Shown: positions 1 to 64,000 of the stretch, piece by piece
Numbering within the stretch: position 1 is the stretch's first letter
How the letters are laid out: every line of letters begins with the position of its first letter
Source of the DNA: Candidatus Forterrea multitransposorum CG_2015-17_Forterrea_25_41
GTDB taxonomy: Archaea; Iainarchaeota; Iainarchaeia; Iainarchaeales; CSSED10-239
Length of the DNA stretch: 64,000 nt
NCBI GenBank assembly: GCA_009392915.1
Contig: CP045477.1
Coordinates: 608,001 to 672,000, forward strand
Direction: 5' to 3'
Notes under the pieces: model-generated
Databases searched by the model: none
What the model was told of the DNA's origin: nothing
The model's input: only the letters and a program-made list of their open reading frames with translations
Translations under genes and position numbers: made by a program

Positions 1-276
1 TTAGAAATATTAAGAGCTCTTGAAGAACATAAAGAAAGTATTTCTGAAGAAATTACAAAAACTAAAGAAAAGTTAGAAAAAGAAGAAATTACAAAATTTA
101 CTTATGCTACAATGCAAGAAGTTAATCAAAAAAATTTAGATGATAACACAAATAGAAGAAAAATAATCTGGAATGAAATTGCAGAAACTATTAATAATAT
201 TAGTGATAATTTAAATGGTCTTAAAGAATTATACAATCAAAAAACAGAAAACAACGACGCTCCAGAAGTTAAATAA
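1..276 (+). CDS. 3' end of an upstream gene encoding a charged, coiled-coil-like hypothetical protein (partial)
   Basis: Frame 1 is open from the window edge to TAA at 274-276 and translates to a Lys/Glu-rich sequence (..KEKLEKEEITKF..). No recognisable domain. Confidence 0.3.
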   Translation, partial: LEILRALEEHKESISEEITKTKEKLEKEEITKFTYATMQEVNQKNLDDNTNRRKIIWNEIAETINNISDNLNGLKELYNQKTENNDAPEVK

Positions 277-303
277 ATCTTTATTAGGGAATATTGATGA
301 AAT

Positions 304-2331
304 ATGGTTTTTCCTTCTTTAAAAGTTACAAAAGAACTTACAGATAAGATAAGTAAACTTGAAGAAATAGAAAATACTAGAAGTGAAGATGAAGAAAAAA
401 TCATAAATCAATTTTTTAAAAAAGAAATATCTCAAAAACAATTAATTTCTCTATTAAGAGAGAAAAAAATACAATCTATTTCTAAAAAAACAGATATTAA
501 GGCAGTACATGCACTTGTAGATTATAATAAAACTTTAGCAAAGTTATCAGAAAATCTACAACTACAAAAAATACCTATTTATAGTATTGAAAATAGATCT
601 ACGTTTAAAAGAATTTTAAAAAACTTATTTACAAAGAAAACTAAAAAAATAAAACCAAAGAAAGTAGAAGTTAAAAAAGATATTGATACAAAAAAAGAAA
701 CTGAAATTAAAAAAGACACAAAAATTGAAACCAAAAAAGAAAAGAAAGATACAAATATCTTTGATAGAATATTTAAGAAAAGAGAAGCATTAGTTACAAA
801 AGTTGAAGAAAAACATGAAATCAAACCAACTTTTGAACCTCCAAAAGAACTTTTACCTGAAAACTATCAAGTCTTAATACATGGTTTTGCATATGCCTTT
901 ATTAGAGAATCAGAAAATGAAAGAATATATGTTGTTGCAGAACCAGAACTTACAGAAGAAGAAGAAAGAATTTTAAAAGAAACTAGAGAATCACTTATTA
1001 ATAAAATATCACTTGCAGATCTTACTGATGAGTCTCAAATGTATACTTTAGTTGAAAAAATATTTACAAGAAATAAAATAAAACTTGAAAAAGAACAAAA
1101 AGATAAAATTGTTTATTATATTATAAGACAAGTAAGTGGACTTGATAAAATAGAACCACTTATGCATGATCCATTAATTGAAGATATTGAGTGTGATGGT
1201 ATAGGGATACCAATCTTCATTGTTCATAGAAAATATGGACACATTGTAACAAATATTGTTCTAGATACAGAAAATGAACTACAACAATTTATTATAAAAA
1301 TGGCACACCTTTGTAAAAGTTATGTTTCATATGCATCTCCACTTTTAGATGCAATTTTACCAGATGGATCTCGTGTAAATGCAACATTAACTTCAAATGT
1401 TTCAACAAGAGGACCAACTTTTACAATCAGAAAGTTCCCTCAAAAACCATTAACAACAATTGATTTAATTAACTCTGAAACAATCACTCCAGAAATTGTA
1501 TCATATCTTTGGACATTACTTGAATTTAAAAAGAACATGATATTAATTGGACCAACAGCTGGTGGAAAAACAACACTTCTAAATGTAATTTCTTCATTTA
1601 TACCAGAAGCACAAAGAGTAGTATCAATTGAAGATACAAGAGAAATTAATCTTTTACTTAACAACTGGATTCCACAGATTACAAGAAGTGGTTTTGGACC
1701 TCCTGATCAAAATGGAAAAAGATATGGTGAAGTTAACATGAATGATCTTTTAAAAGAATCATTCAGACAAAGACCAGATTACTTAATTATCGGTGAAGTA
1801 AGAGGAGAAGAAATGGCTTTAATGTTCCAGGGTATGGCATCTGGACACTGTTCTCTATCAACAGTACACTCTAAAAGTGTAGAAGCATTAATTACAAGAA
1901 TTACAACTCCTCCAATCTCTTTAGATCCTTCACTTATAACAAGTCTTGATATTGTAATTGTAACAGGATTTACTGGTGTTGGAGAAGAAGGAAAGAGAGA
2001 AATTAAAGAAATTGATGAAATTAAAGGTTATAATAGTAAAGATAAGAAAGTAGAATATAATCCAATATATAAATCAATAGATAAATTTAAAGAAAAAAGT
2101 GCAACTTCACAAAGTGATCTTTTCCATAAAGAAACAGCTTTAGTATACAATAGTGATGTTTTAAAAGAAATATGTACAGAACATAATATTTCTAAAAAGA
2201 AAATGACAGATATAATAATGGCAAGAACTAAATTTATTGAAGCACTTACTAAAAACCCACCAAAAGATTACGTAGAATTTAATAAACTACTTAAAAATTA
2301 TAAAAGAAAAGAAGATTTTACTGAAAATTAA
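304..2331 (+). CDS. flaI: Type IV pilus/archaellum assembly ATPase (FlaI/ArlI, GspE/PilB family) with a long lysine-rich N-terminal extension
   Basis: Walker A GPTAGGKTTLLN is followed by the secretion-NTPase motifs (SIEDTREINL, LIIGEVRGEE). The first ~200 aa are low-complexity and K/E-rich. Confidence 0.8.
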   Translation: MVFPSLKVTKELTDKISKLEEIENTRSEDEEKIINQFFKKEISQKQLISLLREKKIQSISKKTDIKAVHALVDYNKTLAKLSENLQLQKIPIYSIENRSTFKRILKNLFTKKTKKIKPKKVEVKKDIDTKKETEIKKDTKIETKKEKKDTNIFDRIFKKREALVTKVEEKHEIKPTFEPPKELLPENYQVLIHGFAYAFIRESENERIYVVAEPELTEEEERILKETRESLINKISLADLTDESQMYTLVEKIFTRNKIKLEKEQKDKIVYYIIRQVSGLDKIEPLMHDPLIEDIECDGIGIPIFIVHRKYGHIVTNIVLDTENELQQFIIKMAHLCKSYVSYASPLLDAILPDGSRVNATLTSNVSTRGPTFTIRKFPQKPLTTIDLINSETITPEIVSYLWTLLEFKKNMILIGPTAGGKTTLLNVISSFIPEAQRVVSIEDTREINLLLNNWIPQITRSGFGPPDQNGKRYGEVNMNDLLKESFRQRPDYLIIGEVRGEEMALMFQGMASGHCSLSTVHSKSVEALITRITTPPISLDPSLITSLDIVIVTGFTGVGEEGKREIKEIDEIKGYNSKDKKVEYNPIYKSIDKFKEKSATSQSDLFHKETALVYNSDVLKEICTEHNISKKKMTDIIMARTKFIEALTKNPPKDYVEFNKLLKNYKRKEDFTEN

Positions 2332-3632
2332 AAAGGATCATCATAAGATAAAAGGCCGTCTTTTTGGGTTTTTTTAGTATAATTTTGTTTTTGTGGTTTT
2401 TTTTTCTTTTTTATAATTATTAAAAATATAATTAAAATTATTATTATTACAGAAATTACAATATAATAAAAAACACTATTTTGTTCAACTTCTTCTTCAA
2501 TAAAACCAGAATCAATAATTGCTTTAGATTTAGACTTTAAAATTGAAATTTTATCAATAGCTTGTGAATATTGAGCTTTTGAAACTAAATCATTATATTC
2601 ATTATATGTTCTAAAAAGAGCATCAACTTCTGATTGTTCCTTCCAATAAGGTTTGTATTCATCGTTTAAAATTGTAGTGATAGCATGCTCTAAATTGTTA
2701 TAATTTGTAAAAGAAGCATCATAACTAGTCATCAAGTCCTTTAATTTAACAGACTCCATCCTAAGTTTCAAGTTATCAATAAATATACTTACCTTTTCAT
2801 CACCTTTTAAATCTAAATATAGTTTAGAATAGAAAGAACTTGTTGAAGAAAGGCTTTCATAAACATAATTAATATTTGAATTAAGGCTTGAAGGAGGAGA
2901 AACTAAGTTTACAAGCCCAGAAATTTCATTTGCTGGAATATTATCTTCAGCTACAATTTTTGTAACCAATTGTTCTGATTCTTGAATATATTCTAAAGAA
3001 GCTTGAGATAATTTATCATAACCTTTAAAAGAAGAATCAAAAGATTTTAAAAGACTAGATGTATCTTTACAATCTGGAGAAGATAAAAATGAATTTTGAG
3101 AATTTAGAAGTGAAGTTAAACTTTCTTTTAGATCTTCAAGATAAACTATTAGATTATTTATATGATTAATTGTTATTGTTATTTGAGAATTAAGTTCAAC
3201 AGAATAATTCTTTTCTAAAAGACCATTTAATTGTGCTTTCTTTGAATTAAGAGAAGTAATTATTGAATTAATTCTGTCAATTAATTGAGAAGATAAATAA
3301 TTATTAGGATTTGAATTTTTTAAAGATTTTAAAAGATATTCAGTTTTGATTAAATTAACATTAAAAGAATCAGTTTCACTTAAATAAACTTGAGAAAGCT
3401 CATTTGAGATTGGAACAAATAAAACAGATTCTCCTAAAGAATTTACAATAGGTATTACAAAATATTCTTCATCTTCACAACTTATCTTTGGTTGTGTAAA
3501 AGTATCAATCATATCATTTTCAGAAAGATACTCTTTTGAAATATCTTGAGCTCCAAATAAAGATAAAGCAAAAAGGTTTGAAGAAAATAAAACAATCACT
3601 AAAAATATTAATAAAATCTTTTTCATAAACAT
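2328..3632 (-). CDS. Secreted, C-terminally membrane-anchored hypothetical protein
   Basis: Likely start at the internal Met (MFMKKILLIFLVIVLF...), giving a signal peptide. Long Ser/Asn/Leu-rich predicted extracellular region. C-terminal hydrophobic helix followed by KKKKK. Confidence 0.4.
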   Translation of the reverse strand: MFMKKILLIFLVIVLFSSNLFALSLFGAQDISKEYLSENDMIDTFTQPKISCEDEEYFVIPIVNSLGESVLFVPISNELSQVYLSETDSFNVNLIKTEYLLKSLKNSNPNNYLSSQLIDRINSIITSLNSKKAQLNGLLEKNYSVELNSQITITINHINNLIVYLEDLKESLTSLLNSQNSFLSSPDCKDTSSLLKSFDSSFKGYDKLSQASLEYIQESEQLVTKIVAEDNIPANEISGLVNLVSPPSSLNSNINYVYESLSSTSSFYSKLYLDLKGDEKVSIFIDNLKLRMESVKLKDLMTSYDASFTNYNNLEHAITTILNDEYKPYWKEQSEVDALFRTYNEYNDLVSKAQYSQAIDKISILKSKSKAIIDSGFIEEEVEQNSVFYYIVISVIIIILIIFLIIIKKKKKPQKQNYTKKTQKDGLLSYDDPF

Positions 3633-3651
3633 CAATTTTTTTAAACTATTA

Positions 3652-4629
3652 TTATTCATCTCTAATAGCTCCATTATTAAAAACTTTATAGAAAATAAAA
3701 ACATATAAAAGACCTATAAGAGAAAAGGCAATTGAAAAATATATCTGCGCCATTGAAGCAATTAAAATACCAATGAAAAGAGCAAAGAATTTATTTACAA
3801 CAACCATTAAAGGAATACTTGAAATTGAATCTAAAACTTGATTTTTAATATCATTAGTATTTAAATTTGCATAAAGTCTATCAAAATCTTCAGTACTTGT
3901 TTTAGCACTACTGTTTTCTTTAATATTTTCTATAAAGTCAATATAGTTATAGACTACAGGATCTTTTAATTTTTGTAACTCTTTATATTCTTCTGAATCT
4001 ATTATAAAATTTACAACTGAAGAAGTACTTGCTTTACTTATACTGTAAGAAGTACCAAGCCAATTACCAATATCATCACCTACAAAAACTTCAACCATAC
4101 CCATTTGCATTTTTTGAGAATAACTTGCTTGATTTGGTAAGATTACAAGAAAGATTACTAAAAATAAAGTTAAAGATAAAAGAATACTTATCTTTGAATT
4201 TGCATAGTTTGAAAGAGAGTTAAGATGATCTCTTTCTTTAAATTTATTATATGTTAGAATAGATAAAAGTAAATGAGAAGCTAAATAAAATAAAACAAAT
4301 AACCAAAAATTTGCAGAAAATTTAAATATTAAAAAAGAAATTATAAAACCTAAAGTTATTCCTAAAAAAACTTCTAAAAGATCTAAATTTTTTTCTTTTC
4401 TAACAGATAAAGCAATACAGATTGCAGAAGTTATTGGAAATAATAAAAGTAAAAATAAAAAATCTAATGTTAAAAAAGTATTAACAATATCAGATAAATT
4501 AAAAACAATTAAAGAAGTTAGAGAAATACCTGATGCTTTATAAAAAAACATCCACATTATTATTGAAAAAGCAATTAAAAATATTTTTAAAATACCTTTT
4601 TTTTCAAAAACTTCAGTATAACTCATCAA
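3652..4629 (-). CDS. Polytopic integral membrane protein (function unknown)
   Basis: Multiple hydrophobic helices spread over 325 aa. No recognisable catalytic motif. Confidence 0.4.
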   Translation of the reverse strand: MMSYTEVFEKKGILKIFLIAFSIIMWMFFYKASGISLTSLIVFNLSDIVNTFLTLDFLFLLLLFPITSAICIALSVRKEKNLDLLEVFLGITLGFIISFLIFKFSANFWLFVLFYLASHLLLSILTYNKFKERDHLNSLSNYANSKISILLSLTLFLVIFLVILPNQASYSQKMQMGMVEVFVGDDIGNWLGTSYSISKASTSSVVNFIIDSEEYKELQKLKDPVVYNYIDFIENIKENSSAKTSTEDFDRLYANLNTNDIKNQVLDSISSIPLMVVVNKFFALFIGILIASMAQIYFSIAFSLIGLLYVFIFYKVFNNGAIRDE

Positions 4630-5536
4630 TGTTCACCAAATCTAAAAGACCTTCTTTTTCATCAACAATAAAAGTTGTTTCTGCTTGAGAGACATAACTA
4701 TCTTTCCTATCAACTAAAACAGGAAAGCTTGCAATAATTTCATTTTTTAAAAGCTCTCTTAAAGCATATCTTCTTTGAAATGTAGAAAGATTTTTACCAA
4801 CCCAATATTCTGAAAAAGGAGTTCCATTATATTTATGGATCTCTTCAAGAATTAATTTAGCGTCTTTATTTCTAATACCTCTATCTTCTATGTGTTGAAA
4901 AATTAAAATTTTATCAGCTTCAGAAACAAAACCATCTCCAGTAGATGCAAAAGGTTCAATTGCAAATGGAAGATTAATTTCTGTTATTGGAATATTAATA
5001 TCATTTGAAGTGTTTGGTATTGATGGTGATGCATGAGGTTCATATCTTTCAATTGCATGTCCTGTAAGATTTATAATTGTTTTAAAACCTCTTGAAGTTA
5101 TTTCTTTATCAATTATTTTTCCAAGATCAGAGATTTTTGTAGTTTTATAATTATTTATTAAATGCTCTTTTGCTTTTTTAAGAGCAAAAAAAGAAGCATC
5201 TCTTAAAGATTCATGTTTTTTATTAAAAATTATTGTTTGTGCAGAATCTGCAATATATCCTTCAATTGAAACACCAACATCAACTTTTAAAACATCATCT
5301 TCTTTTAAGATTACTGGAGATTCTAAATCATAGGTGTTATGTGCAGCTTCATTATTAACAGACAGGTTTACTGGCCAAGCAGGAACAGCACCATTATCTA
5401 AAATAAACTTATCAATTTCAACACCTATTCTTGAAAGGTCAGAGCCAACTTTAATTAAGTTCTTTGCAAATTTTTGAGTTTTAAAGTTTAACTCTCCAGC
5501 TTTTTTTAAAAGTTTAAGATTTATATCTTGAGTCAT
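4613..5536 (-). CDS. map: Methionine aminopeptidase, archaeal type 2 (M24 family)
   Basis: Pita-bread metal-binding region motifs DVGVSIEGYIAD and TGHAIERYEPH. Length ~300 aa. Confidence 0.85.
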   Translation of the reverse strand: MTQDINLKLLKKAGELNFKTQKFAKNLIKVGSDLSRIGVEIDKFILDNGAVPAWPVNLSVNNEAAHNTYDLESPVILKEDDVLKVDVGVSIEGYIADSAQTIIFNKKHESLRDASFFALKKAKEHLINNYKTTKISDLGKIIDKEITSRGFKTIINLTGHAIERYEPHASPSIPNTSNDINIPITEINLPFAIEPFASTGDGFVSEADKILIFQHIEDRGIRNKDAKLILEEIHKYNGTPFSEYWVGKNLSTFQRRYALRELLKNEIIASFPVLVDRKDSYVSQAETTFIVDEKEGLLDLVNIDELY

Positions 5537-5542
5537 GTAAAA

Positions 5543-6052
5543 TCATTTTTTATTTTTTTTAGAAATATTTTTCTTTGAACTATTAAAAGAAAGTATAAAT
5601 AAAAATAACATCGCAATTATAATTCCTGAAAATAAAGGAAGATCACTTACAGGAACTTTATTTGAAGATTTAATTACTGTAAAATATTTACTAAAAAGAT
5701 TATTTGAAGGATTATCATCTGTATCAGTTAAAAAAATTCTTAGCATATATGGTTGGTTTGAATAATTAATATCAGCACCTGTAACTGTTATTAAATTATC
5801 ACCATCATTTAAAGAACCATTATCAGTATAGAAAGGAGCTCCTCCTGTTGGTCTGTAAATGTTTAAATCATAATCTGCAAATCCTGGAGAATTTGAAGAA
5901 ACTACAACTGTAATATTAAAATCTGAATTAGCTCTTACAGTGTTTGGAATTACAACATCAGTTATTCCAAAATCATCATAAGCAGAAATATTGAAAGAAA
6001 TAAAAATAATCATTAAAAAAGATATTATACTAAAAATAATTTTGTTTTTCAA
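5543..6052 (-). CDS. Small secreted hypothetical protein with C-terminal membrane anchor
   Basis: N-terminal hydrophobic signal. C-terminal TM helix plus KKNISKKNKK tail. Confidence 0.35.
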   Translation of the reverse strand: MKNKIIFSIISFLMIIFISFNISAYDDFGITDVVIPNTVRANSDFNITVVVSSNSPGFADYDLNIYRPTGGAPFYTDNGSLNDGDNLITVTGADINYSNQPYMLRIFLTDTDDNPSNNLFSKYFTVIKSSNKVPVSDLPLFSGIIIAMLFLFILSFNSSKKNISKKNKK

Positions 6053-6171
6053 AATCTATCACCTTACACCTAAATATATTTATATAAAACTAATAAATAT
6101 ATTAACTGGTAAGTAATAAAAAGCTTTTTGTTTTAATAAAAAAAAGAAAAATAGAGATGATCTAATACTTT

Positions 6172-6639
6172 TTAAAGTCTAGAATCAAAATCTCCGTGGT
6201 TAACCATTTTTGTAACTTCAGAAGCAGGAAGATTATCAATAGTAACACCCATTGCTCTACAGGAACCTAAAATTTCTTTAACAGCAGATTTTTTAGATTT
6301 TGAAACTAATTGAGAATATTTAGCATTCATGATTTTTAAAACTTGTTCAAATGTTAAATTTCCAGCAACTTCTTCATTAACTTTTGAAGCACCTTTCTTA
6401 ATATTTAATTCTTTTTTAATTAATGCTCCTGTTTGAGGAGAACCTAATTCAATTGTAAATTTCTTTTTAGAATCAATATGTATCTTAACAGGAATTTCCA
6501 TACCATTAAGATGTTTTGTATCTTCATTTATTTTATTTACAATTTCCATTGTATTTACTCCTAAAGGACCTAAAGCAGGACCAATTGGAGGACCAGCATT
6601 TGCTTTTCCAGCTTCTACTAAAACTTTTATTGTAGGCAT
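6172..6639 (-). CDS. rpl11: 50S ribosomal protein L11 (uL11)
   Basis: N-terminus MPTIKVLVEAGKANAGPPIGPALGPLGVN is diagnostic of L11. Confidence 0.9.
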   Translation of the reverse strand: MPTIKVLVEAGKANAGPPIGPALGPLGVNTMEIVNKINEDTKHLNGMEIPVKIHIDSKKKFTIELGSPQTGALIKKELNIKKGASKVNEEVAGNLTFEQVLKIMNAKYSQLVSKSKKSAVKEILGSCRAMGVTIDNLPASEVTKMVNHGDFDSRL

Positions 6640-6663
6640 ATTTTAATCACTCTTTTTATATTT

Positions 6664-7101
6664 TTAATTTAATAATTTTATGTTTTCTGCTTTAATTGTT
6701 ATTGGAATCTTAACACTTGCATCGAAAAGTTCAATGATAACTTCTTCTTTTGCTAAATTAATTCTAACAACTTTTGCTCTAGAACCTTTAAAAGGGCCTA
6801 GGATAATTTCAACAGTTTGTCCAGGTTTTATAGAAGTCATTAATGGTCTTGATTCTAAAACTCCTGCAATTTCTGAAATATTAATGTTTCCTTCAACAAT
6901 TTTTCCACCTTTAATATGAGGAACATTATGAACTAAAATTTCAACTGTTTTTTTAGAATCAGCTTCAACTAAAAGATACCCTTTTAAATCAGCCATTTCA
7001 ACTACAGAATAAACTTCAAGTTCATCTTGTCTTGCTTTATTTGCTAAAAGATCCATTATTACTTTTTCTTGACCAACTGTTGTTCTTATTGTAAAAATCA
7101 T
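6664..7101 (-). CDS. spt5: Transcription elongation factor Spt5 (NusG homolog)
   Basis: NGN domain plus C-terminal KOW motif (GQTVEIILGPFKGSRAKVVRI). Conserved position between SecE and L11. Confidence 0.85.
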   Translation of the reverse strand: MIFTIRTTVGQEKVIMDLLANKARQDELEVYSVVEMADLKGYLLVEADSKKTVEILVHNVPHIKGGKIVEGNINISEIAGVLESRPLMTSIKPGQTVEIILGPFKGSRAKVVRINLAKEEVIIELFDASVKIPITIKAENIKLLN

Positions 7102-7126
7102 ATTTTTTCACACACTTATAAGTTTT

Positions 7127-7303
7127 TTAAAAAAAGCTTGCAATAAGCTTTACAAAATAACCAATAACTCCTATAACTACTATTCCTATGGCAATAATCT
7201 TTGCCATAAAACCAAACTCTTTAGTAGTTGGTTTTTGAGAAATGTTTAATATTCTTCTTGAAGATGCAAAGAAATTATTTAATTTATTCATCATTTTTGA
7301 CAT
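7127..7303 (-). CDS. secE: Protein translocase subunit SecE/Sec61-gamma (small ORF not in the supplied track)
   Basis: Manual translation gives MSKMMNKLNNFFASSRRILNISQKPTTKEFGFMAKIIAIGIVVIGVIGYFVKLIASFF (58 aa), with a single C-terminal TM helix. Sits in the conserved secE-spt5-rpl11 order. Confidence 0.6.
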   Translation of the reverse strand: MSKMMNKLNNFFASSRRILNISQKPTTKEFGFMAKIIAIGIVVIGVIGYFVKLIASFF

Positions 7304-7327
7304 ATTTTAATCAACTCTTATATTTTT

Positions 7328-8398
7328 TTAAACACTATCAATATCAAGATCCATACCTTTTAGATCATCTGAATTATATCCTTCTTCAAGATAAGGAATA
7401 TGAGCACCTGCAATTACAACCATAACTTTTACTTTTTTATTTGCAAGGTTATCATCAATCATAGCACCCCAAATAATATGAGCATCTTCATTTATTTTAG
7501 AAGCTACAGTATCAACAATAAGCTCAGATTCTTTAATTGTTAAATCAGAACCACCAATTACATTTACTAAAGCTTTCTTTGAGCTTGTAATATCAATATC
7601 AAGTAAAGGAGAAGTTAATGCATTTTCAACAGCTTCCATTGCTCTTGAATCATTACCTTTTTCAATATTTGATTCTCCAACACCAATCATTGCCATTCCA
7701 CCTTTTGAAAGAATCGTTCTAAGATCTGCAAAATCAAGATTAATTATTCCTGATTTTGTAATAAGCTCAACTATACCTTTTACACTTTCAGTTAAGATTT
7801 TATCAACTTCTTGGAAAGCAACATTTAATGGAAGATCTGGAGCAATTTCTAAAATTTTATCGTTTGGAATTATTATTAAAGTATCAACTTCTTTTTTTAA
7901 TTTATCAAGGCCTGCAAGAGCGTTTTCAATTCTTTTTTTACCCTCTACAGCAAATGGTAAAGTTGCAACTCCAATTGTTAAAGAACCTTGTTCTTTTGCA
8001 AGTCTTGCAACAACAGGTGCAGCACCAGTTCCTGTTCCACCACCAAGACCACAAGTTACAAATACTAAATCTTTTCCTTTAATTAAATCTATAAGTTCAT
8101 CTTTTGATTCCTCTGCAGCAGAAGCACCAACATCTGGATTTGATCCAGCACCTAAACCTTTTGTTGTTTTTTTACCAATTAATATTTTTTTATCAGCATT
8201 AACTCTTATTAAAGCTTGAGCATCTGTGTTTAAAGCAATTGTAAAAGCTCCTTCAACACCAATATTTGTTAATCTTTCAATAGTGTTGTTACCGCTACCA
8301 CCAGCACCAATAACACATATTTTTGGTAAAGATGCATTTAAAAATTCTTCAAGTTCTGCATTGGTTTGTTGATTGTTATCCAAGATAATCCACCTCAT
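7328..8398 (-). CDS. ftsZ: Cell division GTPase FtsZ
   Basis: Tubulin signature GGGTGTGAAPVVA and the GAGGSGNN N-terminal glycine loop. Confidence 0.9.
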   Translation of the reverse strand: MRWIILDNNQQTNAELEEFLNASLPKICVIGAGGSGNNTIERLTNIGVEGAFTIALNTDAQALIRVNADKKILIGKKTTKGLGAGSNPDVGASAAEESKDELIDLIKGKDLVFVTCGLGGGTGTGAAPVVARLAKEQGSLTIGVATLPFAVEGKKRIENALAGLDKLKKEVDTLIIIPNDKILEIAPDLPLNVAFQEVDKILTESVKGIVELITKSGIINLDFADLRTILSKGGMAMIGVGESNIEKGNDSRAMEAVENALTSPLLDIDITSSKKALVNVIGGSDLTIKESELIVDTVASKINEDAHIIWGAMIDDNLANKKVKVMVVIAGAHIPYLEEGYNSDDLKGMDLDIDSV

Positions 8399-8504
8399 AA
8401 ATAAATAAATATATTATTATATAATAAGTATAATATTATATATTATAGTGAGGAAACCTTTAAATATAATATGGTTAACCTATTTTTATGAAAGGTGAAT
8501 AAAA

Positions 8505-9407
8505 ATGATATATGAAAACGTAAAAAATGTTGCAAAAGGAATAAAAGAGATAAAAATTCAAGGTGCAAGTAATATTGAGCTTGAAGCAATAAAGGCTATT
8601 AAAGAATATATTTATGAAACTAAAAAGCTTGGAGAAGAATTAATTGAAGAAACAAAAGAAAACATTAATCATTTAGTTGTTCAAAGACCAAATGAACCAA
8701 AGCTTAGAAACTCATTAAACTATATTTTTCAAGAAGTTAAAAAACATCCACATAATACTGAGGAAATTGAAAAAGAAATTGAAAAATATCAAGAAAAAAC
8801 AGAAATTGGAAATGAAAAAGTTTCTGAAATGGCATCTCAAATGATTACAGATGGATCTAAAATTTTAACACATTGCCATTCAACTTTAGTTGAAAATGCT
8901 TTTAAAAAAGCATATGACAAAGGAATTGATTTTCAAGTATTCTGTACAGAAACAAGACCTAGATACCAAGGAAGAATAACTGCTAAAAATCTATCAGATT
9001 ATGGAATTAAGACAACAATGGTGACTGATGCTTCAGTTACACATTATCTTAAAGGAATAGATTATTTTTTCACAGGTGCAGATGTTATTTTTTCTGATGG
9101 AACAATAATGAATAAACTTGGAACTCATGCAATTAGTATTGCAGCAAAAGAATTTAAGACAGAACATATAGTTCTTACAACTACACATTGTGTTGAAGCA
9201 AACGATCTTTTATCCTTTGTTCAAGAAATTGAAGAAAGATCTGAAGATGAAGTTTGGGAAAAAGAAAATAGACCAGTTAATTTAAAGATTAAAAATCCTG
9301 CTTTTGATATTGTTCCAAATGATCTTATTGGAAAATTTATAACAGAAGAAGGAGTATTTTCTCCAGAAACACTTTCATTCTGGGTTAATCAATTCCAAAG
9401 AAAATAA
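8505..9407 (+). CDS. eIF-2B alpha/beta/delta family protein (aIF-2BI / ribose-1,5-bisphosphate isomerase-like)
   Basis: C-terminal block GADVIFSDGTIMNKLGTHAISIAAKEF is typical of the eIF2B/MtnA family. Confidence 0.7.
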   Translation: MIYENVKNVAKGIKEIKIQGASNIELEAIKAIKEYIYETKKLGEELIEETKENINHLVVQRPNEPKLRNSLNYIFQEVKKHPHNTEEIEKEIEKYQEKTEIGNEKVSEMASQMITDGSKILTHCHSTLVENAFKKAYDKGIDFQVFCTETRPRYQGRITAKNLSDYGIKTTMVTDASVTHYLKGIDYFFTGADVIFSDGTIMNKLGTHAISIAAKEFKTEHIVLTTTHCVEANDLLSFVQEIEERSEDEVWEKENRPVNLKIKNPAFDIVPNDLIGKFITEEGVFSPETLSFWVNQFQRK

Positions 9408-9450
9408 TTGTTTTATTTATAAAAAGAATTTTTCTTTTTATTTTTTTAAT

Positions 9451-11877
9451 TTAGAAAAAATCATTTAAACCTTTCTGTTTTTTACCAGTTACAAGCTCAT
9501 CTTTTGAAATATTAAAAACTTCAAAAATAGAAACTACAGAAGGTAATAACTGATTTTCAAGATAATAATTAGTATCATAATCATAATCATTTTCTTCTTT
9601 GTAAAGTCTTGCTTTATCAGAAATATTTTTAGAAGGATAATTTGTAATTATGTATTCAACTAAAGCATTTTCTGAAATCTTCTCTCCATTATTTTTAGCA
9701 TAAGATAATGCAGACATTGCAGGATTTAAAGTTTTATAATTTTTAAGACTTTTATGAACAAAAGATTGTAAAACTAATTTTTCAATAGGTATTTTTTTAT
9801 CTTCAAGAGCTTTAATAATATTTCTTACATACTCTAAAGCTTTTTTAACATCTTTATCAATTAAAAGAATATTAAATAATTCTTTTTGAGTTTCTTTTAC
9901 AAGCAAACACCAATCTCTTCTTACAAACTCAAAACCTTTAATCTTTAGAGAACCATCTTTTGAAAGAAGAGCATATTTTTTCTTAGCTCCCTTAGTTTTA
10001 TCTCTTGAAAGAACAAATAATCCAGAAGTAAAAAGACCCTCAGTTTCAAGAGACATTGACTCTGGAAGAGATTTATTTATTTTTTCAAGATCAGAATATA
10101 GTTTTTTTTCATCATTGTATTTTATAAAACAAGAATCTGTATCAGAATATATAACAGTATAACCTAAATTTTCAAAATCACTTATAGTTTCTTGAATCTT
10201 TGTCCTTACTAAATGATACATTATTTCAAGACAAGGCCTACAATACCATCTTGCACCTGCAAAACCCATGTAACCATAAGTAGATGCAAGTAATATTTTT
10301 AGAGCATATTGTTTTGCAAAAAGAGATCTGTATTCTTGAGTATCTTTTTTATAATCTTTCATTTTATTTTTAATTGAAATTCTTAGAGATAAAAAACTTT
10401 CTAAAAGTTCAGGAACAAAACCTTTTTTGTCTTTTGAAATTTTATAACCTAAAACTTCAGAATAATCTTTTGATTCAATATTAATTGTTTCAGGACTTAT
10501 GTTATATGCCATAATTAAAGAAATATGATAACTTCTAAAATCAACAACAGCAATATTTTCATGAAGTCCAACTAAAGGATCTTTTACAAAAGCACCAGTA
10601 AAACTAAACTCATATCTATTTGAAACAACTTCTGGGGTAGGTTTATTTTCAAGAAGAATATCTTTTTTAAAATAATTATAAATAAATAATTTTTCAATCA
10701 TCTGTCCTGCAGAAGTTCTTAAAGTATCATAAATTGGAGACGCTATTAATTTTGAAATTTCATTAATTATTGAAAGATAATTTATAGAAAGATAATATGT
10801 TGCAAAAACATCATCTATATTATATTCTATAATTTTTGCATAATCTTGAGAAGAATAAAGATCAATAAAATCTTTTACTTTTAAAATGATTTTTTTATTA
10901 CCAGTTATTTTTTCATAAACAGAATTAAGATCTAATTTAGAATAATTAAAGACTTGAAGATAGTTTAAAAGTCTCATTAAAATATAAGTGTCAATGTGTA
11001 TAATGCTATCTATAGATACTGAAGTATTTCCTCTTTTATGAAAAGTTAATTTTTTATTAAACTTTATATCTTGAGATTTAATTACTTTATATCTTTTATA
11101 AATATAATCAAAATCAAAACGATCTCCATTATAAGTGAATATTAAATCAGGATCTTTTTCTTCTATTCTTTTAAAAAAAGAATCAATCATTAAAGATTCA
11201 TCTGTAAAGAAATTAACTATTGTATTTTTTTCTTTAAAAGACTTATAAAAATCATCTTCATTAAAAGAAATATCTTTAAAGAAGAAAATCTCCTTATTAT
11301 AATTTTCATCCATCATACAGATGGAAATTATTGGAGAAGTTTTTGGTTTTGGAAAAGAAAGATCCTTTAAAGGTAAAACTTCAATATCAAAAGTTAAATG
11401 TTTTAAAGACTCTGGCAGAACATCTTCTAAAACTTCAAAAGAAAGTATTTTTGAACCTGTATAACTAAATTTAATTTTTTTAAAATTATTTAAAGAATGA
11501 TCAATAAAAAACCTTTGAATAAAAGGAATATCATACTCTCTTAAAGAATAAGAAGAAGATAGATTAATTTCTTTATCAAGTAAATGTGCTCTTGAAGAAA
11601 TTAATGATTCAATATCTTTAAAGATTATTTTATAAGAAAAAGAAGCGCCTTTTTTATCAGTTTTAATAATTTCTAAAATATTTTTTAAAGACTTAGAAAG
11701 TAAAATAAGATCTTTTTCTAAAAGAAGTTTATCTGAAACTAAATAGAAATATGGAGAAAAATCATAACTATAGTTTTTCTTAACACCATCATTTCCTTTT
11801 ACACTTAAAAAAAGAGAACCATCATAAAAGGCATTTATAAAAATACCTTCTGATTTTAAAATTGTATTAGACATCAT
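9451..11877 (-). CDS. polB: Family B DNA polymerase
   Basis: Pol motif C YSDTDS (VIYSDTDSCFIK), motif B KILLASTYGYMGF, and N-terminal exonuclease region. 808 aa. Confidence 0.85.
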   Translation of the reverse strand: MMSNTILKSEGIFINAFYDGSLFLSVKGNDGVKKNYSYDFSPYFYLVSDKLLLEKDLILLSKSLKNILEIIKTDKKGASFSYKIIFKDIESLISSRAHLLDKEINLSSSYSLREYDIPFIQRFFIDHSLNNFKKIKFSYTGSKILSFEVLEDVLPESLKHLTFDIEVLPLKDLSFPKPKTSPIISICMMDENYNKEIFFFKDISFNEDDFYKSFKEKNTIVNFFTDESLMIDSFFKRIEEKDPDLIFTYNGDRFDFDYIYKRYKVIKSQDIKFNKKLTFHKRGNTSVSIDSIIHIDTYILMRLLNYLQVFNYSKLDLNSVYEKITGNKKIILKVKDFIDLYSSQDYAKIIEYNIDDVFATYYLSINYLSIINEISKLIASPIYDTLRTSAGQMIEKLFIYNYFKKDILLENKPTPEVVSNRYEFSFTGAFVKDPLVGLHENIAVVDFRSYHISLIMAYNISPETINIESKDYSEVLGYKISKDKKGFVPELLESFLSLRISIKNKMKDYKKDTQEYRSLFAKQYALKILLASTYGYMGFAGARWYCRPCLEIMYHLVRTKIQETISDFENLGYTVIYSDTDSCFIKYNDEKKLYSDLEKINKSLPESMSLETEGLFTSGLFVLSRDKTKGAKKKYALLSKDGSLKIKGFEFVRRDWCLLVKETQKELFNILLIDKDVKKALEYVRNIIKALEDKKIPIEKLVLQSFVHKSLKNYKTLNPAMSALSYAKNNGEKISENALVEYIITNYPSKNISDKARLYKEENDYDYDTNYYLENQLLPSVVSIFEVFNISKDELVTGKKQKGLNDFF

Positions 11878-11907
11878 AAAAAATCTTATAAAAAATAAAA
11901 TATTATT

Positions 11908-12558
11908 TTAAAGAATACTTGAAAAGAAATACATAATAACAAATAAAATAATTGTCATAACAATATTTCCTAAAACTTCAAAATTAAACATTTTTTTTAC
12001 AAAATGATAAAACATTAAAATATAATAAACTAATAAAGCTATTGAAAAAATAAATAATAAAATTAATCCAACAACAGCTCCTCCACCTAAATTAGGAAGC
12101 ATACCTGAATTATAGATGTAATCTGGATTTTGAATTGCCATTGACATAAAAGGAATTACTTTTGGCATAAAAATTAAAACAATTGCAAAAACAACTAATA
12201 TTGCAATAATAGAAACTATTCTAAAAGCCGCAAGAGAAGAAAGTATGTTTTTTAGTTCTCCACCTTTTAGATTATTCTTACCTTTTACAAAATAAAGTAT
12301 TAAATAAATAATTATTCCTAAAATAAACCAACTAAAAACAAAAGTTATAATTAATCTAATTGTAAAATAGGATAATACATTTGGTGACTTTAACAAAAAT
12401 AAAACTAAAGTTTCAATAAAAATTGAAATGAAAATTACAATCGCAGCAGTAGAAACATCTACTTTTTCATAAAAATGATTAATTAGTTTTTTTGGATTAA
12501 AACTAACAATTTCTTTTTCATCTTCAATTAAGTTTTTCTTTTTAAGTCTAGCAACCAT
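11908..12558 (-). CDS. Integral membrane protein (unknown function)
   Basis: At least 5 hydrophobic helices. No catalytic Asp motifs. Confidence 0.4.
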   Translation of the reverse strand: MVARLKKKNLIEDEKEIVSFNPKKLINHFYEKVDVSTAAIVIFISIFIETLVLFLLKSPNVLSYFTIRLIITFVFSWFILGIIIYLILYFVKGKNNLKGGELKNILSSLAAFRIVSIIAILVVFAIVLIFMPKVIPFMSMAIQNPDYIYNSGMLPNLGGGAVVGLILLFIFSIALLVYYILMFYHFVKKMFNFEVLGNIVMTIILFVIMYFFSSIL

Positions 12559-12703
12559 ATAGTATCACAATATTATTATATATAAATATATTTATATATT
12601 TATCTTTTATTTATAATATTTCAAAAAACAAACAAATAAGTATTTTAAAGACAACTATAACATTATATTATTAAATAATTCAATAAATGGAGGTTTTTTA
12701 AAT

Positions 12704-12988
12704 ATGACAAGAAATAAAGAACAAGATTTGTTAAATGAAGCTATTTATGATAAAGGAGTAACTTCTCTTGATGATGTTAAAAAAGAAAAACCTCAAAAAG
12801 TTAAAAAAAAAGCTTTAGGTTATGATGAAGGTATTTTAGACACAGTTTTTAAAAAGAAAAAAGTTGTTAAAAACCAAGCTTCTGCTCGAAAAGAAAAGAA
12901 AGAAACCTCTCTTGGAAAAAAATCTATTAATCCTTTTAATATTTTTAAGAAAAAGAAAAAAGGAGTAGCCTTTTTTAATAAACTTTAA
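12704..12988 (+). CDS. Small lysine-rich hypothetical protein
   Basis: 94 aa, strongly K-rich, low complexity. Confidence 0.3.
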   Translation: MTRNKEQDLLNEAIYDKGVTSLDDVKKEKPQKVKKKALGYDEGILDTVFKKKKVVKNQASARKEKKETSLGKKSINPFNIFKKKKKGVAFFNKL

Positions 12989-13002
12989 ATTTTGAGAAAT
13001 AA

Positions 13003-13698
13003 ATGGATTTTGAAAGAAAAAAAGATGTTGAAATCTTAGAAGAGATTGTCCACAACTTAAATAATATTTCTACAAATCAAAACTTTATTATTAAAGAAAT
13101 TAATGAACATAAGTTTAAGGATGGGTTTATTATAAAAAGCAATCTTAGAAGAAAACTTATAACTCTAAATTACGAGGGCGAAAGAATAGCGCTTCTTGGA
13201 TTTACAATTAAAAACAGAAACATAGAAATCCAAAGTATACAAGGAATAAAAGGAACTACTTTTAAACACCCTTCAAATTGGCATCAATATCTTTTAACTC
13301 CTTTTATAGCATCTTGCCTTAAAGCATATCAAACTCCTCAGAGAGTTACTAAATACATTTCATTTCCAGATATTTCGTCTGGAGTTTTAGAAGGAAGAAT
13401 AAAAGAACTGAAAGGGCTTTTAGAAAAAATTAATGAGACAAATAAATCAGAGCCGAATTTTTTTGATAAAAAGAGAATTAGTTATTATACAGATAAACTA
13501 AAAACATTAAATCAAAGACTCATTATTACAAAAAAGATTAGAGACGATTATTTTACAAAAGAGGGTTTTATAAACCTTAATAAGCGCAGAGTCTCTTTAA
13601 TAGTTAATAAATATCAAGAACAAATTAATAGGTTAAAAAATAAGAAACCGCTTACAAGAATTAAAAGACTTAGAAAAAATACCATTAAAAAAAGATAA
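13003..13698 (+). CDS. Hypothetical basic protein
   Basis: 231 aa ORF with an R/K-rich C-terminal tail. No identifiable domain. Confidence 0.35.
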   Translation: MDFERKKDVEILEEIVHNLNNISTNQNFIIKEINEHKFKDGFIIKSNLRRKLITLNYEGERIALLGFTIKNRNIEIQSIQGIKGTTFKHPSNWHQYLLTPFIASCLKAYQTPQRVTKYISFPDISSGVLEGRIKELKGLLEKINETNKSEPNFFDKKRISYYTDKLKTLNQRLIITKKIRDDYFTKEGFINLNKRRVSLIVNKYQEQINRLKNKKPLTRIKRLRKNTIKKR

Positions 13699-13815
13699 AA
13701 TTACACTTTTTTTAAAAAGAAACCTAATTTTTATGGTTAGAAAATATATTTAAATAGATAGTTATATATATTATATATAATATACTTAATTATTAATTAA
13801 AAATGGTGAAAAAAA

Positions 13816-14220
13816 ATGAGTGATTTTCAAATAAAGTTTGCCCAAGCAGGACAACTAAAAGAAAGACAATTTATTGTAATTGAAGAAACAATCTGTAGAA
13901 TTGATACTATAGATAAATCAAAACCTGGAAAACACGGAGCTGCAAAAATTAGAATGACAGCAACAGGTGTTTTTAATGATAAGAAAATGAATCTTTTAAA
14001 ACCAGCAGATGCTGATGTTGAAGTTCCAGTAATTGATAAAGGAAACGCACAAGTAATTTCTGATTCTGGAGATAAATACCAAATAATGGATGTAACAGAT
14101 TACCAAACATATGATGTTGATAAAGCTGAATTTAAGGATCTTAAAGCTGGAGATAATCTAGAATATATGAAAGCTGGACCTTTTATTAAAATTGTTAGAA
14201 AGAAAGCAGACACAGAATAA
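13816..14220 (+). CDS. eif5a: Translation initiation factor 5A (aIF-5A)
   Basis: Hypusination loop KPGKHGAAKIRM. 134 aa. GGTGA Shine-Dalgarno upstream. Confidence 0.85.
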   Translation: MSDFQIKFAQAGQLKERQFIVIEETICRIDTIDKSKPGKHGAAKIRMTATGVFNDKKMNLLKPADADVEVPVIDKGNAQVISDSGDKYQIMDVTDYQTYDVDKAEFKDLKAGDNLEYMKAGPFIKIVRKKADTE

Positions 14221-14277
14221 TTAAATTCTGTGCTTTTTTTATTTTTAAAAGAAAAAAACCTTTACTAAAAAAAAGGT

Positions 14278-15813
14278 TTATTCTTTAATTTCTATTTTTT
14301 CAAAAAGATGACCTTGTTTTTTTATGGTTTTTCCTTCCATAGTGTTAGTGAAAGCTAACCTCTTATGTCCAAGATTACTCTCATCCAAACCTAGTTGTGA
14401 AAAAATTTCTGTCCATTTTCTTGTAAGAATAGGAGATAACTCTAAAGCAAGTATCCTTATAGACTCTAAAAGAACATACATTACTTGATCAAACTTTTCA
14501 AGATCTTCTTTTAAAAGATCCCAAGGTTTGTTGTCTTGAACATATTTATTTAAAGCATATGACATTTGTAAAATTTCATTAATTGCTTTAGATAATTCAT
14601 ATTCTTTATAATGATTATGAATTATTTGTATCTTTGATTCAATCTCTTCTGCAAAAGAATCTTTAAAGAAATTAAATCCATTTTCTTTATTTCTTTTTTC
14701 AGCTAAAGTAACAACTCTTGATAAAAGATTACCAATACTTGAAACAAGATCACTATTTACTCTTTCAACAAAGCTTTTCTTTGAAAATTGACCCTCATCT
14801 CCAAAAGGCATTTCTTTTACTATATAATATCTATAAATATCTGAACCAAACTTTTCAATATACTCTTCAGGATAAACTACATTTCCAAAAGATTTAGACA
14901 TTTTCTTTCCTTCAGACATCCACCAGCCATGAGCAAATTCTTGTTTTGGAAGAGAAACATCTATTGATTTTAAAAAGATAGGCCAATAGATTGCATGAAA
15001 CCTAGAAATATCTCTACCCATTAATTGAAAGTCAGGAGGCCAATATTGTTTAAATTTTTCAGAATCACTTCCACCTAAAGCAGAATAATAATTAAACAAA
15101 GCATCAAGCCAAACATATATGGTATGTTCTTTATCAAAAGGAAGTTCTATACCCCAAGGCACTTTTTCTTTGTGTCTTGAAATACATAAGTCTTCAAGAC
15201 CGTTTTTAATAAAAGAAACAAATTCATTTTTATTTGATTCTGGAGAAAGAAACTTAGGATTATCTTCAATATATTTTAAAAGCCAGTCTTGATATTTTGA
15301 AAGTTTAAAAAAATATGCATCTTCGTGTTCTATTGTAACTTCATGACCAATAGGGCATTTATTTTCAGAAACATCTTTATCTGTAAAAAAAGATTCACAT
15401 CCTTTACAATAATATCCTTTATAGCTACCTTTATAGATATCTCCTTTTTCAAACATTTTTTGTGCAATTTCTTGCACTGTTTTTTTATGTTCTTTATCAG
15501 TTGTTCTGATAAAATAATCATAAGAGATATCTAAATCTTTCCATACTTTTTTTGTATAGTCAACTAAAGAATCAAGAAACTCTTTTGTATCTTTTTTTTC
15601 ATCTTCTGCAGCTTGTTGTACTTTTAAACCATGCTCATCAGTTCCTGTTAAATAAAAAACATCAGAACCTAAAAGACGATAGTATCTTGCAAAGATATCT
15701 GCAACCACAGTTGTGTAAGAGTGACCTAAATGGAACTTACCACTTACATAATAGATTGGTGTTGTTATATAATATTTTTTTGGAAAATCTAAATTATTCA
15801 TAATTTTAATCAC
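14278..15813 (-). CDS. metG: Methionyl-tRNA synthetase
   Basis: HIGH motif (GKFHLGHSYTT), KMSKS motif (KMSKSFGNV), and the Cys-rich CPIGH...CKGC knuckle. Confidence 0.9.
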   Translation of the reverse strand: MIKIMNNLDFPKKYYITTPIYYVSGKFHLGHSYTTVVADIFARYYRLLGSDVFYLTGTDEHGLKVQQAAEDEKKDTKEFLDSLVDYTKKVWKDLDISYDYFIRTTDKEHKKTVQEIAQKMFEKGDIYKGSYKGYYCKGCESFFTDKDVSENKCPIGHEVTIEHEDAYFFKLSKYQDWLLKYIEDNPKFLSPESNKNEFVSFIKNGLEDLCISRHKEKVPWGIELPFDKEHTIYVWLDALFNYYSALGGSDSEKFKQYWPPDFQLMGRDISRFHAIYWPIFLKSIDVSLPKQEFAHGWWMSEGKKMSKSFGNVVYPEEYIEKFGSDIYRYYIVKEMPFGDEGQFSKKSFVERVNSDLVSSIGNLLSRVVTLAEKRNKENGFNFFKDSFAEEIESKIQIIHNHYKEYELSKAINEILQMSYALNKYVQDNKPWDLLKEDLEKFDQVMYVLLESIRILALELSPILTRKWTEIFSQLGLDESNLGHKRLAFTNTMEGKTIKKQGHLFEKIEIKE

Positions 15814-15881
15814 ATCCTTTATTTTTTATAAAGGCAAAATATTTAATGTAAAAAGATAATATAAAATATTTGCCAAAGACT

Positions 15882-15912
15882 TTAAAAAACCTGCTTTACT
15901 TAAGAGCAGGTA
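15882..15912 (-). terminator. Hairpin plus T-run immediately 3' of the 16055-16738 gene
   Basis: The minus strand reads acctgct-cttaagtaa-agcaggt (7-bp perfect stem) followed by TTTTTT. Confidence 0.35.
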
Positions 15913-16054
15913 TCACATGGCCATAATAAAAATAGTTAGAGCTAGAGAAGAAATATTTAAAGAGCTTTTCTCTTTTAGATATATGTTTTTACCTCTAAGC
16001 ATATATATTTTATAGAAAAAAACATATTTAAAGAGATGTTAAAAAGTTTTATAA

Positions 16055-16738
16055 TTAAACATACCCTTCAATGTATGCTGTTTTTGTTTTTATAAAAAGC
16101 TTTTTGGATAATTCAGGAAAAATTAAACCTTTTTTTAATTTACACACAAATTCAAAAAGTCCAATAGCAGGATAAGGAAGCAAATTATAATGAATATTTT
16201 CAAAAATAAATCCATTTAGAAAAACAGATAGCTCAGAAAGGTAATATTCAGATAATTTTTCTAACTCATTTAAAGTAAAAGATTTATCTGAAAAAAGATT
16301 TTTAATATAATTTAAAACATAATTTCTAAAAAGAATATTAGTATTAAATTCATCAAAAATTAAACACCTGTTTTTTTTATAATCAAAAGAATTAATTACA
16401 TCTTTCCAACGAACAATAATAATTTTTTTTTGAATATCTTGCAGATATTTTGCAATGATTTTTTCACACAATCTTTTTACTTGAGATCCTTTCTTAAAAG
16501 CAGTTTTTTTAGCAGAATCTTTTGAAAGATTAAAAAATATTTCATCATTAATAGCTTGGATTTCATCTGCAATTAAAATAGCTACTTTTTCGTTTGTATT
16601 TTCTAAAGCCCAATCTAAATATCTTTTAATATGTTCTTCAGAAAAATAATTATTTCTTACACTTATTCCAATATAAATATTAAATTTTTTATTTTTAACT
16701 TCAGTTTCATTTGTTAAAAAATAATTTTTAATAATCAT
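16055..16738 (-). CDS. Cyclodipeptide synthase (CDPS)-like protein (class-I aaRS-like fold); tentative
   Basis: IYIGISVRNNYFS resembles the CDPS catalytic-Ser pocket GIS-x-G/R-N-x-YFS. The Y-x3-E (YYLSE) with a Tyr 20 residues after the Glu matches the recalled spacing of AlbC Y178/E182/Y202. 227 aa. Confidence 0.45.
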   Translation of the reverse strand: MIIKNYFLTNETEVKNKKFNIYIGISVRNNYFSEEHIKRYLDWALENTNEKVAILIADEIQAINDEIFFNLSKDSAKKTAFKKGSQVKRLCEKIIAKYLQDIQKKIIIVRWKDVINSFDYKKNRCLIFDEFNTNILFRNYVLNYIKNLFSDKSFTLNELEKLSEYYLSELSVFLNGFIFENIHYNLLPYPAIGLFEFVCKLKKGLIFPELSKKLFIKTKTAYIEGYV

Positions 16739-16747
16739 TATATATAC

Positions 16748-18397
16748 CTAAGAAAAATCAATCTCAAAACCACAAACAGGCATAGTATAGTTGTGCTTTT
16801 CTAAAACTTCTGGAGAAAATTCACCTATATGTCCAACTTCGTCATCATTAATTATAACTGCAGCACTTCTTCCTTTAATATAAAAAGGATAATCTTTTTC
16901 TTTAAGTCTTAAAGTTTTACCTAAAACATTTGTTAAAGATAAAAGATATGAAGAGATTTCAGTAAAACTAATCTTAGAGTTTGCAATAACTGCTGCTAAG
17001 TGAAGTTTATTTTCAGATAAAGTATCAAGCTCTTTATTTTCTAAAACAACATAATCACAAGCAAATAATTTTTGTGGAAAAGACTTATGTTGATTATTTG
17101 TTAAAGCTTTAAATAATTTAGGAATAATCCAATTACCAACAATATTAATTGAACTTTCAGCACTAAAACCTAAAGGAATATATTTTTCTCCCTTTATATT
17201 AAAATTTTCAAAAGAATCTTTTTTTGAAGAAAGAATAAAAGGTAATATTTCAATAAAACCCATACCCACCATAGAAGTTATTATTTGTTCTTGGAAAATA
17301 GACTCCTTTAATCTTTCTCCATTAAAGTGAACATCTGAGTATGTAGGAGTAATATTGTTTATAGCAAACCCTCTTAAAACATCATCTACAACATCATTTT
17401 CATGAAGGATGTCTGTTCTAAAGATAGGAATGGTGACTTCTATTAAGTCATCTGATTGTTTATTACAAATAAACATCATTTTCTCTAAATTAGCTATAGC
17501 TTCTTTTAAAGTTAACTTAATTCCTAATAATTGATTTATATATTTTAAAGAAACAACCATTTTTCTTAAAGATACATCTGGAGAAATAATTTTTTTATCA
17601 AAATATTCAATTTCTAAAGAATAAACTTCTCCTCCAAAATCTGCAAAAATAGAAGTTAAAATATTCATTGTATTTTTAAGTTTAGTTAAGTTTTGACCAG
17701 TACATTCTAAAAAAACTTCTTTTGTGCTTTCTAAGACTCTACCTGTTTCTTGAGAGTTAATGATTGGAGGCATTGAAAGTATTTTTTCATTAGAATCTTT
17801 AAAGAAAAGATATTTTTGTTTATCTTTAACTAAATAAGAATATTCTTGACCAGTCGGATGATTTTTAATAATATCAAAACCAGTCATTTCTTTTGTTTCT
17901 CCTAAAGGTATAAATTTAATATTTTCTGGAAAATCTGCCATAAAAGTTATTGGAAAAGTTATTTTATCTAAAGGATAAACACCAATAGCAACAGATTTTC
18001 TTTTTCTACCATAAGTTAAGTGTAATTTTTCTTGAACATTTATTATTTCTTTTATTTTTTCAGAATCTAAATTTAAATTTTTAACAATTGCACACATGGT
18101 ATGATTACCATAATTAGTTGCAGATCTATCAACAATTACTTTTTGTTTAGAATCTTTTAAACTAAAAGGAGTGTATTTTTTTAAAGATAAATAACTTTCT
18201 AAAGCTCTTTTAAAACCTACAAAAGAAAGAAGATCTATTCTTTCAGCAGTAACTTCTATTTTTAAAAGATCTGTTTCTTTATCATAAGAATCTATCTCTA
18301 AACCAAAATCAAAAAGAATTTCTTCTAATTTTTCTAAAGATAAATCTTTTCCAATTTCTTTTTTTAATCTATTAAATTCAAAATCTATTACTGCCAT
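16748..18397 (-). CDS. pheT: Phenylalanyl-tRNA synthetase beta subunit (archaeal type)
   Basis: ~550 aa with B3/4 and B5 domains and a class II-like C-terminal core. Immediately downstream of pheS. Confidence 0.8.
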   Translation of the reverse strand: MAVIDFEFNRLKKEIGKDLSLEKLEEILFDFGLEIDSYDKETDLLKIEVTAERIDLLSFVGFKRALESYLSLKKYTPFSLKDSKQKVIVDRSATNYGNHTMCAIVKNLNLDSEKIKEIINVQEKLHLTYGRKRKSVAIGVYPLDKITFPITFMADFPENIKFIPLGETKEMTGFDIIKNHPTGQEYSYLVKDKQKYLFFKDSNEKILSMPPIINSQETGRVLESTKEVFLECTGQNLTKLKNTMNILTSIFADFGGEVYSLEIEYFDKKIISPDVSLRKMVVSLKYINQLLGIKLTLKEAIANLEKMMFICNKQSDDLIEVTIPIFRTDILHENDVVDDVLRGFAINNITPTYSDVHFNGERLKESIFQEQIITSMVGMGFIEILPFILSSKKDSFENFNIKGEKYIPLGFSAESSINIVGNWIIPKLFKALTNNQHKSFPQKLFACDYVVLENKELDTLSENKLHLAAVIANSKISFTEISSYLLSLTNVLGKTLRLKEKDYPFYIKGRSAAVIINDDEVGHIGEFSPEVLEKHNYTMPVCGFEIDFS

Positions 18398-18403
18398 GTT
18401 AAT

Positions 18404-19897
18404 TCACTCAAATTTTCTTTTAGGGATGATATAGTTTCTTAAGAAATCAATATCACAATCATCACCAAATACTTCCTTAATATTTCCTTTTTCTAAAAGA
18501 AGCATACCTATTCTTTCAATACCAATTCCCCAAGCAATTACATTATTTTTAATACCATAAGGCTCTAAAGTTTCTTGTCTGAAAATACCAGAATTCATAA
18601 TTTCTTTATAACTTTTTGATTTTTCAAAATATGCAAAAACTTCAACACTTGGTTCTGTGTAAGGATTATAAGTTGGTTTAATTTTTATTTTTGTAATACC
18701 AAGTTTTGCTAAGAATTCTTTAATAAAACCAATTAAATCTGAAAGACCAATATTCTTTCCAATAACAAAACCTTCTGCTTGATAGAATTCAGCTAAATGT
18801 GTTGCATCTAAAGATTCATTTCTAAAAACTTTACCTATACAAAAATATTTTGAATTTTTCTTTTCTTCTTTAGATAAATTGTAAAAAGTTCTAAAAGTTA
18901 CAGAAGTTGTGTGTGTTCTTAAAATTAAATCTTTTGCCATATCTTCATTCCAAACATATTGATGACCAGTAGAACCTGTTTCACCACCATTTTCATGAAC
19001 ATCTTTTATTTTTTCTAAAAAAGATTTATCTTTTACAAGACTACCTTTTAAAGGTAGATAAAAAGTATCTTGAAGCTCTCTCATAGGATGATCTTGAGAA
19101 ATAAACATTGAATCCATTGGCCAAAAAGAAACATCCACATAAGGACCTGACATTTCTTTAAAACCCATTTCTAAATAAAGATCTCTAATATATCCCATTA
19201 TAAGTCTCATAGGATGTATTCTTCCAATTTCTGCAGGTTTTGGTAGTTTAGAGACTTGGTATTCTTTAAATTTAAGATCTTTATAATCTCTTGATTTTAA
19301 AATTTCAGAAGTTAGATTAATTATTGTATCTTTATCTACTGCATAATCTTTTTCTTTTAAGAAAGAATATTCTTTCTCTAAAGTTATTTTTTTAAAAATA
19401 AATTTTCTTTGTAGAAAATCATTTATTTTTTCTTGAGAAGTCTCTTTTCCAGAAACAATTAAATTAAGATCATTTTTTTTAGAATCTATTTTTTCTTTAT
19501 AGTCTTTTGTTGGAACTATTTTTCCTTGTTCAATGGATATTAGATTAGTTCTTTTTGAAACTCCAAAAGCTAAAGAAACTTCTTCTTTTTCAAGGTTTGG
19601 AATATCAAGAGATTTTAAAGAAGATACTAAAACTTCTTTACCCTTTATAAAATCACAAAATATTTCTTCAATAAAACCATTTTTTAGAGAAAGAGAACCT
19701 ATTTCTGTTAAACTATAAGTTATAATTTCATCTACTTTTTCAGAAATTACTTCTTCAGATTTTAAAAACTCTAAAGCTCTTCTTAAAGAATCAACTTCTA
19801 TATCTAAAGCTGAATTAATTTCTTCAAAGCTTAAAGTTTTTTTTTCTTTTAAAAGATCATATAAAGAATAATCAATCTCATTTATTTTTATAACCAT
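18404..19897 (-). CDS. pheS: Phenylalanyl-tRNA synthetase alpha subunit
   Basis: Class II motif 2 FRNESLDATHLAEFYQAEG and motif 3 GIGIERIGM. Confidence 0.9.
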   Translation of the reverse strand: MVIKINEIDYSLYDLLKEKKTLSFEEINSALDIEVDSLRRALEFLKSEEVISEKVDEIITYSLTEIGSLSLKNGFIEEIFCDFIKGKEVLVSSLKSLDIPNLEKEEVSLAFGVSKRTNLISIEQGKIVPTKDYKEKIDSKKNDLNLIVSGKETSQEKINDFLQRKFIFKKITLEKEYSFLKEKDYAVDKDTIINLTSEILKSRDYKDLKFKEYQVSKLPKPAEIGRIHPMRLIMGYIRDLYLEMGFKEMSGPYVDVSFWPMDSMFISQDHPMRELQDTFYLPLKGSLVKDKSFLEKIKDVHENGGETGSTGHQYVWNEDMAKDLILRTHTTSVTFRTFYNLSKEEKKNSKYFCIGKVFRNESLDATHLAEFYQAEGFVIGKNIGLSDLIGFIKEFLAKLGITKIKIKPTYNPYTEPSVEVFAYFEKSKSYKEIMNSGIFRQETLEPYGIKNNVIAWGIGIERIGMLLLEKGNIKEVFGDDCDIDFLRNYIIPKRKFE

Positions 19898-19933
19898 AGA
19901 AATAACCTAAATTTATTTTATAATAGAATAAAA

Positions 19934-20725
19934 TTAATCTTCAAACAATTCTGAATCTATTAAATATTCTTTCTTTTGTTTTTTAGGTTTTATTACAGAA
20001 TTTTTAATAACAAAATTTTTAATAGATTTTTCAAGAGTATCTCTAAAGATTAAAATAATAGATAATAAAATAATAAATATAATTATTAAATAATAAAAAA
20101 TATTTGAATCACTTGACCCAACAAGTACAAAACTTGGTTTTGGAGGTTTTTTTTCATAAATTAAAACTTTTATTTGGTTTGTTGAAAAACTATTCCAGTA
20201 AAGAGTATTATCAACAATCTCTGCTTTAGGGTTTGTATCTCTAAAAACTAAAGGATCGTAGACTTTTATAGATAATTTTGAATTAGAAGGAATTACATAA
20301 AGATTATTAACAATTAAACTTCTAAATAAATTTTCATTAAACTTCCAAAGAATATCATCTTCTGTTTCATAGAAATTTTCTAATATTAAATCAGATATTT
20401 CATAATTAATATTTATTTGATCTTTTGTTTCATCAAAAATAATAGAAACATTTGAAAAATCATTTAAATAAATATTAGGTTTTAATCTTGGATCAATTTC
20501 TTCAAATTTATCAAGATCTATATTTGCAGCAATTATTTGGTTTTTAAAATTAACTTTATCATTATAGATATAAGGGTTATAAGATACATCCCAAACTTCT
20601 TTAATAATTGCCTTATCTGGACTTTTAATATCAATAGTTATATTAAAATTAGTAATTTCTGCAGAATAAACAGTAGAGGCAAATAAAAAAATTAAGAAAA
20701 ATATTAATAATTGTTTATATTTCAT
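19934..20725 (-). CDS. Secreted hypothetical protein with C-terminal TM anchor
   Basis: N-terminal signal peptide and C-terminal hydrophobic helix. Confidence 0.35.
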   Translation of the reverse strand: MKYKQLLIFFLIFLFASTVYSAEITNFNITIDIKSPDKAIIKEVWDVSYNPYIYNDKVNFKNQIIAANIDLDKFEEIDPRLKPNIYLNDFSNVSIIFDETKDQININYEISDLILENFYETEDDILWKFNENLFRSLIVNNLYVIPSNSKLSIKVYDPLVFRDTNPKAEIVDNTLYWNSFSTNQIKVLIYEKKPPKPSFVLVGSSDSNIFYYLIIIFIILLSIILIFRDTLEKSIKNFVIKNSVIKPKKQKKEYLIDSELFED

Positions 20726-20859
20726 TTTAATAATCTACTCTTTATTTTTTAAATTGGTTTAATGTTTATTTACTAATATTAAACTAATCTATATAATATA
20801 TTGTAGAAATAAGTTTATATACCTTTTTAATATTGTAAATAAAAGTAAAAGAGTAATAT

Positions 20860-21891
20860 TTAAAAGATCCTATCAAAACCATTTATTTCAAAAACATAAA
20901 TTAATAAATTATAAGAATTAGCATAATTTGCATACCCTAAAAAAGAAAAAAGAGAAGAATTAAAATTAATTAAAGAAATTTTTTTAGAATTTAATAAAAG
21001 ATTATTAAGTTTTTGTCTTTTTATAAATCTCTTAACATTTGATTTTCTTAGTTTTACTTTAGTTGGGTAAATTTTATAACCTAAAAAATCAACCCCTTTA
21101 TCTACTAAATTAATATAAGTTTTGTTTTTAGGAATTGTAAGTAACAAATTATTTTTTAAAAATAATTTAATTTTTCTTCTGAAAATACTTAACTCTTGTT
21201 TAGAATTTGAAAATATTAAAAAATCATCAACATACCTATAATAGTGTTTGATTTTTAAAGTATGCTTAATATATTGATCAAGCTCATTTAAATAGATATT
21301 TGCAAAAAGTTGAGAAGTTAAATTACCAATAGGAATTCCTTTTTTATTATTTAAAAACGAAAAAGAATAACTATCTATTATTTTATATATTATAACCAAT
21401 AATTGCTTGTCTTTAATTCTTTTTTTTATAATATATTTTAAAACCTCTTTTTCAATAGAAGGAAAATATTTTTTAACGTCTTGTTTTAAGTAATATTTAG
21501 GAGATTTTTTAGATTGAACTAATTTTTTTATTTCTAAAAAACCTTTAAAAGTACCTTTTCCTTTTCTACATGCAAAAGAATTATTTATAAAAGTTTTATC
21601 AAAGATAGGCTCAATAATATTTATAATTGCATGTTGAACAACGACATCTCTAAAACAAGGAGCACTAATAATTCTTTCTTTAGGTTCATATACCTTAAAA
21701 TTTCTATATGGAGAAAAATTAAAATTACCAGAAATTAATTCTTCTTGTATTAAAAATAATTCTTTTTCAAGATTTTGAGTAAATTTTAAAATATATTTCT
21801 TATTAGGATTTGATTTTCTGGCACGTTTATATGCATTATAAATGTTTTTAAAAGAAGTAAATTCTTCCCAAAGATTATTATATGATTTCAT
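20860..21891 (-). CDS. DGR-type reverse transcriptase
   Basis: RT motifs including catalytic YVDD (YRYVDDFLIFS) and the DGR-specific motif-4 signature IGNLTSQ. Lies directly downstream of the template repeat. Confidence 0.88.
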   Translation of the reverse strand: MKSYNNLWEEFTSFKNIYNAYKRARKSNPNKKYILKFTQNLEKELFLIQEELISGNFNFSPYRNFKVYEPKERIISAPCFRDVVVQHAIINIIEPIFDKTFINNSFACRKGKGTFKGFLEIKKLVQSKKSPKYYLKQDVKKYFPSIEKEVLKYIIKKRIKDKQLLVIIYKIIDSYSFSFLNNKKGIPIGNLTSQLFANIYLNELDQYIKHTLKIKHYYRYVDDFLIFSNSKQELSIFRRKIKLFLKNNLLLTIPKNKTYINLVDKGVDFLGYKIYPTKVKLRKSNVKRFIKRQKLNNLLLNSKKISLINFNSSLFSFLGYANYANSYNLLIYVFEINGFDRIF

Positions 21892-22124
21892 TTTTTATAG
21901 AACCTATTAAAAATTAAAAGTTATTACAGATTTCTTTAATCTAATAAAATTAAAATACTAAATGTAATAACTTATTTTTATATTCGATTTTTAAAACATA
22001 AAAACAAAAATGTTTTTATGGCATACCTTATATGCAATCAGGAAACATTTTACAGATGTAGTTTTTAGAATATACACTTTGCATATTTTAAAAAATAAAA
22101 ATAAATATACAAACTCTGATAAAA

Positions 22125-22146
22125 CCTTATTTCTTTAAAAATAAGG
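22125..22146 (-). other. Stem-loop abutting the 3' end of the DGR template repeat
   Basis: ccttattt-ctttaaa-aataagg gives a perfect 8-bp inverted repeat, 2 nt from the TR boundary. Confidence 0.4.
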
Positions 22147-22148
22147 AG

Positions 22149-22269
22149 AAACTACTGAACACAGCGCAGGCCGATGTTGTTGTTCCGGTTCCCAGGAGTA
22201 TTGTTCAAGTTCAAGTTCAAGACCCCTGCATTAGTTCCATTGTTCCAGTTACCACCGCGCAGGAAAGAA
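22149..22269 (-). repeat. DGR template repeat (TR)
   Basis: 121-nt GC-rich repeat, 101/121 identical to the 3' end of the target gene. On the gene strand every mismatch is an A in this copy, including repeated AAC codons. Not inside an ORF. Confidence 0.88.
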
Positions 22270-22345
22270 ACGACTCCTTTTTCTGTAAAAGCCCTATTCT
22301 TTTTATAACTAAAAAGAACAAAATAAATAATTATTAGAAAAGTTT

Positions 22346-22675
22346 TTATAAATTATGCTTTAAAAGCCCCCCAATTAATTTACCTAAATCATTTAGTTTT
22401 TTAGAAATAACTTCATATTTTTTAAAAGAAATAATTTTTAGATCAAAAGAGAGCCTCACATATATTTTTAAAAGTTCTAAATCAGTATCAATTTGATTTA
22501 AAGTATTAATTTTATGTTTTGAAAAAAGAATAGTATTAGATAATAAAGAAATAGTAGTTTTTTTCAAATCTTCTCCTAAAATATATTTGTCAGATTTAGG
22601 AAATTTTTTAATTTCAGGATAAATATAAAGTAAAAAGTTATATGTTTCTTTATATAACTTTAAATCAAATAACAT
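22346..22675 (-). CDS. avd: Avd (DGR accessory variability determinant); four-helix-bundle family
   Basis: 109 aa basic protein. KLYKETYNFLLYIYPEIKKFPKSDKYILGEDL...LNDLGKLIGGLLKH matches the Avd/23S-IVS four-helix-bundle pattern. Located between target gene and TR. Confidence 0.7.
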   Translation of the reverse strand: MLFDLKLYKETYNFLLYIYPEIKKFPKSDKYILGEDLKKTTISLLSNTILFSKHKINTLNQIDTDLELLKIYVRLSFDLKIISFKKYEVISKKLNDLGKLIGGLLKHNL

Positions 22676-22685
22676 ATTATAAACA

Positions 22686-23093
22686 CTATTTTTTATTTTC
22701 TTCTATTTTTTTTATAAGTCCATTAAAATATTTAATTTTTTCTTCAAATTGATTATAAAAAAAAAGAATTTTATCTTTAGATAAATCTTTATTAATTTCA
22801 CTTAATATAAGTAAATTTGATTGAGTTGTAGAAACACAATCTCTTGAATAAGAATAAAGTAATGATTTTTCATTAGAATGATATTTATTATATCCTTTTG
22901 ATAAAAAAGAAAGAATATTTATTAAATTTGAAATAGTTTCTTGAAAAATAAAATTATCATTTATAGATGATTTATTTTCTTCTAAAAATTTATAAGTATT
23001 AATAACTAAAGGAAAGAGTTCTTTGTAAACCCCAAAATTTAAAATTCCTCTTTCTATATTTACTAAACTCATAACAACCATATTTTTGTCCAA
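22686..23093 (-). CDS. Hypothetical protein inside the DGR cassette (possible second accessory factor)
   Basis: 135 aa ORF, co-oriented, between the target gene and avd. No recognisable motif. Confidence 0.35.
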   Translation of the reverse strand: MDKNMVVMSLVNIERGILNFGVYKELFPLVINTYKFLEENKSSINDNFIFQETISNLINILSFLSKGYNKYHSNEKSLLYSYSRDCVSTTQSNLLILSEINKDLSKDKILFFYNQFEEKIKYFNGLIKKIEENKK

Positions 23094-23267
23094 TATATAT
23101 TGTGATTTATTAAAACCACTTTAATTGAGTAGCAAATTTTTTTGTAAAAAACAAAAAAATTTGCAAAAGCAAAAAACATTTGCTTTCTCTTTTGCCAATT
23201 TATTTTTTTCTTTTTTCACTTTTATTTTTTATTTTTTTGCACAAACTCAATCTTGAAGCATTGTTTT

Positions 23268-23309
23268 TCGCGACGTTACCCGTCTTACCGTCTTGCCGTC
23301 TCACCCGTC
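23268..23309 (-). repeat. GC-rich tandem direct repeats 3' of the VR
   Basis: Four imperfect tandem copies of (a/g)(c)ccgtct(t/c) (gene strand GACGGNNA) in an otherwise AT-rich intergenic region, ~34 nt downstream of the target-gene stop. Confidence 0.4.
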
Positions 23310-23342
23310 AAAATACAATATTCTCGAAATACATTTTTTCAA

Positions 23343-23463
23343 AAACTACTGAACACAGCGCAGGCCGACGACGCTGCCCCGGCCCCCAGGAGTAAAGTTC
23401 AAGCGCAAGCCCAAGACCCCCGCATTAGTTCCACTGCCCCAGCCACCACCGCGCAGGAAAGAA
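23343..23463 (-). repeat. DGR variable repeat (VR) at the 3' end of the target gene
   Basis: 121-nt copy of the TR with 20 substitutions, all at TR-adenine positions (A to G/C/T on the gene strand). Spans the final 39 codons plus stop of ORF 23346-24707. Confidence 0.88.
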
Positions 23464-24707
23464 TATACAGTAGTAGAAGTATCTCCAAAATCACTATAAG
23501 TGTAAATTCTACCAACACCATTATCTGCTGCATTATAATTATTACTTGTAAGTAAAAATAAATCTTTATACTCTAAAGTGGTATTACCTAAATTATCAGA
23601 AGAAATGTATTGGGCTTCTCCACCACCTTTTGAATAATCAAAATAATCAAAACCAGTAGTAAAGTTACTATCATCAGCATTGTTAAAACCATCAGGTTGG
23701 TCTTTTCTTTGGATAGTGTCACTTGTCCATTGCCAAACATTACCAGCTAAGTCCCAAATTACTTCACCGTTTGTTAAAGTTAAGGTTCTTTTTGTAGTGC
23801 CAGAAAGTTCATCAAAACCTTCCATAGCACCAGAAGAAGAAGAATTACCACGTGGAAGATAACCTTCTCCAACAACTCCAGTTGACCAGTTTGAAGGTAC
23901 TTGTTCAATGTTTCTTGCAATGGTCATCCATTCGTCATTTGTTATTAAATGTCCACCTACTGCAGCACAAGCTGCAATAGCTTCGGTTTGGGAAATTCTT
24001 GCTATTGGAGAACCTTCTGGAGTTGATACTAAAGTGCCTGGAGTAGGACATAATTCATAACTATAAGTATTATAGGTTAAAGAACCAGTATTACAATCTG
24101 GATAATCAGCTACAAGGTTTCCTTTACCATCTCCATTTGCATCCATTTTCATTTCATATTTTGAAACACAAAAACCACCACGCTCATTCATGGTTCCATA
24201 TAAATGGTTTCCTGGAACTGGAACATAGCCTTCTGGACAAGAAAGAGGAGTTTTTACGGTTTGAAAAAGATCAGGTTTAGTTATCATTTGAGAATTGTCT
24301 AAATATAAAACTAAATCTAAAGAGTCACCTAAAATACCATGATCAAGAGTAGCAGATTGATTGGAAAGAATAGTGACAGGAGGTTCTAAAGGATTAATGT
24401 TTGAATTGCCTAATAAACTATAACCGGTAATGGTAATAGAAGTATAAGGAGAACCATAAGGGGGTTTATACTCTAGAAGAGAACGACCATTGATAGAAGA
24501 TTTAATATTTAAATAAAAGCCAGTTTCTGATTCTGTATAAACTTCAATACTTGAAGCTTTAGAAAAAGAATCATTGGTAAAGCCTTTACCCCAAGAAAGA
24601 ATAATACCAATAATAGCAACAGAGACAACTATTAAAAGAATGGTGGCTATCAAAGGAGAAATACCTTTTTGAAATCTAAAACGCTGAAAAATATATTTGA
24701 AAAACAT
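23346..24707 (-). CDS. DGR target protein: pilin-like surface protein with C-terminal FGE-sulfatase/C-type-lectin-fold variable domain
   Basis: N-terminus FQKG|ISPLIATILLIVVSVAIIG is an archaeal class III (prepilin) signal. C-terminal domain has the FGE hallmark AGNVWQWTSD and ends ...RGGGWGSGTNAGVLGLRLNFTPGGRGSVVGLRCVQ, which is encoded by the VR. Confidence 0.85.
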   Translation of the reverse strand: MFFKYIFQRFRFQKGISPLIATILLIVVSVAIIGIILSWGKGFTNDSFSKASSIEVYTESETGFYLNIKSSINGRSLLEYKPPYGSPYTSITITGYSLLGNSNINPLEPPVTILSNQSATLDHGILGDSLDLVLYLDNSQMITKPDLFQTVKTPLSCPEGYVPVPGNHLYGTMNERGGFCVSKYEMKMDANGDGKGNLVADYPDCNTGSLTYNTYSYELCPTPGTLVSTPEGSPIARISQTEAIAACAAVGGHLITNDEWMTIARNIEQVPSNWSTGVVGEGYLPRGNSSSSGAMEGFDELSGTTKRTLTLTNGEVIWDLAGNVWQWTSDTIQRKDQPDGFNNADDSNFTTGFDYFDYSKGGGEAQYISSDNLGNTTLEYKDLFLLTSNNYNAADNGVGRIYTYSDFGDTSTTVYSFLRGGGWGSGTNAGVLGLRLNFTPGGRGSVVGLRCVQ

Positions 24708-24847
24708 AAGGGATCAAAATTAAAGTTAATTAAAATATAATATTATAAAAGAAGAATATATTTATAAACATAATGATTAAAGAGAAAAAAGGAAAAAAGT
24801 TAAAAAAACAATACTCTTTAAATAAAAATTGGTTTATATAATTATAT

Positions 24848-25543
24848 ATGAGTATAAGTATTAAATATCTTGGACACTCATCATTTCTGTTAACTATCGA
24901 TAAAAAGAATATTTTAACAGACCCTTTTTTTAAAAATGATTCGTTAGGAAAAATGGAAAGATTAGTCCCTTGTCATCATAAAGTTGAAGATCTTCCAAAG
25001 ATTGACTCTATTTTAATAAGTCACGAACACACAGATTCTTTCGATAAAGATTCAGTAAACTATTTATCTAAAAAATATAATCCAAAGATTATATCTCATT
25101 ACAGTATCTTGAAAGATATTGAAGGTCTTGAACATAATAAAGTTTCAATTGAAGAATATCAATCAAAAGATATCAATAACATAAATATTCAAGCTCTTCC
25201 TGCACATCACCCTGGTGCGTTTTATCCTTTAAGTTTTTTAATTAAAAACAAAAAAGGAAAAACTGTTTATTTTGCAGGAGACACTTATATGACAAAAGAC
25301 CATGACACTATAAAACCTGACATTGCACTTTTACCAATTGGTGGAAAAAGAACAATGGATCTTGGAACTGCAATTAGGGTTATGAAAAAAATGAGACCTA
25401 AGTTTGTAATTCCAATGCATTATGATACTTTTGAAGATATTAAAAGAAATCCTCAAGAATTAATCTATAGGTTTGGAAAAAACTATACAGATGTTAATAC
25501 AGTTATTTTAAATCCAGGTAAAACTTTTAAATTTAAAAATTAA
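24848..25543 (+). CDS. Metallo-beta-lactamase-fold metal-dependent hydrolase (UPF0173-like)
   Basis: N-terminus KYLGHSSFLL and His cluster ISHEHTDSFD. Confidence 0.7.
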   Translation: MSISIKYLGHSSFLLTIDKKNILTDPFFKNDSLGKMERLVPCHHKVEDLPKIDSILISHEHTDSFDKDSVNYLSKKYNPKIISHYSILKDIEGLEHNKVSIEEYQSKDINNINIQALPAHHPGAFYPLSFLIKNKKGKTVYFAGDTYMTKDHDTIKPDIALLPIGGKRTMDLGTAIRVMKKMRPKFVIPMHYDTFEDIKRNPQELIYRFGKNYTDVNTVILNPGKTFKFKN

Positions 25544-26451
25544 TAATCTTTAATTTCTAAAGAAAAAAGATCTTCTGGAAGAGAAATATTCTTTTTATTT
25601 TTTAAATTAGCTTCTAAATCTTTATATCTTGAAGACACATGAACTAAATATAGTTCTTTTGCTTTTATTTTTTTTGAAAAACTAACAACTTCTGAAAAAG
25701 AAGAATGTTTCTTAAGTTTAGCTTTTTCTTTTTCTTCATCTAAGAAAGTACACTCATGCACTAAAACATCTGGAGATTCAATAAATTTAGGATGTTTTTT
25801 TAAAACAGCAGTATCTGTAAAATATAATATTTTTTTACCTTGTTTTTTGAAAGATAAATCCATTACTTGACTTGGTTTTATAACTTTACCATCTACCTTA
25901 ATTGATTTTCCTTCTTGAAGTTTTGAAAATAAAGGTCCTTCTGGTATTTTAAGTTTAATTGCTTTTTGTTTATTAAACTTACCAATTTTATTATTTACTT
26001 TAAAACAATAACCATAAGATGGAACTGTATGATCAAGCTTTACAGAAGTAATTACTCCATTATCAATCTTTATTTTTTGATTACTTTTAATTTGTAAAAT
26101 ATTTATTTTAAAAGAAAGATTTATTCCACCAGCTTTTAAAAAATTTTCAAGAAAATTTTTATAACCAAAAGGAACATAGATGTTAAGTTCATCTTCTCTT
26201 TTTAAAAGAGACATGCTTGATAATAAACCTAAAATACCATAATAATGATCTCCATGAAAATGTGTTATAAAAATACTTTTTATTTTTTGAATACTTTGAG
26301 AAGTTTTTAAAATTTGTTGTTGAACATTTTCACTTGCATCAAAAAGATAATTACTTCCTCTATAATTAATTAATAAAGAAGTTAAGTTTCTAGATTTTGT
26401 TGGAGTAGATGCACTTGTTCCTAAAAAATAAATATTAATATTATCAGCCAT
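25540..26451 (-). CDS. rnz: Ribonuclease Z (tRNase Z, short form)
   Basis: MBL fold with HFHGDH motif (ITHFHGDHYYGILGLL) and N-terminus YFLGTSASTP. ~300 aa. Confidence 0.8.
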   Translation of the reverse strand: MADNINIYFLGTSASTPTKSRNLTSLLINYRGSNYLFDASENVQQQILKTSQSIQKIKSIFITHFHGDHYYGILGLLSSMSLLKREDELNIYVPFGYKNFLENFLKAGGINLSFKINILQIKSNQKIKIDNGVITSVKLDHTVPSYGYCFKVNNKIGKFNKQKAIKLKIPEGPLFSKLQEGKSIKVDGKVIKPSQVMDLSFKKQGKKILYFTDTAVLKKHPKFIESPDVLVHECTFLDEEKEKAKLKKHSSFSEVVSFSKKIKAKELYLVHVSSRYKDLEANLKNKKNISLPEDLFSLEIKDY

Positions 26452-26558
26452 ATAAAATATATAAAAACAAATGTATTTTAAGGATATTGATACATCTATT
26501 ATATATCATATAATATTTATATTCTAATTTTGATAAAAATAAAGAAAATTGAGAAAAT

Positions 26559-28430
26559 ATGAAAAAAGAAATTAAGATAAAAGAACTTGTATACAAAGAT
26601 ACAAGTGAAATAATAATTCCAAAAAAAACAATTGATCAAGTAATTGGTCAAGACAAATCTATAAATCTTATTAAAAAAGCAGCTTACCAAAAAAGACATA
26701 TGCTTTTGATAGGTGAACCTGGAACAGGTAAATCTATGATTGCAGCTGCTCTTGCAGAGATTCTACCTTCTTATCAATTAAAAGATATTTTATCATATCC
26801 AAATAAAGAAGATTCACATAATCCAATAATTAGAGTTGTAAATGCTGGAGAAGGTAAAAAAATTGTAGAAAATGCAAAACTACAAGCTATGAAAAATAAT
26901 AGTTCTCAAAGACTATTAAGTTTTATACTTCCAATGGCATGGCTTATTCTTTCAGTTGCTTTATGGCAATTTAAAGTTATTTCAGACACAGTTTTTGCAG
27001 CAATGCTTATTCTTTCAGGATTTATAATGATTGCAACTGCTTTAAGTTTACAAATGATGCAAAAAACAAAAGGTTTAGTTCCTAAAATATTAATAGACAA
27101 CTCTAAAAGAAAAGAAGCGCCTTTTGTGGATGCTACTGGTGCAAGAGCAGGTGCTTTACTTGGAGATGTTTTACATGATCCTCTACAATCAGGTGGTCTT
27201 GGAACTCCACCTCACTACAGAATTATTCCTGGGATGATACACAAAGCAAATGAAGGAGTTTTATTTTTAGATGAAATAGCATCTCTTTCTCCAAAATCAC
27301 AACAAGAACTTTTAACTATATTACAAGAAAAAAAATACAGTATCACTGGACAATCAGAACTTTCAAGTGGAGCTATGGTAAGAACAACACCTGCACCTTG
27401 TAATTTTATATTAGTTGCAGCTGGAAATTATCAAGATCTTGAAAAAGTTCATCCTGCTATAAGATCTAGAATTAGAGGTTCTGGTTATGAATGTCAAATG
27501 AATGTTGATATTCCAGATAATGCAGAAAACAGAAATAGAATGGCACAATTTGTTGCACAAGAAGTAATTAAAGATAAAAAAATTCCACACTTTACAAAAA
27601 ATGCTGTAGAAGAAATTATTTTTGAAGCTAGAAAAAAAGCAAATAGAAAAAATCATTTAAGTTTAAAATTAAGAGAACTTGGTGGACTTGTAAGATCTGC
27701 AGGTGACATTGCAAAAGAAAAAGGACTTAGTCTTGTAACTGAAAAAGAAGTAATGGAAGCTAAAAAACTATCTTCAACCTTAGAACAACAAATGGTTGAA
27801 AAAATGATGGAAGTTAAAAAAGAATATGACATTTATAAAACAACTGGTAAAAAAGTTGGAAGAGTAAATGGACTTGCTGTTATGGGAATGACAGAAGCAG
27901 GAATAATGCTTCCTATTGAATGTGAAGTTACATTTGCACAATCTCAAAATCAAGGAAAAGTTATAGCTACAGGAAAATTAGGAGAAATTGCAAAAGAATC
28001 TGTTGAAAATGTTTCTGCAATTTTTAAAAAATTAACTGGAAAAGATATCTCAAACTATGACATACATGTTCAATTTTTACAAACACATGGAGTTGAAGGA
28101 GACTCAGCATCAATTTCTATTGCATCAGCTGTAATTTCTGTTCTTGAAAATATACCAATTAAACAAACAATAGCAATGACAGGATCATTATCTATTAGAG
28201 GAGAAGTTTTACCTGTTGGTGGAGTTACAGGAAAGATTAATGCTGCAATTAACTCAAAGATTAAAAAAGTATTAATTCCATATACCAATAAAGAAGATGT
28301 TGTACTTTCAAAAGAAGCTCTTAAAAAAATAGAAATAATTCCTGTTAAAACAATAAAAGAAGTTATAGAGCATGCTTTTGAAGATGGTGCTAAAAAAGAA
28401 AAACTATTAAAGAGATTAAAATCTCTTTAA
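26559..28430 (+). CDS. lonB: Archaeal membrane-bound Lon protease (LonB)
   Basis: AAA+ Walker [10 protein letters not shown], two TM helices inserted into the ATPase domain, and C-terminal Ser-Lys protease domain ([21 protein letters not shown]). Confidence 0.85.
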
Positions 28431-28441
28431 AATTCTTTTTT

Positions 28442-29158
28442 TTAAATTAACATACTTGATAAATAGAAATTAATTTTAACCTTATTCTCTAAATAATACT
28501 CTAGATAAAGAGGAGAATCTTCTGATAACTTAATTAAAACATCAGTCTCATTATCTATTGATTTTGTAATATTTTTTAAATATGATAAAGAAAATTTAAC
28601 CATAATGTTTTTCTTAGACTTAATTTTAACTTTAGAAATTATAGTCTCGATTCTTCCTTTATCTCCTTGAGATTCAATAATAAATTTATTATTTTTTATT
28701 TTAAAAGTAACAGTTGTACCTATAAGACTTATATCTTTAAAAATTTCTTTTAAAAGATAAGCTTTTAGAGAAATTTCTGCATCATATTCAATAACAGGGA
28801 TAGAAATCTCATTATCAGAAATATCTATATAACTAATATTAAACTTTCTTTCAATTTGTCCTAAAAGATTAATCTCTAAAGAATTATCTTTTAATTCAAG
28901 TTTTAATTTATCAGAATCAAAAGATCTTGAAATAATATTATATAATTCATGAATATTTATTCCAACTAAACTAGGCTCAACTAGATAATTTTCAAAATAA
29001 GATTTATCAAAATAAAAGTCAAGTAAAAGAATCTGTGTTTTATCAACAGCTTTGATATATATTCCATCTTGTTTAAACCTTACATTAGTTTCTTGTATTA
29101 AGCTTGAGATTGACTCTAAAGCATCTTTAAAAAGTTTAGTATTTTTTGCAGTTATCAT
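28442..29158 (-). CDS. pcn: DNA polymerase sliding clamp (PCNA)
   Basis: ~238 aa with PCNA-like alternating hydrophobic pattern. Divergently adjacent to the RFC large subunit. Confidence 0.65.
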   Translation of the reverse strand: MITAKNTKLFKDALESISSLIQETNVRFKQDGIYIKAVDKTQILLLDFYFDKSYFENYLVEPSLVGINIHELYNIISRSFDSDKLKLELKDNSLEINLLGQIERKFNISYIDISDNEISIPVIEYDAEISLKAYLLKEIFKDISLIGTTVTFKIKNNKFIIESQGDKGRIETIISKVKIKSKKNIMVKFSLSYLKNITKSIDNETDVLIKLSEDSPLYLEYYLENKVKINFYLSSMLI

Positions 29159-29271
29159 ATCTAATCACACAATATAATATATATGCCCTAAGATTTATAA
29201 ACTATAATCATTTGAGTTAATAATTAATAAGAGTAATAACGTTTTTAATTACTTCCTAAATATATTATATT

Positions 29272-30513
29272 ATGACAAATTTTCTTGAAAAATACAGACC
29301 ATCAAATCTTAGTGAAATGATTGGCCAGAAAAAACAGATTGAAACCTTAAAAGAAAGTTTAAGTAAAAATCCAAGTACACCAATCTTTATTTATGGAGAA
29401 AGTGGTATTGGAAAAACCTTGGCAGTAAAACTACTTGCAGAAGAACTTAACTTGTCTATTTATCATACAGATGCTTCTGATATGAGAGGAAAAGAAGCAA
29501 TTACAAGTCTTGCTCAAGTAGCATATTCAGCATCAAACATATTTGGTCAAAAAAGATTGATTCTTTTAGATGAAATTGATGCTATGGAAGATAAAAGAGG
29601 AAGAGAAGATGCTGGAGGATTTGCAGAAATTACAAAGATAATTGATAAAACAAAACAACCTATTATTTTTATTGCAAACGATCCTTATGAAAATAAAAAA
29701 TTAAGGCCTATCTTTAATAAATGTGTACAGATAAGGTTTGATCTTCCAAATAAACTATCAATACTTAAGTTTGCAAAAGAAATTTGTGATAAGGAAGAAA
29801 AAGATTATGATTTAATGTCTCTTAAAACACTTGTTGAAAATACAAAAAATGATATTAGAGCTTTACTTTTAGATCTTGAGACTTTATGTAATTTTGATAA
29901 AATAACATTAGAAGACATTGAATCTCTTGGAGATAGAAAAAGAGATGAAGATGTTTTTAAAGTTCTTGGAAAAATATTTTATCCAAGAGGTTTTCTTGAA
30001 ACTAAAAATGCAATAAATGATTTAAGTATAGATTGGGAACTTTTATTTGCATGGCTTGAAGAGAATATACCTAGAAAATATAAAAATCCAATAAATCTTG
30101 AGAGAGGTATGGAAGCTTTAAGTAGAGCAGATGTTTTTAAAGGAAGGATAAAAGCTACAAATTGGATTCTTTTAAAATATATTTTAGATTATTTAACAGT
30201 TGGAGTTGCTTATGCAAAAACAGAAAAAGAAGCAGGAGGCTTTTCACCTTTTGTTTTTCCAACACTTTTAAAAAAATTAAGTTCTAATAAAAAAGAAAAA
30301 ATAATTTTTGATAATATTGTATTAAAAATGCAAGAGAAAATACATGCATCAAAAAGAATAATTAAAAGAGACTACATACCTTTTCTTTTAATTATTGCAC
30401 AAACAAATAAATTTACAAAAGATATTGTTAATTATTTTGGATTTGAGCATGAAGAAATTAAACAACTTGGAGCTAAAATATCTTTAAAAGAATATGAAAA
30501 AATAATTGAATAA
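29272..30513 (+). CDS. rfcL: Replication factor C large subunit
   Basis: AAA+ motifs YGESGIGKTL and LILLDEID plus C-terminal RFC-large-type extension. Confidence 0.75.
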   Translation: MTNFLEKYRPSNLSEMIGQKKQIETLKESLSKNPSTPIFIYGESGIGKTLAVKLLAEELNLSIYHTDASDMRGKEAITSLAQVAYSASNIFGQKRLILLDEIDAMEDKRGREDAGGFAEITKIIDKTKQPIIFIANDPYENKKLRPIFNKCVQIRFDLPNKLSILKFAKEICDKEEKDYDLMSLKTLVENTKNDIRALLLDLETLCNFDKITLEDIESLGDRKRDEDVFKVLGKIFYPRGFLETKNAINDLSIDWELLFAWLEENIPRKYKNPINLERGMEALSRADVFKGRIKATNWILLKYILDYLTVGVAYAKTEKEAGGFSPFVFPTLLKKLSSNKKEKIIFDNIVLKMQEKIHASKRIIKRDYIPFLLIIAQTNKFTKDIVNYFGFEHEEIKQLGAKISLKEYEKIIE

Positions 30514-30531
30514 AATTTAAAATGATTTAAT

Positions 30532-32322
30532 ATGGCAACAGAATATACAAGAATAGCAGTAATTGATAAAAATAAATGTCAACCAAAAGCATGTAACTAT
30601 CTATGCCACAGAGTTTGTCCTCCTGTTAAAATGGGAGAAGATGCAATCGAAGTTACAAATAGAGAAAACTGGACACCACCAGTAATTAATGAATCATTAT
30701 GTACTGGTTGTGGTATTTGTCCTCACAAATGTCCTTTCAATGCAATTACAATTATAAACACAGGAATTAAGTTTGGAGATCCAATACACCAATATGGTCA
30801 AAATAGTTTTAGAGTATATTCTCTTCCATCTGCTGAAAAAGGTTTTATTACTGGGCTTATTGGAATTAATGGTTCTGGAAAAACAACAAGTATAAACATC
30901 CTTTCAGGAAATTTAGTTCCTAACTTAGGAGCCTATGATGAAAAAGAAGACATAGATAAAGTAATTGAGTATTATAGAGGAAAAAACATCCAAAAGAATT
31001 TTATAGAAATTAAAGAAAAAAAATTATCTTTTGCATATAAAATACAGAAAGTTGAAGAAATTCCAAAAGTCTTTAAAAAAAGCATTAAAGAATTACTTGA
31101 AAATATTTCAAAAGATAAAGAATATTATGAAAAAATTATAAAAGAACTTGAAATTGAAAAACTTCTTTTAAAAACACCAACAGAGGTATCAGGTGGAGAA
31201 TTACAAAGAATAGCAATTGCTGCATGTCTTTTAAAAGATGCTCAAATTTATTTTTTTGATGAGTACACTACATTTTTAGATATTAAACAAAGATTTAAAA
31301 TTGCAAAAATATTAAGAGAGAAAATAAATGAAAATAATTCAATTATGTTAATTGAACATGATCTTGCAATCCTAGATTACATTAGTGATTTTGTACAAAT
31401 AATGTTTGGTAGGAAAAATGCATATGGACAATCTTCTAATAAAAAAACAACAAAAAAAGGAATTAATGAATTTTTAGAAGGTTTCTTAAAAGAAGAAAAC
31501 ATAAGAATTAGAAATTATAAAATAGAATTTAGCTCTGCAAAATATGCAACTGAAAAAAGAATAGAAACCACTCTTGCAAAATATCCTTCTTTTAAAAAAA
31601 CATTAGGAGAATTTAACCTAGAAGTTGAAGAAGGAGAAATTAAGAAAGGAGAAATAATTGGTGTTTTAGGACAAAATGCTATTGGAAAAACAACCTTTAT
31701 AAAAATTCTTGCAGGAGAAATCAAAGCAGATGATAAAGATCTAGATATTAAACTTAAAGTGTCTTATAAACCACAATATATCGATCTTAATGAAGATATT
31801 ACTGTTCAAGAATTATTTTTAAAAAAAGAAATAAATCAAGATATTTTTAATTCAGAGATTAGAAGACAACTTGATATTGATAGTATAATTGATCAAGAAA
31901 TAAATCAACTTTCTGGAGGAGAACTTCAAAAGGTTGCAATTGCATATACTCTTTCAAGAAATGCAGACATCTATCTTATTGATGAACCATCAGCATTTTT
32001 AGATGTTGAGCAAAGATTAATTGTTTCAAATGTTATTAAAAGCGTTATCTTAAAGACAGAAAAAAGTGCTTTAGTTGTAGATCATGATCTTTTATTTGTA
32101 GACTATATTTCAGATAGAGTTCTTTTATTCCAAGGAGAAGCCTCTGTTAAAGGTTTTGCAAACAAAATAGATAAAATAGAAGCTTCTTTTAATAAATTTT
32201 TAAAAGAACAAAACATGACTTTTAGACAAGATCCTGATACTAAAAGACCAAGAGCAAATAAACCAGACTCACAAAAAGATAAAGAACAAAGAAAAGATAA
32301 TAGTTATTATTATACTATTTAA
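30532..32322 (+). CDS. abcE1: ABCE1 / RNase L inhibitor-like ribosome recycling factor
   Basis: N-terminal 2x[4Fe-4S] ferredoxin domain (CQPKACNYLCHRVCPP; CTGCGICPHKCP) and two ABC cassettes (GINGSGKTT; LSGGELQ). Confidence 0.9.
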   Translation: MATEYTRIAVIDKNKCQPKACNYLCHRVCPPVKMGEDAIEVTNRENWTPPVINESLCTGCGICPHKCPFNAITIINTGIKFGDPIHQYGQNSFRVYSLPSAEKGFITGLIGINGSGKTTSINILSGNLVPNLGAYDEKEDIDKVIEYYRGKNIQKNFIEIKEKKLSFAYKIQKVEEIPKVFKKSIKELLENISKDKEYYEKIIKELEIEKLLLKTPTEVSGGELQRIAIAACLLKDAQIYFFDEYTTFLDIKQRFKIAKILREKINENNSIMLIEHDLAILDYISDFVQIMFGRKNAYGQSSNKKTTKKGINEFLEGFLKEENIRIRNYKIEFSSAKYATEKRIETTLAKYPSFKKTLGEFNLEVEEGEIKKGEIIGVLGQNAIGKTTFIKILAGEIKADDKDLDIKLKVSYKPQYIDLNEDITVQELFLKKEINQDIFNSEIRRQLDIDSIIDQEINQLSGGELQKVAIAYTLSRNADIYLIDEPSAFLDVEQRLIVSNVIKSVILKTEKSALVVDHDLLFVDYISDRVLLFQGEASVKGFANKIDKIEASFNKFLKEQNMTFRQDPDTKRPRANKPDSQKDKEQRKDNSYYYTI

Positions 32323-32819
32323 GGTCTTCTTTGGAAAATAATTTCTGCAGAAATATAATTATCTACAATTGAAACATTACAATCAGATAAATCACCAGAA
32401 ACATCTATTTCTTTATCAAAATAAACTTCTTTTGAAATTTCAGAAGTAATATTTGAAGATTGATTATTACATAATAAATCTAATTTTCCAGAATATCTGT
32501 CTCCTGAAAGAGCAGAATTTTCAATTGTAATATCACAATCAAGGCTATTTTTATTTGTTTCATTTAACATAGATGAAAGATAATTATTAACTCTTGAATC
32601 ATAATTATTTTTTGTTGCAATTGAACAACTATTAAAAGTTTCATCCAGCAAAGAATCTACAACAATATTATCTGCTGATAAGGCTAAAAGAGAAACATGA
32701 TTATAAGAATTTGTTATAACTTCTGTGTTATCAGAAATAATTATTGAAGGAGTTAAAAAAACTATAACAATTAATAAAATAATTCCACTAAACAAACCTT
32801 TTTCCATCAAACCCCTCAC
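32319..32819 (-). CDS. Archaeal type IV pilin-like protein (class III signal peptide)
   Basis: N-terminus MEKG|LFSGIILLIVIVFL. Fourth gene of a co-oriented cluster. Confidence 0.5.
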   Translation of the reverse strand: MRGLMEKGLFSGIILLIVIVFLTPSIIISDNTEVITNSYNHVSLLALSADNIVVDSLLDETFNSCSIATKNNYDSRVNNYLSSMLNETNKNSLDCDITIENSALSGDRYSGKLDLLCNNQSSNITSEISKEVYFDKEIDVSGDLSDCNVSIVDNYISAEIIFQRRP

Positions 32820-33090
32820 AATAAACTTTAGTTTCTAAATCATTATAACCATTATCAGTTGAAGTAAAATCATAATAAAAATATTCAGTACACCAGTAAT
32901 ACTCAGCTAGACTTGTAACTTCTCCTTCTCCTGAATTAAACTCATTGTAGTTAAGTGAATTTAAAATTACTTGCTTATCTGTATTAACTGACCTATAAAC
33001 AACAAAAGTTGTAAGTGTTAAAAACAAAATAAATATCATTACATAATGAAGAGTTGTAATTGTTAAAATATATCCTTTATTTTGTTTCAT
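32788..33090 (-). CDS. Archaeal type IV pilin-like protein (class III signal peptide)
   Basis: N-terminus QNKG|YILTITTLHYVMIFILFL. Confidence 0.45.
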   Translation of the reverse strand: MKQNKGYILTITTLHYVMIFILFLTLTTFVVYRSVNTDKQVILNSLNYNEFNSGEGEVTSLAEYYWCTEYFYYDFTSTDNGYNDLETKVYCEGFDGKRFV

Positions 33091-33600
33091 TTATCTCCAC
33101 ACCTTTAAATTTAGTTCTTGTTTAGTATCTAAAATATTATCATTACCAGATAAACTATCAATATACCTTTTTTTATTAATTGCAAAGTTTGGTGTAATTG
33201 AAACATTAAAATCTATAGAATAATAATTATCAATTGATGGATCTAAAACATCAGTACATTCATTTGTAGTAAAAGCATAACTTGTAAGAGAACATTTATA
33301 GTTTGTAGGAATCCCTAGATTGTTTTTTGAAATATTTGAATTTTCAGTAAGGCATGCAGGAATATGATATCTATTATGAGAATCAAAAGCATAACAATTA
33401 ATATATGGATTATTAACTATATTTTTAAAAGCCATTTTTCCAACATTGTTTAATTGAGAATTAATATTATCTGTTGTTGTAGAATAAACTTTTGATTCAA
33501 CAATATTTACTAAAAGGAAAGAAACAAGTATGATTAGAACAACTGAAAAAAGAATATCTAAAACCATAATTTGTCCTTTTTTATTTTTAATCATAATCAA
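33091..33600 (-). CDS. Archaeal type IV pilin-like protein (class III signal peptide)
   Basis: N-terminus KNKKG|QIMVLDILFSVVLIILV. Confidence 0.55.
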   Translation of the reverse strand: MIMIKNKKGQIMVLDILFSVVLIILVSFLLVNIVESKVYSTTTDNINSQLNNVGKMAFKNIVNNPYINCYAFDSHNRYHIPACLTENSNISKNNLGIPTNYKCSLTSYAFTTNECTDVLDPSIDNYYSIDFNVSITPNFAINKKRYIDSLSGNDNILDTKQELNLKVWR

Positions 33601-34070
33601 TCACAAACAATATCTCCAGAACTATTATAACAAGTTACTATTTCTCCACAGTATTTCTCAAAATCACTAAAAGAAAATTTAGTGTTGTTTAAAGACATGT
33701 TTTGATCGTAATAAATAACAGAATCATCATACTCTACAATCATATTTAAAAAACCAGGGTTAATAATAAACTTACATTCTACATTCTTAGAAGGAATCGT
33801 AATGTTTGGAATTTTAAAAGTATTTTCAAAACTTACATTAAAATTATTATCAACAACATCAGTTACAAATATTTCTTGAGACTTTAAAAAACTATAAAGA
33901 GAATCTGAAATTTGAGATTGTTGTTCTTTTATTTTATATAACTCAATTGTTTCAACAGTATTGTTTGAAAGATCATTAAATACAGTTATAAATATTATTA
34001 GAAAGATAATAATGATTACAACTTCAATTGAAACTTGAGCTTTTTTATTTCTATTCATAAATATTAACAA
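33597..34070 (-). CDS. Archaeal type IV pilin-like protein (class III signal peptide, Glu at +5)
   Basis: N-terminus NRNKKA|QVSIEVVIIIIFLII. Confidence 0.5.
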   Translation of the reverse strand: MLIFMNRNKKAQVSIEVVIIIIFLIIFITVFNDLSNNTVETIELYKIKEQQSQISDSLYSFLKSQEIFVTDVVDNNFNVSFENTFKIPNITIPSKNVECKFIINPGFLNMIVEYDDSVIYYDQNMSLNNTKFSFSDFEKYCGEIVTCYNSSGDIVCD

Positions 34071-34145
34071 TTAATTAGTTATATATTATAAAATAGAATA
34101 AAACATTTATAAACATTAGCAATTTAAAGAAAAAAAAGAAAAAAA

Positions 34146-34412
34146 TTAAAGTAAAGTAGATACTTCAATTTCTATGTCTCTAACACCATCAATAGCTTTA
34201 ATAGCATCTTCAAGTTTATCTAAAAGACCATCTATTTTATCAGGGAAGACAACTCCTAACTTAATTACTTTTAAACCAAAAGCAATTGGTTCAATTTCAA
34301 GCTTTGCAACTTTGAAAGGATCACCAAAACCTTTTTCTAAAGATTCTTTGATCTTATCAATATCTTCTATTTCCTCAGGGTATACTTTGTATACTGAAAG
34401 AATGTCACCCAT
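34146..34412 (-). CDS. ef1b: Elongation factor 1-beta (aEF-1β)
   Basis: 88 aa. MGDILSVYKVYPEE...IEPIAFGLKVIKL... is the typical aEF-1β sequence. Confidence 0.85.
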   Translation of the reverse strand: MGDILSVYKVYPEEIEDIDKIKESLEKGFGDPFKVAKLEIEPIAFGLKVIKLGVVFPDKIDGLLDKLEDAIKAIDGVRDIEIEVSTLL

Positions 34413-34458
34413 AAATAATTCACCTACATTATGTTTTTAAAAATAATAAATTTAATAC

Positions 34459-34614
34459 CTAAGGACCTATAAATGAACAACTTGGACACTTATATTTCTT
34501 TGATATAGATTTACATCTGTTACATCTAATAATTTCTACTTTCCCGCAGTTTGGGCATTTAAATTTTGTGAAATTATCTGTAACTTCTATATTACAACTA
34601 CTGCATCTATCCAT
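34459..34614 (-). CDS. Zn-ribbon protein of the COG2888-type, partner of aEF-1β (small ORF not in track)
   Basis: Manual translation gives MDRCSSCNIEVTDNFTKFKCPNCGKVEIIRCNRCKSISKKYKCPSCSFIGP, with four CxxC pairs. Conserved position upstream of ef1b. Confidence 0.5.
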   Translation of the reverse strand: MDRCSSCNIEVTDNFTKFKCPNCGKVEIIRCNRCKSISKKYKCPSCSFIGP

Positions 34615-34670
34615 TAGTAATGCACCTCTAATTTTTTTAAAAAGAATAATTATATATTAACTTAAAACTA

Positions 34671-34681
34671 TATATATTTAA
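34671..34681 (+). promoter_or_regulatory. Putative TATA box for the tRNA-Arg gene
   Basis: tatatatttaa is centred ~30 nt upstream of the tRNA 5' end. Confidence 0.35.
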
Positions 34682-34705
34682 TAAACAAATCATTTTTAAA
34701 AGGGT

Positions 34706-34778
34706 GGGGTTGTAGCATAGTGGATAGTGCAGTTGGCTTCGGACCAACAGGTCGTGGGTTCAAATCCCACCAACCCCT
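34706..34778 (+). tRNA. tRNA-Arg (anticodon TCG)
   Basis: Manual fold: acceptor GGGGTTG/CAACCCC, D-stem GCAT/GTGC, anticodon stem GTTGG/CCAAC with loop CTTCGGA, T-arm GTGGG-TTCAAAT-CCCAC. No encoded CCA; followed by a T-run. Confidence 0.85.
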
Positions 34779-34812
34779 TTTTTCTATTTTTTTAAAAAAA
34801 TTAGAAAGAGAA

Positions 34813-35475
34813 CTATAAATCTTTTTCTTCTAAGATATCAAAGACAATAAGCTTTGAAGGAATATTTTGTAATTCCATCTCTTCTCTTAAATTTTCAGGA
34901 GTATATTTTAAAACTTCAAAGGTATCATAATGCATTGGAATTACAATTTTTGGTTTTAAAAGATTTAAAGCATAACAAGCTTCTTTTGGTCCCATATTAA
35001 ACCTACCATCAATAGGAAGCATCACAATTTCTGGAGCATATAAATCTTTAATAATTTTCATATCTAAAAAAACATTTGTATCTCCTGCAAAATAAATACT
35101 TCTTTGATCATATCTAATAATAAAACCTACAGGAACCCCTTTATTTGAGGAATGCTCAGCTTTAACAAAAGTAAAAGAAATACCTTTATAATCAATTGTT
35201 CCACCTAAATTCCCACCAATTGTTGGAACATGAAATTTATTTAGTTCTTGAGCAAGATCAAAAATTGTAATAATCTCTGCACCAGAATGTTTAGAAATCT
35301 CAATTGCATCTCCTAAATGATCGTGATGATCATGAGTTAATAGAATAACATCTGGCTTAACATCTAAAACACCCATTTTAGATAAAGGATTGTTTGTTAT
35401 AAAAGGATCTAAAAGAATTTTAATATTATTAATTGTGATTAAAAAACAAGAATGTCCAATGTATTTAATATTCAT
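34813..35475 (-). CDS. Metallo-beta-lactamase-fold metal-dependent hydrolase (UPF0173-like)
   Basis: N-terminus KYIGHSCFLI and LLTHDHHDHLGD. Paralog of 24848-25543. Confidence 0.7.
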   Translation of the reverse strand: MNIKYIGHSCFLITINNIKILLDPFITNNPLSKMGVLDVKPDVILLTHDHHDHLGDAIEISKHSGAEIITIFDLAQELNKFHVPTIGGNLGGTIDYKGISFTFVKAEHSSNKGVPVGFIIRYDQRSIYFAGDTNVFLDMKIIKDLYAPEIVMLPIDGRFNMGPKEACYALNLLKPKIVIPMHYDTFEVLKYTPENLREEMELQNIPSKLIVFDILEEKDL

Positions 35476-36329
35476 GATTTAAGCTCCTCACTTTTTTTAT
35501 TAATTTTTTCAATAATTGTAAATGGTCCAAAGAAATAAACTTTTCCAAAACTAAATCTTACTAAAATATCATTAATATAGATTTTAAACCTAATAGATAG
35601 ACTTTGTTCAAAATCTTTTAAAAGAAATTCTTTAAAAGAATCAAAATCTTTAATATTTAACTTAAAAGTAAAATCATTTTTTTTAATAAAAATATTATTA
35701 CTCTCAAAAAAAGTTATAGTCTGAGGATATTGATTTGAGCAATCAATAGTTAGTTCTTCAAAAGAATAAAGTTCTAAAACATGTTTAAAAATATCAAATG
35801 TTTTAGCATTAAGGTTAAAAATTAAATAATCTTCAAAATTTTCATTTTTTAAAATAGTTATATGGTTTGAAAGAATAGATGAGATGTAAGCATAATGAGA
35901 AACACTTGAATCAATTTCTTTTTTTAAAATTTCAAGATCACTTATATAAAAATTAGAACTTGTTTTTCCTGTTTTTAAAAAACTAGGATCTTGCTTACTT
36001 CTTTCAAGAAATATTTGTAAATTTTTTACAATCTCATCAACATCTTCTAAAGAACTTTTCTTTCTTGATTTTTCTAAAAGATCATTTATGTTAATTAAAA
36101 TTTTATTTTTAAGTTTAGACTCAATTGTCTGTCTTCCTTTTTCTGTTAAAAAATAATCATCATTATTCTTTTCAACTTCACCAAAAGCCACTAAATTTTT
36201 TAAAGCTCTTGAAAGAGCAGCTTTTGCAGAATTGACTGATGAATAGTTTGAAACCATTTTTGTTAAAAGATCATTATAATTTGTTTTCTTTTGACTTATC
36301 TGTAAAAGAATTGAATCTGAAAGAGCCAT
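35472..36329 (-). CDS. Hypothetical protein (possible N-terminal winged-helix domain)
   Basis: 285 aa with no catalytic motif. Confidence 0.3.
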   Translation of the reverse strand: MALSDSILLQISQKKTNYNDLLTKMVSNYSSVNSAKAALSRALKNLVAFGEVEKNNDDYFLTEKGRQTIESKLKNKILININDLLEKSRKKSSLEDVDEIVKNLQIFLERSKQDPSFLKTGKTSSNFYISDLEILKKEIDSSVSHYAYISSILSNHITILKNENFEDYLIFNLNAKTFDIFKHVLELYSFEELTIDCSNQYPQTITFFESNNIFIKKNDFTFKLNIKDFDSFKEFLLKDFEQSLSIRFKIYINDILVRFSFGKVYFFGPFTIIEKINKKSEELKS

Positions 36330-36500
36330 ATATATATTTCACATCTTAAAATATTATTAATTACTAAATAATTATTAGAAGGAAAAATATATAAAGACAT
36401 GTTAACATATTTATGTATTAACAAAGAAGTGTTAAGAGAAAAAAGAATATTTTATAAATCGTTTTGTGAAATAAATATATATAAGGAATTATTTTTAGAA

Positions 36501-36509
36501 AAGGAGGAG
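36501..36509 (+). promoter_or_regulatory. Shine-Dalgarno-like site upstream of the histone gene
   Basis: AAGGAGGAG lies 6 nt before the ATG. Confidence 0.4.
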
Positions 36510-36514
36510 AATAT

Positions 36515-36724
36515 ATGTCAGAATTACCAATAGCAGCAATAGACAGACTTATTAGGAAAGCAGGGGCTGAGAGAGTCTCTGAAGATGCAGCAGAAGAACT
36601 TGGAAAAATATTATCAGAAGTTGCAATAGACATATCAAAACAAGCAATAGAACTTGCAAGACATGCAAAAAGAAAAACAGTAACATCAGAAGATATTAAA
36701 CTTGCTACAAAAACAATGCAATAA
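36515..36724 (+). CDS. Archaeal histone (HMf-like histone fold)
   Basis: 69 aa. AIDRLIRKAGAERVSEDAAEELGKILSEVAIDISKQAIELARHAKRKTVTSEDIKLA is the canonical archaeal histone. Confidence 0.9.
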   Translation: MSELPIAAIDRLIRKAGAERVSEDAAEELGKILSEVAIDISKQAIELARHAKRKTVTSEDIKLATKTMQ

Positions 36725-36734
36725 AGGTTTTTTT

Positions 36735-37577
36735 ATGGATAGATTTGACCTACATACACACACTCATTTTTCAGATGGAAAGTTAAGTCCAACAGAATTA
36801 GTGATAAAGGCTAAGGAAATTGGACTAAAAGGAATTTCAATCACAGATCATGATAGTATAGAAGGGTATTTTGAAGCAGAAAAAGCAGCAGAGAAAAACA
36901 ACCTAACCCTTATCTCTGGGGTTGAGATTCAAGGAATGGGTACAGAGATTTTAGGATATGGTTTTGATCCTAAGGATAATTATCTTGAAATGTTTCTTGA
37001 AAAACAAAGAATACAGAGAAAAAAGTTTATTAAAAAAAAAATAGAAGGACTTTTAGAGTATGGTATAGAAATTGACTATAATGAAGTTTTAGAAAACTCA
37101 GGAAAAGGTCAAAACCCTAATTCTGCAAATATAGCACAAGTAATGGTTGAAAAAAGACATGTAAAAAGCCTTGATGAAGCATTTAGTGAATATTTAAGAG
37201 AGATTAGAGTTAGACTTGAAACTCCTCCTACTAGAACAAAAAAAGTTATTCAAATTATTAAAGATGCACAAGGAATACCTGTACTTCCACATCCATGGTA
37301 TCTTAAGGATTTTCAAAAGGCAGAAATTGAATCTTTTATATTAAAATTAGTTTCAGAAGGTCTTTTAGGAATAGAAACTAATGGATATATTCCAGAAGAT
37401 TTAATAAAATATAAAAATACTGTTTTTATGGATAAAATAAAAGAACTTACTAAAAAATACGAGCTAATTGAAACTGCAGGCTCTGATTTTCATGGAGATC
37501 TAGTACATGAAAATAATGTTTTAGGAAAATACACTGTTTCTAAAAAAACAATTTTACAATTAAGCTCTAAAGCTTAG
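36735..37577 (+). CDS. PHP-domain metal-dependent phosphoesterase
   Basis: N-terminal HTHTHFSDG motif. Start placed at the ATG at 36735; the upstream TTG in the track overlaps the histone stop. Confidence 0.7.
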   Translation: MDRFDLHTHTHFSDGKLSPTELVIKAKEIGLKGISITDHDSIEGYFEAEKAAEKNNLTLISGVEIQGMGTEILGYGFDPKDNYLEMFLEKQRIQRKKFIKKKIEGLLEYGIEIDYNEVLENSGKGQNPNSANIAQVMVEKRHVKSLDEAFSEYLREIRVRLETPPTRTKKVIQIIKDAQGIPVLPHPWYLKDFQKAEIESFILKLVSEGLLGIETNGYIPEDLIKYKNTVFMDKIKELTKKYELIETAGSDFHGDLVHENNVLGKYTVSKKTILQLSSKA

Positions 37578-38136
37578 ATTTTACAAAATCTAATGTTTTT
37601 TTAAAGACTTGATCTATGTTTATGTTTGTAGTATCTAAAACATAGTTGAAAACAGATAAATCTTTACCAAAATCAAAACCATAAATTTTTTTATAATGAG
37701 CTCTATTAAACTTATCTTTTTTTCTTAAAATTTTATCTGCAGATTCTAAAGAAATTTTATTTCTTAAAGCCATTCTTTCAGCTCTTATCTTATGAGTTGC
37801 TTTAAGCCAAATTTTTAAAACCCCTTTTTTCTTTTTTAAAAGATAAGGAAGAGTTGAAGAATCTAAAACAATATTTTCATTTTCTTTAACTAAAGAAAGC
37901 AAATATTTATCTAAATTTTTATCAAAAGAAAAATCATTTTTTCTAACAACCATAAGATTTGATTTTTCATACCAACCTTTATTCATTTTAGTTTTTTCAG
38001 AAATTGTTTTTTGATTATCTGTAAATTGTTTTAAAACATCAGAAGTATGAACAACTTTATATTTTAGTTGTTTACCTAAATACCTCGAAACCATGCTTTT
38101 ACCAGAAGCTGCATACCCACAAACTAAGATAATCAT
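37567..38136 (-). CDS. P-loop nucleotide kinase (cytidylate kinase/archaeal (d)NMP-kinase-like)
   Basis: MIILVCGYAASGKSMVSRYL Walker A motif. ~190 aa. Confidence 0.5.
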   Translation of the reverse strand: MIILVCGYAASGKSMVSRYLGKQLKYKVVHTSDVLKQFTDNQKTISEKTKMNKGWYEKSNLMVVRKNDFSFDKNLDKYLLSLVKENENIVLDSSTLPYLLKKKKGVLKIWLKATHKIRAERMALRNKISLESADKILRKKDKFNRAHYKKIYGFDFGKDLSVFNYVLDTTNINIDQVFKKTLDFVKSKL

Positions 38137-38248
38137 AAATAATCACATATATATTATATAGCAAAGATTTTTAAAACAAATATATTTATAAAACCATATA
38201 GTAACTAATAATATTGGACAAAAAAACATTAAAAAGTGGGGAAAATAA

Positions 38249-38662
38249 ATGGTTGTTAAAGATTCATTGAATGATTTTAAAAAAATTAGTAGTCTAGATT
38301 CATCTTGTCAAGAACTGCATATTACAAAGTCTTTTTCAATAAAAATAATTACAAAAATAATTACAAAATGTAAAAGACTAAAGTTAATAACACTTTCAAA
38401 AACAACAAAAGAAAGAATGGGTGAAAATACAAAAAAATTATTAAAATCAAAAAAAATAGCCCTTCAGATTAAAAATGAACAAGGAAGACCTATTGATATA
38501 CCTGCATCAAAACTTAAAAAAATTATTGAGATGCACAAAGATTTTTCATACAGAGAACTTGAAGAAAAATTAAAAGTTCCAAAAAGCACTATTCATTATT
38601 TAATTAGAAAATCTAAGAAAAAGAAATTAAAAGATGGAAAGAAAATTATTTATTTAAAATAA
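38249..38662 (+). CDS. Small lysine-rich hypothetical protein with possible C-terminal HTH
   Basis: 137 aa; KVPKSTIHYLIRKSKKKK. Confidence 0.3.
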   Translation: MVVKDSLNDFKKISSLDSSCQELHITKSFSIKIITKIITKCKRLKLITLSKTTKERMGENTKKLLKSKKIALQIKNEQGRPIDIPASKLKKIIEMHKDFSYRELEEKLKVPKSTIHYLIRKSKKKKLKDGKKIIYLK

Positions 38663-39097
38663 TTTTTCCATTTTAATAGAAGATCCAAAAAAATCAGAAT
38701 TATGGTTTTTTATTTTTTTATAACCTAATTTTGAATAAAAATTAATTGCTGTTAAAGAAGAATAAATAATTACAGAAGAAAAGTTTTTTTTTATTTCTTC
38801 TTCAGCAAAAAAAACTAATTTAGAACCTAAACCTTTTTTAAAAGAAAAAGGTGAAACATATAAAGAATAAATTTGGTTTTCAGAAATACAAATCGTTCCA
38901 ATAATTTTATTTAGATCTTCTAGAACATATATATTTTTTTCTTTAGAGCTAGTTATAATTTTTGAAATAGAATAATGACTTAGCATGTTACTAATTACTT
39001 TTTTAGAATAATCTTTAGAATTAACATTTAAAAGACAATCACTAATAATTACATTTAGTTCTTTAGCATCATCTAATTTAAATTTTCTAATTTTCAT
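38654..39097 (-). CDS. GNAT family N-acetyltransferase
   Basis: Acetyl-CoA motif FKKGLGSKLVFFAEEE. 147 aa. Confidence 0.7.
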   Translation of the reverse strand: MKIRKFKLDDAKELNVIISDCLLNVNSKDYSKKVISNMLSHYSISKIITSSKEKNIYVLEDLNKIIGTICISENQIYSLYVSPFSFKKGLGSKLVFFAEEEIKKNFSSVIIYSSLTAINFYSKLGYKKIKNHNSDFFGSSIKMEKLF

Positions 39098-39137
39098 AAC
39101 ATTAATTTATATAAAGTTAAATTGCTTAAAAATTAAT

Positions 39138-39485
39138 TTAAGCAATTCCTTCAGTATTTGATTCATCCTTTGGTTTATCTTCTTTTTTGTTTTCTTTAGA
39201 TAAATCATTTAATCTTTTTAAAGTGTCGTTTTCTTGTTTTTCAACAGTTTTTAATCTTAATTCAACTGTTTCTTTAGTTTCTTTTGTTTCTTTAATAACA
39301 TCAGTTTTATCTTTTAAAATAAAAATGTTACCAACACCTTTGTAAACTTTAGTTTCTTTTGTATTTTCAAGTTCTTTAACTGTGCTATCTAACACATTTA
39401 CTTGAACTTGTAATTGTTGTTTTTGTTGAGATAAATACATTAATTGTTGTCTATAAGTATTTACCATATTATTATCTTTACTCAT
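39138..39485 (-). CDS. pfdB: Prefoldin beta subunit
   Basis: Coiled coil - β-hairpin (VYKGVGNIFI) - coiled coil. Terminal member of the exosome superoperon. Confidence 0.7.
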   Translation of the reverse strand: MSKDNNMVNTYRQQLMYLSQQKQQLQVQVNVLDSTVKELENTKETKVYKGVGNIFILKDKTDVIKETKETKETVELRLKTVEKQENDTLKRLNDLSKENKKEDKPKDESNTEGIA

Positions 39486-39730
39486 TTTAAATCCACCTCA
39501 TAAACTTTAGAAATTAATTCTAAAAGATTTATGTAATTATTAATTGTTGCTTTAAAAGCAATAATATCTTTAGCATAAATCTCAATAACTAATTTCTTAT
39601 TTTCAATAGTTATTCGAGAATTTGAACGATCATATTTTTTTCTATCAATTTCAAGATCTAAAATTTCTTTTAAATCTTTTGGACTTTTTGTTTTTATTTC
39701 AAAAACAATTGAAAGAACTTGATCAATCAA
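39482..39730 (-). CDS. KEOPS subunit Pcc1-like small protein (tentative)
   Basis: 82 aa, position between Brix and prefoldin β. Weak sequence evidence. Confidence 0.35.
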   Translation of the reverse strand: MIDQVLSIVFEIKTKSPKDLKEILDLEIDRKKYDRSNSRITIENKKLVIEIYAKDIIAFKATINNYINLLELISKVYEVDLK

Positions 39731-40196
39731 AATTACTCACTTTAACTATTTTAAATTTAAATCCTAAATATTCTTCATTTTCAAGAAAATTAAAGACATT
39801 TTCTTCTGATGTTTGAAAAACACCAAAATTACTTTTTAAAGACAAATATTTTTTTTCAAGAAAATAAAATACTTTTTTTAAATCATTAAAAGAAGAATTT
39901 ACTGAAGAAATATATGAAAAAGACTTTAAGTGTCTTAAATCAATAACTTCAATTAAATATTCTCTTTCAAGAAAATAACTATCTTCTCTTAAAGCATAAA
40001 CTGAAAGTAAGATATTTCCTTTAATAGAAGAAACTATTAAAAAATATCTATGTCCTAAATATAATGCTTGTTTAAAAAATTTTAAAAGAGGAGTTTTTCC
40101 TCTTGGCAAATAATTCATTCCAGGAAGATATTTTGTAAGATATTTAGAAAATCTTTTTTCTAAAAGATTTGATTTCCTAGAAACTGTCACAAACAT
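39723..40196 (-). CDS. Brix-domain (Imp4-like) ribosome biogenesis protein
   Basis: MFVTVSRKSNLLEKRFSKYLTKYLPGMNYLPRGKTPL matches the archaeal Brix N-terminus. Conserved superoperon position. Confidence 0.65.
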   Translation of the reverse strand: MFVTVSRKSNLLEKRFSKYLTKYLPGMNYLPRGKTPLLKFFKQALYLGHRYFLIVSSIKGNILLSVYALREDSYFLEREYLIEVIDLRHLKSFSYISSVNSSFNDLKKVFYFLEKKYLSLKSNFGVFQTSEENVFNFLENEEYLGFKFKIVKVSNFD

Positions 40197-40198
40197 AT

Positions 40199-40327
40199 TT
40201 AATTTGCCTTAATCTTTTTTAAAACAGGTTCTCTTTTTTTATAAAATATTCTAGAACCGCAAACTCCACATTTATCATTTTCTGGAATTGCATCATATTC
40301 AGTTTTACATCTTGCACAATAATACAT
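40199..40327 (-). CDS. rpoP: DNA-directed RNA polymerase subunit P (RpoP/Rpb12) (small ORF not in track)
   Basis: Manual translation gives MYYCARCKTEYDAIPENDKCGVCGSRIFYKKREPVLKKIKAN (CxxC...CxxC Zn ribbon). Conserved position next to L37ae. Confidence 0.6.
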   Translation of the reverse strand: MYYCARCKTEYDAIPENDKCGVCGSRIFYKKREPVLKKIKAN

Positions 40328-40339
40328 TATTTTTCACCT

Positions 40340-40564
40340 TTAATTCTTTGAAGAAAGTTTATATGCAGCACCTGCTATTTCAGTTTTACATTTTGAACAT
40401 GTAAATATAGCAGAATCTCTTTTTGAAATTCTTCCCTTATATCCACAATTAGGACATACATAAGAAGATTTATCTGTTTTAGTTGCAAGAAGATATTTTT
40501 GTCTAATTCCTCTTCCGCCTCTAACACCATATTTTCCGGTTTCTTTTACTTTTTTTGTAGCCAT
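40340..40564 (-). CDS. rpl37ae: 50S ribosomal protein L37ae (eL43)
   Basis: 74 aa with Zn ribbon CPNCGYKG...CSKC. Confidence 0.85.
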   Translation of the reverse strand: MATKKVKETGKYGVRGGRGIRQKYLLATKTDKSSYVCPNCGYKGRISKRDSAIFTCSKCKTEIAGAAYKLSSKN

Positions 40565-40576
40565 TTTAAATCACAT

Positions 40577-41383
40577 TTATTCTAAAGCCTCTATTTTTTT
40601 TAAAATTTCATTGTATTTATTTACAGAAATATCAACCATTGTAAAAATTTCTTCTTCAGTAAAAACACCATTTTTACTTTTTTGACAAGAAACAACAGTA
40701 TCTTTTACAAGACCTAAACTAAATCTTGCATCTGAAGCATATTCTTCTGATTCTGTAGGATCAACAATTATTTTTCCTTCAATTTTTTCAAAAGTAAAAC
40801 TTAAAGGAATATTTAAAAGTTCTAATTTTTTATCAGAATATTCTTTTGAAATAATATTATTTTTTTCATCAAGTTTTGGTATCTTAGCGTTTTTTAAAGC
40901 TGCAAGAGCTGCAATTTCAGTTGCATCAATTAAATTACCATCAGCATTAATTGCAATACAATCAACGAAAATAATAAATACTTTTTCTCCTGCGACAATT
41001 GAAAGTTTTTTAAAATCTATTGCTTCTGCAGATCTTATTGCTCTATCAGCAACTCTTCCATACTCAAGAGCATCTATTTGTGGAGGACCTGTTGAAAAAT
41101 CAGGAGAAGAAATTCCAGTAAGCTCTAAGTTAAGAGACATGCTTCCTTCATCTGGAGAATCTGGATATGGTGTTCCTACTGCAAATTTAATTCCAGCAAC
41201 AATTTCTGTTTTTCCAAGTTTAACCCAAGCAGAACCATCTGCTGAAGACAAAACTGAAGTTTTAATTTCAAGATCTCTAAAATCTTCAAATCCTCTATTA
41301 TCTTCTCTTTTTCCATTTTTTATTTTTTCTTTAATGCTTCCCGCATTAATTAAATTTAATATATCACTCATTAATATCACCAT
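40577..41383 (-). CDS. rrp42: Exosome complex component Rrp42 (RNase PH-like)
   Basis: 268 aa RNase PH fold, downstream of rrp41. Confidence 0.75.
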   Translation of the reverse strand: MVILMSDILNLINAGSIKEKIKNGKREDNRGFEDFRDLEIKTSVLSSADGSAWVKLGKTEIVAGIKFAVGTPYPDSPDEGSMSLNLELTGISSPDFSTGPPQIDALEYGRVADRAIRSAEAIDFKKLSIVAGEKVFIIFVDCIAINADGNLIDATEIAALAALKNAKIPKLDEKNNIISKEYSDKKLELLNIPLSFTFEKIEGKIIVDPTESEEYASDARFSLGLVKDTVVSCQKSKNGVFTEEEIFTMVDISVNKYNEILKKIEALE

Positions 41384-42068
41384 TTACAGGGTATTTTTCA
41401 AGTAAAGCATTCTTTTGAAGAGCATATACTTTTTCTGCAGCTGAAAAACCCATTGAAACCATTTTTTTCCAATCGTCTTTGTTTACAAAACCATCCATTT
41501 GTAAAAGAGCAATTTCTTTTTGAGGCATAGTAATTGCAATTGCAGTGTCAACTGCATCAGGTGCATCTTCTTCATCTTTAGTTAAATCATAGATTAAATC
41601 TCCATTTGCTCTTCCAATAGCAACCGCTGAAACTAAACCTTTCATTGGAAGACCTGCATCTGCACATGCTAAAGAAGCTGCTGTTAAAGCTGCAACTCTT
41701 GTACCTGCATCAGCTGAAAGAATTAATGTGTTTACATTAATAACTGTGTTTGGAAATTTTTCAGTCATAATAACAGATTCTAAAGCAAAACCTGAAACTA
41801 AAGAAATTTCTTTATCTCTTTTTCCAGGAACTGGAGATTTTCTATCAGAAACTGAAAAAGGAGCCATTCTATATCTATAATCTACAACTGCTCTTTGAGA
41901 ATTTGACAAATGTTTTGGAAACATTGGTCTTGGTCCGTGAACTGTTGCAACAACTGTGTTTTTACCCCATTCAAGATAACATGAACCAGCAGCACTTTTT
42001 ACAACTCCAAGTTCTATCTTGATTGGTCTTAAATCATCTTTTTTTCTACCATCTAATCTTGTACTCAT
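41364..42068 (-). CDS. rrp41: Exosome complex exonuclease Rrp41 (RNase PH)
   Basis: N-terminus MSTRLDGRKKDDLRPIKIELGV and ~234 aa length. Confidence 0.85.
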   Translation of the reverse strand: MSTRLDGRKKDDLRPIKIELGVVKSAAGSCYLEWGKNTVVATVHGPRPMFPKHLSNSQRAVVDYRYRMAPFSVSDRKSPVPGKRDKEISLVSGFALESVIMTEKFPNTVINVNTLILSADAGTRVAALTAASLACADAGLPMKGLVSAVAIGRANGDLIYDLTKDEEDAPDAVDTAIAITMPQKEIALLQMDGFVNKDDWKKMVSMGFSAAEKVYALQKNALLEKYPVNGDINE

Positions 42069-42074
42069 AATTTA

Positions 42075-42698
42075 TCACTTTAATTTATTTTTTTCAAAAA
42101 AATCTTTTACACTGTTTGTAAGATTTGATTTTTGAGAATTTTTTACAACTAATGAAAATGCTCTCTTTGCAAGGGATACATCTTCTGAGTTATACCAAAT
42201 CCATCCATTTTTACCAATAACTATATTTCCACCTAAATGTTCTTTAAATAAATTTAGCATAGATTCATTTTTACCAATAAGTCTTGGTATCTTAACTGGA
42301 GAGGTTTGAAAAACTCTTGCTTTTGGTAAAATATTTATGTTATCAAACTCTAAAGAACCATTGTCTGCTATATTTTTAATTCTTAAAAAAACAACAGTAC
42401 CAATAGCAAGTTCTTTTCTAATATTTGATTTTAAAAGAAAAGAATCATCAAAAGAATTATATTCTAAAATATAACCATTAAGCACTTCATCTTTTACAAC
42501 AGCAATAATTCCATCTCCAGATATTGGAGAATAAGGGCCGTTTAAAGGTATTACTGAAACAAAATCATTTGATTCAGATAGAATACCAATAATTGAACTA
42601 TATATTTTGTTGTTTTCAAAATAAACATTTTGTCCTAATTTTTTTACCTGATCTGTTATTAAGTCGCCAGGAACAACTATTTTTTTTTCTGTATTCAT
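42075..42698 (-). CDS. rrp4: Exosome RNA-binding subunit Rrp4 (N-terminal, S1 and KH domains)
   Basis: IVVPGDLI N-terminus and KH-like IGKNGWIWY. No Cys, so not Csl4. Confidence 0.65.
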   Translation of the reverse strand: MNTEKKIVVPGDLITDQVKKLGQNVYFENNKIYSSIIGILSESNDFVSVIPLNGPYSPISGDGIIAVVKDEVLNGYILEYNSFDDSFLLKSNIRKELAIGTVVFLRIKNIADNGSLEFDNINILPKARVFQTSPVKIPRLIGKNESMLNLFKEHLGGNIVIGKNGWIWYNSEDVSLAKRAFSLVVKNSQKSNLTNSVKDFFEKNKLK

Positions 42699-42710
42699 AT
42701 TTTATCACAT

Positions 42711-43436
42711 TTAATTTTCATCAACAACAGTTGCAACTAAATTCCCATGAGTTAAATTATTAAGATCAGAAACTAAATTTTGTTTTTGACCTGCTGGAAT
42801 TTTTATTTTTGCAACTAATGCACCGCTTGAAAGCCATTTTTGATCTACAATTTCTTGTTTGTAGATTACAGATGATATTTTTCCTGCATAATTTGCAGGA
42901 ACTTCAACCATTAAAATAATTTTTTCAAAAGAGATTGGCATTATTCTTTTTAATTTATCTACAATTTCTTCAATTTCTTTTTCTTTGTGTTTACTTAAAT
43001 TTATTTTAATTTTAAGTTCTTCAAAAGCATTAACTATTCTTTGTTCAGGAATAGGAGTTTTGTTTTTAGGATCATGAGCATATTTTGAAATATAATTAAT
43101 TATTTCTTTTTCTCTTTTTTCCATCATTAATTGTTTTTGAGCAGTTGTTAATTGAACATCTCCATCTTTAACAATTTTTTCTGCTATTTTAAAAACATCT
43201 TCAGTTTCAAAATGTTCTAAAAGTAATTCTCTTGAAGCAACATTTGATTTTTGAAGATCAGAATAAACTTCTTCATAAGCTAAAACATCTTCAATCTTTA
43301 AATCAGATTTTCCAAGTCTAAAATCCCATGCTTGGAAAGGATATACTAAAATTTCAAAATTATGATCTGCTCTTTTAATTTTGGCAACAACTGTATTTTC
43401 TAAATTACCTTTATTTTTTTCACCCTTATAAAACAT
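42711..43436 (-). CDS. sdo1: SBDS/Sdo1 ribosome maturation protein
   Basis: N-terminus MFYKGEK...AKIKRADHNFEILVYPFQAW is typical of SBDS. Conserved superoperon position. Confidence 0.75.
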   Translation of the reverse strand: MFYKGEKNKGNLENTVVAKIKRADHNFEILVYPFQAWDFRLGKSDLKIEDVLAYEEVYSDLQKSNVASRELLLEHFETEDVFKIAEKIVKDGDVQLTTAQKQLMMEKREKEIINYISKYAHDPKNKTPIPEQRIVNAFEELKIKINLSKHKEKEIEEIVDKLKRIMPISFEKIILMVEVPANYAGKISSVIYKQEIVDQKWLSSGALVAKIKIPAGQKQNLVSDLNNLTHGNLVATVVDEN

Positions 43437-43453
43437 AATTACTCATATCCTCC

Positions 43454-43852
43454 TTAACCTTTTAATTTTTTATTAACATTTTTTAAAATTTCTAAAACTT
43501 CTTTACCTTCTTTTCTATTGATAGCTTTTGAAAATTCTTTTATAAACTCATTATGTTTTTCTGTTTTTGAAAAACTCCATAAAAATTTACTAAAAATATT
43601 CTCAAACAAAGTCTCTGCTTTTTCTTTTTCAACTTTAGAAAGACCATTTACTTTATGTTTTACTCTTGCAGATAAAATTTTATGATTTGCAAGCATTTTT
43701 TGATCTAAAACAACACCTGTACTAAATTTAGATGCATTTGATTTATTTTTCACAAAAGTTTCAGCTAAACTTTTATATTCCTGAATAGAAGGATGTTTTT
43801 TTAAATTTTTAAGATAAGGATTTTTTTTTAATGCAGGATTATTACTTTTCAT
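43454..43852 (-). CDS. Small basic hypothetical protein, tandem paralog A
   Basis: 132 aa. Shares LKKN...YK...KILSxRV...INRKxGxEVLEIL..KK with 43865-44260. Confidence 0.35.
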   Translation of the reverse strand: MKSNNPALKKNPYLKNLKKHPSIQEYKSLAETFVKNKSNASKFSTGVVLDQKMLANHKILSARVKHKVNGLSKVEKEKAETLFENIFSKFLWSFSKTEKHNEFIKEFSKAINRKEGKEVLEILKNVNKKLKG

Positions 43853-43864
43853 ATTTTTTTCACT

Positions 43865-44260
43865 CTAAATATATTTTTTTGAAATTTCCATTAATATTTC
43901 TAAAACTTCTCTACCTTTTTTTCGATTTATCTTTTCTGCAAAAACTTTTGAAAATTCAAAATATTTTAAACAACAATTTTTTTCTTCTAAAAGATTTAGT
44001 TTATTATAAATCTTATTTAAGAGAGAGAGTGCTTTTTTCTTGTCTTCAACAGGTAAATTTTTTAGTTTATTTGAAACTCTAACACTTAATATTTTATAGT
44101 TTACTAAATTTCTTTCAATTAACATATGTTTCTTTAAAACTTTATCTGTGGTTCCTTTAAGTTTTGTTGCAAATCCCTTATAATGACTAACAGTATGAGA
44201 TTTTTTTAAATCTGTTATCATTTTATTTTTTTTCAATGAAGGAAGATTTGTTTTTGGCAT
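43865..44260 (-). CDS. Small basic hypothetical protein, tandem paralog B
   Basis: 131 aa paralog of 43454-43852. Confidence 0.35.
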   Translation of the reverse strand: MPKTNLPSLKKNKMITDLKKSHTVSHYKGFATKLKGTTDKVLKKHMLIERNLVNYKILSVRVSNKLKNLPVEDKKKALSLLNKIYNKLNLLEEKNCCLKYFEFSKVFAEKINRKKGREVLEILMEISKKYI

Positions 44261-44283
44261 ATTTTATTTAACACTTAATATTT

Positions 44284-45006
44284 TTAAATTAATTTAGAAT
44301 ATTTTTCAAAAGGTACAACAGAATCGTTATTATCATTTATGTGTATTACTTCTATATTCTTTGAATCTAATTTTTGTTTAGCTTCAAGATTTAAAGATAA
44401 AGTTTTAATTGCAAGTTTTAAAGCATCTTCAAAATTTAAATTATCTTTATAATTCTTTTCTAAATGTGCCATTAATTTTGGTTTATTTTGACCAATAGCT
44501 ATAGCTTTATAAGCTGTTGTTGCTCCACTTGGTTCTATTTCATAAATATGTTTTCCTAATGAATCAATACCTGCAACAATTAAAGAAACACCAAAAGGTC
44601 TTGCTCCTCCATATTGTGTAAAATATTGAACTACATTTCCAACTTTTTTAACTAAAGTATCAATTTCTATAGGATCGTCATAGTAAACTTTATTTTCTTG
44701 AGCCATTTGTCTTGAATAATCAACTAAACGTCTACCATCTCCAATAAGTCCAGAACAAGCAACCCATACATGTTTATCAACTTTAAAAACTTTCTCAACA
44801 GAAGATGGAATTACAAGTGATGAAAAGATTTTTTTATCAGCAACTAAAACAATTCCTTCTTTGTAAGTTACAGCAACAGCTGGACTTCCTTTTTCAATTA
44901 TTTTAGAAGCATAATCAACCTGGTATAAATGTCCTTCAGGACTAAAAACTGTTATTGATCTGTCATATGCTTGTGCCATTGCATTATTATTAGAAATTGG
45001 AAACAT
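44284..45006 (-). CDS. psmA: Proteasome alpha subunit
   Basis: YDRSITVFSPEGHLYQVDYA N-terminus. 240 aa. Confidence 0.9.
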   Translation of the reverse strand: MFPISNNNAMAQAYDRSITVFSPEGHLYQVDYASKIIEKGSPAVAVTYKEGIVLVADKKIFSSLVIPSSVEKVFKVDKHVWVACSGLIGDGRRLVDYSRQMAQENKVYYDDPIEIDTLVKKVGNVVQYFTQYGGARPFGVSLIVAGIDSLGKHIYEIEPSGATTAYKAIAIGQNKPKLMAHLEKNYKDNLNFEDALKLAIKTLSLNLEAKQKLDSKNIEVIHINDNNDSVVPFEKYSKLI

Positions 45007-45200
45007 ATTTTATTCACCTTTTTTTTCCTTTAATTATAATTATAAATAAAAATAGCTTTTTTTAAGATAAAATACTAATTAATAAAAAGCTATTAAATAA
45101 TAGCTAAAAATACTTAAACTTTAGTTACCTCTACTATTCTATACTATATATTATTATAGCAACAGATATAAAAACATTATGATTAATAAAAATATACAAT

Positions 45201-45518
45201 TTAATCTAATGATTTAAGAGTAGAAACTTGCTTAGTTACATAAACTAAACCTAAATCTTGCTTTAAATAGAAAATAGATGTTAAAAAAGAATCTTTGTAA
45301 TCTTTATTAATCCTAACAATTGCTGTGTTTTTTGTTGACTTCATTAAAGTAATATTTGCATTAACTAAACTAAACAAACCAAAAATATTTTGATAATTTT
45401 TTAAAAACAAACTAAAAAGATTATTAGAATATTCCTTTGTAAACTCTAACTTAAAATATATTTTTTTATGTCTTAAAGTTGGTCTTATAACATTTAATTT
45501 TTTTTTTAGTTTCACCAT
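45201..45518 (-). CDS. RNase P protein component Pop5/Rpp14-like (tentative)
   Basis: IRPTLRHKKIYFKLEF...IFGLFS...AIVRINKDY fits the Pop5 pattern. Located in the conserved neighbourhood upstream of psmA. Confidence 0.5.
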   Translation of the reverse strand: MVKLKKKLNVIRPTLRHKKIYFKLEFTKEYSNNLFSLFLKNYQNIFGLFSLVNANITLMKSTKNTAIVRINKDYKDSFLTSIFYLKQDLGLVYVTKQVSTLKSLD

Positions 45519-46132
45519 TTATTATCAACCATCCCTTTTGATAAGATTTTTAAAATAAATGATTCTTCTAAATCAAAATTTTTTAATAAACTAAATAAAA
45601 TATCTCTTGAAACTAAATCTTCTTTTGTTTTTGCAAAAGACGCAAATGTAAAATCAACTAGATGTATTTTTAAAAGGTTTACAATAAATAAATTTTGTTT
45701 TAAATATTTATTTTGTAATGGTTTATCTCTTAATAGATTATAATTAAAAATAACTTTTACTTTATGTTGAAAACAAGATCTTGCATTTTGTTCATCAAAA
45801 ATCAATTTATCAGAAAGTGGATTATATAAAAAAGGAATATTTTTACTTGTTGAAATTACTGTATTATTTTTTAAAGATTGAGAAGTTACTAAAAATAATT
45901 CTTTTTTTTTATAAAAATGTGCAAGAGAAGGTTCTTTTAAAAGATAAGCTTTCTTAAGTTTTAATATTTTTGATTTAGGTAAAATAAAATCTTTTTCTAA
46001 ATCTTCTTTTTTAGATATTTCTCTAAAAACATAGATATTTTTTATATTTAATTTTGTAAAAGTCTCTTCTAAATCTTCAATAGAATATTTTTCTATTAAA
46101 TCATCCATTACAAAATCAAATGTATTTTTCAT
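45512..46132 (-). CDS. Possible RNase P protein component Rpp30 (tentative)
   Basis: 206 aa, adjacent to Pop5 and psmA as in the archaeal superoperon. Sequence evidence is weak. Confidence 0.35.
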   Translation of the reverse strand: MKNTFDFVMDDLIEKYSIEDLEETFTKLNIKNIYVFREISKKEDLEKDFILPKSKILKLKKAYLLKEPSLAHFYKKKELFLVTSQSLKNNTVISTSKNIPFLYNPLSDKLIFDEQNARSCFQHKVKVIFNYNLLRDKPLQNKYLKQNLFIVNLLKIHLVDFTFASFAKTKEDLVSRDILFSLLKNFDLEESFILKILSKGMVDNKW

Positions 46133-46136
46133 AAAA

Positions 46137-47843
46137 TCACATTTTACTAGGAACTTTTATGCCTAAAAGATTTAAAGCATTATTTAAAGTAATTAAAAAA
46201 GCTTTAATTAATAATAATCTAGTATTTTTTGTATTTTCATTAACAACTAATACAGGACAATTAGTATAGAATTTATTAAAGATATGAGAGAGTTCTAAAA
46301 CATAATTAACCATTACATGTGATTTATAGCCTTTATATGAGACAAATACTTTTTCTTTAAAATCATTTATTTTTAAAGCTAATAAAATTTCATCTTCTTC
46401 TAAAGAATAATCAATAATTAAAGAATCTAAAGATAAATCACTTGAATTTGATTTTTCTAAAATACTTTTAGCTCTAACCCCACTATATTGAACATATGGA
46501 GAAGAATCTCCTTGGAAATCAAGAGCAGAACTTATATCAAATACAATTGTTTTATTTAGATTTGTTTTAAGCATTTCAAATTTAATAACTCCAAAAGATA
46601 TATCTCTAACAATAGAATCATCAAAATCTAAACCATTTTCAATTAATTTATTTTTAACTCCAGAAAACAAAGAATCTCTGAAATCTTCATAAAGAAAACT
46701 CTCGCCTTCTCTTGATTTCATTTTCCCTTCAGAAGTATTTATAAGTCCATGATTAATATGGAAGTGTGTTGTTGAAGGATAAATAAAAGAAAATAATTTA
46801 AATAATTGTTTAAAATAAAAATCTTGTTCACTTGCAACTACATATAAAAAATCATTACAAGAAGGATATCTTTCTTTTTTTAAAGAAACTAAACCAATAT
46901 CTTTTGCTCCATAAAGAGCAGCACCATTTTGTTTAATTAAAATAAAATTACCTAAAGATTCATCTTTTAAATCAGCTACAATAGCGCCATCATCTTCTAA
47001 AAATAATTCTTTATTTTCAGAAAATAATTTATCTTTAACTTCAAAAAATCTTTTTTCAGTATCAGATTCAAAAAAACTACTATCTAAATAAACATCAAGT
47101 TCTTTTCCAACATCCATGTAAGCTTGATGACTTTTATTTGCTAAATTTTTAATTTCTTCTTGAAGAGAACTTGATTGCATAATTTCTACTTGAAGAGAAT
47201 CAATTTCTTTAGTATAAACTTCTTTATTTTCTTCTAAAAGTAAACCTGCTTTAATATAGATACTTCCAAACCATTTAGAAACATCTTTATCAGGAATTTG
47301 CTTTTCTGAATCTGTTAGTTTAGAATAATACCAATACCATTTAGCAACATGAGTTCCTATATCTCCACCATAGGAAACAGGTTTAGGATCTGCTCCAACA
47401 AAGGTTAAAATTCTTGAAACAAAATCACCAGTTACAATGTTTCTTACATGTCCTATATGTAAAGTTTTTAGAGGATTTGCATTAAAGGTATCAATAACAT
47501 ATTGTTTATCATCTATTTTTAATGAACCATACTCTTTATCTTTTGTTAAAACTTCAGTAATTGTTTCTTTTAAAAGAAGAGAATCATTTATTTTTGCATT
47601 AAAATAACCATTAACTTCAGAAAAAGTAAATACTTCATTTGAAGGTATCTTTAAGTATAAATCTTTAGAAATCTCTTGAGGAGATTTTTTTAAAATTTTA
47701 GAAACTGCAAAACAAGGAAATGAAAGATCCCCTAAATCTCTTGAAGGAGGACTTGAGGTTAAGTTAAGTATCTCTTGAAAAGATTTAACATCATCTTTTA
47801 AAACTTGAAAAATAGAGTCTGCAAATAATTTTTTATAATCCAT
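46137..47843 (-). CDS. argS: Arginyl-tRNA synthetase
   Basis: Class I HIGH region NANPLKTLHIGHVRN. ~568 aa with C-terminal DALR-type anticodon-binding region. Confidence 0.85.
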   Translation of the reverse strand: MDYKKLFADSIFQVLKDDVKSFQEILNLTSSPPSRDLGDLSFPCFAVSKILKKSPQEISKDLYLKIPSNEVFTFSEVNGYFNAKINDSLLLKETITEVLTKDKEYGSLKIDDKQYVIDTFNANPLKTLHIGHVRNIVTGDFVSRILTFVGADPKPVSYGGDIGTHVAKWYWYYSKLTDSEKQIPDKDVSKWFGSIYIKAGLLLEENKEVYTKEIDSLQVEIMQSSSLQEEIKNLANKSHQAYMDVGKELDVYLDSSFFESDTEKRFFEVKDKLFSENKELFLEDDGAIVADLKDESLGNFILIKQNGAALYGAKDIGLVSLKKERYPSCNDFLYVVASEQDFYFKQLFKLFSFIYPSTTHFHINHGLINTSEGKMKSREGESFLYEDFRDSLFSGVKNKLIENGLDFDDSIVRDISFGVIKFEMLKTNLNKTIVFDISSALDFQGDSSPYVQYSGVRAKSILEKSNSSDLSLDSLIIDYSLEEDEILLALKINDFKEKVFVSYKGYKSHVMVNYVLELSHIFNKFYTNCPVLVVNENTKNTRLLLIKAFLITLNNALNLLGIKVPSKM

Positions 47844-47894
47844 TCTAAAAAAACCTTTTTAAATTTATTTTACAAAATAGAAATTGTAAAAAAG

Positions 47895-47967
47895 CGAGTC
47901 CGGAGGGATTCGAACCCTCGACCCACAGCTTAGAAGGCTGTTGCCCTATCCACTAGGCCACGGACCC
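47895..47967 (-). tRNA. tRNA-Arg (anticodon TCT)
   Basis: Minus-strand fold: acceptor GGGTCCG/CGGACTC (one G-U), D-stem GCCT/GGGC, anticodon stem ACAGC/GCTGT with loop CTTCTAA, T-arm GAGGG-TTCGAAT-CCCTC, discriminator G. No encoded CCA. Confidence 0.85.
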
Positions 47968-48047
47968 ATATATATATTATGAAAGAATAAATATTTAAAG
48001 GAAAGCTATTTTTAACTTTTTTGAAAAAAAGAAAAAAAAAGGAAAAA

Positions 48048-49640
48048 TTAATTTCCTGTGTTGTTAGAAGATAAATTTGTGTATGCTTCTTCTAATTCCT
48101 GAATTTCATCTTGATAATTTAAAGATACAAGATCATATACTGTTTGAACTCCTAAAACAGGATTTAATTCAAATAATTTTCTATTAACATCTAAAGAAAT
48201 ATTTTGATCTTCAGAACATTTTAAGAAAAGTATAGGGAATATTGAAAAAACATCATTTGTAACTAAAGGTTTAATTACAAGATTTATTTTATCAGAATAT
48301 AAATATTCTTCATAAAATTCATCTGTTAAAGTTTCTTTTTCAAATTGATTACAATAAGGACAATCATAATCTGTGAAAAGAACAACTGAAACAGGTGCAT
48401 CTTCTGTACCAATTAATTTATCTGATTCTTTAATAATTGAAGAATAATCTAATATTTTATAGATACCATCAATACCACTACCTAAAGCAAGTTGAGGGAA
48501 AACATCTTCTCTTAAGATATATCCATTGTTAACAGTTTCTTCTTTAAAGATTAAATTAAAAATATCTTTATTTTCAGAACCATTAAAATCAACGGAATTA
48601 ACATCTCCTAAAACATACATTGCAGGTAATGTATTTGAACCAATAGTTTCTAAAATTTCAATTCCTAATTCAGAATCGTATTGTACATATTCAACATCTA
48701 AATCAAATAAAACAGAGAAAATAGAATTTACATTTTCAAGTAATAATTCAGAAGTTTTTAAATATTCAATAAACTCTGTATTCTTTTCAGAAATCATTTC
48801 ATTTTCTTTATCGTAAATATAATACATTTTTAATGAATCTTGAGTATATGAAAATGAAGAATTATCATAATTTAGATCTAATGACTCTACGTTTTCTACA
48901 GAATCAATAAACTCTGTAAAAACATTATAATCTTTAAAACCAGATAAATTATATCCATTTACATAGATTGTTGGAGTTGACATTACATATAATTCTTGTG
49001 CTTGTAAGAAATCATTTTGTATTACACTTACTTTTTCATAATCATATAGATTAGAATCTTTTAAAAGATAATTATTTTCTAAAAGACAAGCATCCATTTC
49101 TTCAGAATTAATATTTAAATCTGAATAACTTTCTTCTAAAATTTCTTTTTGATAAGTTCTCATATCAGTTAAAAGAGTTAAAGTTAAGTTTAATGATTTT
49201 TCTTCAAATTCTTCTGCACTCATAGTAACAGTAAAAGTATTTGAATCAATTGTATTTGTGTCAGTTCCATTTAAAGGATCATCATTTGTTTGAACAGGAG
49301 TTATAGGAATTAAAAATGCTAAAGCAATAATTAAAACTATTAAACCAGCTAAAACACCAATAATTACATAATCTCTTTTTTTAGTAGATCTCTTTTTTGA
49401 AACATCTTTATGTTTTTCGTGAGAATGAACTTCAACTTTTGGTTCGTGTTTTTCAATTTCAACTTTTTTAGGTGTTGAAACTTTTTTTGAACTCATCTTC
49501 TTTGGCATTGCCTTTTTTGAAGTAGTTGATTTTTTTTTTGCTTTGTTTTTATTAACATCTAAAACAGTATTTGTATCTTCAAAAACAACTTGTACTTTTT
49601 TTGGAGATTTAGCTTTAGATTTTTTTTTAGTTTTAGCCAA
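48048..49640 (-). CDS. Membrane-anchored extracytoplasmic protein with C-terminal thioredoxin-like CPYC domain
   Basis: K-rich N-terminus, one TM helix (VIIGVLAGLIVLIIALAFLI), and C-terminal FTDYDCPYCNQFEKE thiol-disulfide oxidoreductase motif. Confidence 0.5.
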   Translation of the reverse strand: MAKTKKKSKAKSPKKVQVVFEDTNTVLDVNKNKAKKKSTTSKKAMPKKMSSKKVSTPKKVEIEKHEPKVEVHSHEKHKDVSKKRSTKKRDYVIIGVLAGLIVLIIALAFLIPITPVQTNDDPLNGTDTNTIDSNTFTVTMSAEEFEEKSLNLTLTLLTDMRTYQKEILEESYSDLNINSEEMDACLLENNYLLKDSNLYDYEKVSVIQNDFLQAQELYVMSTPTIYVNGYNLSGFKDYNVFTEFIDSVENVESLDLNYDNSSFSYTQDSLKMYYIYDKENEMISEKNTEFIEYLKTSELLLENVNSIFSVLFDLDVEYVQYDSELGIEILETIGSNTLPAMYVLGDVNSVDFNGSENKDIFNLIFKEETVNNGYILREDVFPQLALGSGIDGIYKILDYSSIIKESDKLIGTEDAPVSVVLFTDYDCPYCNQFEKETLTDEFYEEYLYSDKINLVIKPLVTNDVFSIFPILFLKCSEDQNISLDVNRKLFELNPVLGVQTVYDLVSLNYQDEIQELEEAYTNLSSNNTGN

Positions 49641-49688
49641 AAATAATCACCTTTTATTTAATTATAATAATAGTAATTAAAAACAAAA

Positions 49689-50702
49689 ATGTTTAAAAAG
49701 AGTACTAAAGCTTATATTCTTATGGATAAGAAAAATAAAAATACAGAAGAAATATTTAAAGATTTAAAGAAAAAACATTATGGAATTTATGGAAAACACT
49801 CTGCAGTTGAAATCTGTAGCTGGAATAAAAAAGCATTAAGAGGAGAGGGTGTTTGCTATAAAGAAAAATTTTATAATGTAGATTGTCATAGATGTGCACA
49901 AATAACCCCTACAGTTATTAATTGTCATTTTAATTGTAACTTTTGTTGGAGACCTTCAGAATATATGAAAGAATGGGAAATGAATGAAGATTTATTAGAT
50001 GATCCTAAAGATATTGTTGAAGGACTTTTTAAAGAAAGAATCAAACTTTTAACTGGGTTTAAGGGAAACCCAAAAGTTAATCAAGAAAAATATCAAGAAG
50101 GGACAATTCCAACACATGTAGCAATCTCTCTTGCTGGAGAACCTACAATTTATCCTAAAATAGGAGAAATGGTTGGATATTTAAAAAATAAAAAAATGAG
50201 AAGTATATTTATTGTAACAAACGGAATGGAAACAGATAGACTTCTTGAAATGAATAAAAATAAACAACTTCCAACACAACTTTATTTATCTATTGTTGCA
50301 TGTACAAAAGAAATGCATCAAAAAATAAACAGAACAAAAATTAAAGATAGTTGGGAAAGATTAAATAAAACTATTGATATTTATCCAACACTTAATTGTA
50401 GAAAAGTAATTAGATTTACTTTAATTAAAGGAATGAATGATTCACTTAAATATTTAGATAAATTTATTGAAATGTTTGAAAGAAGTAATACAGATTATTT
50501 AGAAATTAAATCATACATGCATTTAGGACTTTCAAGAGAAAACTTAAGTGCAGATAATATGCCTGATCATCAAGAAGTTTTAGAATTTTCAAAAGAAATT
50601 GAAAAAAGAAGTAAATTATTTAAGATTCACAATGAACAAAAAGAATCAAGAATAATTCTTTTAAAAAATAAAAATAGTAAAGTTATAGATTTTATTAAAT
50701 AG
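49689..50702 (+). CDS. taw1: Radical SAM enzyme, tRNA 4-demethylwyosine synthase (Taw1/TYW1)-like
   Basis: Cx3Cx2C (CHFNCNFCWR) preceded by C-x13-C-x13-C (ICSW..GVCYK..DCHRC), resembling the TYW1 auxiliary-cluster spacing. Confidence 0.6.
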   Translation: MFKKSTKAYILMDKKNKNTEEIFKDLKKKHYGIYGKHSAVEICSWNKKALRGEGVCYKEKFYNVDCHRCAQITPTVINCHFNCNFCWRPSEYMKEWEMNEDLLDDPKDIVEGLFKERIKLLTGFKGNPKVNQEKYQEGTIPTHVAISLAGEPTIYPKIGEMVGYLKNKKMRSIFIVTNGMETDRLLEMNKNKQLPTQLYLSIVACTKEMHQKINRTKIKDSWERLNKTIDIYPTLNCRKVIRFTLIKGMNDSLKYLDKFIEMFERSNTDYLEIKSYMHLGLSRENLSADNMPDHQEVLEFSKEIEKRSKLFKIHNEQKESRIILLKNKNSKVIDFIK

Positions 50703-50715
50703 AGAGAAGAAAAAA

Positions 50716-51576
50716 ATGGAACTTAATACTGAACTTATAGATGTTTTAAAAACAATTAATAAAGAAAAAGTTATTTGTCTTTTAGCACCAAGCTTTGTTG
50801 TAGATTTTAAATATCCTAAAATAATTTTAGAACTTAGAAGAATTGGTTTTAATAAAATTGTTGAACTTACATATTCTGCAAAATTAATAAATAAAGAAAT
50901 ACACAAACAAATATTAGAAAATAAAAAAAAACAATATATTTGTGGAAACTGCCCTAGTGTTGTTAAATATATTGAAAATAAATATCCAGAACTTAAAAAA
51001 AATATTATGGATATAGCTTCACCTATGGTTATTATGGCAAGATTTATGAAAGAAAAATATCCTAGTCATATAATTGTTTTTGTAGGACCTTGTTTTTCAA
51101 AAAAACAAGAAGCAAAAGAAAACAAAGAAGTTGATTATGCACTTACCTTTAAAGAAATAAATGATATGTTTTTGTATGCTAAAAAAAATGGTTTTTATAA
51201 AAAACAAGAAAATGAAAATAAGCATTTTGATAAATTTTATAATGATTATACAAAGATATACCCTTTATCTGGTGCAGTTGCAGAAACCATGAATACTAGA
51301 GAAATATTAAAACCAGAAGAAATGATTATTGCAGATGGAATTAAAGAAATTGATAAGGCAATTATGAAATTTAAAGAAAATAAAAAAGTAAGATTTCTTG
51401 ACATGCTTTTCTGTACTGGAGGTTGTGTTGGAGGACCTGGCATAATTTCAACAGAAACTATTGAACAAAGAGAAGACAGAGTTATTCATTATAGAGATAA
51501 ATCAAAAAATGAAAAACTTGGAAAAAACTTTGGAAAATTTAAATATGCAGAAAACCTTAGTTTAAAGAGGAAATAA
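50716..51576 (+). CDS. [FeFe]-hydrogenase H-cluster-domain-like protein (compact, non-canonical L1 motif)
   Basis: LAPSFVVDF (P1). [30 protein letters not shown] aligns with CpI [40 protein letters not shown] (L2). [12 protein letters not shown] (L3). Confidence 0.65.
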   Translation: [286 protein letters not shown]

Positions 51577-51579
51577 TAA

Positions 51580-51999
51580 TTAAATAGTTAAAGAAAAAAT
51601 AACAGGAGTCTTTGGTTGTTCAGAAATAAATTTTTTTAAAGCAACTTTTAAAAGATTTAAAGTTAAATAAGCACATCTTACTCTTGTTTGTAAAACTCCA
51701 TCTAAATTTTCAATAATTGATTCTGGTTTTAAATTTATAATTTCATCTATTTTTTTATTTAAGGAAAGCTCGGTTGCAATACAGCCCCCTGCTTTTGAAA
51801 TTACACAACCAGAATGAACAAATGAAATATTTTTAACTATCTTTTTGTCTTTTGAGAATTTAACATAAATTGTGACTTTATCACTGCACCCAGAATTATT
51901 ACCTTCTATTTTTATATCAAAAGGCTTTAATACACCATAATTAACTGGGTTTGAATAATAATCTAAAATTATTTGACTAGGGATATAATCATCACTCAT
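51580..51999 (-). CDS. SufU/IscU-like Fe-S cluster scaffold protein
   Basis: 139 aa with three conserved Cys (GCSDK, HSGC, GGC). Heads the SUF gene block. Confidence 0.6.
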   Translation of the reverse strand: MSDDYIPSQIILDYYSNPVNYGVLKPFDIKIEGNNSGCSDKVTIYVKFSKDKKIVKNISFVHSGCVISKAGGCIATELSLNKKIDEIINLKPESIIENLDGVLQTRVRCAYLTLNLLKVALKKFISEQPKTPVIFSLTI

Positions 52000-52871
52000 A
52001 ATTTATCTTTTATTTTTTTCTCAATATAATTAATTATTTTTTCAGGATAGAAAGAAATATTTGCTTTTAAAAAAGAAGAAACCATTAAGTTATAAGCATT
52101 TTTTTTAGATAAAGATCTTGAAGATAAATAAAATAATTGTTCATCAGTTACATGTTCAACTGTTGCAGCATGAGTTGCTTTAACATTTTTTGGAACTATT
52201 TCAAGCATTGGGACACTAATAGATCTAGAGGTATCTGAAAGAAGCATACTATTTGTTTCAAGATATGCTTTTGAAAAATCACCAGATTTTAAAATGTTAA
52301 TCATTCCATCATATCTTGAAAAAGATTTATTTTTTAATACATTTTTAATTGTTGTATTAGAAATAGTTTCTTTGTAAAGATGATTATTTCTTATATTTAT
52401 ATATGCTTTTTCAGATTTAGATAAAAGTAAAACATCATTTTGATTTAATTGAGAATCTTTTTTTATAAAAGTTTCTTGATTATATTTTAAATTATTTAAA
52501 TCAAAATAAAGATTTGAAATGTAAATAATAGACTTATCTAAAATAAAATTATTATCATAACTAAAATCATTAACTTTAAAATTTCTTATAAGATTTAAAG
52601 ACTTAGTATTTTGAAAATAATAAATAATATTTTTATGTTTTAAATTTTTAAAATCAGAAATTTCAAATAAATTTTTATTAGAAATTTTATTAAAAATTAT
52701 TAAAGAATTATTTTTAATAGAAGAAATATTAAAACTTGAAAAATCTTTAATAGAATCATCTATTAAATAGACATCACTATAATTAGATAGATTAAGTTTA
52801 TCTAAAGTATTTAGAATACTTTTAAAAATTTGTTTTAATTTATAATTATTTAAATTAATTTTTAGAAACAT
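51996..52871 (-). CDS. sufD: Fe-S cluster assembly protein SufD (short)
   Basis: C-terminal SufBD β-helix region (TVEHVTDEQLFYLSSRSL). Follows sufB. Confidence 0.65.
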   Translation of the reverse strand: MFLKINLNNYKLKQIFKSILNTLDKLNLSNYSDVYLIDDSIKDFSSFNISSIKNNSLIIFNKISNKNLFEISDFKNLKHKNIIYYFQNTKSLNLIRNFKVNDFSYDNNFILDKSIIYISNLYFDLNNLKYNQETFIKKDSQLNQNDVLLLSKSEKAYINIRNNHLYKETISNTTIKNVLKNKSFSRYDGMINILKSGDFSKAYLETNSMLLSDTSRSISVPMLEIVPKNVKATHAATVEHVTDEQLFYLSSRSLSKKNAYNLMVSSFLKANISFYPEKIINYIEKKIKDKL

Positions 52872-52877
52872 ATAAAT

Positions 52878-54323
52878 CTATCCTACAGAATTTTCAAACT
52901 CCATTTCAATTAATCTATTAAGTTCAACTGCATACTCTAAAGGAATTTGTTTTGAAAATTCACTTATAAAACCTAAAATGATTAAAGTAATTGCTTTAGA
53001 TTCATCAATACCTCTTGACATTAAATAAAATAATTGTTCTTCACCTATTCTTCCGACAGTTGCTTCATGAGAAACTTCTGCAGTAGGTTCATCAACAACT
53101 ATTACAGGATAAGTATCAGTCTTACTTATTGAATCAATTAAAATTGCATCACATCTAACATTAGATTTAACATTTTTAAGACCCTTATCTATTCTTACAA
53201 GCCCTCTATATGCTGATTCACCACCATCTTTTGAAATAGATTTTGAAACAATTGTTCCGGTGGTATTATTTGCTTGATGAACAATTTTTGCACCTGCATC
53301 TTGTTTTTGATTTTTTGAAGCAATTGCAATAGATAATACTTCTCCTCTAGAATTATCTCCTTTTAAATAAATTGCAGGATATTTCATTGTTAGTCTTGAA
53401 CCTAAATTACCATCTACCCATTCAACACTTGCATTTTTATAAGCAAAAGCTCTTTTTGTAACTAAATTATAAATATTATTTGCCCAATTTTGAATTGTAG
53501 TGTATCTTATACTAGCACCTTCTAAAGCAATAACTTCAACAACAGCTGCATGCAATGATTGAGTGGAAAATCTTGGAGCTGTACATCCTTCGACATAATG
53601 GATTTTACTACCTTCATCTGCAATTATTAAAGTTCTCTCAAATTGACCCATATTTGAAGAATTAATTCTAAAATATGCTTGAAGAGGAGTATCAACTTTA
53701 ACACCTTTAGGAACATAAACAAAAGAACCTCCTGACCAAACAGCAGAATTAAGAGAAGAAAATTTATTATCATCAATTGGAATTACAGATCCAAAATATT
53801 TTTTTACAAGTTCAGGATATTTTTTTAAACCTTCATCCATGGATAGAAAAACAACACCTTTTTCTTCAAATTCTTTTTTTGTTTTATGATAAATTACTTC
53901 AGAATCATATTGTGCACCAACACCTGCAAGAAAATCTCTTTCAGCTTTTGGAACCCCTATTCTATCAAAAGTTTTTTTAACATCTTTTGGAACATCTTTC
54001 CAATTTGTTTTTTCAGAATCTCCAACTGATGCAAAATAAGTTATATTTTTAAAATCAATTTCTTCAAGTGGCATTATTCCCCAAGAAGGCAATTTTTGTT
54101 TTATAAATGTTTTATAAGCTTTTAATCTAAAATCAAGCATCCATTTAGGTTCTTTTTTTATTTTTGAAATATTTTTTATAACAGTTTCACTTAACCCTTT
54201 ATCAAACTTAATTTTATAATCTTTTGTAGAATATGAAAAGTCATATTTCTTTATTTTTGTAGCTTTCTTAGCTTTTTTTAGAGAAGAATCTTTTACTCTT
54301 CCATCTATTTTATTTCTATTCAT
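52878..54323 (-). CDS. sufB: Fe-S cluster assembly protein SufB
   Basis: 481 aa with conserved ATVGRIGEEQLFYLMSRGI C-terminus. Confidence 0.85.
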   Translation of the reverse strand: MNRNKIDGRVKDSSLKKAKKATKIKKYDFSYSTKDYKIKFDKGLSETVIKNISKIKKEPKWMLDFRLKAYKTFIKQKLPSWGIMPLEEIDFKNITYFASVGDSEKTNWKDVPKDVKKTFDRIGVPKAERDFLAGVGAQYDSEVIYHKTKKEFEEKGVVFLSMDEGLKKYPELVKKYFGSVIPIDDNKFSSLNSAVWSGGSFVYVPKGVKVDTPLQAYFRINSSNMGQFERTLIIADEGSKIHYVEGCTAPRFSTQSLHAAVVEVIALEGASIRYTTIQNWANNIYNLVTKRAFAYKNASVEWVDGNLGSRLTMKYPAIYLKGDNSRGEVLSIAIASKNQKQDAGAKIVHQANNTTGTIVSKSISKDGGESAYRGLVRIDKGLKNVKSNVRCDAILIDSISKTDTYPVIVVDEPTAEVSHEATVGRIGEEQLFYLMSRGIDESKAITLIILGFISEFSKQIPLEYAVELNRLIEMEFENSVG

Positions 54324-54330
54324 AATTTAT

Positions 54331-55098
54331 CTATTTAGACTTTTTTTTATAGTCTTCAATTATTTTTGTAAAACCATTTTTTTCAATATAGTTTGCAAAA
54401 GAACTATCTCCGCTTTTTATAATTTTTCCTTCATACATTACATGTACAAAATCTGGTTTTAAAAAATCAAGTATTTTTTTATAGTGTGTAATTACAATTG
54501 CAGAAAATTCTTTATTTTCTTTTTTTAAATTATTTATAGAATTACAAACAAGCTTTAAAGAATCAATATCAAGACCAGAATCAGTTTCATCTAAAATTGC
54601 AAGTTTAGGTTTTAATAAATTAAGTTGTAAAATTTCAGCACGTTTTTTTTCTCCACCAGAAAAACCAACATTTAAATCTCTAGATAAAAAATTTTCTGGC
54701 ATGTTTAAAAGAGAAATTCTTTCTTTAACTAAAGTATTAAACTTTAATGGAGAAATTCTTTCTTGATGAGTTGAAGAAAAAGAATTTTTTAAAAAAGAAA
54801 AATAATTAAGACCTTGAATCTCTAAAGGAGATTGAAAAGATAAAAATATTCCTTCTCTTGCTCTCTTGTCAACAGATAATTTTAATAAATCTTTTTCTAA
54901 AAATTTTATTTTTCCAGAAGATATTCTATACTTAGGATGACCCATAATAGAGTATGCAAGAGTTGATTTTCCAGAACCATTTGGCCCCATAATTGCATGA
55001 ATCTCTTGATTTTTTACATCTAAGTTAAAGTTATTTAAAATTTGTTTCTCTTCAACAGAAACTGATAAATTTTTTATAGAAATTAAATTTTTAGCCAT
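54331..55098 (-). CDS. sufC: Fe-S cluster assembly ATPase SufC
   Basis: ABC ATPase motifs GPNGSGKSTL, LSGGEKKR, ILDETDSGLD. 255 aa. Confidence 0.9.
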   Translation of the reverse strand: MAKNLISIKNLSVSVEEKQILNNFNLDVKNQEIHAIMGPNGSGKSTLAYSIMGHPKYRISSGKIKFLEKDLLKLSVDKRAREGIFLSFQSPLEIQGLNYFSFLKNSFSSTHQERISPLKFNTLVKERISLLNMPENFLSRDLNVGFSGGEKKRAEILQLNLLKPKLAILDETDSGLDIDSLKLVCNSINNLKKENKEFSAIVITHYKKILDFLKPDFVHVMYEGKIIKSGDSSFANYIEKNGFTKIIEDYKKKSK

Positions 55099-55226
55099 AT
55101 ATTATCACATATAAATGAAATACAATTCATCTATATATGTATTATATAAAAGAATTTAAAAAGGTAAGGTATTTATTTAAATGGAACAACTAAATATGTA
55201 TAGATAAAAAAGGGGGTTTTTTAAAA

Positions 55227-55403
55227 ATGCTTGAAACAATTATAGGAATAATAGGTTTAATTTCTGCAATCTGGGTAATTTATGATGTATTAACAAATAA
55301 TAAAAAATTATCAACAGTTAAAAAAGTTATTTGGATTATTTGTGCTATTTTATTTAGTATACTTACAGCAATAATTTATTTTTTAGTTTACAAAATGAAA
55401 TAA
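55227..55403 (+). CDS. Small membrane protein with PLD-N-terminal-like (PLDc_N) domain (not in track)
   Basis: MLETIIGIIGLISAIWVIYDVLTNNKKLSTVKKVIWIICAILFSILTAIIYFLVYKMK with two TM helices. AGGGGGT SD 9 nt upstream. Confidence 0.4.
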   Translation: MLETIIGIIGLISAIWVIYDVLTNNKKLSTVKKVIWIICAILFSILTAIIYFLVYKMK

Positions 55404-55448
55404 ATTATAAAAAAAACAGAAAGAAGAAGGAAAGAAAAGAAAAAGAAT

Positions 55449-56522
55449 TTAATCTTCAATTCCTTTTTCTGTAACATTATATGCAACTTCACCATCAGGA
55501 AGTGCAGGAGAATCAACAAGCTTTGCAATTCTTTTTGAACCAGAACTTTTTCTTAAGTATAATCTTGTCTTGGAAGCGTGTTTTACAACATTTCCACCAA
55601 TAGCGTCAGTTGGATCACCAAACAAAACATCTGGTCTTGACATTACTTGGTTTGTAACAAATACAGCAACATTATAAAGTTCTGCAACCTTTTGTAAAAG
55701 TCTCATATGCTTATTTAATTTTTGTTGTCTATCAGATAATTGACCTCTACCAGTAAACTCAGATCTAAACTGACTTGTAAGAGAGTCAACAATTAAAAGC
55801 TTAATATTTTTTTCTTTAATTAAATCAACAGCTTTTTCTGCTAAAAGCATTTGATGATCACTATTATAAGCTCTTGCAACAAATATTTTTTTCATAACTT
55901 CGTCAGGATCAAGACCTTTTGCAATAGCCATCTGACTTACTCTTTCAGGTCTGAAAGAATTTTCAGTATCAATATACAACACAGAACCTTCAAGACCACC
56001 TTTGTCTTTAGGAAGTTGAGTTGTTACACATAATTGAAAACACCATTGAGATTTACCAGAAGCAAACATACCATAAACTTCAGTTATTGATTGACTTTCA
56101 ATACCACCTGCAAGAAGTTCATCAAGACTTGCAGAACCAGTTGTGATTTTATCAATCATTTTTCTTTTTTCTAAAAGAATATCAGCACTCTCAAAGCCCA
56201 TTTCAAGAGAATCTCTTGCAGCCTTAATACATTTAATTGCAGTTCCTTCACCTAAACCTGCAATTGCAACAAGTTCCATTGGAGAAGCAACAGCTATTGC
56301 TTCATAAGTATCAAAACCAGCAGCCTTAAGTTTTTCAGCAGAAGTTGGACCTATTCCTGGAAGATCTAGAATATCCTTTGGTTTTATTTTATCTTTGATT
56401 GGATCAGCATCCTTAGATACCATAGTATCTGTTTCTAAATCTTCTGAATCTAGAGAATCATCTATAGTTTCATTTACAAAATCATTATTTTCTTCATTAT
56501 CCATAATCTTTTCTTTCTTCAT
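55449..56522 (-). CDS. radA: DNA repair and recombination protein RadA
   Basis: N-terminal HhH ([17 protein letters not shown]), RecA core with Walker A (GMFASGKSQ) and Walker B (LLIVDS). Confidence 0.9.
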
Positions 56523-56722
56523 ATTTTCATCACATTTTAATTATTCTAAACAATTATATTAAGGAATTTAAAGAATATATGTGTTTTGGTAGGGGGTAGC
56601 TGGCCGAGAAAAAAACCAAAAATAAGATAAACAAATAAATAGTTTTCTATCTACTATTAAAATAGCTATATAAAATATTATATTATAATAACTATAAATT
56701 ACTACAAAAAGAAAGATAAAAA

Positions 56723-58873
56723 ATGCTTGAAACAAATATTAAATGGCTTAAAGAAATTTCAGATCATGAAGTCCTAGAAGTAGGATATAAAGCACATATT
56801 TTATCAGAAATTTCAAAAGCAAATATTCCACTTCCAAGAGGTTTTGTAGTTAATTATAAAAATTTTTTTAATTTTGTACAAAAAGATAATTTAAAAGAAA
56901 AAATAAATGAAATTTTAAAAACTATTGATTATAACAACAAAGAAGATATTGAAAAAAAATCAATAGAAATAAGAACACTTTTTTTAAAACAAAAATTTGA
57001 TGAAGACTTTATTTCTGATGTCTTAAAAATGTATACAAAGCTTGGAGAATCAAAAGTTGGATTTATGAATACCAAGGTAGATGAATATACAGCTATAAGA
57101 GCATCTGTTTCTTCTGAAGAATATCCTTTAAAAGAACTTGATCCAATAGAAAGACATACAGGTTTTTTAAATATTAAAGGAAGAGAAGAAGTATTAAACA
57201 GTATTAAAGAATGTTGGGCAGATCTTTATGCTCCTGAAATCTTAGAATATAAATATAAAAAAGGTTTTGAAGAAAATAAAATACATCTTTCAATAATTAT
57301 TCAAAAAATGATACCTGGTAAAAAATCAGGAATAATGCTAACTTCTAAAAATGATTCAAAAGATACAATTGTAATTGAAGCAATACATGGTTTTGGAGGA
57401 AAAAGCCTAATTACAGAAGTTACTCCTGATCACTATGAGATTAATAAAAAAACACTAACTACAATTAAAAAAACACAATCAAATCAAGAATGGATGCTTA
57501 AAAGAATTGTAGGAAAAACTACAAAAACAAATGTAGATGTTAAAGATAGTGAAAAACAAAAATTAAATCAAAGAGATCTAAATGAACTTGCAAATATAGG
57601 AAATAAACTTGAAATGATCTATGGAACTTCTTTAGAAGTTAATTGGGTAATGGATGAAAACGAAGAATTTCTAATTGTTAGTGTAAACCCAATTGATCCT
57701 AATCTTAAAAAAATTAAAAAAAAGAAAAAAATAGATATTACTTCTTATCAAGAAAAACTAGATAGTTATAAAAAAAATTTACTTTTAGAAGGTATTGGAG
57801 TTTCAAACGGACTTTCAATTGGTATTGTGAAAATAATTAATAATAAAAAAGATCTTTTAAGAGTTGATGAGAATACAATTTTTGTAACTAAAATGACAAC
57901 TCTTGAAATGTCACAAACATTAAGAAAAGCAAAAGGAATTGTTACAGATGCTGGAAGTACAATCTGTCATGCAGCATTAATTGCTAAAAAATATGATGTA
58001 CCTTGTGTAGTACACACAGAAAGATCAACAGAAATATTAAGAGATGGACAAGCTGTTTTAGTTAATGGATTTAATGGTAAAGTGTATAGTGTTATAGGGT
58101 ACGTTGCACCACCAATTACAAAAACAGTTACAGAAACTAGAAGAGAAAATGAAGTATCTATTGAAAAAGCACAAAATAAAGATCCAGAATATCCAAAGAC
58201 AATTACAAAAATATTTATTAAAATAAATAATTTAGAAGAAGTTAAAAGTATTAACTTACCTGATATTGATGGTATAGTTTTAAGCATAGATTCTTTATTT
58301 ACAAATTATGAAAAAGGAAGTATGCTTGAAAACATTAATTTATTAGTTCCAACAATTAAAAATAAACTTTTAGAAATTACTAAAATATTTGAAGGAAAAG
58401 AAATTTTCTATAAAGTAAATACACATAAACAAAATTTAATTACTGAAAATGTTTCAAGTTATGAAATTGAAGCTATTATGGAACTTAAAAGTAGAATTAA
58501 CATTTTACTTGAAAATATTAAATCTGCAGATGAAATAATTCCTGTTAAAGAAAATACAGAATCAAAAATAGGAGTTTTAGTTGAAAATATTAAAGAAAAT
58601 ATAATTTCTGAATATATTTCAAGAGGTATAGAAAATATAACCTTTAATTTAGAAGAAATTGATTTTGTAAAAGTAAAAGAAGTTATTAAAATATGTAAAG
58701 AAAATAAAATTATGAGAATTGCAGAAATTAATTCTAAAAATACAATTTCAAATATTAAAACATATATTGATTCAAATATCAATGGAGTAATTATTAATAA
58801 AGAACAATTAGAATATAAAGATACAATTTATAAACAAGAAAGAGATCTCTTAAAGAATCTTCTTTCTGTTTAG
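56723..58873 (+). CDS. PEP-utilising enzyme (phosphoenolpyruvate synthase / pyruvate-water dikinase family) with atypical C-terminal region
   Basis: N-terminal PPDK_N-type ATP-grasp region and phospho-His mobile domain (KGIVTDAGSTICHAALIAKKYDVPCVV). C-terminal ~250 aa lacks obvious PEP/pyruvate TIM-barrel motifs. Confidence 0.65.
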   Translation: MLETNIKWLKEISDHEVLEVGYKAHILSEISKANIPLPRGFVVNYKNFFNFVQKDNLKEKINEILKTIDYNNKEDIEKKSIEIRTLFLKQKFDEDFISDVLKMYTKLGESKVGFMNTKVDEYTAIRASVSSEEYPLKELDPIERHTGFLNIKGREEVLNSIKECWADLYAPEILEYKYKKGFEENKIHLSIIIQKMIPGKKSGIMLTSKNDSKDTIVIEAIHGFGGKSLITEVTPDHYEINKKTLTTIKKTQSNQEWMLKRIVGKTTKTNVDVKDSEKQKLNQRDLNELANIGNKLEMIYGTSLEVNWVMDENEEFLIVSVNPIDPNLKKIKKKKKIDITSYQEKLDSYKKNLLLEGIGVSNGLSIGIVKIINNKKDLLRVDENTIFVTKMTTLEMSQTLRKAKGIVTDAGSTICHAALIAKKYDVPCVVHTERSTEILRDGQAVLVNGFNGKVYSVIGYVAPPITKTVTETRRENEVSIEKAQNKDPEYPKTITKIFIKINNLEEVKSINLPDIDGIVLSIDSLFTNYEKGSMLENINLLVPTIKNKLLEITKIFEGKEIFYKVNTHKQNLITENVSSYEIEAIMELKSRINILLENIKSADEIIPVKENTESKIGVLVENIKENIISEYISRGIENITFNLEEIDFVKVKEVIKICKENKIMRIAEINSKNTISNIKTYIDSNINGVIINKEQLEYKDTIYKQERDLLKNLLSV

Positions 58874-58893
58874 AATTTTTTTAAAAAAAAAAA

Positions 58894-59169
58894 CTATTTT
58901 TTAACAGAAGGAGCTTTTCCTTTACCAATACCTGATAAATAACCCATTTCTTTTAAAACTTCACCAGAAGTAACTCTTGGATTTTTTAGAAACATATCTT
59001 TTAAATGTTCTTTTTGTATTTTTGAAAGACCATGAGGATATACTTTATTTACACTTCCAAGAACATGTGTATAATGCTTTTTAATAGATTCTATAGACAT
59101 GTTTTTTGATTTAGATATTTTTGGTAAAGTTCCTTTTGAAACATAAGGTTTTTTTCTTGTAATTGCCAT
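58894..59169 (-). CDS. Small basic hypothetical protein
   Basis: 91 aa, K-rich, no confident family assignment. Confidence 0.3.
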   Translation of the reverse strand: MAITRKKPYVSKGTLPKISKSKNMSIESIKKHYTHVLGSVNKVYPHGLSKIQKEHLKDMFLKNPRVTSGEVLKEMGYLSGIGKGKAPSVKK

Positions 59170-59198
59170 ATTTTAAAAATCCTTTTTAAGTAATTTAA

Positions 59199-59269
59199 AG
59201 CCTCAATAGGGAGTCGAACCCTATTCTTCCGCTCTGCAGGCGGATGCATGACCGTTCTGCCATTGAGGC
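59199..59269 (-). tRNA. tRNA-Cys (anticodon GCA)
   Basis: Minus-strand fold: acceptor GCCTCAA/TTGAGGC, anticodon stem TCCGC/GCGGA with loop CTGCAGA, T-arm TAGGG-TTCGACT-CCCTA. Short variable loop. No encoded CCA. Confidence 0.8.
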
Positions 59270-59354
59270 TAAAAAACATTACACAAACTATAAATAATGT
59301 TTCATAGGTATATATTTAATAATTAGAATAGTTTATAAACATTAGGTAAAATTT

Positions 59355-60554
59355 ATGAAAATTGCAATATTTAGTGATTGGCACTTAGGCCTTAATTTTG
59401 GCACAGATCTTGAAATGGATTCTTTTGTGCAGTTATCAGAAGCTTTCATGCAGATTAAAGAAGAAAATGTTGATTTTATAATTACTTGTGGAGATCTATT
59501 TGATAAAACTATGCCTACACATGAAGTTTATTATGAAGCTATCTCTGTACTTAACAATGTAGATATTGAAAACAAAATTAATCTAAAATCAAGACAAGAA
59601 AGAAAATTAAAAATACCAATGATAGGAATTATTGGAAATCATGAATTTAGAGGTAAAGACTTTAAATCAACTGTTGAACTTTTAGAAGTTATGAATTTTT
59701 TAAGAGTTGTACATGCAGATTCAGTAACTATAGAAAAAGAAGAAGAAAAAGTAAATGTTTTTGGTCTTTCAGGAGTTCCAGATAGATTTGCAAAAGATAT
59801 TTTAGATAAATGGAATCCTACACCTAAAGAAGGATACAATATTTTACTTCTTCATCAATCTTTTAAAGAATATCTTCCTTTTGAAAGTGAAGAAATGTTA
59901 TCTTTAAGTAACCTCCCTAAAGGTTTTGATATTATTGCAAATGGACATCTTCATTGGAAAGTTATAGAACCACTTGATGAAAAAACAAGATTTATAATGT
60001 CAGGTTCAACTGTCTCAACACAAAATAAAAAAATTGAATCAGATACTGAAAAAGGGTTTTTTATTTTAGACACAAAGACAAATAACTTAGATTTTCATGC
60101 AATTAAAAATACAAGGAAAGTTTTCTATAAAGATTTAGATCTTAAGTTAACAACTCCTGAAAAAACAATTGAAATTATAACTTTAGAGATTGAAAAACTA
60201 ATTGAAAAAAAAGAAGATAAAAAACCTCTTCTAAGAATAAGGCTTAAAGGAGAATTACTAAAAGGTTATTTTTTAAAAAGTATTAATCTTAAAGAAATTG
60301 AGGATAAATATAAAGATTATTTTTACATTTCTTTTTCAAATAAAATACAAGAACAGAAATTAAAAGAAAGTGTTGAAAAATTAAAAAGTATTGAACAGAA
60401 TAAAGGTAATCTTTTTGAAATTTCTAAAAGTATTTTCTTTGAACAGATATCTCAAACAAATATCTCCAAAGATTTTGATTATCAAAGATTTTTTGATATT
60501 CTTTATAATGGAGATTTATCTAAAGCAAAAGAGTTTATTTTAGATAAAAAATAA
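59355..60554 (+). CDS. Mre11/SbcD-like calcineurin-type metallophosphoesterase
   Basis: Phosphoesterase motifs IFSDWHLG, GDLFD, GNHEF, GHLH. 399 aa with C-terminal coiled-coil-like region. Confidence 0.7.
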   Translation: MKIAIFSDWHLGLNFGTDLEMDSFVQLSEAFMQIKEENVDFIITCGDLFDKTMPTHEVYYEAISVLNNVDIENKINLKSRQERKLKIPMIGIIGNHEFRGKDFKSTVELLEVMNFLRVVHADSVTIEKEEEKVNVFGLSGVPDRFAKDILDKWNPTPKEGYNILLLHQSFKEYLPFESEEMLSLSNLPKGFDIIANGHLHWKVIEPLDEKTRFIMSGSTVSTQNKKIESDTEKGFFILDTKTNNLDFHAIKNTRKVFYKDLDLKLTTPEKTIEIITLEIEKLIEKKEDKKPLLRIRLKGELLKGYFLKSINLKEIEDKYKDYFYISFSNKIQEQKLKESVEKLKSIEQNKGNLFEISKSIFFEQISQTNISKDFDYQRFFDILYNGDLSKAKEFILDKK

Positions 60555-60617
60555 TTTGAAAACAAGAATAAACTCTAAACAAATAACTATTTAAACATTT
60601 TCTATATAATATTTAAT

Positions 60618-60929
60618 ATGAACTGCGCATCATATTATTTTTTTAATGTAATCTCAAACGAGACCAGATGGAAAATCATTAATTCTTTATATGAATCAGA
60701 TAAGTTTGTAACAGACATCTGTAAAGATATTAATGAAGAACAATCAAAGGTTAGCCATAATTTAAAAATACTTCTTGAATGTAATGTTGTTTTTTCTCAA
60801 AGACAAGGAAAATATATTAAATATTCCTTGAATAAAAAAACCATTAAACCACTTATTAAGATATTAAATGATCATATGAAAAATTTTTGTGGTGGAAAAT
60901 GTAAAAGAAATGTAATTGAGAAAAAATGA
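60618..60929 (+). CDS. ArsR/SmtB-family winged-helix transcriptional regulator
   Basis: 103 aa with HTH (ETRWKIINSLYESDKFVTDICKDINEEQSKVSHNLKIL) and C-terminal CGGKC. Confidence 0.55.
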   Translation: MNCASYYFFNVISNETRWKIINSLYESDKFVTDICKDINEEQSKVSHNLKILLECNVVFSQRQGKYIKYSLNKKTIKPLIKILNDHMKNFCGGKCKRNVIEKK

Positions 60930-62050
60930 ATACTAAATATTTTGATTATGCATCAACTTGTCCTGTGGATACTAGAGTTCTTGAAAAAATGAAGCCTTAT
61001 TTTTCAGAAAACTTTGCAAATACCTCAAGCATGCATTCTTTTGGTGAAAAAATAAAAGATGAAGTTGAAAATGCAAGAGAAGAAATTTTAAAAAAAATAA
61101 ATGGTATTAACCATAAACTAATATTTACTTCTGGAGGAACAGAAAGTAATAACCTAGCCCTTAAAGGAATTGCAGAAACCTATAGAGAAAAAGGAAATCA
61201 TATTTTAATAAGTAAAATAGAACATGATTCAATTTTAAATTCTGCAAAATATCTTAAAACAAAAGGATATGAAATTGAGTATATTGAAAATGATTCAGAA
61301 GGATTAATTGACTTAGAAGACTTAAAACAAAAGATTAGAAAAGATACAATTTTAGTTTCAATAATTCATGGAAATAATGAAATTGGAACTTTACAAGATC
61401 TTGAAAAGATTGGAGAAATTTGTAAAGAAAAAGAAGTTTTTTTCCATACTGATGCATGTCAAAGCTTCTGTAAAAGTGAAATTGATCTTGAAAAACAAAA
61501 TATTGATCTAATAACAATTAATGCACATAAAATATATGGCCCTAAAGGTATAGGTGCGCTAATTATTAAAAAAAATATTAACCTAACTCCTCTTTTTCAT
61601 GGAGGAGGACATGAAAATAATTTAAGAAGCGGAACTTTAAATGTACCTGGTATAATTGGTCTTAGAGAAGCAATAAAATCTTTAGATAAAGAAGAACTCT
61701 TAAGAGAAAAAAAATTAAGAAATTATATTTTTTCAGAAATTGAAAACATTAATTCAATTAAAATATTAGGATCAAAAGAAAACAGACTTGTAAACAATGT
61801 TTGTTTATTATTTGAAAATATTGAATCAGAATCAATTCTTTTATCTTTAGACTTAAAAGGATTTTATGTTTCAACAGGTTCTGCATGTCTTTCAAATAAT
61901 AATGAAAAAAGTCATGTTGTTTCAGCACTAAAAGTTTTAAAAAATAAAAAAAATGGAATCTTAAGAATTTCTTTAGGTAAAGAAAATACTTTAGAAAGCA
62001 CTAAAGAATTAATTATTGAAATTAAAAAAACAATTGAAAAATTTGATTAA
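60926..62050 (+). CDS. Cysteine desulfurase (NifS/IscS/SufS-like class V aminotransferase)
   Basis: PLP-Lys region INAHKIYGPKGIGAL and active-site Cys loop STGSACLS. 374 aa. Confidence 0.85.
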   Translation: MNTKYFDYASTCPVDTRVLEKMKPYFSENFANTSSMHSFGEKIKDEVENAREEILKKINGINHKLIFTSGGTESNNLALKGIAETYREKGNHILISKIEHDSILNSAKYLKTKGYEIEYIENDSEGLIDLEDLKQKIRKDTILVSIIHGNNEIGTLQDLEKIGEICKEKEVFFHTDACQSFCKSEIDLEKQNIDLITINAHKIYGPKGIGALIIKKNINLTPLFHGGGHENNLRSGTLNVPGIIGLREAIKSLDKEELLREKKLRNYIFSEIENINSIKILGSKENRLVNNVCLLFENIESESILLSLDLKGFYVSTGSACLSNNNEKSHVVSALKVLKNKKNGILRISLGKENTLESTKELIIEIKKTIEKFD

Positions 62051-62052
62051 CT

Positions 62053-62268
62053 ATGAAAATAACTTCAGAAACAAAATTAAAAGAACTTCTTGAAAGAGAA
62101 GATATTTTTGAAATATTAATGGCACACGGTTTTCCATGTGTAACTTGCCCAATGGCAAGAATGGAAATGGATATTCTAGAAATTGGTGCTGTTTGTGAAA
62201 TGTATGGTATTGATCAAATATCTTTACTTGAAGATTTAAATGAATTTTTAGAAAAAAAGGAGAAATAA
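62053..62268 (+). CDS. DUF1858-like small redox/disulfide domain protein
   Basis: 71 aa; ..ILMAHGFPCVTCPMARMEMD..CEMYGID... pattern. Confidence 0.45.
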   Translation: MKITSETKLKELLEREDIFEILMAHGFPCVTCPMARMEMDILEIGAVCEMYGIDQISLLEDLNEFLEKKEK

Positions 62269-62271
62269 TTT

Positions 62272-62841
62272 ATGAAATTAAAATATTTATTTATAATTAT
62301 GGTGCTTGTAACCATTTTTTCAAACACAGTCTTTTCAGAAGATGTAAATGTTGATATTAATCAGAATGTAATAATTGATATAAACCAAGAAACAAAAATA
62401 AACGTTTATTTCTTTGGAACTTCAACTTGCCCTTACTGTGCTCAGGAAAAAGAATTTTTCACAGAATATGTTAAAAATAATCCAGATGTAAGAGTTTATT
62501 ATTTTGAACTTGATACTCAAAGAAATAATTCAAAACTATTACTTGAATTTTCAAAAGCTTTTCAAGAAAGAAGCACAAGTGTGCCTATAACTTTCATTTC
62601 AGAGAAAGTATGGATTGGCTTTTCTGAAAGTATACAAGGACAAATGGAAACAATAATTAATAATTGTAGAGAAAACACTTGTAAGGATTCTTATACACTT
62701 CTTGAAAATCAAGAAGAATTTAGAGAATACTTAACTAATGACAAGTATGTTAAATATCTTGGAGAAGAAATTAAAAAAGAGAAAACAGACAAAATTGGTT
62801 TTTTTGAAAGAATAGTTACTTTCTTTAAAAATATATTTTAA
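62272..62841 (+). CDS. Secreted thioredoxin/glutaredoxin-like protein (CPYC)
   Basis: Signal peptide followed by VYFFGTSTCPYCAQEKEFF thioredoxin-fold motif. Paralog of the N-terminal domain of the next gene. Confidence 0.6.
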   Translation: MKLKYLFIIMVLVTIFSNTVFSEDVNVDINQNVIIDINQETKINVYFFGTSTCPYCAQEKEFFTEYVKNNPDVRVYYFELDTQRNNSKLLLEFSKAFQERSTSVPITFISEKVWIGFSESIQGQMETIINNCRENTCKDSYTLLENQEEFREYLTNDKYVKYLGEEIKKEKTDKIGFFERIVTFFKNIF

Positions 62842-62906
62842 ATATATTTAAAACATTATTCATATATAATATTATTAAAACAATAATTAAAATAAGAGAT
62901 GACTAA

Positions 62907-64000
62907 ATGAATTTTAAAAAAATTATACTTTTTATTTTTTTATTTTTAATAATTACAACAACATATATAGGTAGTGTTTCAGCTCTTGAACAAAAAGAAG
63001 TAAACATCTATTTCTTTGGAACCTCAACATGTCCTTACTGTGCTCAAGAAAAAGCTTTTTTAAAAGATTTTGTAAATGAAAATATAAATGTCACTGTTAA
63101 CTATTACGAGCTTGACAAACAAAAAGAAGCATCTAAACTATTACTTGAGCTTGGAGAAGAATTTAATCAAAGAACAACAAATGTACCTTTAACTTTTATA
63201 TCTGACAAATCATGGATTGGTTTTTCAGAAAATATAAAACAAGAAATAATAAATCAAGTAAATGATTGTTCTCAAAACGAATGTAAAGATACTATTAATT
63301 TTCTTAATGAACCTAAATTCTGGGAAAAATATACAACAGATAAAGAATATGTAACAATAATTGAATCTGATAAAAAAGAAACTAGTTTTGAAAAACCAGA
63401 AATTGAAGATGTTTATGTTCATTTATTCTATGTGCCTGATTGTGCACAATGTCTTAATACTTTAGAATATTTTAAATATATTGAAAGTAAATACCCATTT
63501 ATAATTACAGAAAAATATAATCTTTTAGATCCAAAAAATAAAGAACTTTTTGAAGAATATAAAAATTTATATTCTCTACAAGTTGAAATTTTTCCAATAG
63601 TATTTATTGGAGAAACATATATTAGTGGAGAAACAAATATTAAAAATAATCTTGACAAAGAAATTGATAGATGTTATAACACAGACATTAATTGTTCATG
63701 TCCTGAAAAAACAATTCTCTCAAAAACAAATAAAATACCTTCTTCAGAAGAATATGTTTCTGGAGAAGAAAATAAAAAAATTAGTTTTTTTGGAAAACAA
63801 ATCGATCTTGGAAATAAATCTTTATTTTTAAATACTTTAATTATTGCTTTTGTTGATGGGTTAAACCCTTGCTCTTTATGGGTTTTAATGTTTCTATTAA
63901 GTATTGTTGTTTATTCTGGTTCAAGAAAGAAAATATTTTTAATAGGTATAACTTTTTTAGCAGTTACAGCAATTATTTATGGTTTATTTATAACAAGTGT
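62907..64000 (+). CDS. Thiol:disulfide interchange protein: two thioredoxin-like modules fused to a CcdA/DsbD-like membrane domain (3'-partial, runs off window)
   Basis: Manual translation from the ATG at 62907 is open to the window end. Signal peptide; FFGTSTCPYCAQEKAFL and LFYVPDCAQCLN thioredoxin motifs; then TM region IIAFVDGLNPCSLWVLMFLL (CcdA-type NPC motif). Confidence 0.6.
   Translation, partial: MNFKKIILFIFLFLIITTTYIGSVSALEQKEVNIYFFGTSTCPYCAQEKAFLKDFVNENINVTVNYYELDKQKEASKLLLELGEEFNQRTTNVPLTFISDKSWIGFSENIKQEIINQVNDCSQNECKDTINFLNEPKFWEKYTTDKEYVTIIESDKKETSFEKPEIEDVYVHLFYVPDCAQCLNTLEYFKYIESKYPFIITEKYNLLDPKNKELFEEYKNLYSLQVEIFPIVFIGETYISGETNIKNNLDKEIDRCYNTDINCSCPEKTILSKTNKIPSSEEYVSGEENKKISFFGKQIDLGNKSLFLNTLIIAFVDGLNPCSLWVLMFLLSIVVYSGSRKKIFLIGITFLAVTAIIYGLFITS

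Follow-up and report, generated by a model that had tools for sequence, protein, structure and literature searches.

A DGR target protein that combines a C-type-lectin-fold head with a predicted archaeal type IV pilin module

Several DGR variable proteins whose C-type-lectin (CLec) fold is of the FGE type have been described, from different settings. TaqVP from Thermus aquaticus (5vf4) is a prophage protein, TvpA from Treponema denticola (2y3c) a bacterial lipoprotein and Mtd from a Bordetella phage (1yu0) a phage tail-fibre tip. The target protein analysed here is, like them, a DGR variable protein; however, all three lack a type IV pilin module and an archaeal class III signal peptide. According to the description cited in PMC5758913, Legionella LdtA resembles our target in being a cellular DGR target that is exported and displayed with an exposed C-terminal variable repeat (VR), but as a protein of a diderm bacterium it reaches its anchor in the outer membrane by the lipobox/Tat route, and its CLec domain is of the DUF1566 type. 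Nanoarchaeota AvpA and other DPANN targets (PMC4372165, PMC5006420, PMC8144416) likewise represent cellular DPANN DGRs with CLec-fold variable proteins. AvpA, however, consists of just one small CLec domain that is not of the FGE type, whereas our target has a clear export and anchor module. Reviews and surveys describe the DGR targets of DPANN and CPR as largely uncharacterised, although DGRs are unusually frequent there. For the archaeal clade, Roux et al. 2021 reported targets in which neither a transmembrane nor any other conserved domain can typically be recognised, and they left open whether these are surface proteins.

Type V pilus tip adhesins of Bacteroides (bioRxiv 10.1101/2024.11.15.621889) resemble our target in carrying a DGR-rewritten CLec head on a pilin-type carrier. 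They belong to Bacteroidota and depend on lipoprotein sorting and strand exchange, whereas our target features an archaeal type IV module and an FGE-type head and is described here from sequence and model. PilB (vWA) and PilC (lectin) of Streptococcus sanguinis, like our target, consist of a small pilin module and a bulky binding module with a short linker in between, and are predicted to be located at the tip; Dataset S1 of the modular-pilin work also lists 8 entries with the bacterial pilin–FGE architecture IPR012902-IPR005532 (PMC8179133, PMC9934059). Unlike our target, the S. sanguinis-type pilins are bacterial prepilins (G↓FTLIE, with N-methylation) for which no DGR link was made, and the globular part of the archaeal module is not homologous to that of bacterial modular pilins. 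Solved archaeal pilins, i.e., 8fk7 from Pyrobaculum calidifontis, 8q30 (Aap) from S. acidocaldarius, 6w8u from P. arsenaticum and 5kyh (Iho670) from Ignicoccus, share the class III leader, the hydrophobic helix and the β-sandwich with our target and match it in sequence profile as well as in fold. They are, however, single-module proteins of ~130-300 aa from which the filament body is built, and none has a CLec head or is targeted by a DGR.

The locus described here lies in a 64-kb stretch of DNA, which we call the window, and it gives a concrete answer for one widespread DGR target family: a variable lectin head sits on a complete archaeal type IV pilin module (Table 1). This module specifies an export route, a processing site between G15 and I16 and a candidate display organelle. 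Our favoured reading, in which we have reasonable rather than high confidence, is that the target is a modular (bimodular) type IV pilin of the archaeal kind whose adhesin head is diversified by the DGR. The finding links to evidence for episymbiont attachment by means of type IV pili in Saccharibacteria (PMC9894109), and it parallels the DGR-diversified tips of Bacteroides type V pili. In the searchable literature we found no description of a fusion of a pilin with a DGR-diversified head; the DPANN/CPR DGR survey of Paul et al. 2017 may contain an earlier one.

Table 1. Positions of the target gene, its protein modules, the DGR cassette and candidate filament genes in the 64-kb window
Feature	Position	Strand	Remarks
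FlaI/PilB-family (T2SSE) ATPase, candidate assembly motor	304..2331	+	E 3e-96; 21 kb from target
DGR reverse transcriptase (RT)	20860..21891	-	RVT_1 1.7e-23; IGNLTSQ at 188, YVDD at 220
TR-to-RT spacer	21892..22148	-	strongly conserved in relatives
Template repeat (TR)	22149..22269	-	12 AAY codons
avd (accessory variability determinant)	22346..22675	-	NF033474 E 5.8e-26, bAvd 2e-21
orf135, conserved accessory ORF between target and avd	22686..23093	-	no family match
GC-rich element, four AGACGG repeats	23269..23309	-	37 nt 3' of target stop codon
Variable repeat (VR)	23343..23463	-	variable codons 422-447 at 23367-23444
DGR target gene	23346..24707	-	453 aa + stop, modular pilin-like protein
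FGE-subtype C-type-lectin-fold domain	23349..24245	-	codons 155-453, includes GNVWQW 322-327
Ig/Fn3-like β-sandwich completing pilin module	24264..24533	-	codons 59-148
Hydrophobic N-terminal α-helix, pilin α-1 (ISPLIATILLIVVSVAIIGIILSWGK...)	24561..24662	-	codons 16-49
Class III signal peptide, basic leader	24663..24707	-	codons 1-15, ends K14-G15; predicted cleavage before I16
Four small ORFs, possible pilins of another type	32319..34070	-	class III-like N-terminus unlike that of target: KKGQ/KKAQ/EKG/NKG + hydrophobic stretch

The DGR cassette and its possible activity

The initial annotation had identified the target gene as a DGR target, in agreement with the complete DGR that we find adjacent to this minus-strand ORF of 453 codons. 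TR and VR are direct repeats of 121 nt with 20 mismatches, all of which fall on TR adenines (hypergeometric chance 2.4e-15); of these, 16 are A>G, 3 are A>T and 1 is A>C. The 21-mer at the 3' end of the repeat has exactly 2 exact occurrences in the window, where 0 are expected. The VR is placed at the C-terminus of a CLec-fold protein, as expected for a DGR; it spans 38 codons (S416-Q453), the stop codon and 3 nt, so that the C-terminal location given initially was right but its extent of 39 residues was not. Avd scored above the cut-offs of both its models (NF033474, 90.8 versus 80 bits; bAvd, 76.9 versus 40), and RT, Avd and TR follow the canonical order, with the TR 257 nt upstream of the RT start. 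The spacer in between is presumably part of the DGR RNA. RT together with Avd would reverse-transcribe the TR RNA, placing a random base wherever it has an adenine, and the resulting cDNA would then replace the VR. The VR has 29 adenine-templated nucleotides; twelve AAY codons and three others allow a protein diversity of 8.3e15, and stop codons are impossible.

DGR targets often carry a hairpin 3' of the stop codon, at the position of the GC-rich element. This element is conserved in the relative L002, and other lineages have hairpins there; 3' of the VR in our locus, folding gave a z-score of -1.74, which is not significant for a hairpin. Homologues of orf135 occur at the same position in L002, L005, L007, L010 and L082-84. 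We rejected orf135 as a second Avd, as BLASTP found no similarity to Avd; its only match otherwise was a weak one to a four-helix bundle (E 0.02).

The footprint of the DGR shows between strains, where variation is concentrated on adenine-templated codons. Of the 16 such codons, 11-15 are changed in close homologues, versus 3-21% of residues elsewhere; the scaffold residues are invariant, and L002, L005, L007 and L010 feature their own adenine-specific TR/VR pairs. For the present, we see no sign of rapid ongoing diversification in the sampled population, where one VR allele dominates, because the exact target protein with the same VR occurs on no fewer than 20 contigs of varied origin and its commonest variant shows V446L only, i.e., a change at one adenine-templated codon. 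The DGR might hence be intact yet silent or nearly so, with the VR as an effectively fixed allele, which would be compatible with any display model. That the cassette can decay is seen in L003 and L004; a search for a TR in these two found none, avd and orf135 are lost as well, and the loss apparently came about by recombination between VR and TR. Against silence speak the intact RT, Avd and TR of our locus, the retention of 12/12 AAY codons, and a comparison of strains 3-10% divergent elsewhere, in which 12-13/16 templated codons differ. A silent DGR is thus conceivable, but we find it somewhat doubtful.

The N-terminal pilin module and its proposed display

The target N-terminus reads MFFKYIFQRFRFQKG up to the predicted cleavage site and continues with ISPLIATILLIVVSVAIIGIILSWGK. 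It combines a short basic leader, a [KR]-[GAS] site and ~20 hydrophobic residues at the extreme N-terminus, as is characteristic of class III signal peptides. We scored such signals with a FlaFind-like rule modelled on FlaFind. Applied to the 106 six-frame ORFs that reach 60 aa, with 416 start positions between them, the rule matched only the target and three of the four small ORFs listed in Table 1. The motif [KR][GAS]↓[ILV][SET][PAS]LIA, followed by ~21 hydrophobic residues, was present in 65/65 full-length homologues, and residues 1-148 of the target carry it in the conserved form leader-K-[G/A/S]↓ISPLIATILL. The start codon precedes the hydrophobic segment, and conservation at the protein level is seen for both leader and helix. 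The class III signal proposed in the initial annotation thus withstood the check.

The similarity to pilins extends well beyond this signal. A profile of the target N-terminus matched solved archaeal type IV pilins, with 8fk7 (E 6e-7) and 8rey (2e-4) followed by 9myg, 8gi2 and 8fj5, and its matches were almost exclusively archaeal pilins. Residue 1 of the mature 8rey chain (8rey_M, VSPIIATILL...) aligns on I16, the predicted +1 position of our target. In the structure model, the helix comprises residues 18-49, and the fold of residues 1-148, an N-terminal α-helix followed by a β-sandwich, matches whole archaeal pilin subunits. Residues 1-148 are hence an entire pilin module and not merely a signal peptide, so that the pilin-like character suggested at the outset holds. 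Several homologues of the target have also been named 'flagellin-like protein' by JGI.

From this we envisage the following route. The precursor would be inserted into the membrane, and its 15-residue leader would be cut off after G15 by a PibD/FlaK/EppA-type class III signal peptidase. The mature protein, then beginning with I16, would pass via its pilin module to a type IV filament machinery. Because a short linker joins the pilin module to a bulky head of ~300 aa, the most likely location would be the pilus tip, or else that of a subunit scattered sparsely in a pilus or in a short pseudopilus. The closest relatives of the organism belong to Iainarchaeota, a phylum of DPANN. For such a genome-reduced (Iainarchaeota-like) DPANN archaeon, the target could serve as an adhesin that can be reprogrammed towards host cells, particles or further surfaces. 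Both pilus display and an episymbiotic lifestyle are what we infer here; the protein probably is a pilus-borne adhesin with ~10^16 possible binding sites.

Alternatively, the same protein and DGR might work without a filament; after class III processing, the protein would be a cell-surface receptor that is anchored in the membrane by its N-terminal helix or part of a short bindosome-like surface assembly. Sugar-binding proteins of Sulfolobus likewise carry class III signal peptides. The target gene is flanked by housekeeping genes and lies outside any pilus operon, we identified no major pilin of its type in the window, and the bulky head on a short linker would also fit a receptor. The ATPase in the window matched the model of the bindosome ATPase BasE (2e-59). 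It had initially been called FlaI-like, which stands for the FlaI/T2SSE family, but not for archaellum FlaI, for which it reached 323 bits at a cut-off of 550. On the other side, the presence of this FlaI/PilB-family ATPase in the window, with pilin-like ORFs beside it, counts in favour of the pilin reading. As to the four genes initially proposed as pilin-like, three agree with the FlaFind-like rule, the one at 32788-33090 is weaker, and 0/4 passed a Pfam threshold; their sole family match was a faint one to Class_IIIsignal (E 0.099). Against a receptor without a filament, residues 1-148 make up a complete module similar to the subunits that build filaments, and in other proteins this module carries many different heads or stands alone at the size of a pilin. 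We hence regard display without a filament as unlikely, though deserving of attention.

We regard it as very improbable that the hydrophobic N-terminal stretch serves simply as a Sec signal anchor or transmembrane helix, which would make the target a type II membrane protein outside the biology of type IV filaments. Curated pilin models indeed stayed below their cut-offs for the target (PF07790 Pilin_N, 15.7 versus 25.2 bits; TIGR02537, 15.4 versus 20), as did the UpsA model, and PF07790 reached E<0.01 in only 15/65 homologues. Moreover, we recognised neither a prepilin peptidase nor a T2SSF-type platform protein within the 64 kb of the window or the 10 kb that precede the ATPase, and no prepilin peptidase in L080. 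These points, like the position of the gene outside a pilus operon, also speak against the favoured pilin reading. For this search, 36 ORFs of the window and its flanks were compared with Pfam and NCBIfam, and hydrophobic segments were counted in all 65 ORFs of at least 90 aa. Two multi-spanning candidates, an unassigned 7-TM ORF (3652-4629) and a 5-TM ORF with a weak Yip1 match (11908-12558), turned out not to be peptidase-like. Against a Sec anchor speak the K-[GAS]↓ISPLIAT motif kept in register in 65/65 homologues, the profile matches, which are almost all archaeal pilins, the alignment of a mature pilin chain from +1 and a fold that matches whole pilin subunits.

The variable head

The C-terminal part of the target matched Pfam FGE-sulfatase (PF03781) with 37.1 bits against a cut-off of 23.3 bits and contains AGNVWQWTSD at residues 321-330. 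In the structure model (pLDDT 89, pTM 0.84), the linker to the pilin module is short and modelled with confidence, and the head adopts an FGE-type CLec fold whose nearest neighbours are DGR variable proteins. The fold assigned in the initial annotation is therefore borne out, while the estimated extent of ~200 aa was too small; the model gives ~300 aa (155-453). TaqVP has solvent-exposed variable residues and an invariant W349 (PMC6328139). In an alignment, the variable sites of our target coincide with 8/9 of these exposed variable residues, and W423 aligns with W349. By this correspondence, the variable residues of the target are likely solvent-exposed. The adjacent DGR would rewrite a ligand-binding face that is encoded by the last 38 codons.

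Our in silico analysis showed the head to be an FGE-subtype CLec fold without the catalytic cysteines of FGE. The positions equivalent to the catalytic Ser/Cys/Cys of FGE are the hypervariable G422, S425 and N428 (PMC6328139), and the only cysteine in the VR is that of the conserved GLRC, so that a pair like C336 and C341 of human FGE does not exist. The 453-aa protein is identical to NCP71862.1, which NCBI has named 'SUMF1/EgtB/PvdO family nonheme iron enzyme', but despite this name, the FGE-sulfatase domain and weak EgtB and SenA matches, the hypervariable catalytic region and the failed search for FGE catalytic residues or an iron site led us to reject an enzyme with near certainty. The SUMF1/EgtB/PvdO name is a systematic misannotation across such proteins.

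The carrier module in DPANN and the equivalent in CPR

The target family comprises hundreds of homologues, mostly from DPANN-like MAGs. At E<1e-10, the pilin module was found N-terminally in 212 representative clusters, which range in length between 56 and 1134 aa, and the C-terminal modules behind it include NHL, GLUG, CHB_HEX, Lcl_C and FGE. Stand-alone forms of 140-156 aa exist as well. When residues 1-152 were used as the query of a second search, only 9 short homologues came up, and no stand-alone pilin of this genome. Elsewhere in this genome, on the same contig, three consecutive genes share a near-identical N-terminus but differ in their heads. With regard to its arrangement of modules, the target would qualify as a modular type IV pilin sensu Raynaud et al. 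2021, whose original definition uses the bacterial IPR012902 signature and as such is inapplicable to an archaeal protein.

We may tentatively speculate, at somewhat less than even confidence, that DPANN and, convergently, CPR hypermutate the binding head of a type IV pilus subunit via DGRs. The pilus would then be a reprogrammable organelle for host or surface recognition in genome-reduced episymbionts, and the archaeal version would belong to a large and so far undescribed family of modular archaeal pilins built on a common carrier module. CPR bacteria have the bacterial-prepilin equivalent, and one of these is accompanied by its own DGR.

A retroelement cassette downstream of the target gene

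The open reading frame that the initial annotation had named as a diversified target exists as described (Table). Its product begins with MFFKYIFQRFRFQKGISPLIATILLIVVSVAIIGIILSWGK and ends in ...FLRGGGWGSGTNAGVLGLRLNFTPGGRGSVVGLRCVQ, with AGNVWQWTSD at residues 321-330. The identical protein is found on many public contigs, among them NCBI assembly GCA_009993835.1 and a JGI contig of 663,621 bp; the nearest named relatives are Candidatus Iainarchaeum/'ainarchaeum' MAGs, within the DPANN kingdom Nanobdellati. The window has a G+C content of about 25%, and the target is surrounded by housekeeping genes (PCNA, RFC, Lon, ABCE1, PheRS, aIF5A, FtsZ, PolB). This setting shows the gene to be chromosomal rather than viral.

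On the target's strand, the parts of a diversity-generating retroelement (DGR) follow downstream in canonical order: orf135, avd, the template repeat (TR), a spacer and the reverse transcriptase (RT). TR and variable repeat (VR) differ at 20 positions, all 20 on TR adenines (chance 2.4e-15), and the 3' 21-mer common to both has no other site in the window. The TR translates as F-L-R-G-G-N-W-N-N-G-T-N-A-G-V-L-N-L-N-L-N-N-T-P-G-N-R-N-N-N-I-G-L-R-C-V-Q; its 12 AAY codons plus ACT, ACT and ATC have the potential for 8.3e15 protein variants, with stop codons impossible.

Table. Features of the window and of related loci (L numbers)
Feature	Position	Strand	Remarks
Target gene	23346-24707	(-)	453 aa
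VR	23343-23463	(-)	121-nt direct repeat with TR
GC-rich element	23269-23309	(-)	four AGACGG repeats
orf135	22686-23093	(-)	135 aa, between target and avd
avd	22346-22675	(-)	NF033474 cut-off exceeded
TR	22149-22269	(-)	121-nt direct repeat with VR
TR-to-RT spacer	21892-22148	(-)	257 nt
RT	20860-21891	(-)	RVT_1 1.7e-23; motifs IGNLTSQ, YVDD
ATPase	304-2331		FlaI/PilB family
Multispanning protein	3652-4629	(-)	325 aa
CDPS homologue	16055-16738	(-)	Pfam CDPS 1e-10, above cut-off
Four pilin-like ORFs	32319-34070	(-)	
Putative redox protein	48048-49640	(-)	hydrophobic segment at residue ~88
Putative redox protein	62272-62841	(+)	hydrophobic segment at residue ~3
L003, incomplete cassette	2630-2930		
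L004, incomplete cassette	5664-5962		
L015, bacterial cassette	5605-8767		Saccharibacteria MAG
L085, tandem pilin-module genes	3515-8288		494, 445/449, 617 aa

Homologues of orf135 (32-98% identity) occupy the equivalent position in the related loci L002, L005, L007, L010 and L082-84, and the gene looks like a lineage-specific accessory of the retroelement. It matched no family apart from a weak four-helix-bundle match (E 0.02), and BLASTP found no similarity to Avd. The TR-to-RT spacer is strongly conserved among relatives with 75-81% RT identity (e.g. AAAAACTACATCTGTAAAATGTTTCCTGATTGCATA); such conservation suggests that it may be a structured part of the retroelement RNA. A GC-rich element, conspicuous in this 25% GC genome, lies 37 nt 3' of the target stop. 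It is kept in L002, and L005 and L010 show clear hairpins at its position; its own fold prediction was not significant (z -1.74).

Among 13 close homologues, an invariant scaffold (F417, L418, R419, G420, G421, W423, A429-L432, L434, L436, P440, R443, G448-V452) surrounds 16 change-saturated codons, those in which the first or second base is a templated adenine. The homologue P0124 differs from the target at 12 of these 16 sites and at 3.4% of sites elsewhere. L002, L005, L007 and L010 (40-88% identity) each have a cassette of their own, with RT, Avd, a homologue of orf135 and an adenine-specific TR/VR pair. The cassette has clearly operated in this lineage and may still be active. The exact-strain population is static: one VR allele occurs on 20 or more contigs, and V446L, at a templated codon, is the only change in the main alternative allele.

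In the Iainarchaeum-like L003 and L004, the target stop codon is followed directly by a homologue of the TR-to-RT spacer and then the RT, with orf135, avd and a separate TR missing. This arrangement would fit a deletion by recombination between the 3' ends of VR and TR, which, if true, would leave the VR fixed and the retroelement inactive. In L082-L084, P0005, 80% identical to the target, belongs to a second cassette (target, orf128, Avd, 338-aa RT). A DDE transposase and a HicAB toxin-antitoxin pair flank it, which suggests that this cassette can be mobile. For P0005 and for the window's target alike, the longest contig listed measures 839,632 bp, so both may reside in one genome.

A predicted binding head on a pilin module

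The proposed C-terminal CLec/FGE fold was borne out in silico. Pfam FGE-sulfatase matches residues 229-351 above the gathering score, and a confident AlphaFold2 model (pLDDT 89.3, pTM 0.84; 65 homologues as input) retrieved with Foldseek the Thermus aquaticus DGR variable protein TaqVP (E 2.8e-9) as top PDB match, followed by FGEs and Mtd. In the TaqVP crystal structure, nine variable residues are solvent exposed and form the binding site (PMC6328139). In HMMER alignments, eight variable positions of the target (422, 425, 428, 435, 438, 442, 444 and 446) fall on TaqVP variable residues, and W423 aligns with the invariant TaqVP W349 (PMC6328139). The alignment hence supports the suggestion that the variable residues probably lie on an exposed ligand face. 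NCBI names the protein 'SUMF1/EgtB/PvdO family nonheme iron enzyme [archaeon]'; an enzymatic role is poorly supported. Equivalents of the FGE catalytic Ser/Cys/Cys fall on TaqVP variable positions (PMC6328139), and in the target these are G422, S425 and N428. With variable residues at the catalytic positions and the cysteine pair absent, the head is rather a binding scaffold.

At the N-terminus, a basic leader ending in K-G precedes ISPLIAT and about 21 hydrophobic residues. Of the 106 ORFs in six frames that reach 60 aa (416 starts), only the target and three of those at 32319-34070 satisfied a FlaFind-like rule, in agreement with the class III signal peptide first proposed. All 65 full-length homologues carry [KR][GAS] followed by [ILV][SET][PAS]LIA in register, with varying leader lengths. 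For the target taken singly, matches to curated models were sub-threshold (Pilin_N E 0.028, TIGR02537 E 0.0096, UpsA N-terminus 5e-5), and Pilin_N matched 15/65 homologues at E<0.01. A profile of residues 1-152, searched against the PDB, found almost exclusively archaeal type IV pilins (8fk7, 6e-7; 8rey, 2e-4; 9myg, 8gi2, 8fj5, 8fjs, Iho670). In silico, the class III motif is conserved and the fold pilin-like; from this it follows that residues 1-148 form a complete pilin module, beyond a mere signal peptide. A plain Sec anchor is poorly supported. The deposited mature 8rey chain (start VSPIIATILL) aligns from I16, which supports cleavage after G15.

A probable modular pilin family

Searched against 1.8 billion representatives, the module profile matched 1423 clusters at E<1e-3 and 212 at E<1e-10. 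In all 150 matches listed, it lay at, or at most about 90 residues from, the N-terminus of proteins of 56-1134 aa; those of 140-156 aa resemble stand-alone pilins. The heads of ten long members comprised NHL repeats, GLUG motifs, CHB_HEX_C_1/Fn3_assoc, Lcl_C (DUF1566-type CLec) or FGE. On JGI contig Ga0100381_1000002 (663,621 bp), which carries the window's ATPase gene, three consecutive genes begin ...KRKAISPLIATILLVVVA.AIIGIVLSWGKGFTNTTLS and then split into different heads. These tandem genes with near-identical pilin N-termini correspond to L085; the middle one encodes the FGE-like paralogue P0040, with no retroelement nearby. By these sequence comparisons, the pilin module behaves as a carrier module, which fits the 'modular pilin' concept, itself described for bacteria (PMC8179133).

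In 18 of 66 related loci, mostly Patescibacteria, the FGE-type head follows an N-terminus of the bacterial prepilin kind (KGFTLLEILLVIA...). In L015, a prepilin N_methyl domain (2e-9, above cut-off) is fused to a homologous head, and the locus has an Avd, an RT and a TR/VR pair (13/15 mismatches on TR adenines) of its own. The same design has here arisen convergently in bacteria. Raynaud et al. give the architecture IPR012902-IPR005532 eight times and uncommented (PMC8179133), and a 2024 survey names a 'G-type pilin' domain among rare DGR target domains. Roux et al. 2021 found archaeal-clade targets typically devoid of recognisable transmembrane or other domains, and Paul and Eren 2022 termed most DPANN/CPR targets uncharacterised. 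In the literature searched, which did not include Paul et al. 2017, an archaeal pilin-fused DGR target was not described. The finding of the initial annotation is real and its interpretation is supported: the target is a DGR variable protein on a new carrier, and it gives DPANN DGR targets a concrete, testable cell-surface setting.

Filament machinery and proposed display

As initially noted, the window encodes a FlaI/PilB-family ATPase; small ORFs with pilin-like N-termini lie just upstream of it, outside the window. Of the four further pilin-like ORFs claimed, three pass the FlaFind-like rule and none reaches a Pfam threshold. Their class III-like N-termini are of another kind (KKGQ/KKAQ accompanied by an acidic residue around +5, EKG, NKG), which suggests that pilins of two classes are encoded in the genome. 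Neither a prepilin peptidase nor a platform protein was recognised in the window or 10 kb upstream of the ATPase. The multispanning protein 1.3 kb from the ATPase, with about seven hydrophobic segments, a soluble insert of ~120 aa and no family match, might be a divergent platform protein.

After the predicted cleavage between G15 and I16, the target would be handled by type IV filament machinery. By analogy with PilB, where only the tip has room for a bulky module attached by a short loop (PMC8179133), the target probably sits at the tip or as a sparse subunit. It would work as an adhesin. The closest functional precedent are the DGR-diversified type V pilus tip adhesins of Bacteroides. The main alternative is display without a filament, with the target membrane-anchored or bindosome-like.

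Two proteins with thioredoxin, DsbA-like or glutaredoxin-like domains and N-proximal hydrophobic segments could oxidise cysteines of exported proteins, e.g. the six-cysteine target. A cyclodipeptide synthase homologue, unexpected in a genome-reduced DPANN archaeon, follows directly downstream of the genes for the two PheRS subunits.

Follow-up and report, generated by a model that had tools for sequence, protein, structure and literature searches.

What do four small consecutive genes of an archaeon encode, when each protein starts with a few charged residues and a hydrophobic helix, and do they form part of a pilus? In the 64,000-nucleotide stretch of the Candidatus Forterrea multitransposorum genome analysed here (hereafter, the window), four minus-strand ORFs, g1–g4, fill positions 32319..34070, and no plus-strand ORF of at least 50 aa competes with them there. 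The genes are kept in all relatives, and dN/dS against relatives 94–97% identical is 0.15–0.65, with few substitutions behind this figure; given this conservation and these ratios, g1–g4 are real genes. Since the gaps between g1 and g2 and between g2 and g3 are 2 and 0 nt, respectively, and g3 shares 20 nt with g4, the four genes constitute an operon. The lengths given in the initial annotation (157, 169, 100, and 166 aa) are those of the longest ORFs, with TTG or GTG starts, whereas the N-termini of orthologs favour the ATG starts listed in Table 1. TATA-like strings are common in DNA with 25% GC, and the promoter/terminator scan, being bacterial-type, is uninformative for an archaeal host.

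Table 1. Features of the four-gene cassette and the ATPase gene of the window. The arrow marks the predicted processing site.
Feature	Position	Strand	Description
g1	33597..34058	(-)	153-aa pilin-like protein; N-terminus MNRNKKA↓QVSIEVVIIII
g1 predicted leader	34058..34038	(-)	MNRNKKA; predicted cleavage before Q
g1 predicted mature N-terminus			QVSIE(+5)VVIIIIFLIIFITVF
g2	33091..33594	(-)	167-aa pilin-like protein; N-terminus MIKNKKG↓QIMVLDILFS
g2 predicted leader and mature N-terminus			MIKNKKG; QIMVLD(+6)ILFSVVL; conserved C-terminal LKVW[RK]
g3	32788..33090	(-)	100-aa pilin-like protein; N-terminus MKQNKG↓YILTITTL
g3 predicted leader and mature N-terminus			MKQNKG; YILTITTLHYVMIF; two-Cys C-terminal motif W..C..FYYD...YCEG
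g4	32319..32807	(-)	162-aa pilin-like protein; N-terminus MEKG↓LFSGIILL
g4 predicted leader and mature N-terminus			MEKG (very short); LFSGIILLIVIVFLTP; Pro at +16 invariant; four Cys invariant
Presumed operon promoter region	34059..34145	(-)	87-nt AT-rich gap between the EF-1beta stop and the g1 start
Presumed promoter elements	within 34059..34145		TTTATAAA and TTATAATAT, putative, as read from the sequence
FlaI-family ATPase	304..2331		

All four prepilin motifs quoted in the initial annotation were found in g1–g4, as was the Glu residue at position +5 of g1. When all six frames were scanned for [KR][GAS] among the first 16 residues with 18 strongly hydrophobic residues after it, only six ORFs of the window matched, namely, g1–g4, a polytopic membrane protein of 324 aa, and the target of the diversity-generating retroelement (DGR). 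By simple arithmetic, with a background of two in approximately 62 ORFs, four matches in a row are expected about 7e-5 times per window, and the run in g1–g4 exceeds chance. The predicted processing sites are KA↓Q in g1, KG↓Q in g2, KG↓Y in g3, and KG↓L in g4, and are kept in all orthologs. As in FlaFind-type criteria, all four proteins have a charged residue at −2 and Gly or Ala (the criteria also accept, rarely, Ser) at −1 near the N-terminus, directly followed by an H-domain of about 20 residues without a downstream AxA-type signal peptidase I site; the hydrophobic stretch after the site comprises 20–26 residues in all four proteins, with the Kyte–Doolittle mean over 18 residues of 2.1–2.8.

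Conservation around the site is strong even where the remainder of the protein has diverged. In 63 homologues of g1, only about 20% identical, Gly or Ala at −1, Gln at +1, and Asp or Glu at +5 are present in all 63, and Lys or Arg at −2, in 58. Position −1 switches between Gly and Ala among the orthologs of g1 and of g2; the g2 orthologs conserve the K[GA]↓Q...LD motif and four Cys residues, the g3 orthologs, [KR]G↓[YF]I, and in the g4 orthologs KG↓LFS is invariant. Thus, the residues at the predicted cleavage site are under a constraint that an ordinary membrane anchor would not require.

The prepilin peptidase EppA requires Gln at +1, and its substrates carry Glu at +5 (PMC3875500; PMC4371748). 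Both are present in g1, with the pattern invariant across its homologues; g2 has Gln at +1, but its acidic residue is Asp at +6, and g3 (Tyr or Phe at +1) and g4 (Leu at +1) deviate from the pattern. The experimentally defined EppA sites are KG↓QV, KG↓QI, and RA↓QI, with Glu at +5, and the KA↓QV site of g1 and the KG↓QI site of g2 have the same form (PMC4371748, Table 1; PMC3875500). The EppA-processed Epd pilins of Methanococcus maripaludis (EpdA–E, MMP1283) resemble g1 in the short basic leader ending in Gly or Ala, Gln at +1, and Glu at +5, and share Gln at +1 with g2; moreover, the Epd system also has several pilin-like genes per operon and pilin loci scattered on the chromosome away from the ATPase. 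In contrast to the Epd pilins, g3 and g4 have a residue other than Gln at +1, the globular parts of g1–g4 have no detectable similarity to any Pfam or NCBIfam family, and the cassette adjoins ABCE1 instead of being linked to eppA, ATPase, and platform genes. The KG↓YI site of g3 and the KG↓LF site of g4 resemble the KG↓IS and RA↓LS sites of PibD-type pilins from Sulfolobus and Haloferax (UpsA/B, AapA/B, PilA1-6), which are of similar size (100–170 aa) and, like g3 and g4, have no acidic residue at +5, but have no sequence similarity to the cassette proteins. As g3 and g4 are devoid of Gln at +1, processing of all four proteins would take either peptidases of two specificities or a single permissive one.

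Other features of the proteins are consistent with an extracellular location. The number of invariant Cys residues is even in each of them (four in g1, g2, and g4, and two in g3), and g1 and g4 show an enrichment of sequons, with the highest density in g1. The structures predicted for g1 and g4 have an extended N-terminal α-helix and a globular, mostly β domain, the lollipop-like model being cleanest for g1. Solved archaeal pilins have a β-sandwich fold. The structural prediction suggested in the initial annotation yielded the helix-plus-β architecture, but the g1 model had no significant Foldseek match in the PDB (best E = 0.25). A sequence search of the PDB yielded no match, and no Pfam or NCBIfam model reached its threshold on the four proteins. 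The nearest model, PF04021 (Class_IIIsignal, DUF361), scored 13 bits on g1 (E = 0.11), compared with the gathering threshold of 23.7, and did not match g2–g4. It is the commonest Pfam match in the g1 family, found at the extreme N-terminus of eight of the 22 members (best E = 0.008), with no member at the gathering score; none of the 63 distant g1 homologues matched it at E ≤ 0.01, and Pfam yielded nothing useful for the members of distant cassettes. Taken together, the sequence, its conservation, and the predicted structures argue well for the class III (prepilin-type) signal peptides on all four proteins.

Pairwise hhalign comparisons of the g1–g4 families detected nothing shared past the N-terminus. 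Pilin sets usually share only the N-terminus. With the relation limited to this region, we ruled out that g1–g4 are recent paralogs.

The gene order g1–g4 is kept in all loci examined, that is, in L001, L002, L004, L007, L008, L011, and L013 and, among distant relatives, in L016–L019; L012 is a cut locus, which retains just g3 and g4. One related-locus search returned only seven metagenome loci, mostly duplicates. In the distant cassettes, g2 is recognisable by hhalign (probability 94%, E = 1.5e-7, with the second gene of L016), and its N- and C-terminal motifs recur in L017, L018, and L019. Since g3 and g4 have no significant hhalign match to the L016 genes in the same positions, the distant genes 3 and 4 are putative orthologs by position, judged from order, size, and terminal motifs, e.g., the g3-position proteins start with [KR]G↓FIF and finish with C.G. 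The third gene of the L016 cassette encodes a 360-aa subunit. The neighbours of the cassette are housekeeping or translation genes (those for EF-1beta, ABCE1, and RFC), and this setting is kept in all lineages. As the unannotated quartet recurs, travelling as a fixed set, in several uncultivated archaea from distant lineages, it probably represents a fixed group of subunits for pilus building rather than an oddity.

In the window and 10 kb on each side of it (84 kb in total; Pfam search of membrane and neighbouring proteins), the analysis recovered neither a prepilin peptidase nor a FlaJ/TadC platform. The same region contains neither a Peptidase_A24 match nor a G[AGS]D[VIALM]K motif, with the peptidase from L017 detected as a positive control; in contrast to the Epd system, no EppA gene was found in these 84 kb, and no T2SSF-type platform or short Flp-like major pilin with K[GA]Q.S.[DE] was recognised. 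The window does encode a FlaI-family ATPase (T2SSE, E = 1.4e-31; FlaI model, E = 3e-96), which the initial annotation combined with the four genes into one pilus system. However, it lies 30 kb from the cassette and has its own pilin-like neighbours, and we regard this association as mere co-occurrence in one genome. It is normal for archaeal pilin loci to stand alone (PMC4858521; PMC3875500), and archaeal pilins need not adjoin their machinery (PMC3875500; PMC4371748). In the distant relative L017, a gene for an EppA/FlaK-like peptidase is located 7.5 kb from the quartet. This peptidase matches Peptidase_A24, Arc_PepC, and the NCBIfam EppA model over its full length, and its operon includes a 58-aa Flp-like protein with KG↓QVSFE and two PF04021 matches, at 23.8 bits (cutoff 23.7) and, below the cutoff, at 18.4 bits.

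These observations bear on whether the proteins are processed at all. If K-G/A were only a positive-inside flank, g1–g4 would be uncleaved signal anchors, that is, N-in/C-out single-pass proteins of a membrane-tethered extracellular complex (e.g., for envelope organisation or host contact), unrelated to type IV filaments. The lack of a peptidase and platform in the 84 kb, the housekeeping neighbours in all lineages, the sub-threshold scores of all pilin family models, and the lack of Foldseek matches would agree with such anchors, but this explanation accounts neither for the absolute conservation of Gly/Ala, Gln, and the acidic +5 residue across 63 so divergent proteins, nor for the identity of the motif to proven EppA sites (PMC4371748), nor for the EppA-like operon near the L017 quartet, and we consider it improbable.

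We are fairly confident that the products of g1–g4 are pilin-like, probably minor pilins, and that they make up a conserved quartet. The original assignment as major and minor pilins stands insofar as the proteins are type IV pilin-like, but no major subunit was identified, and the fixed set of four non-paralogous genes more closely resembles four minor pilins. Similarly to the cassette, the bacterial quartets GspH-I-J-K, FimU-PilV-W-X, and ComGD-GG comprise four different, non-paralogous, consecutive pilin-like genes, one of them very small, with an acidic +5 residue in just some members. Unlike the bacterial sets, the cassette has an archaeal-type leader rather than G↓F(M)TLIE and does not adjoin assembly genes; searches of Pfam, NCBIfam, and PDB sequences showed no homology to GspH/I/J/K, PilV/W/X, or ComGD-GG. 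Given four non-paralogous members, their fixed order, translational coupling, and inheritance as a unit, the most likely role, proposed purely by analogy with these sets, would be that of a stoichiometric minor-pilin complex priming or capping a filament.

We infer cleavage, filament assembly, the role in a complex, and the identity of the machinery as follows. The N-terminal hydrophobic helix would insert each protein into the membrane, where a prepilin peptidase, probably EppA-like in the case of g1 and g2 due to Gln at +1, would trim the basic leader of 4–7 residues after Gly or Ala. A FlaI-family ATPase and a platform protein would then pull the mature proteins out of the membrane, stacking their N-terminal helices into a pilus-like fibre with the globular domains, presumably disulfide-bonded and glycosylated, pointing outward. 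The minor-pilin complex would prime or cap this filament, with the major subunit encoded elsewhere.

Alternatively, the cassette might be a self-sufficient pilus, with g1 as the major shaft pilin, g2–g4 as its minor pilins, and the ATPase from the window assembling the fibre. Indeed, g1 comes first in the operon, its site is the most canonical (Gln at +1, Glu at +5), its lollipop model the cleanest, and its sequon density the highest, and archaeal pilins can sit apart from their machinery (PMC3875500; PMC4371748). However, there is no sign of g1 being more abundant, equal stoichiometry is suggested by the close translational coupling of g1 with g2–g4, and the ATPase is accompanied by pilin-like neighbours of its own. 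Besides, the major pilin of the Epd type is short (approximately 60–75 aa), Flp-like, and encoded elsewhere (PMC3875500), and such a protein, of 58 aa, is found beside the L017 peptidase. Hence, we regard the self-sufficient pilus as unlikely. Even less likely, in our view, is a pseudopilus or bindosome-like device, i.e., a short envelope-spanning stub for secretion, uptake, or DNA transfer, like the T2SS pseudopilus, the Com pilus, or the Sulfolobus Bas system: four small pilin-like genes match ComGD-GG, GspH-K, or BasABC in number and size, and the cassette is kept among the core, vertically inherited genes of reduced genomes, but in none of the loci is a secretin-independent secretion substrate, a DNA-uptake gene, or an ABC transporter linked to it. 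The sequence data by themselves would fit this device as well as the minor-pilin complex.

A bolder version of the minor-pilin reading, which we put forward tentatively and consider rather doubtful, sees the quartet as a core module of ancient origin, passed on vertically in a large uncultivated, probably DPANN, group. Its four subunits would have the bacterial-style α/β pilin fold and form a minor-pilin complex for initiation or at the tip, kept beside ABCE1 in lineages from 25% GC to high GC. In small-genome archaea, which may depend on other cells, it would be a main determinant of cell–cell attachment, and some lineages would have gained modular add-ons, such as the large third subunit of L016; if so, the quartet would correspond, in archaea, to GspHIJK or PilVWX.

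DPANN archaea are thought to rely on contact with other cells, while their surface machinery is mostly “dark matter” (PMC6393860), and the archaeal type IV filament (TFF) “system 1”, that of the Epd pilus, has been reported in some of them (bioRxiv 10.64898/2026.04.22.720090). The source organism of the window is a tiny-genome DPANN, Iainarchaeum-like archaeon, which occurs in more than 90 assemblies and is abundant in some groundwater and sediment samples. Four families formerly annotated just as hypothetical now have a concrete prediction and diagnostic motifs, K[GA]↓Q.S.[DE], K[GA]↓Q...[LI]D...KVW[KR], [KR]G↓[FY]I, and KG↓, respectively. If the quartet is a minor-pilin complex, the concept of priming or tip complexes extends from bacteria to archaea, and the four proteins offer a small defined target for cleavage assays, multimer modelling, and cryo-ET of DPANN–host contacts; if not, they are a routine addition to the many archaeal pilin-like proteins.

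Finally, the DGR in the window is genuine, and the initial annotation suggested that it diversifies the tip of the pilus. This suggestion did not survive comparison with the relatives, as the position of the DGR relative to the cassette is not conserved: the DGR is not at that place in L007, L008, and L011, and in L004 it is sited elsewhere. Thus, the DGR and the quartet as one conserved system were rejected.

The four consecutive minus-strand genes with pilin-like N-termini (g1–g4) claimed by the initial annotation are present as described, and ortholog comparison places their true starts at ATG codons. They form a single operon that follows EF-1beta and converges on ABCE1, with gaps of 2 nt between g1 and g2 and 0 nt between g2 and g3, and with a 20-nt overlap of g3 and g4. 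A scan of the 64 kb in six frames for K/R-G/A/S close to the N-terminus with 18 strongly hydrophobic residues behind it returned only six ORFs, namely, g1–g4, one polytopic membrane protein, and the target of a diversity-generating retroelement (DGR); four such ORFs in a row far exceed chance. Compared with near-identical relatives, the quartet genes have dN/dS values of 0.15–0.65 (small counts), which indicates purifying selection.

Features of the window, its flanks (L009, left; L014, right) and the distant cassettes (↓, predicted prepilin peptidase cut)
Feature	Coordinates	Strand	Description
g1	34058..33597	-	153 aa, MNRNKKA↓QVSIEVVIIII
g2	33594..33091	-	167 aa, MIKNKKG↓QIMVLDILFS
g3	33090..32788	-	100 aa, MKQNKG↓YILTITTL
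g4	32807..32319	-	162 aa, MEKG↓LFSGIILL
DGR, span	20860-24707		
DGR, RT	20860..21891	-	
DGR, TR	22149-22269		template repeat
DGR, bAvd-like gene	22346..22675	-	
DGR, second small helical ORF	22686..23093	-	
DGR, VR	23343-23463		variable repeat
DGR, target	23346..24707	-	453 aa
FlaI-family ATPase	304-2331	+	675 aa, long N-terminal extension
ATPase upstream cluster	L009 7738-9973		before window start
Anchored protein	2328-3704	-	458 aa, secreted, C-terminal anchor
Polytopic membrane protein	3652-4626	-	324 aa, no family match
Secreted/anchored protein	5543-6052	-	no family assignment
Secreted/anchored protein	19934-20725	-	no family assignment
Secreted/anchored protein	48048-49640	-	no family assignment
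tRNA	34706-34778	+	
tRNA	47895-47967	-	
tRNA	59199-59269	-	
Apparent paralogous ORF	43454-43852	-	132 aa
Apparent paralogous ORF	43865-44260	-	131 aa
TPP-enzyme gene	L014 15492-17525		~5.5 kb past right end
L016 cassette			138/179/360/204 aa
L017 cassette			149/175/103/170 aa
L018 cassette			131/165/98/134 aa
L019 cassette			137/165/97/150 aa

The predicted cleavage sites are strongly constrained. Among 63 g1 homologues, position -2 is K/R in 58, position -1 is G in 56 and A in seven, Gln at +1 is universal, Ser occupies +3 in 58, and +5 is D in 54 and E in nine; KG↓LFS is invariant in g4, and position -1 alternates between G and A in orthologs of both g1 and g2. In form, the sites of g1 and g2 match those at which EppA has been shown experimentally to cut Methanococcus maripaludis pilins (RA↓QI, KG↓QV, KG↓QL, KG↓QI), where Gln at +1 is needed for cleavage and +5 is Glu (PMC4371748 Table 1; PMC3875500), whereas the sites of g3 and g4 resemble PibD-type sites (KG↓IS, RA↓LS). 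The commonest match within the g1 family is PF04021 (Class_IIIsignal, a short Pfam model), never at threshold, and no other family model matches g1–g4. The most likely reading, which we consider probable, is that the quartet proteins are prepilin-peptidase substrates entering a type IV filament-like structure. Alternatively, they could be uncleaved signal-anchor proteins, and no prepilin peptidase was recognised in the window and 10 kb on each side; fixed-site constraint ahead of a hydrophobic helix, as read from these alignments, is nevertheless what a prepilin peptidase site predicts, and a plain membrane anchor would not require it.

The AlphaFold2 model of g1 (22 sequences; pLDDT 86, pTM 0.72) consists of a single unbroken helix (residues 11–64) followed by seven strands, and that of g4 (11 sequences; pLDDT 75) of a TM helix, a break at an invariant Pro, two further helices, and a five-stranded sheet. 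Foldseek with the g1 model returned nothing significant, and sequence searches gave no match to a solved structure; the predicted architecture thus supports the description "pilin-like" and does not establish homology to any particular pilin. The numbers of invariant cysteines in g1–g4 are all even (4, 4, 2, and 4), and N-glycosylation sequons reach 3.9 per 100 aa in g1 and 2.5 in g4, against 0.69 ± 0.46 in 38 presumably cytoplasmic window proteins, both features being compatible with exported, glycosylated proteins. Three more secreted or anchored proteins lie in the window, of which the 169-aa one has 3.6 sequons per 100 aa, comparable to g1, suggesting a heavily glycosylated surface proteome.

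Close homologues are few (only about 20 for g1 and 10 for g4 among 5.8 billion proteins), each of them unnamed or labelled hypothetical. A g4 copy with 94% identity is found in the MAG Candidatus Iainarchaeum sp., and one with 41% identity in another Iainarchaeum MAG (671-kb contig). Every examined contig with one quartet gene has all four in unchanged order, the cut contig L012 retaining g3 and g4, and the surrounding order is also conserved: aS21-like Zn-ribbon, EF-1beta, g1-g2-g3-g4, then convergent ABCE1, RFC, PCNA, and Lon.

A g1-family profile search of 1.84 billion representatives added about 65 proteins (130–160 aa, ~20% identical). Four of them were traced to contigs of higher GC content (L016–L019), and in each case the gene stands at the head of a cassette of four. 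The gene-2 proteins share the g2-like start K-G↓Q...[LI]D and end KVW[KR] (hhalign probability of g2 vs. the L016 protein, 94%); the gene-3 proteins start with [KR]G↓FIF and have a C.G motif at the end, and the gene-4 proteins start with KG↓. Since profile matches of distant genes 3 and 4 to g3 and g4 are not significant, their correspondence is positional. In L016, L017, and L019, the next genes after the cassette are an Asn-synthase-like (DUF7411) gene, ABCE1, and Pelota (the contig of L018 stops shortly beyond its cassette); hence, the module is old and vertically inherited rather than a mobile accessory. Variations are seen in L016 (5318-10652), L017 (214-3140 and 9217-11010), and L019 (10001-11644). 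In L016, the third protein is expanded, and a gene transcribed divergently encodes a 582-aa protein with a class III-like start (NKA↓QAFSVFW) and a HEIGH zinc-protease-like motif.

A 368-aa peptidase encoded 7.5 kb from the L017 cassette matches Peptidase_A24 and Arc_PepC, and the NCBIfam EppA model over its full length. Its operon also encodes a 58-aa Flp-like KG↓QVSFE protein and two more KG↓Q proteins matching PF04021, one just above the gathering threshold and one below. Therefore, at least this quartet-carrying organism probably has a matching processing system. Epd-type systems build the shaft from a short Flp-like subunit whose gene lies at a separate locus (PMC3875500). As the four families are unrelated, fixed in order and number, and translationally coupled, and the Epd-type shaft subunit is encoded elsewhere, we tentatively favour a minor-pilin set that, by analogy with GspHIJK or PilVWX of bacteria, might prime or cap a filament, over a self-contained pilus in which g1 would be the major subunit or a short pseudopilus or bindosome-like device.

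Immediately upstream of the FlaI-family ATPase, a cluster encodes two pilin-like proteins (123-aa MIKS↓VEAVIAV and 152-aa MKEKG↓FTYIIIVV), a protein of 325 aa with an N-terminal anchor, and a coiled-coil protein of 112 aa; further upstream lie the genes of two larger anchored proteins (493 and 610 aa). No FlaJ/TadC platform was recognised in the window and 10 kb on each side, including beside the ATPase. The 324-aa membrane protein, the only non-pilin ORF passing the motif scan, is encoded by a gene overlapping those of methionine aminopeptidase and the 458-aa protein.

DPANN genomes are expected to encode pilin-like "dark matter" proteins (PMC6393860; PMC4858521; bioRxiv 10.64898/2026.04.22.720090), so proteins of this kind are already known. 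What is new is a set of four families that lacked annotation and now have defined motifs, the observation that divergent archaea inherit all four together next to ABCE1, and the bacterial-style alpha/beta pilin fold suggested by the models for two of the proteins.

By its sequence, the nearby DGR is real, complete, and apparently active: its TR and VR (121 nt) are 83% identical, with a TR adenine at 20 out of 20 mismatches. The target combines a UpsA-like pilin N-terminus (QKG↓ISPLIATILL) with a C-terminal FGE-sulfatase/C-type-lectin-like domain. The previously proposed link of the DGR to the quartet is not conserved, as the quartet-bearing loci L007, L008, and L011 have no DGR at the equivalent position, and in L004 a homologous DGR and target lie at a different position (7128..9813).

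The window (GC ~25%) carries archaeal housekeeping genes (RFC, ABCE1, EF-1beta, histone, PolB, FtsZ, exosome and proteasome subunits), and three tRNA genes are its sole Rfam matches, one of them 650 nt upstream of the cassette operon, past the EF-1beta and Zn-ribbon genes. Two adjacent ORFs, apparently paralogs, lie between the proteasome-alpha and exosome genes; both products are basic, with a common internal LEIL motif near the C-terminus. Finally, the TPP-enzyme gene (pyruvate/2-oxoacid:ferredoxin oxidoreductase beta-like) beyond the right end has precomputed Intein_splicing and LAGLIDADG matches, and therefore contains an intein.
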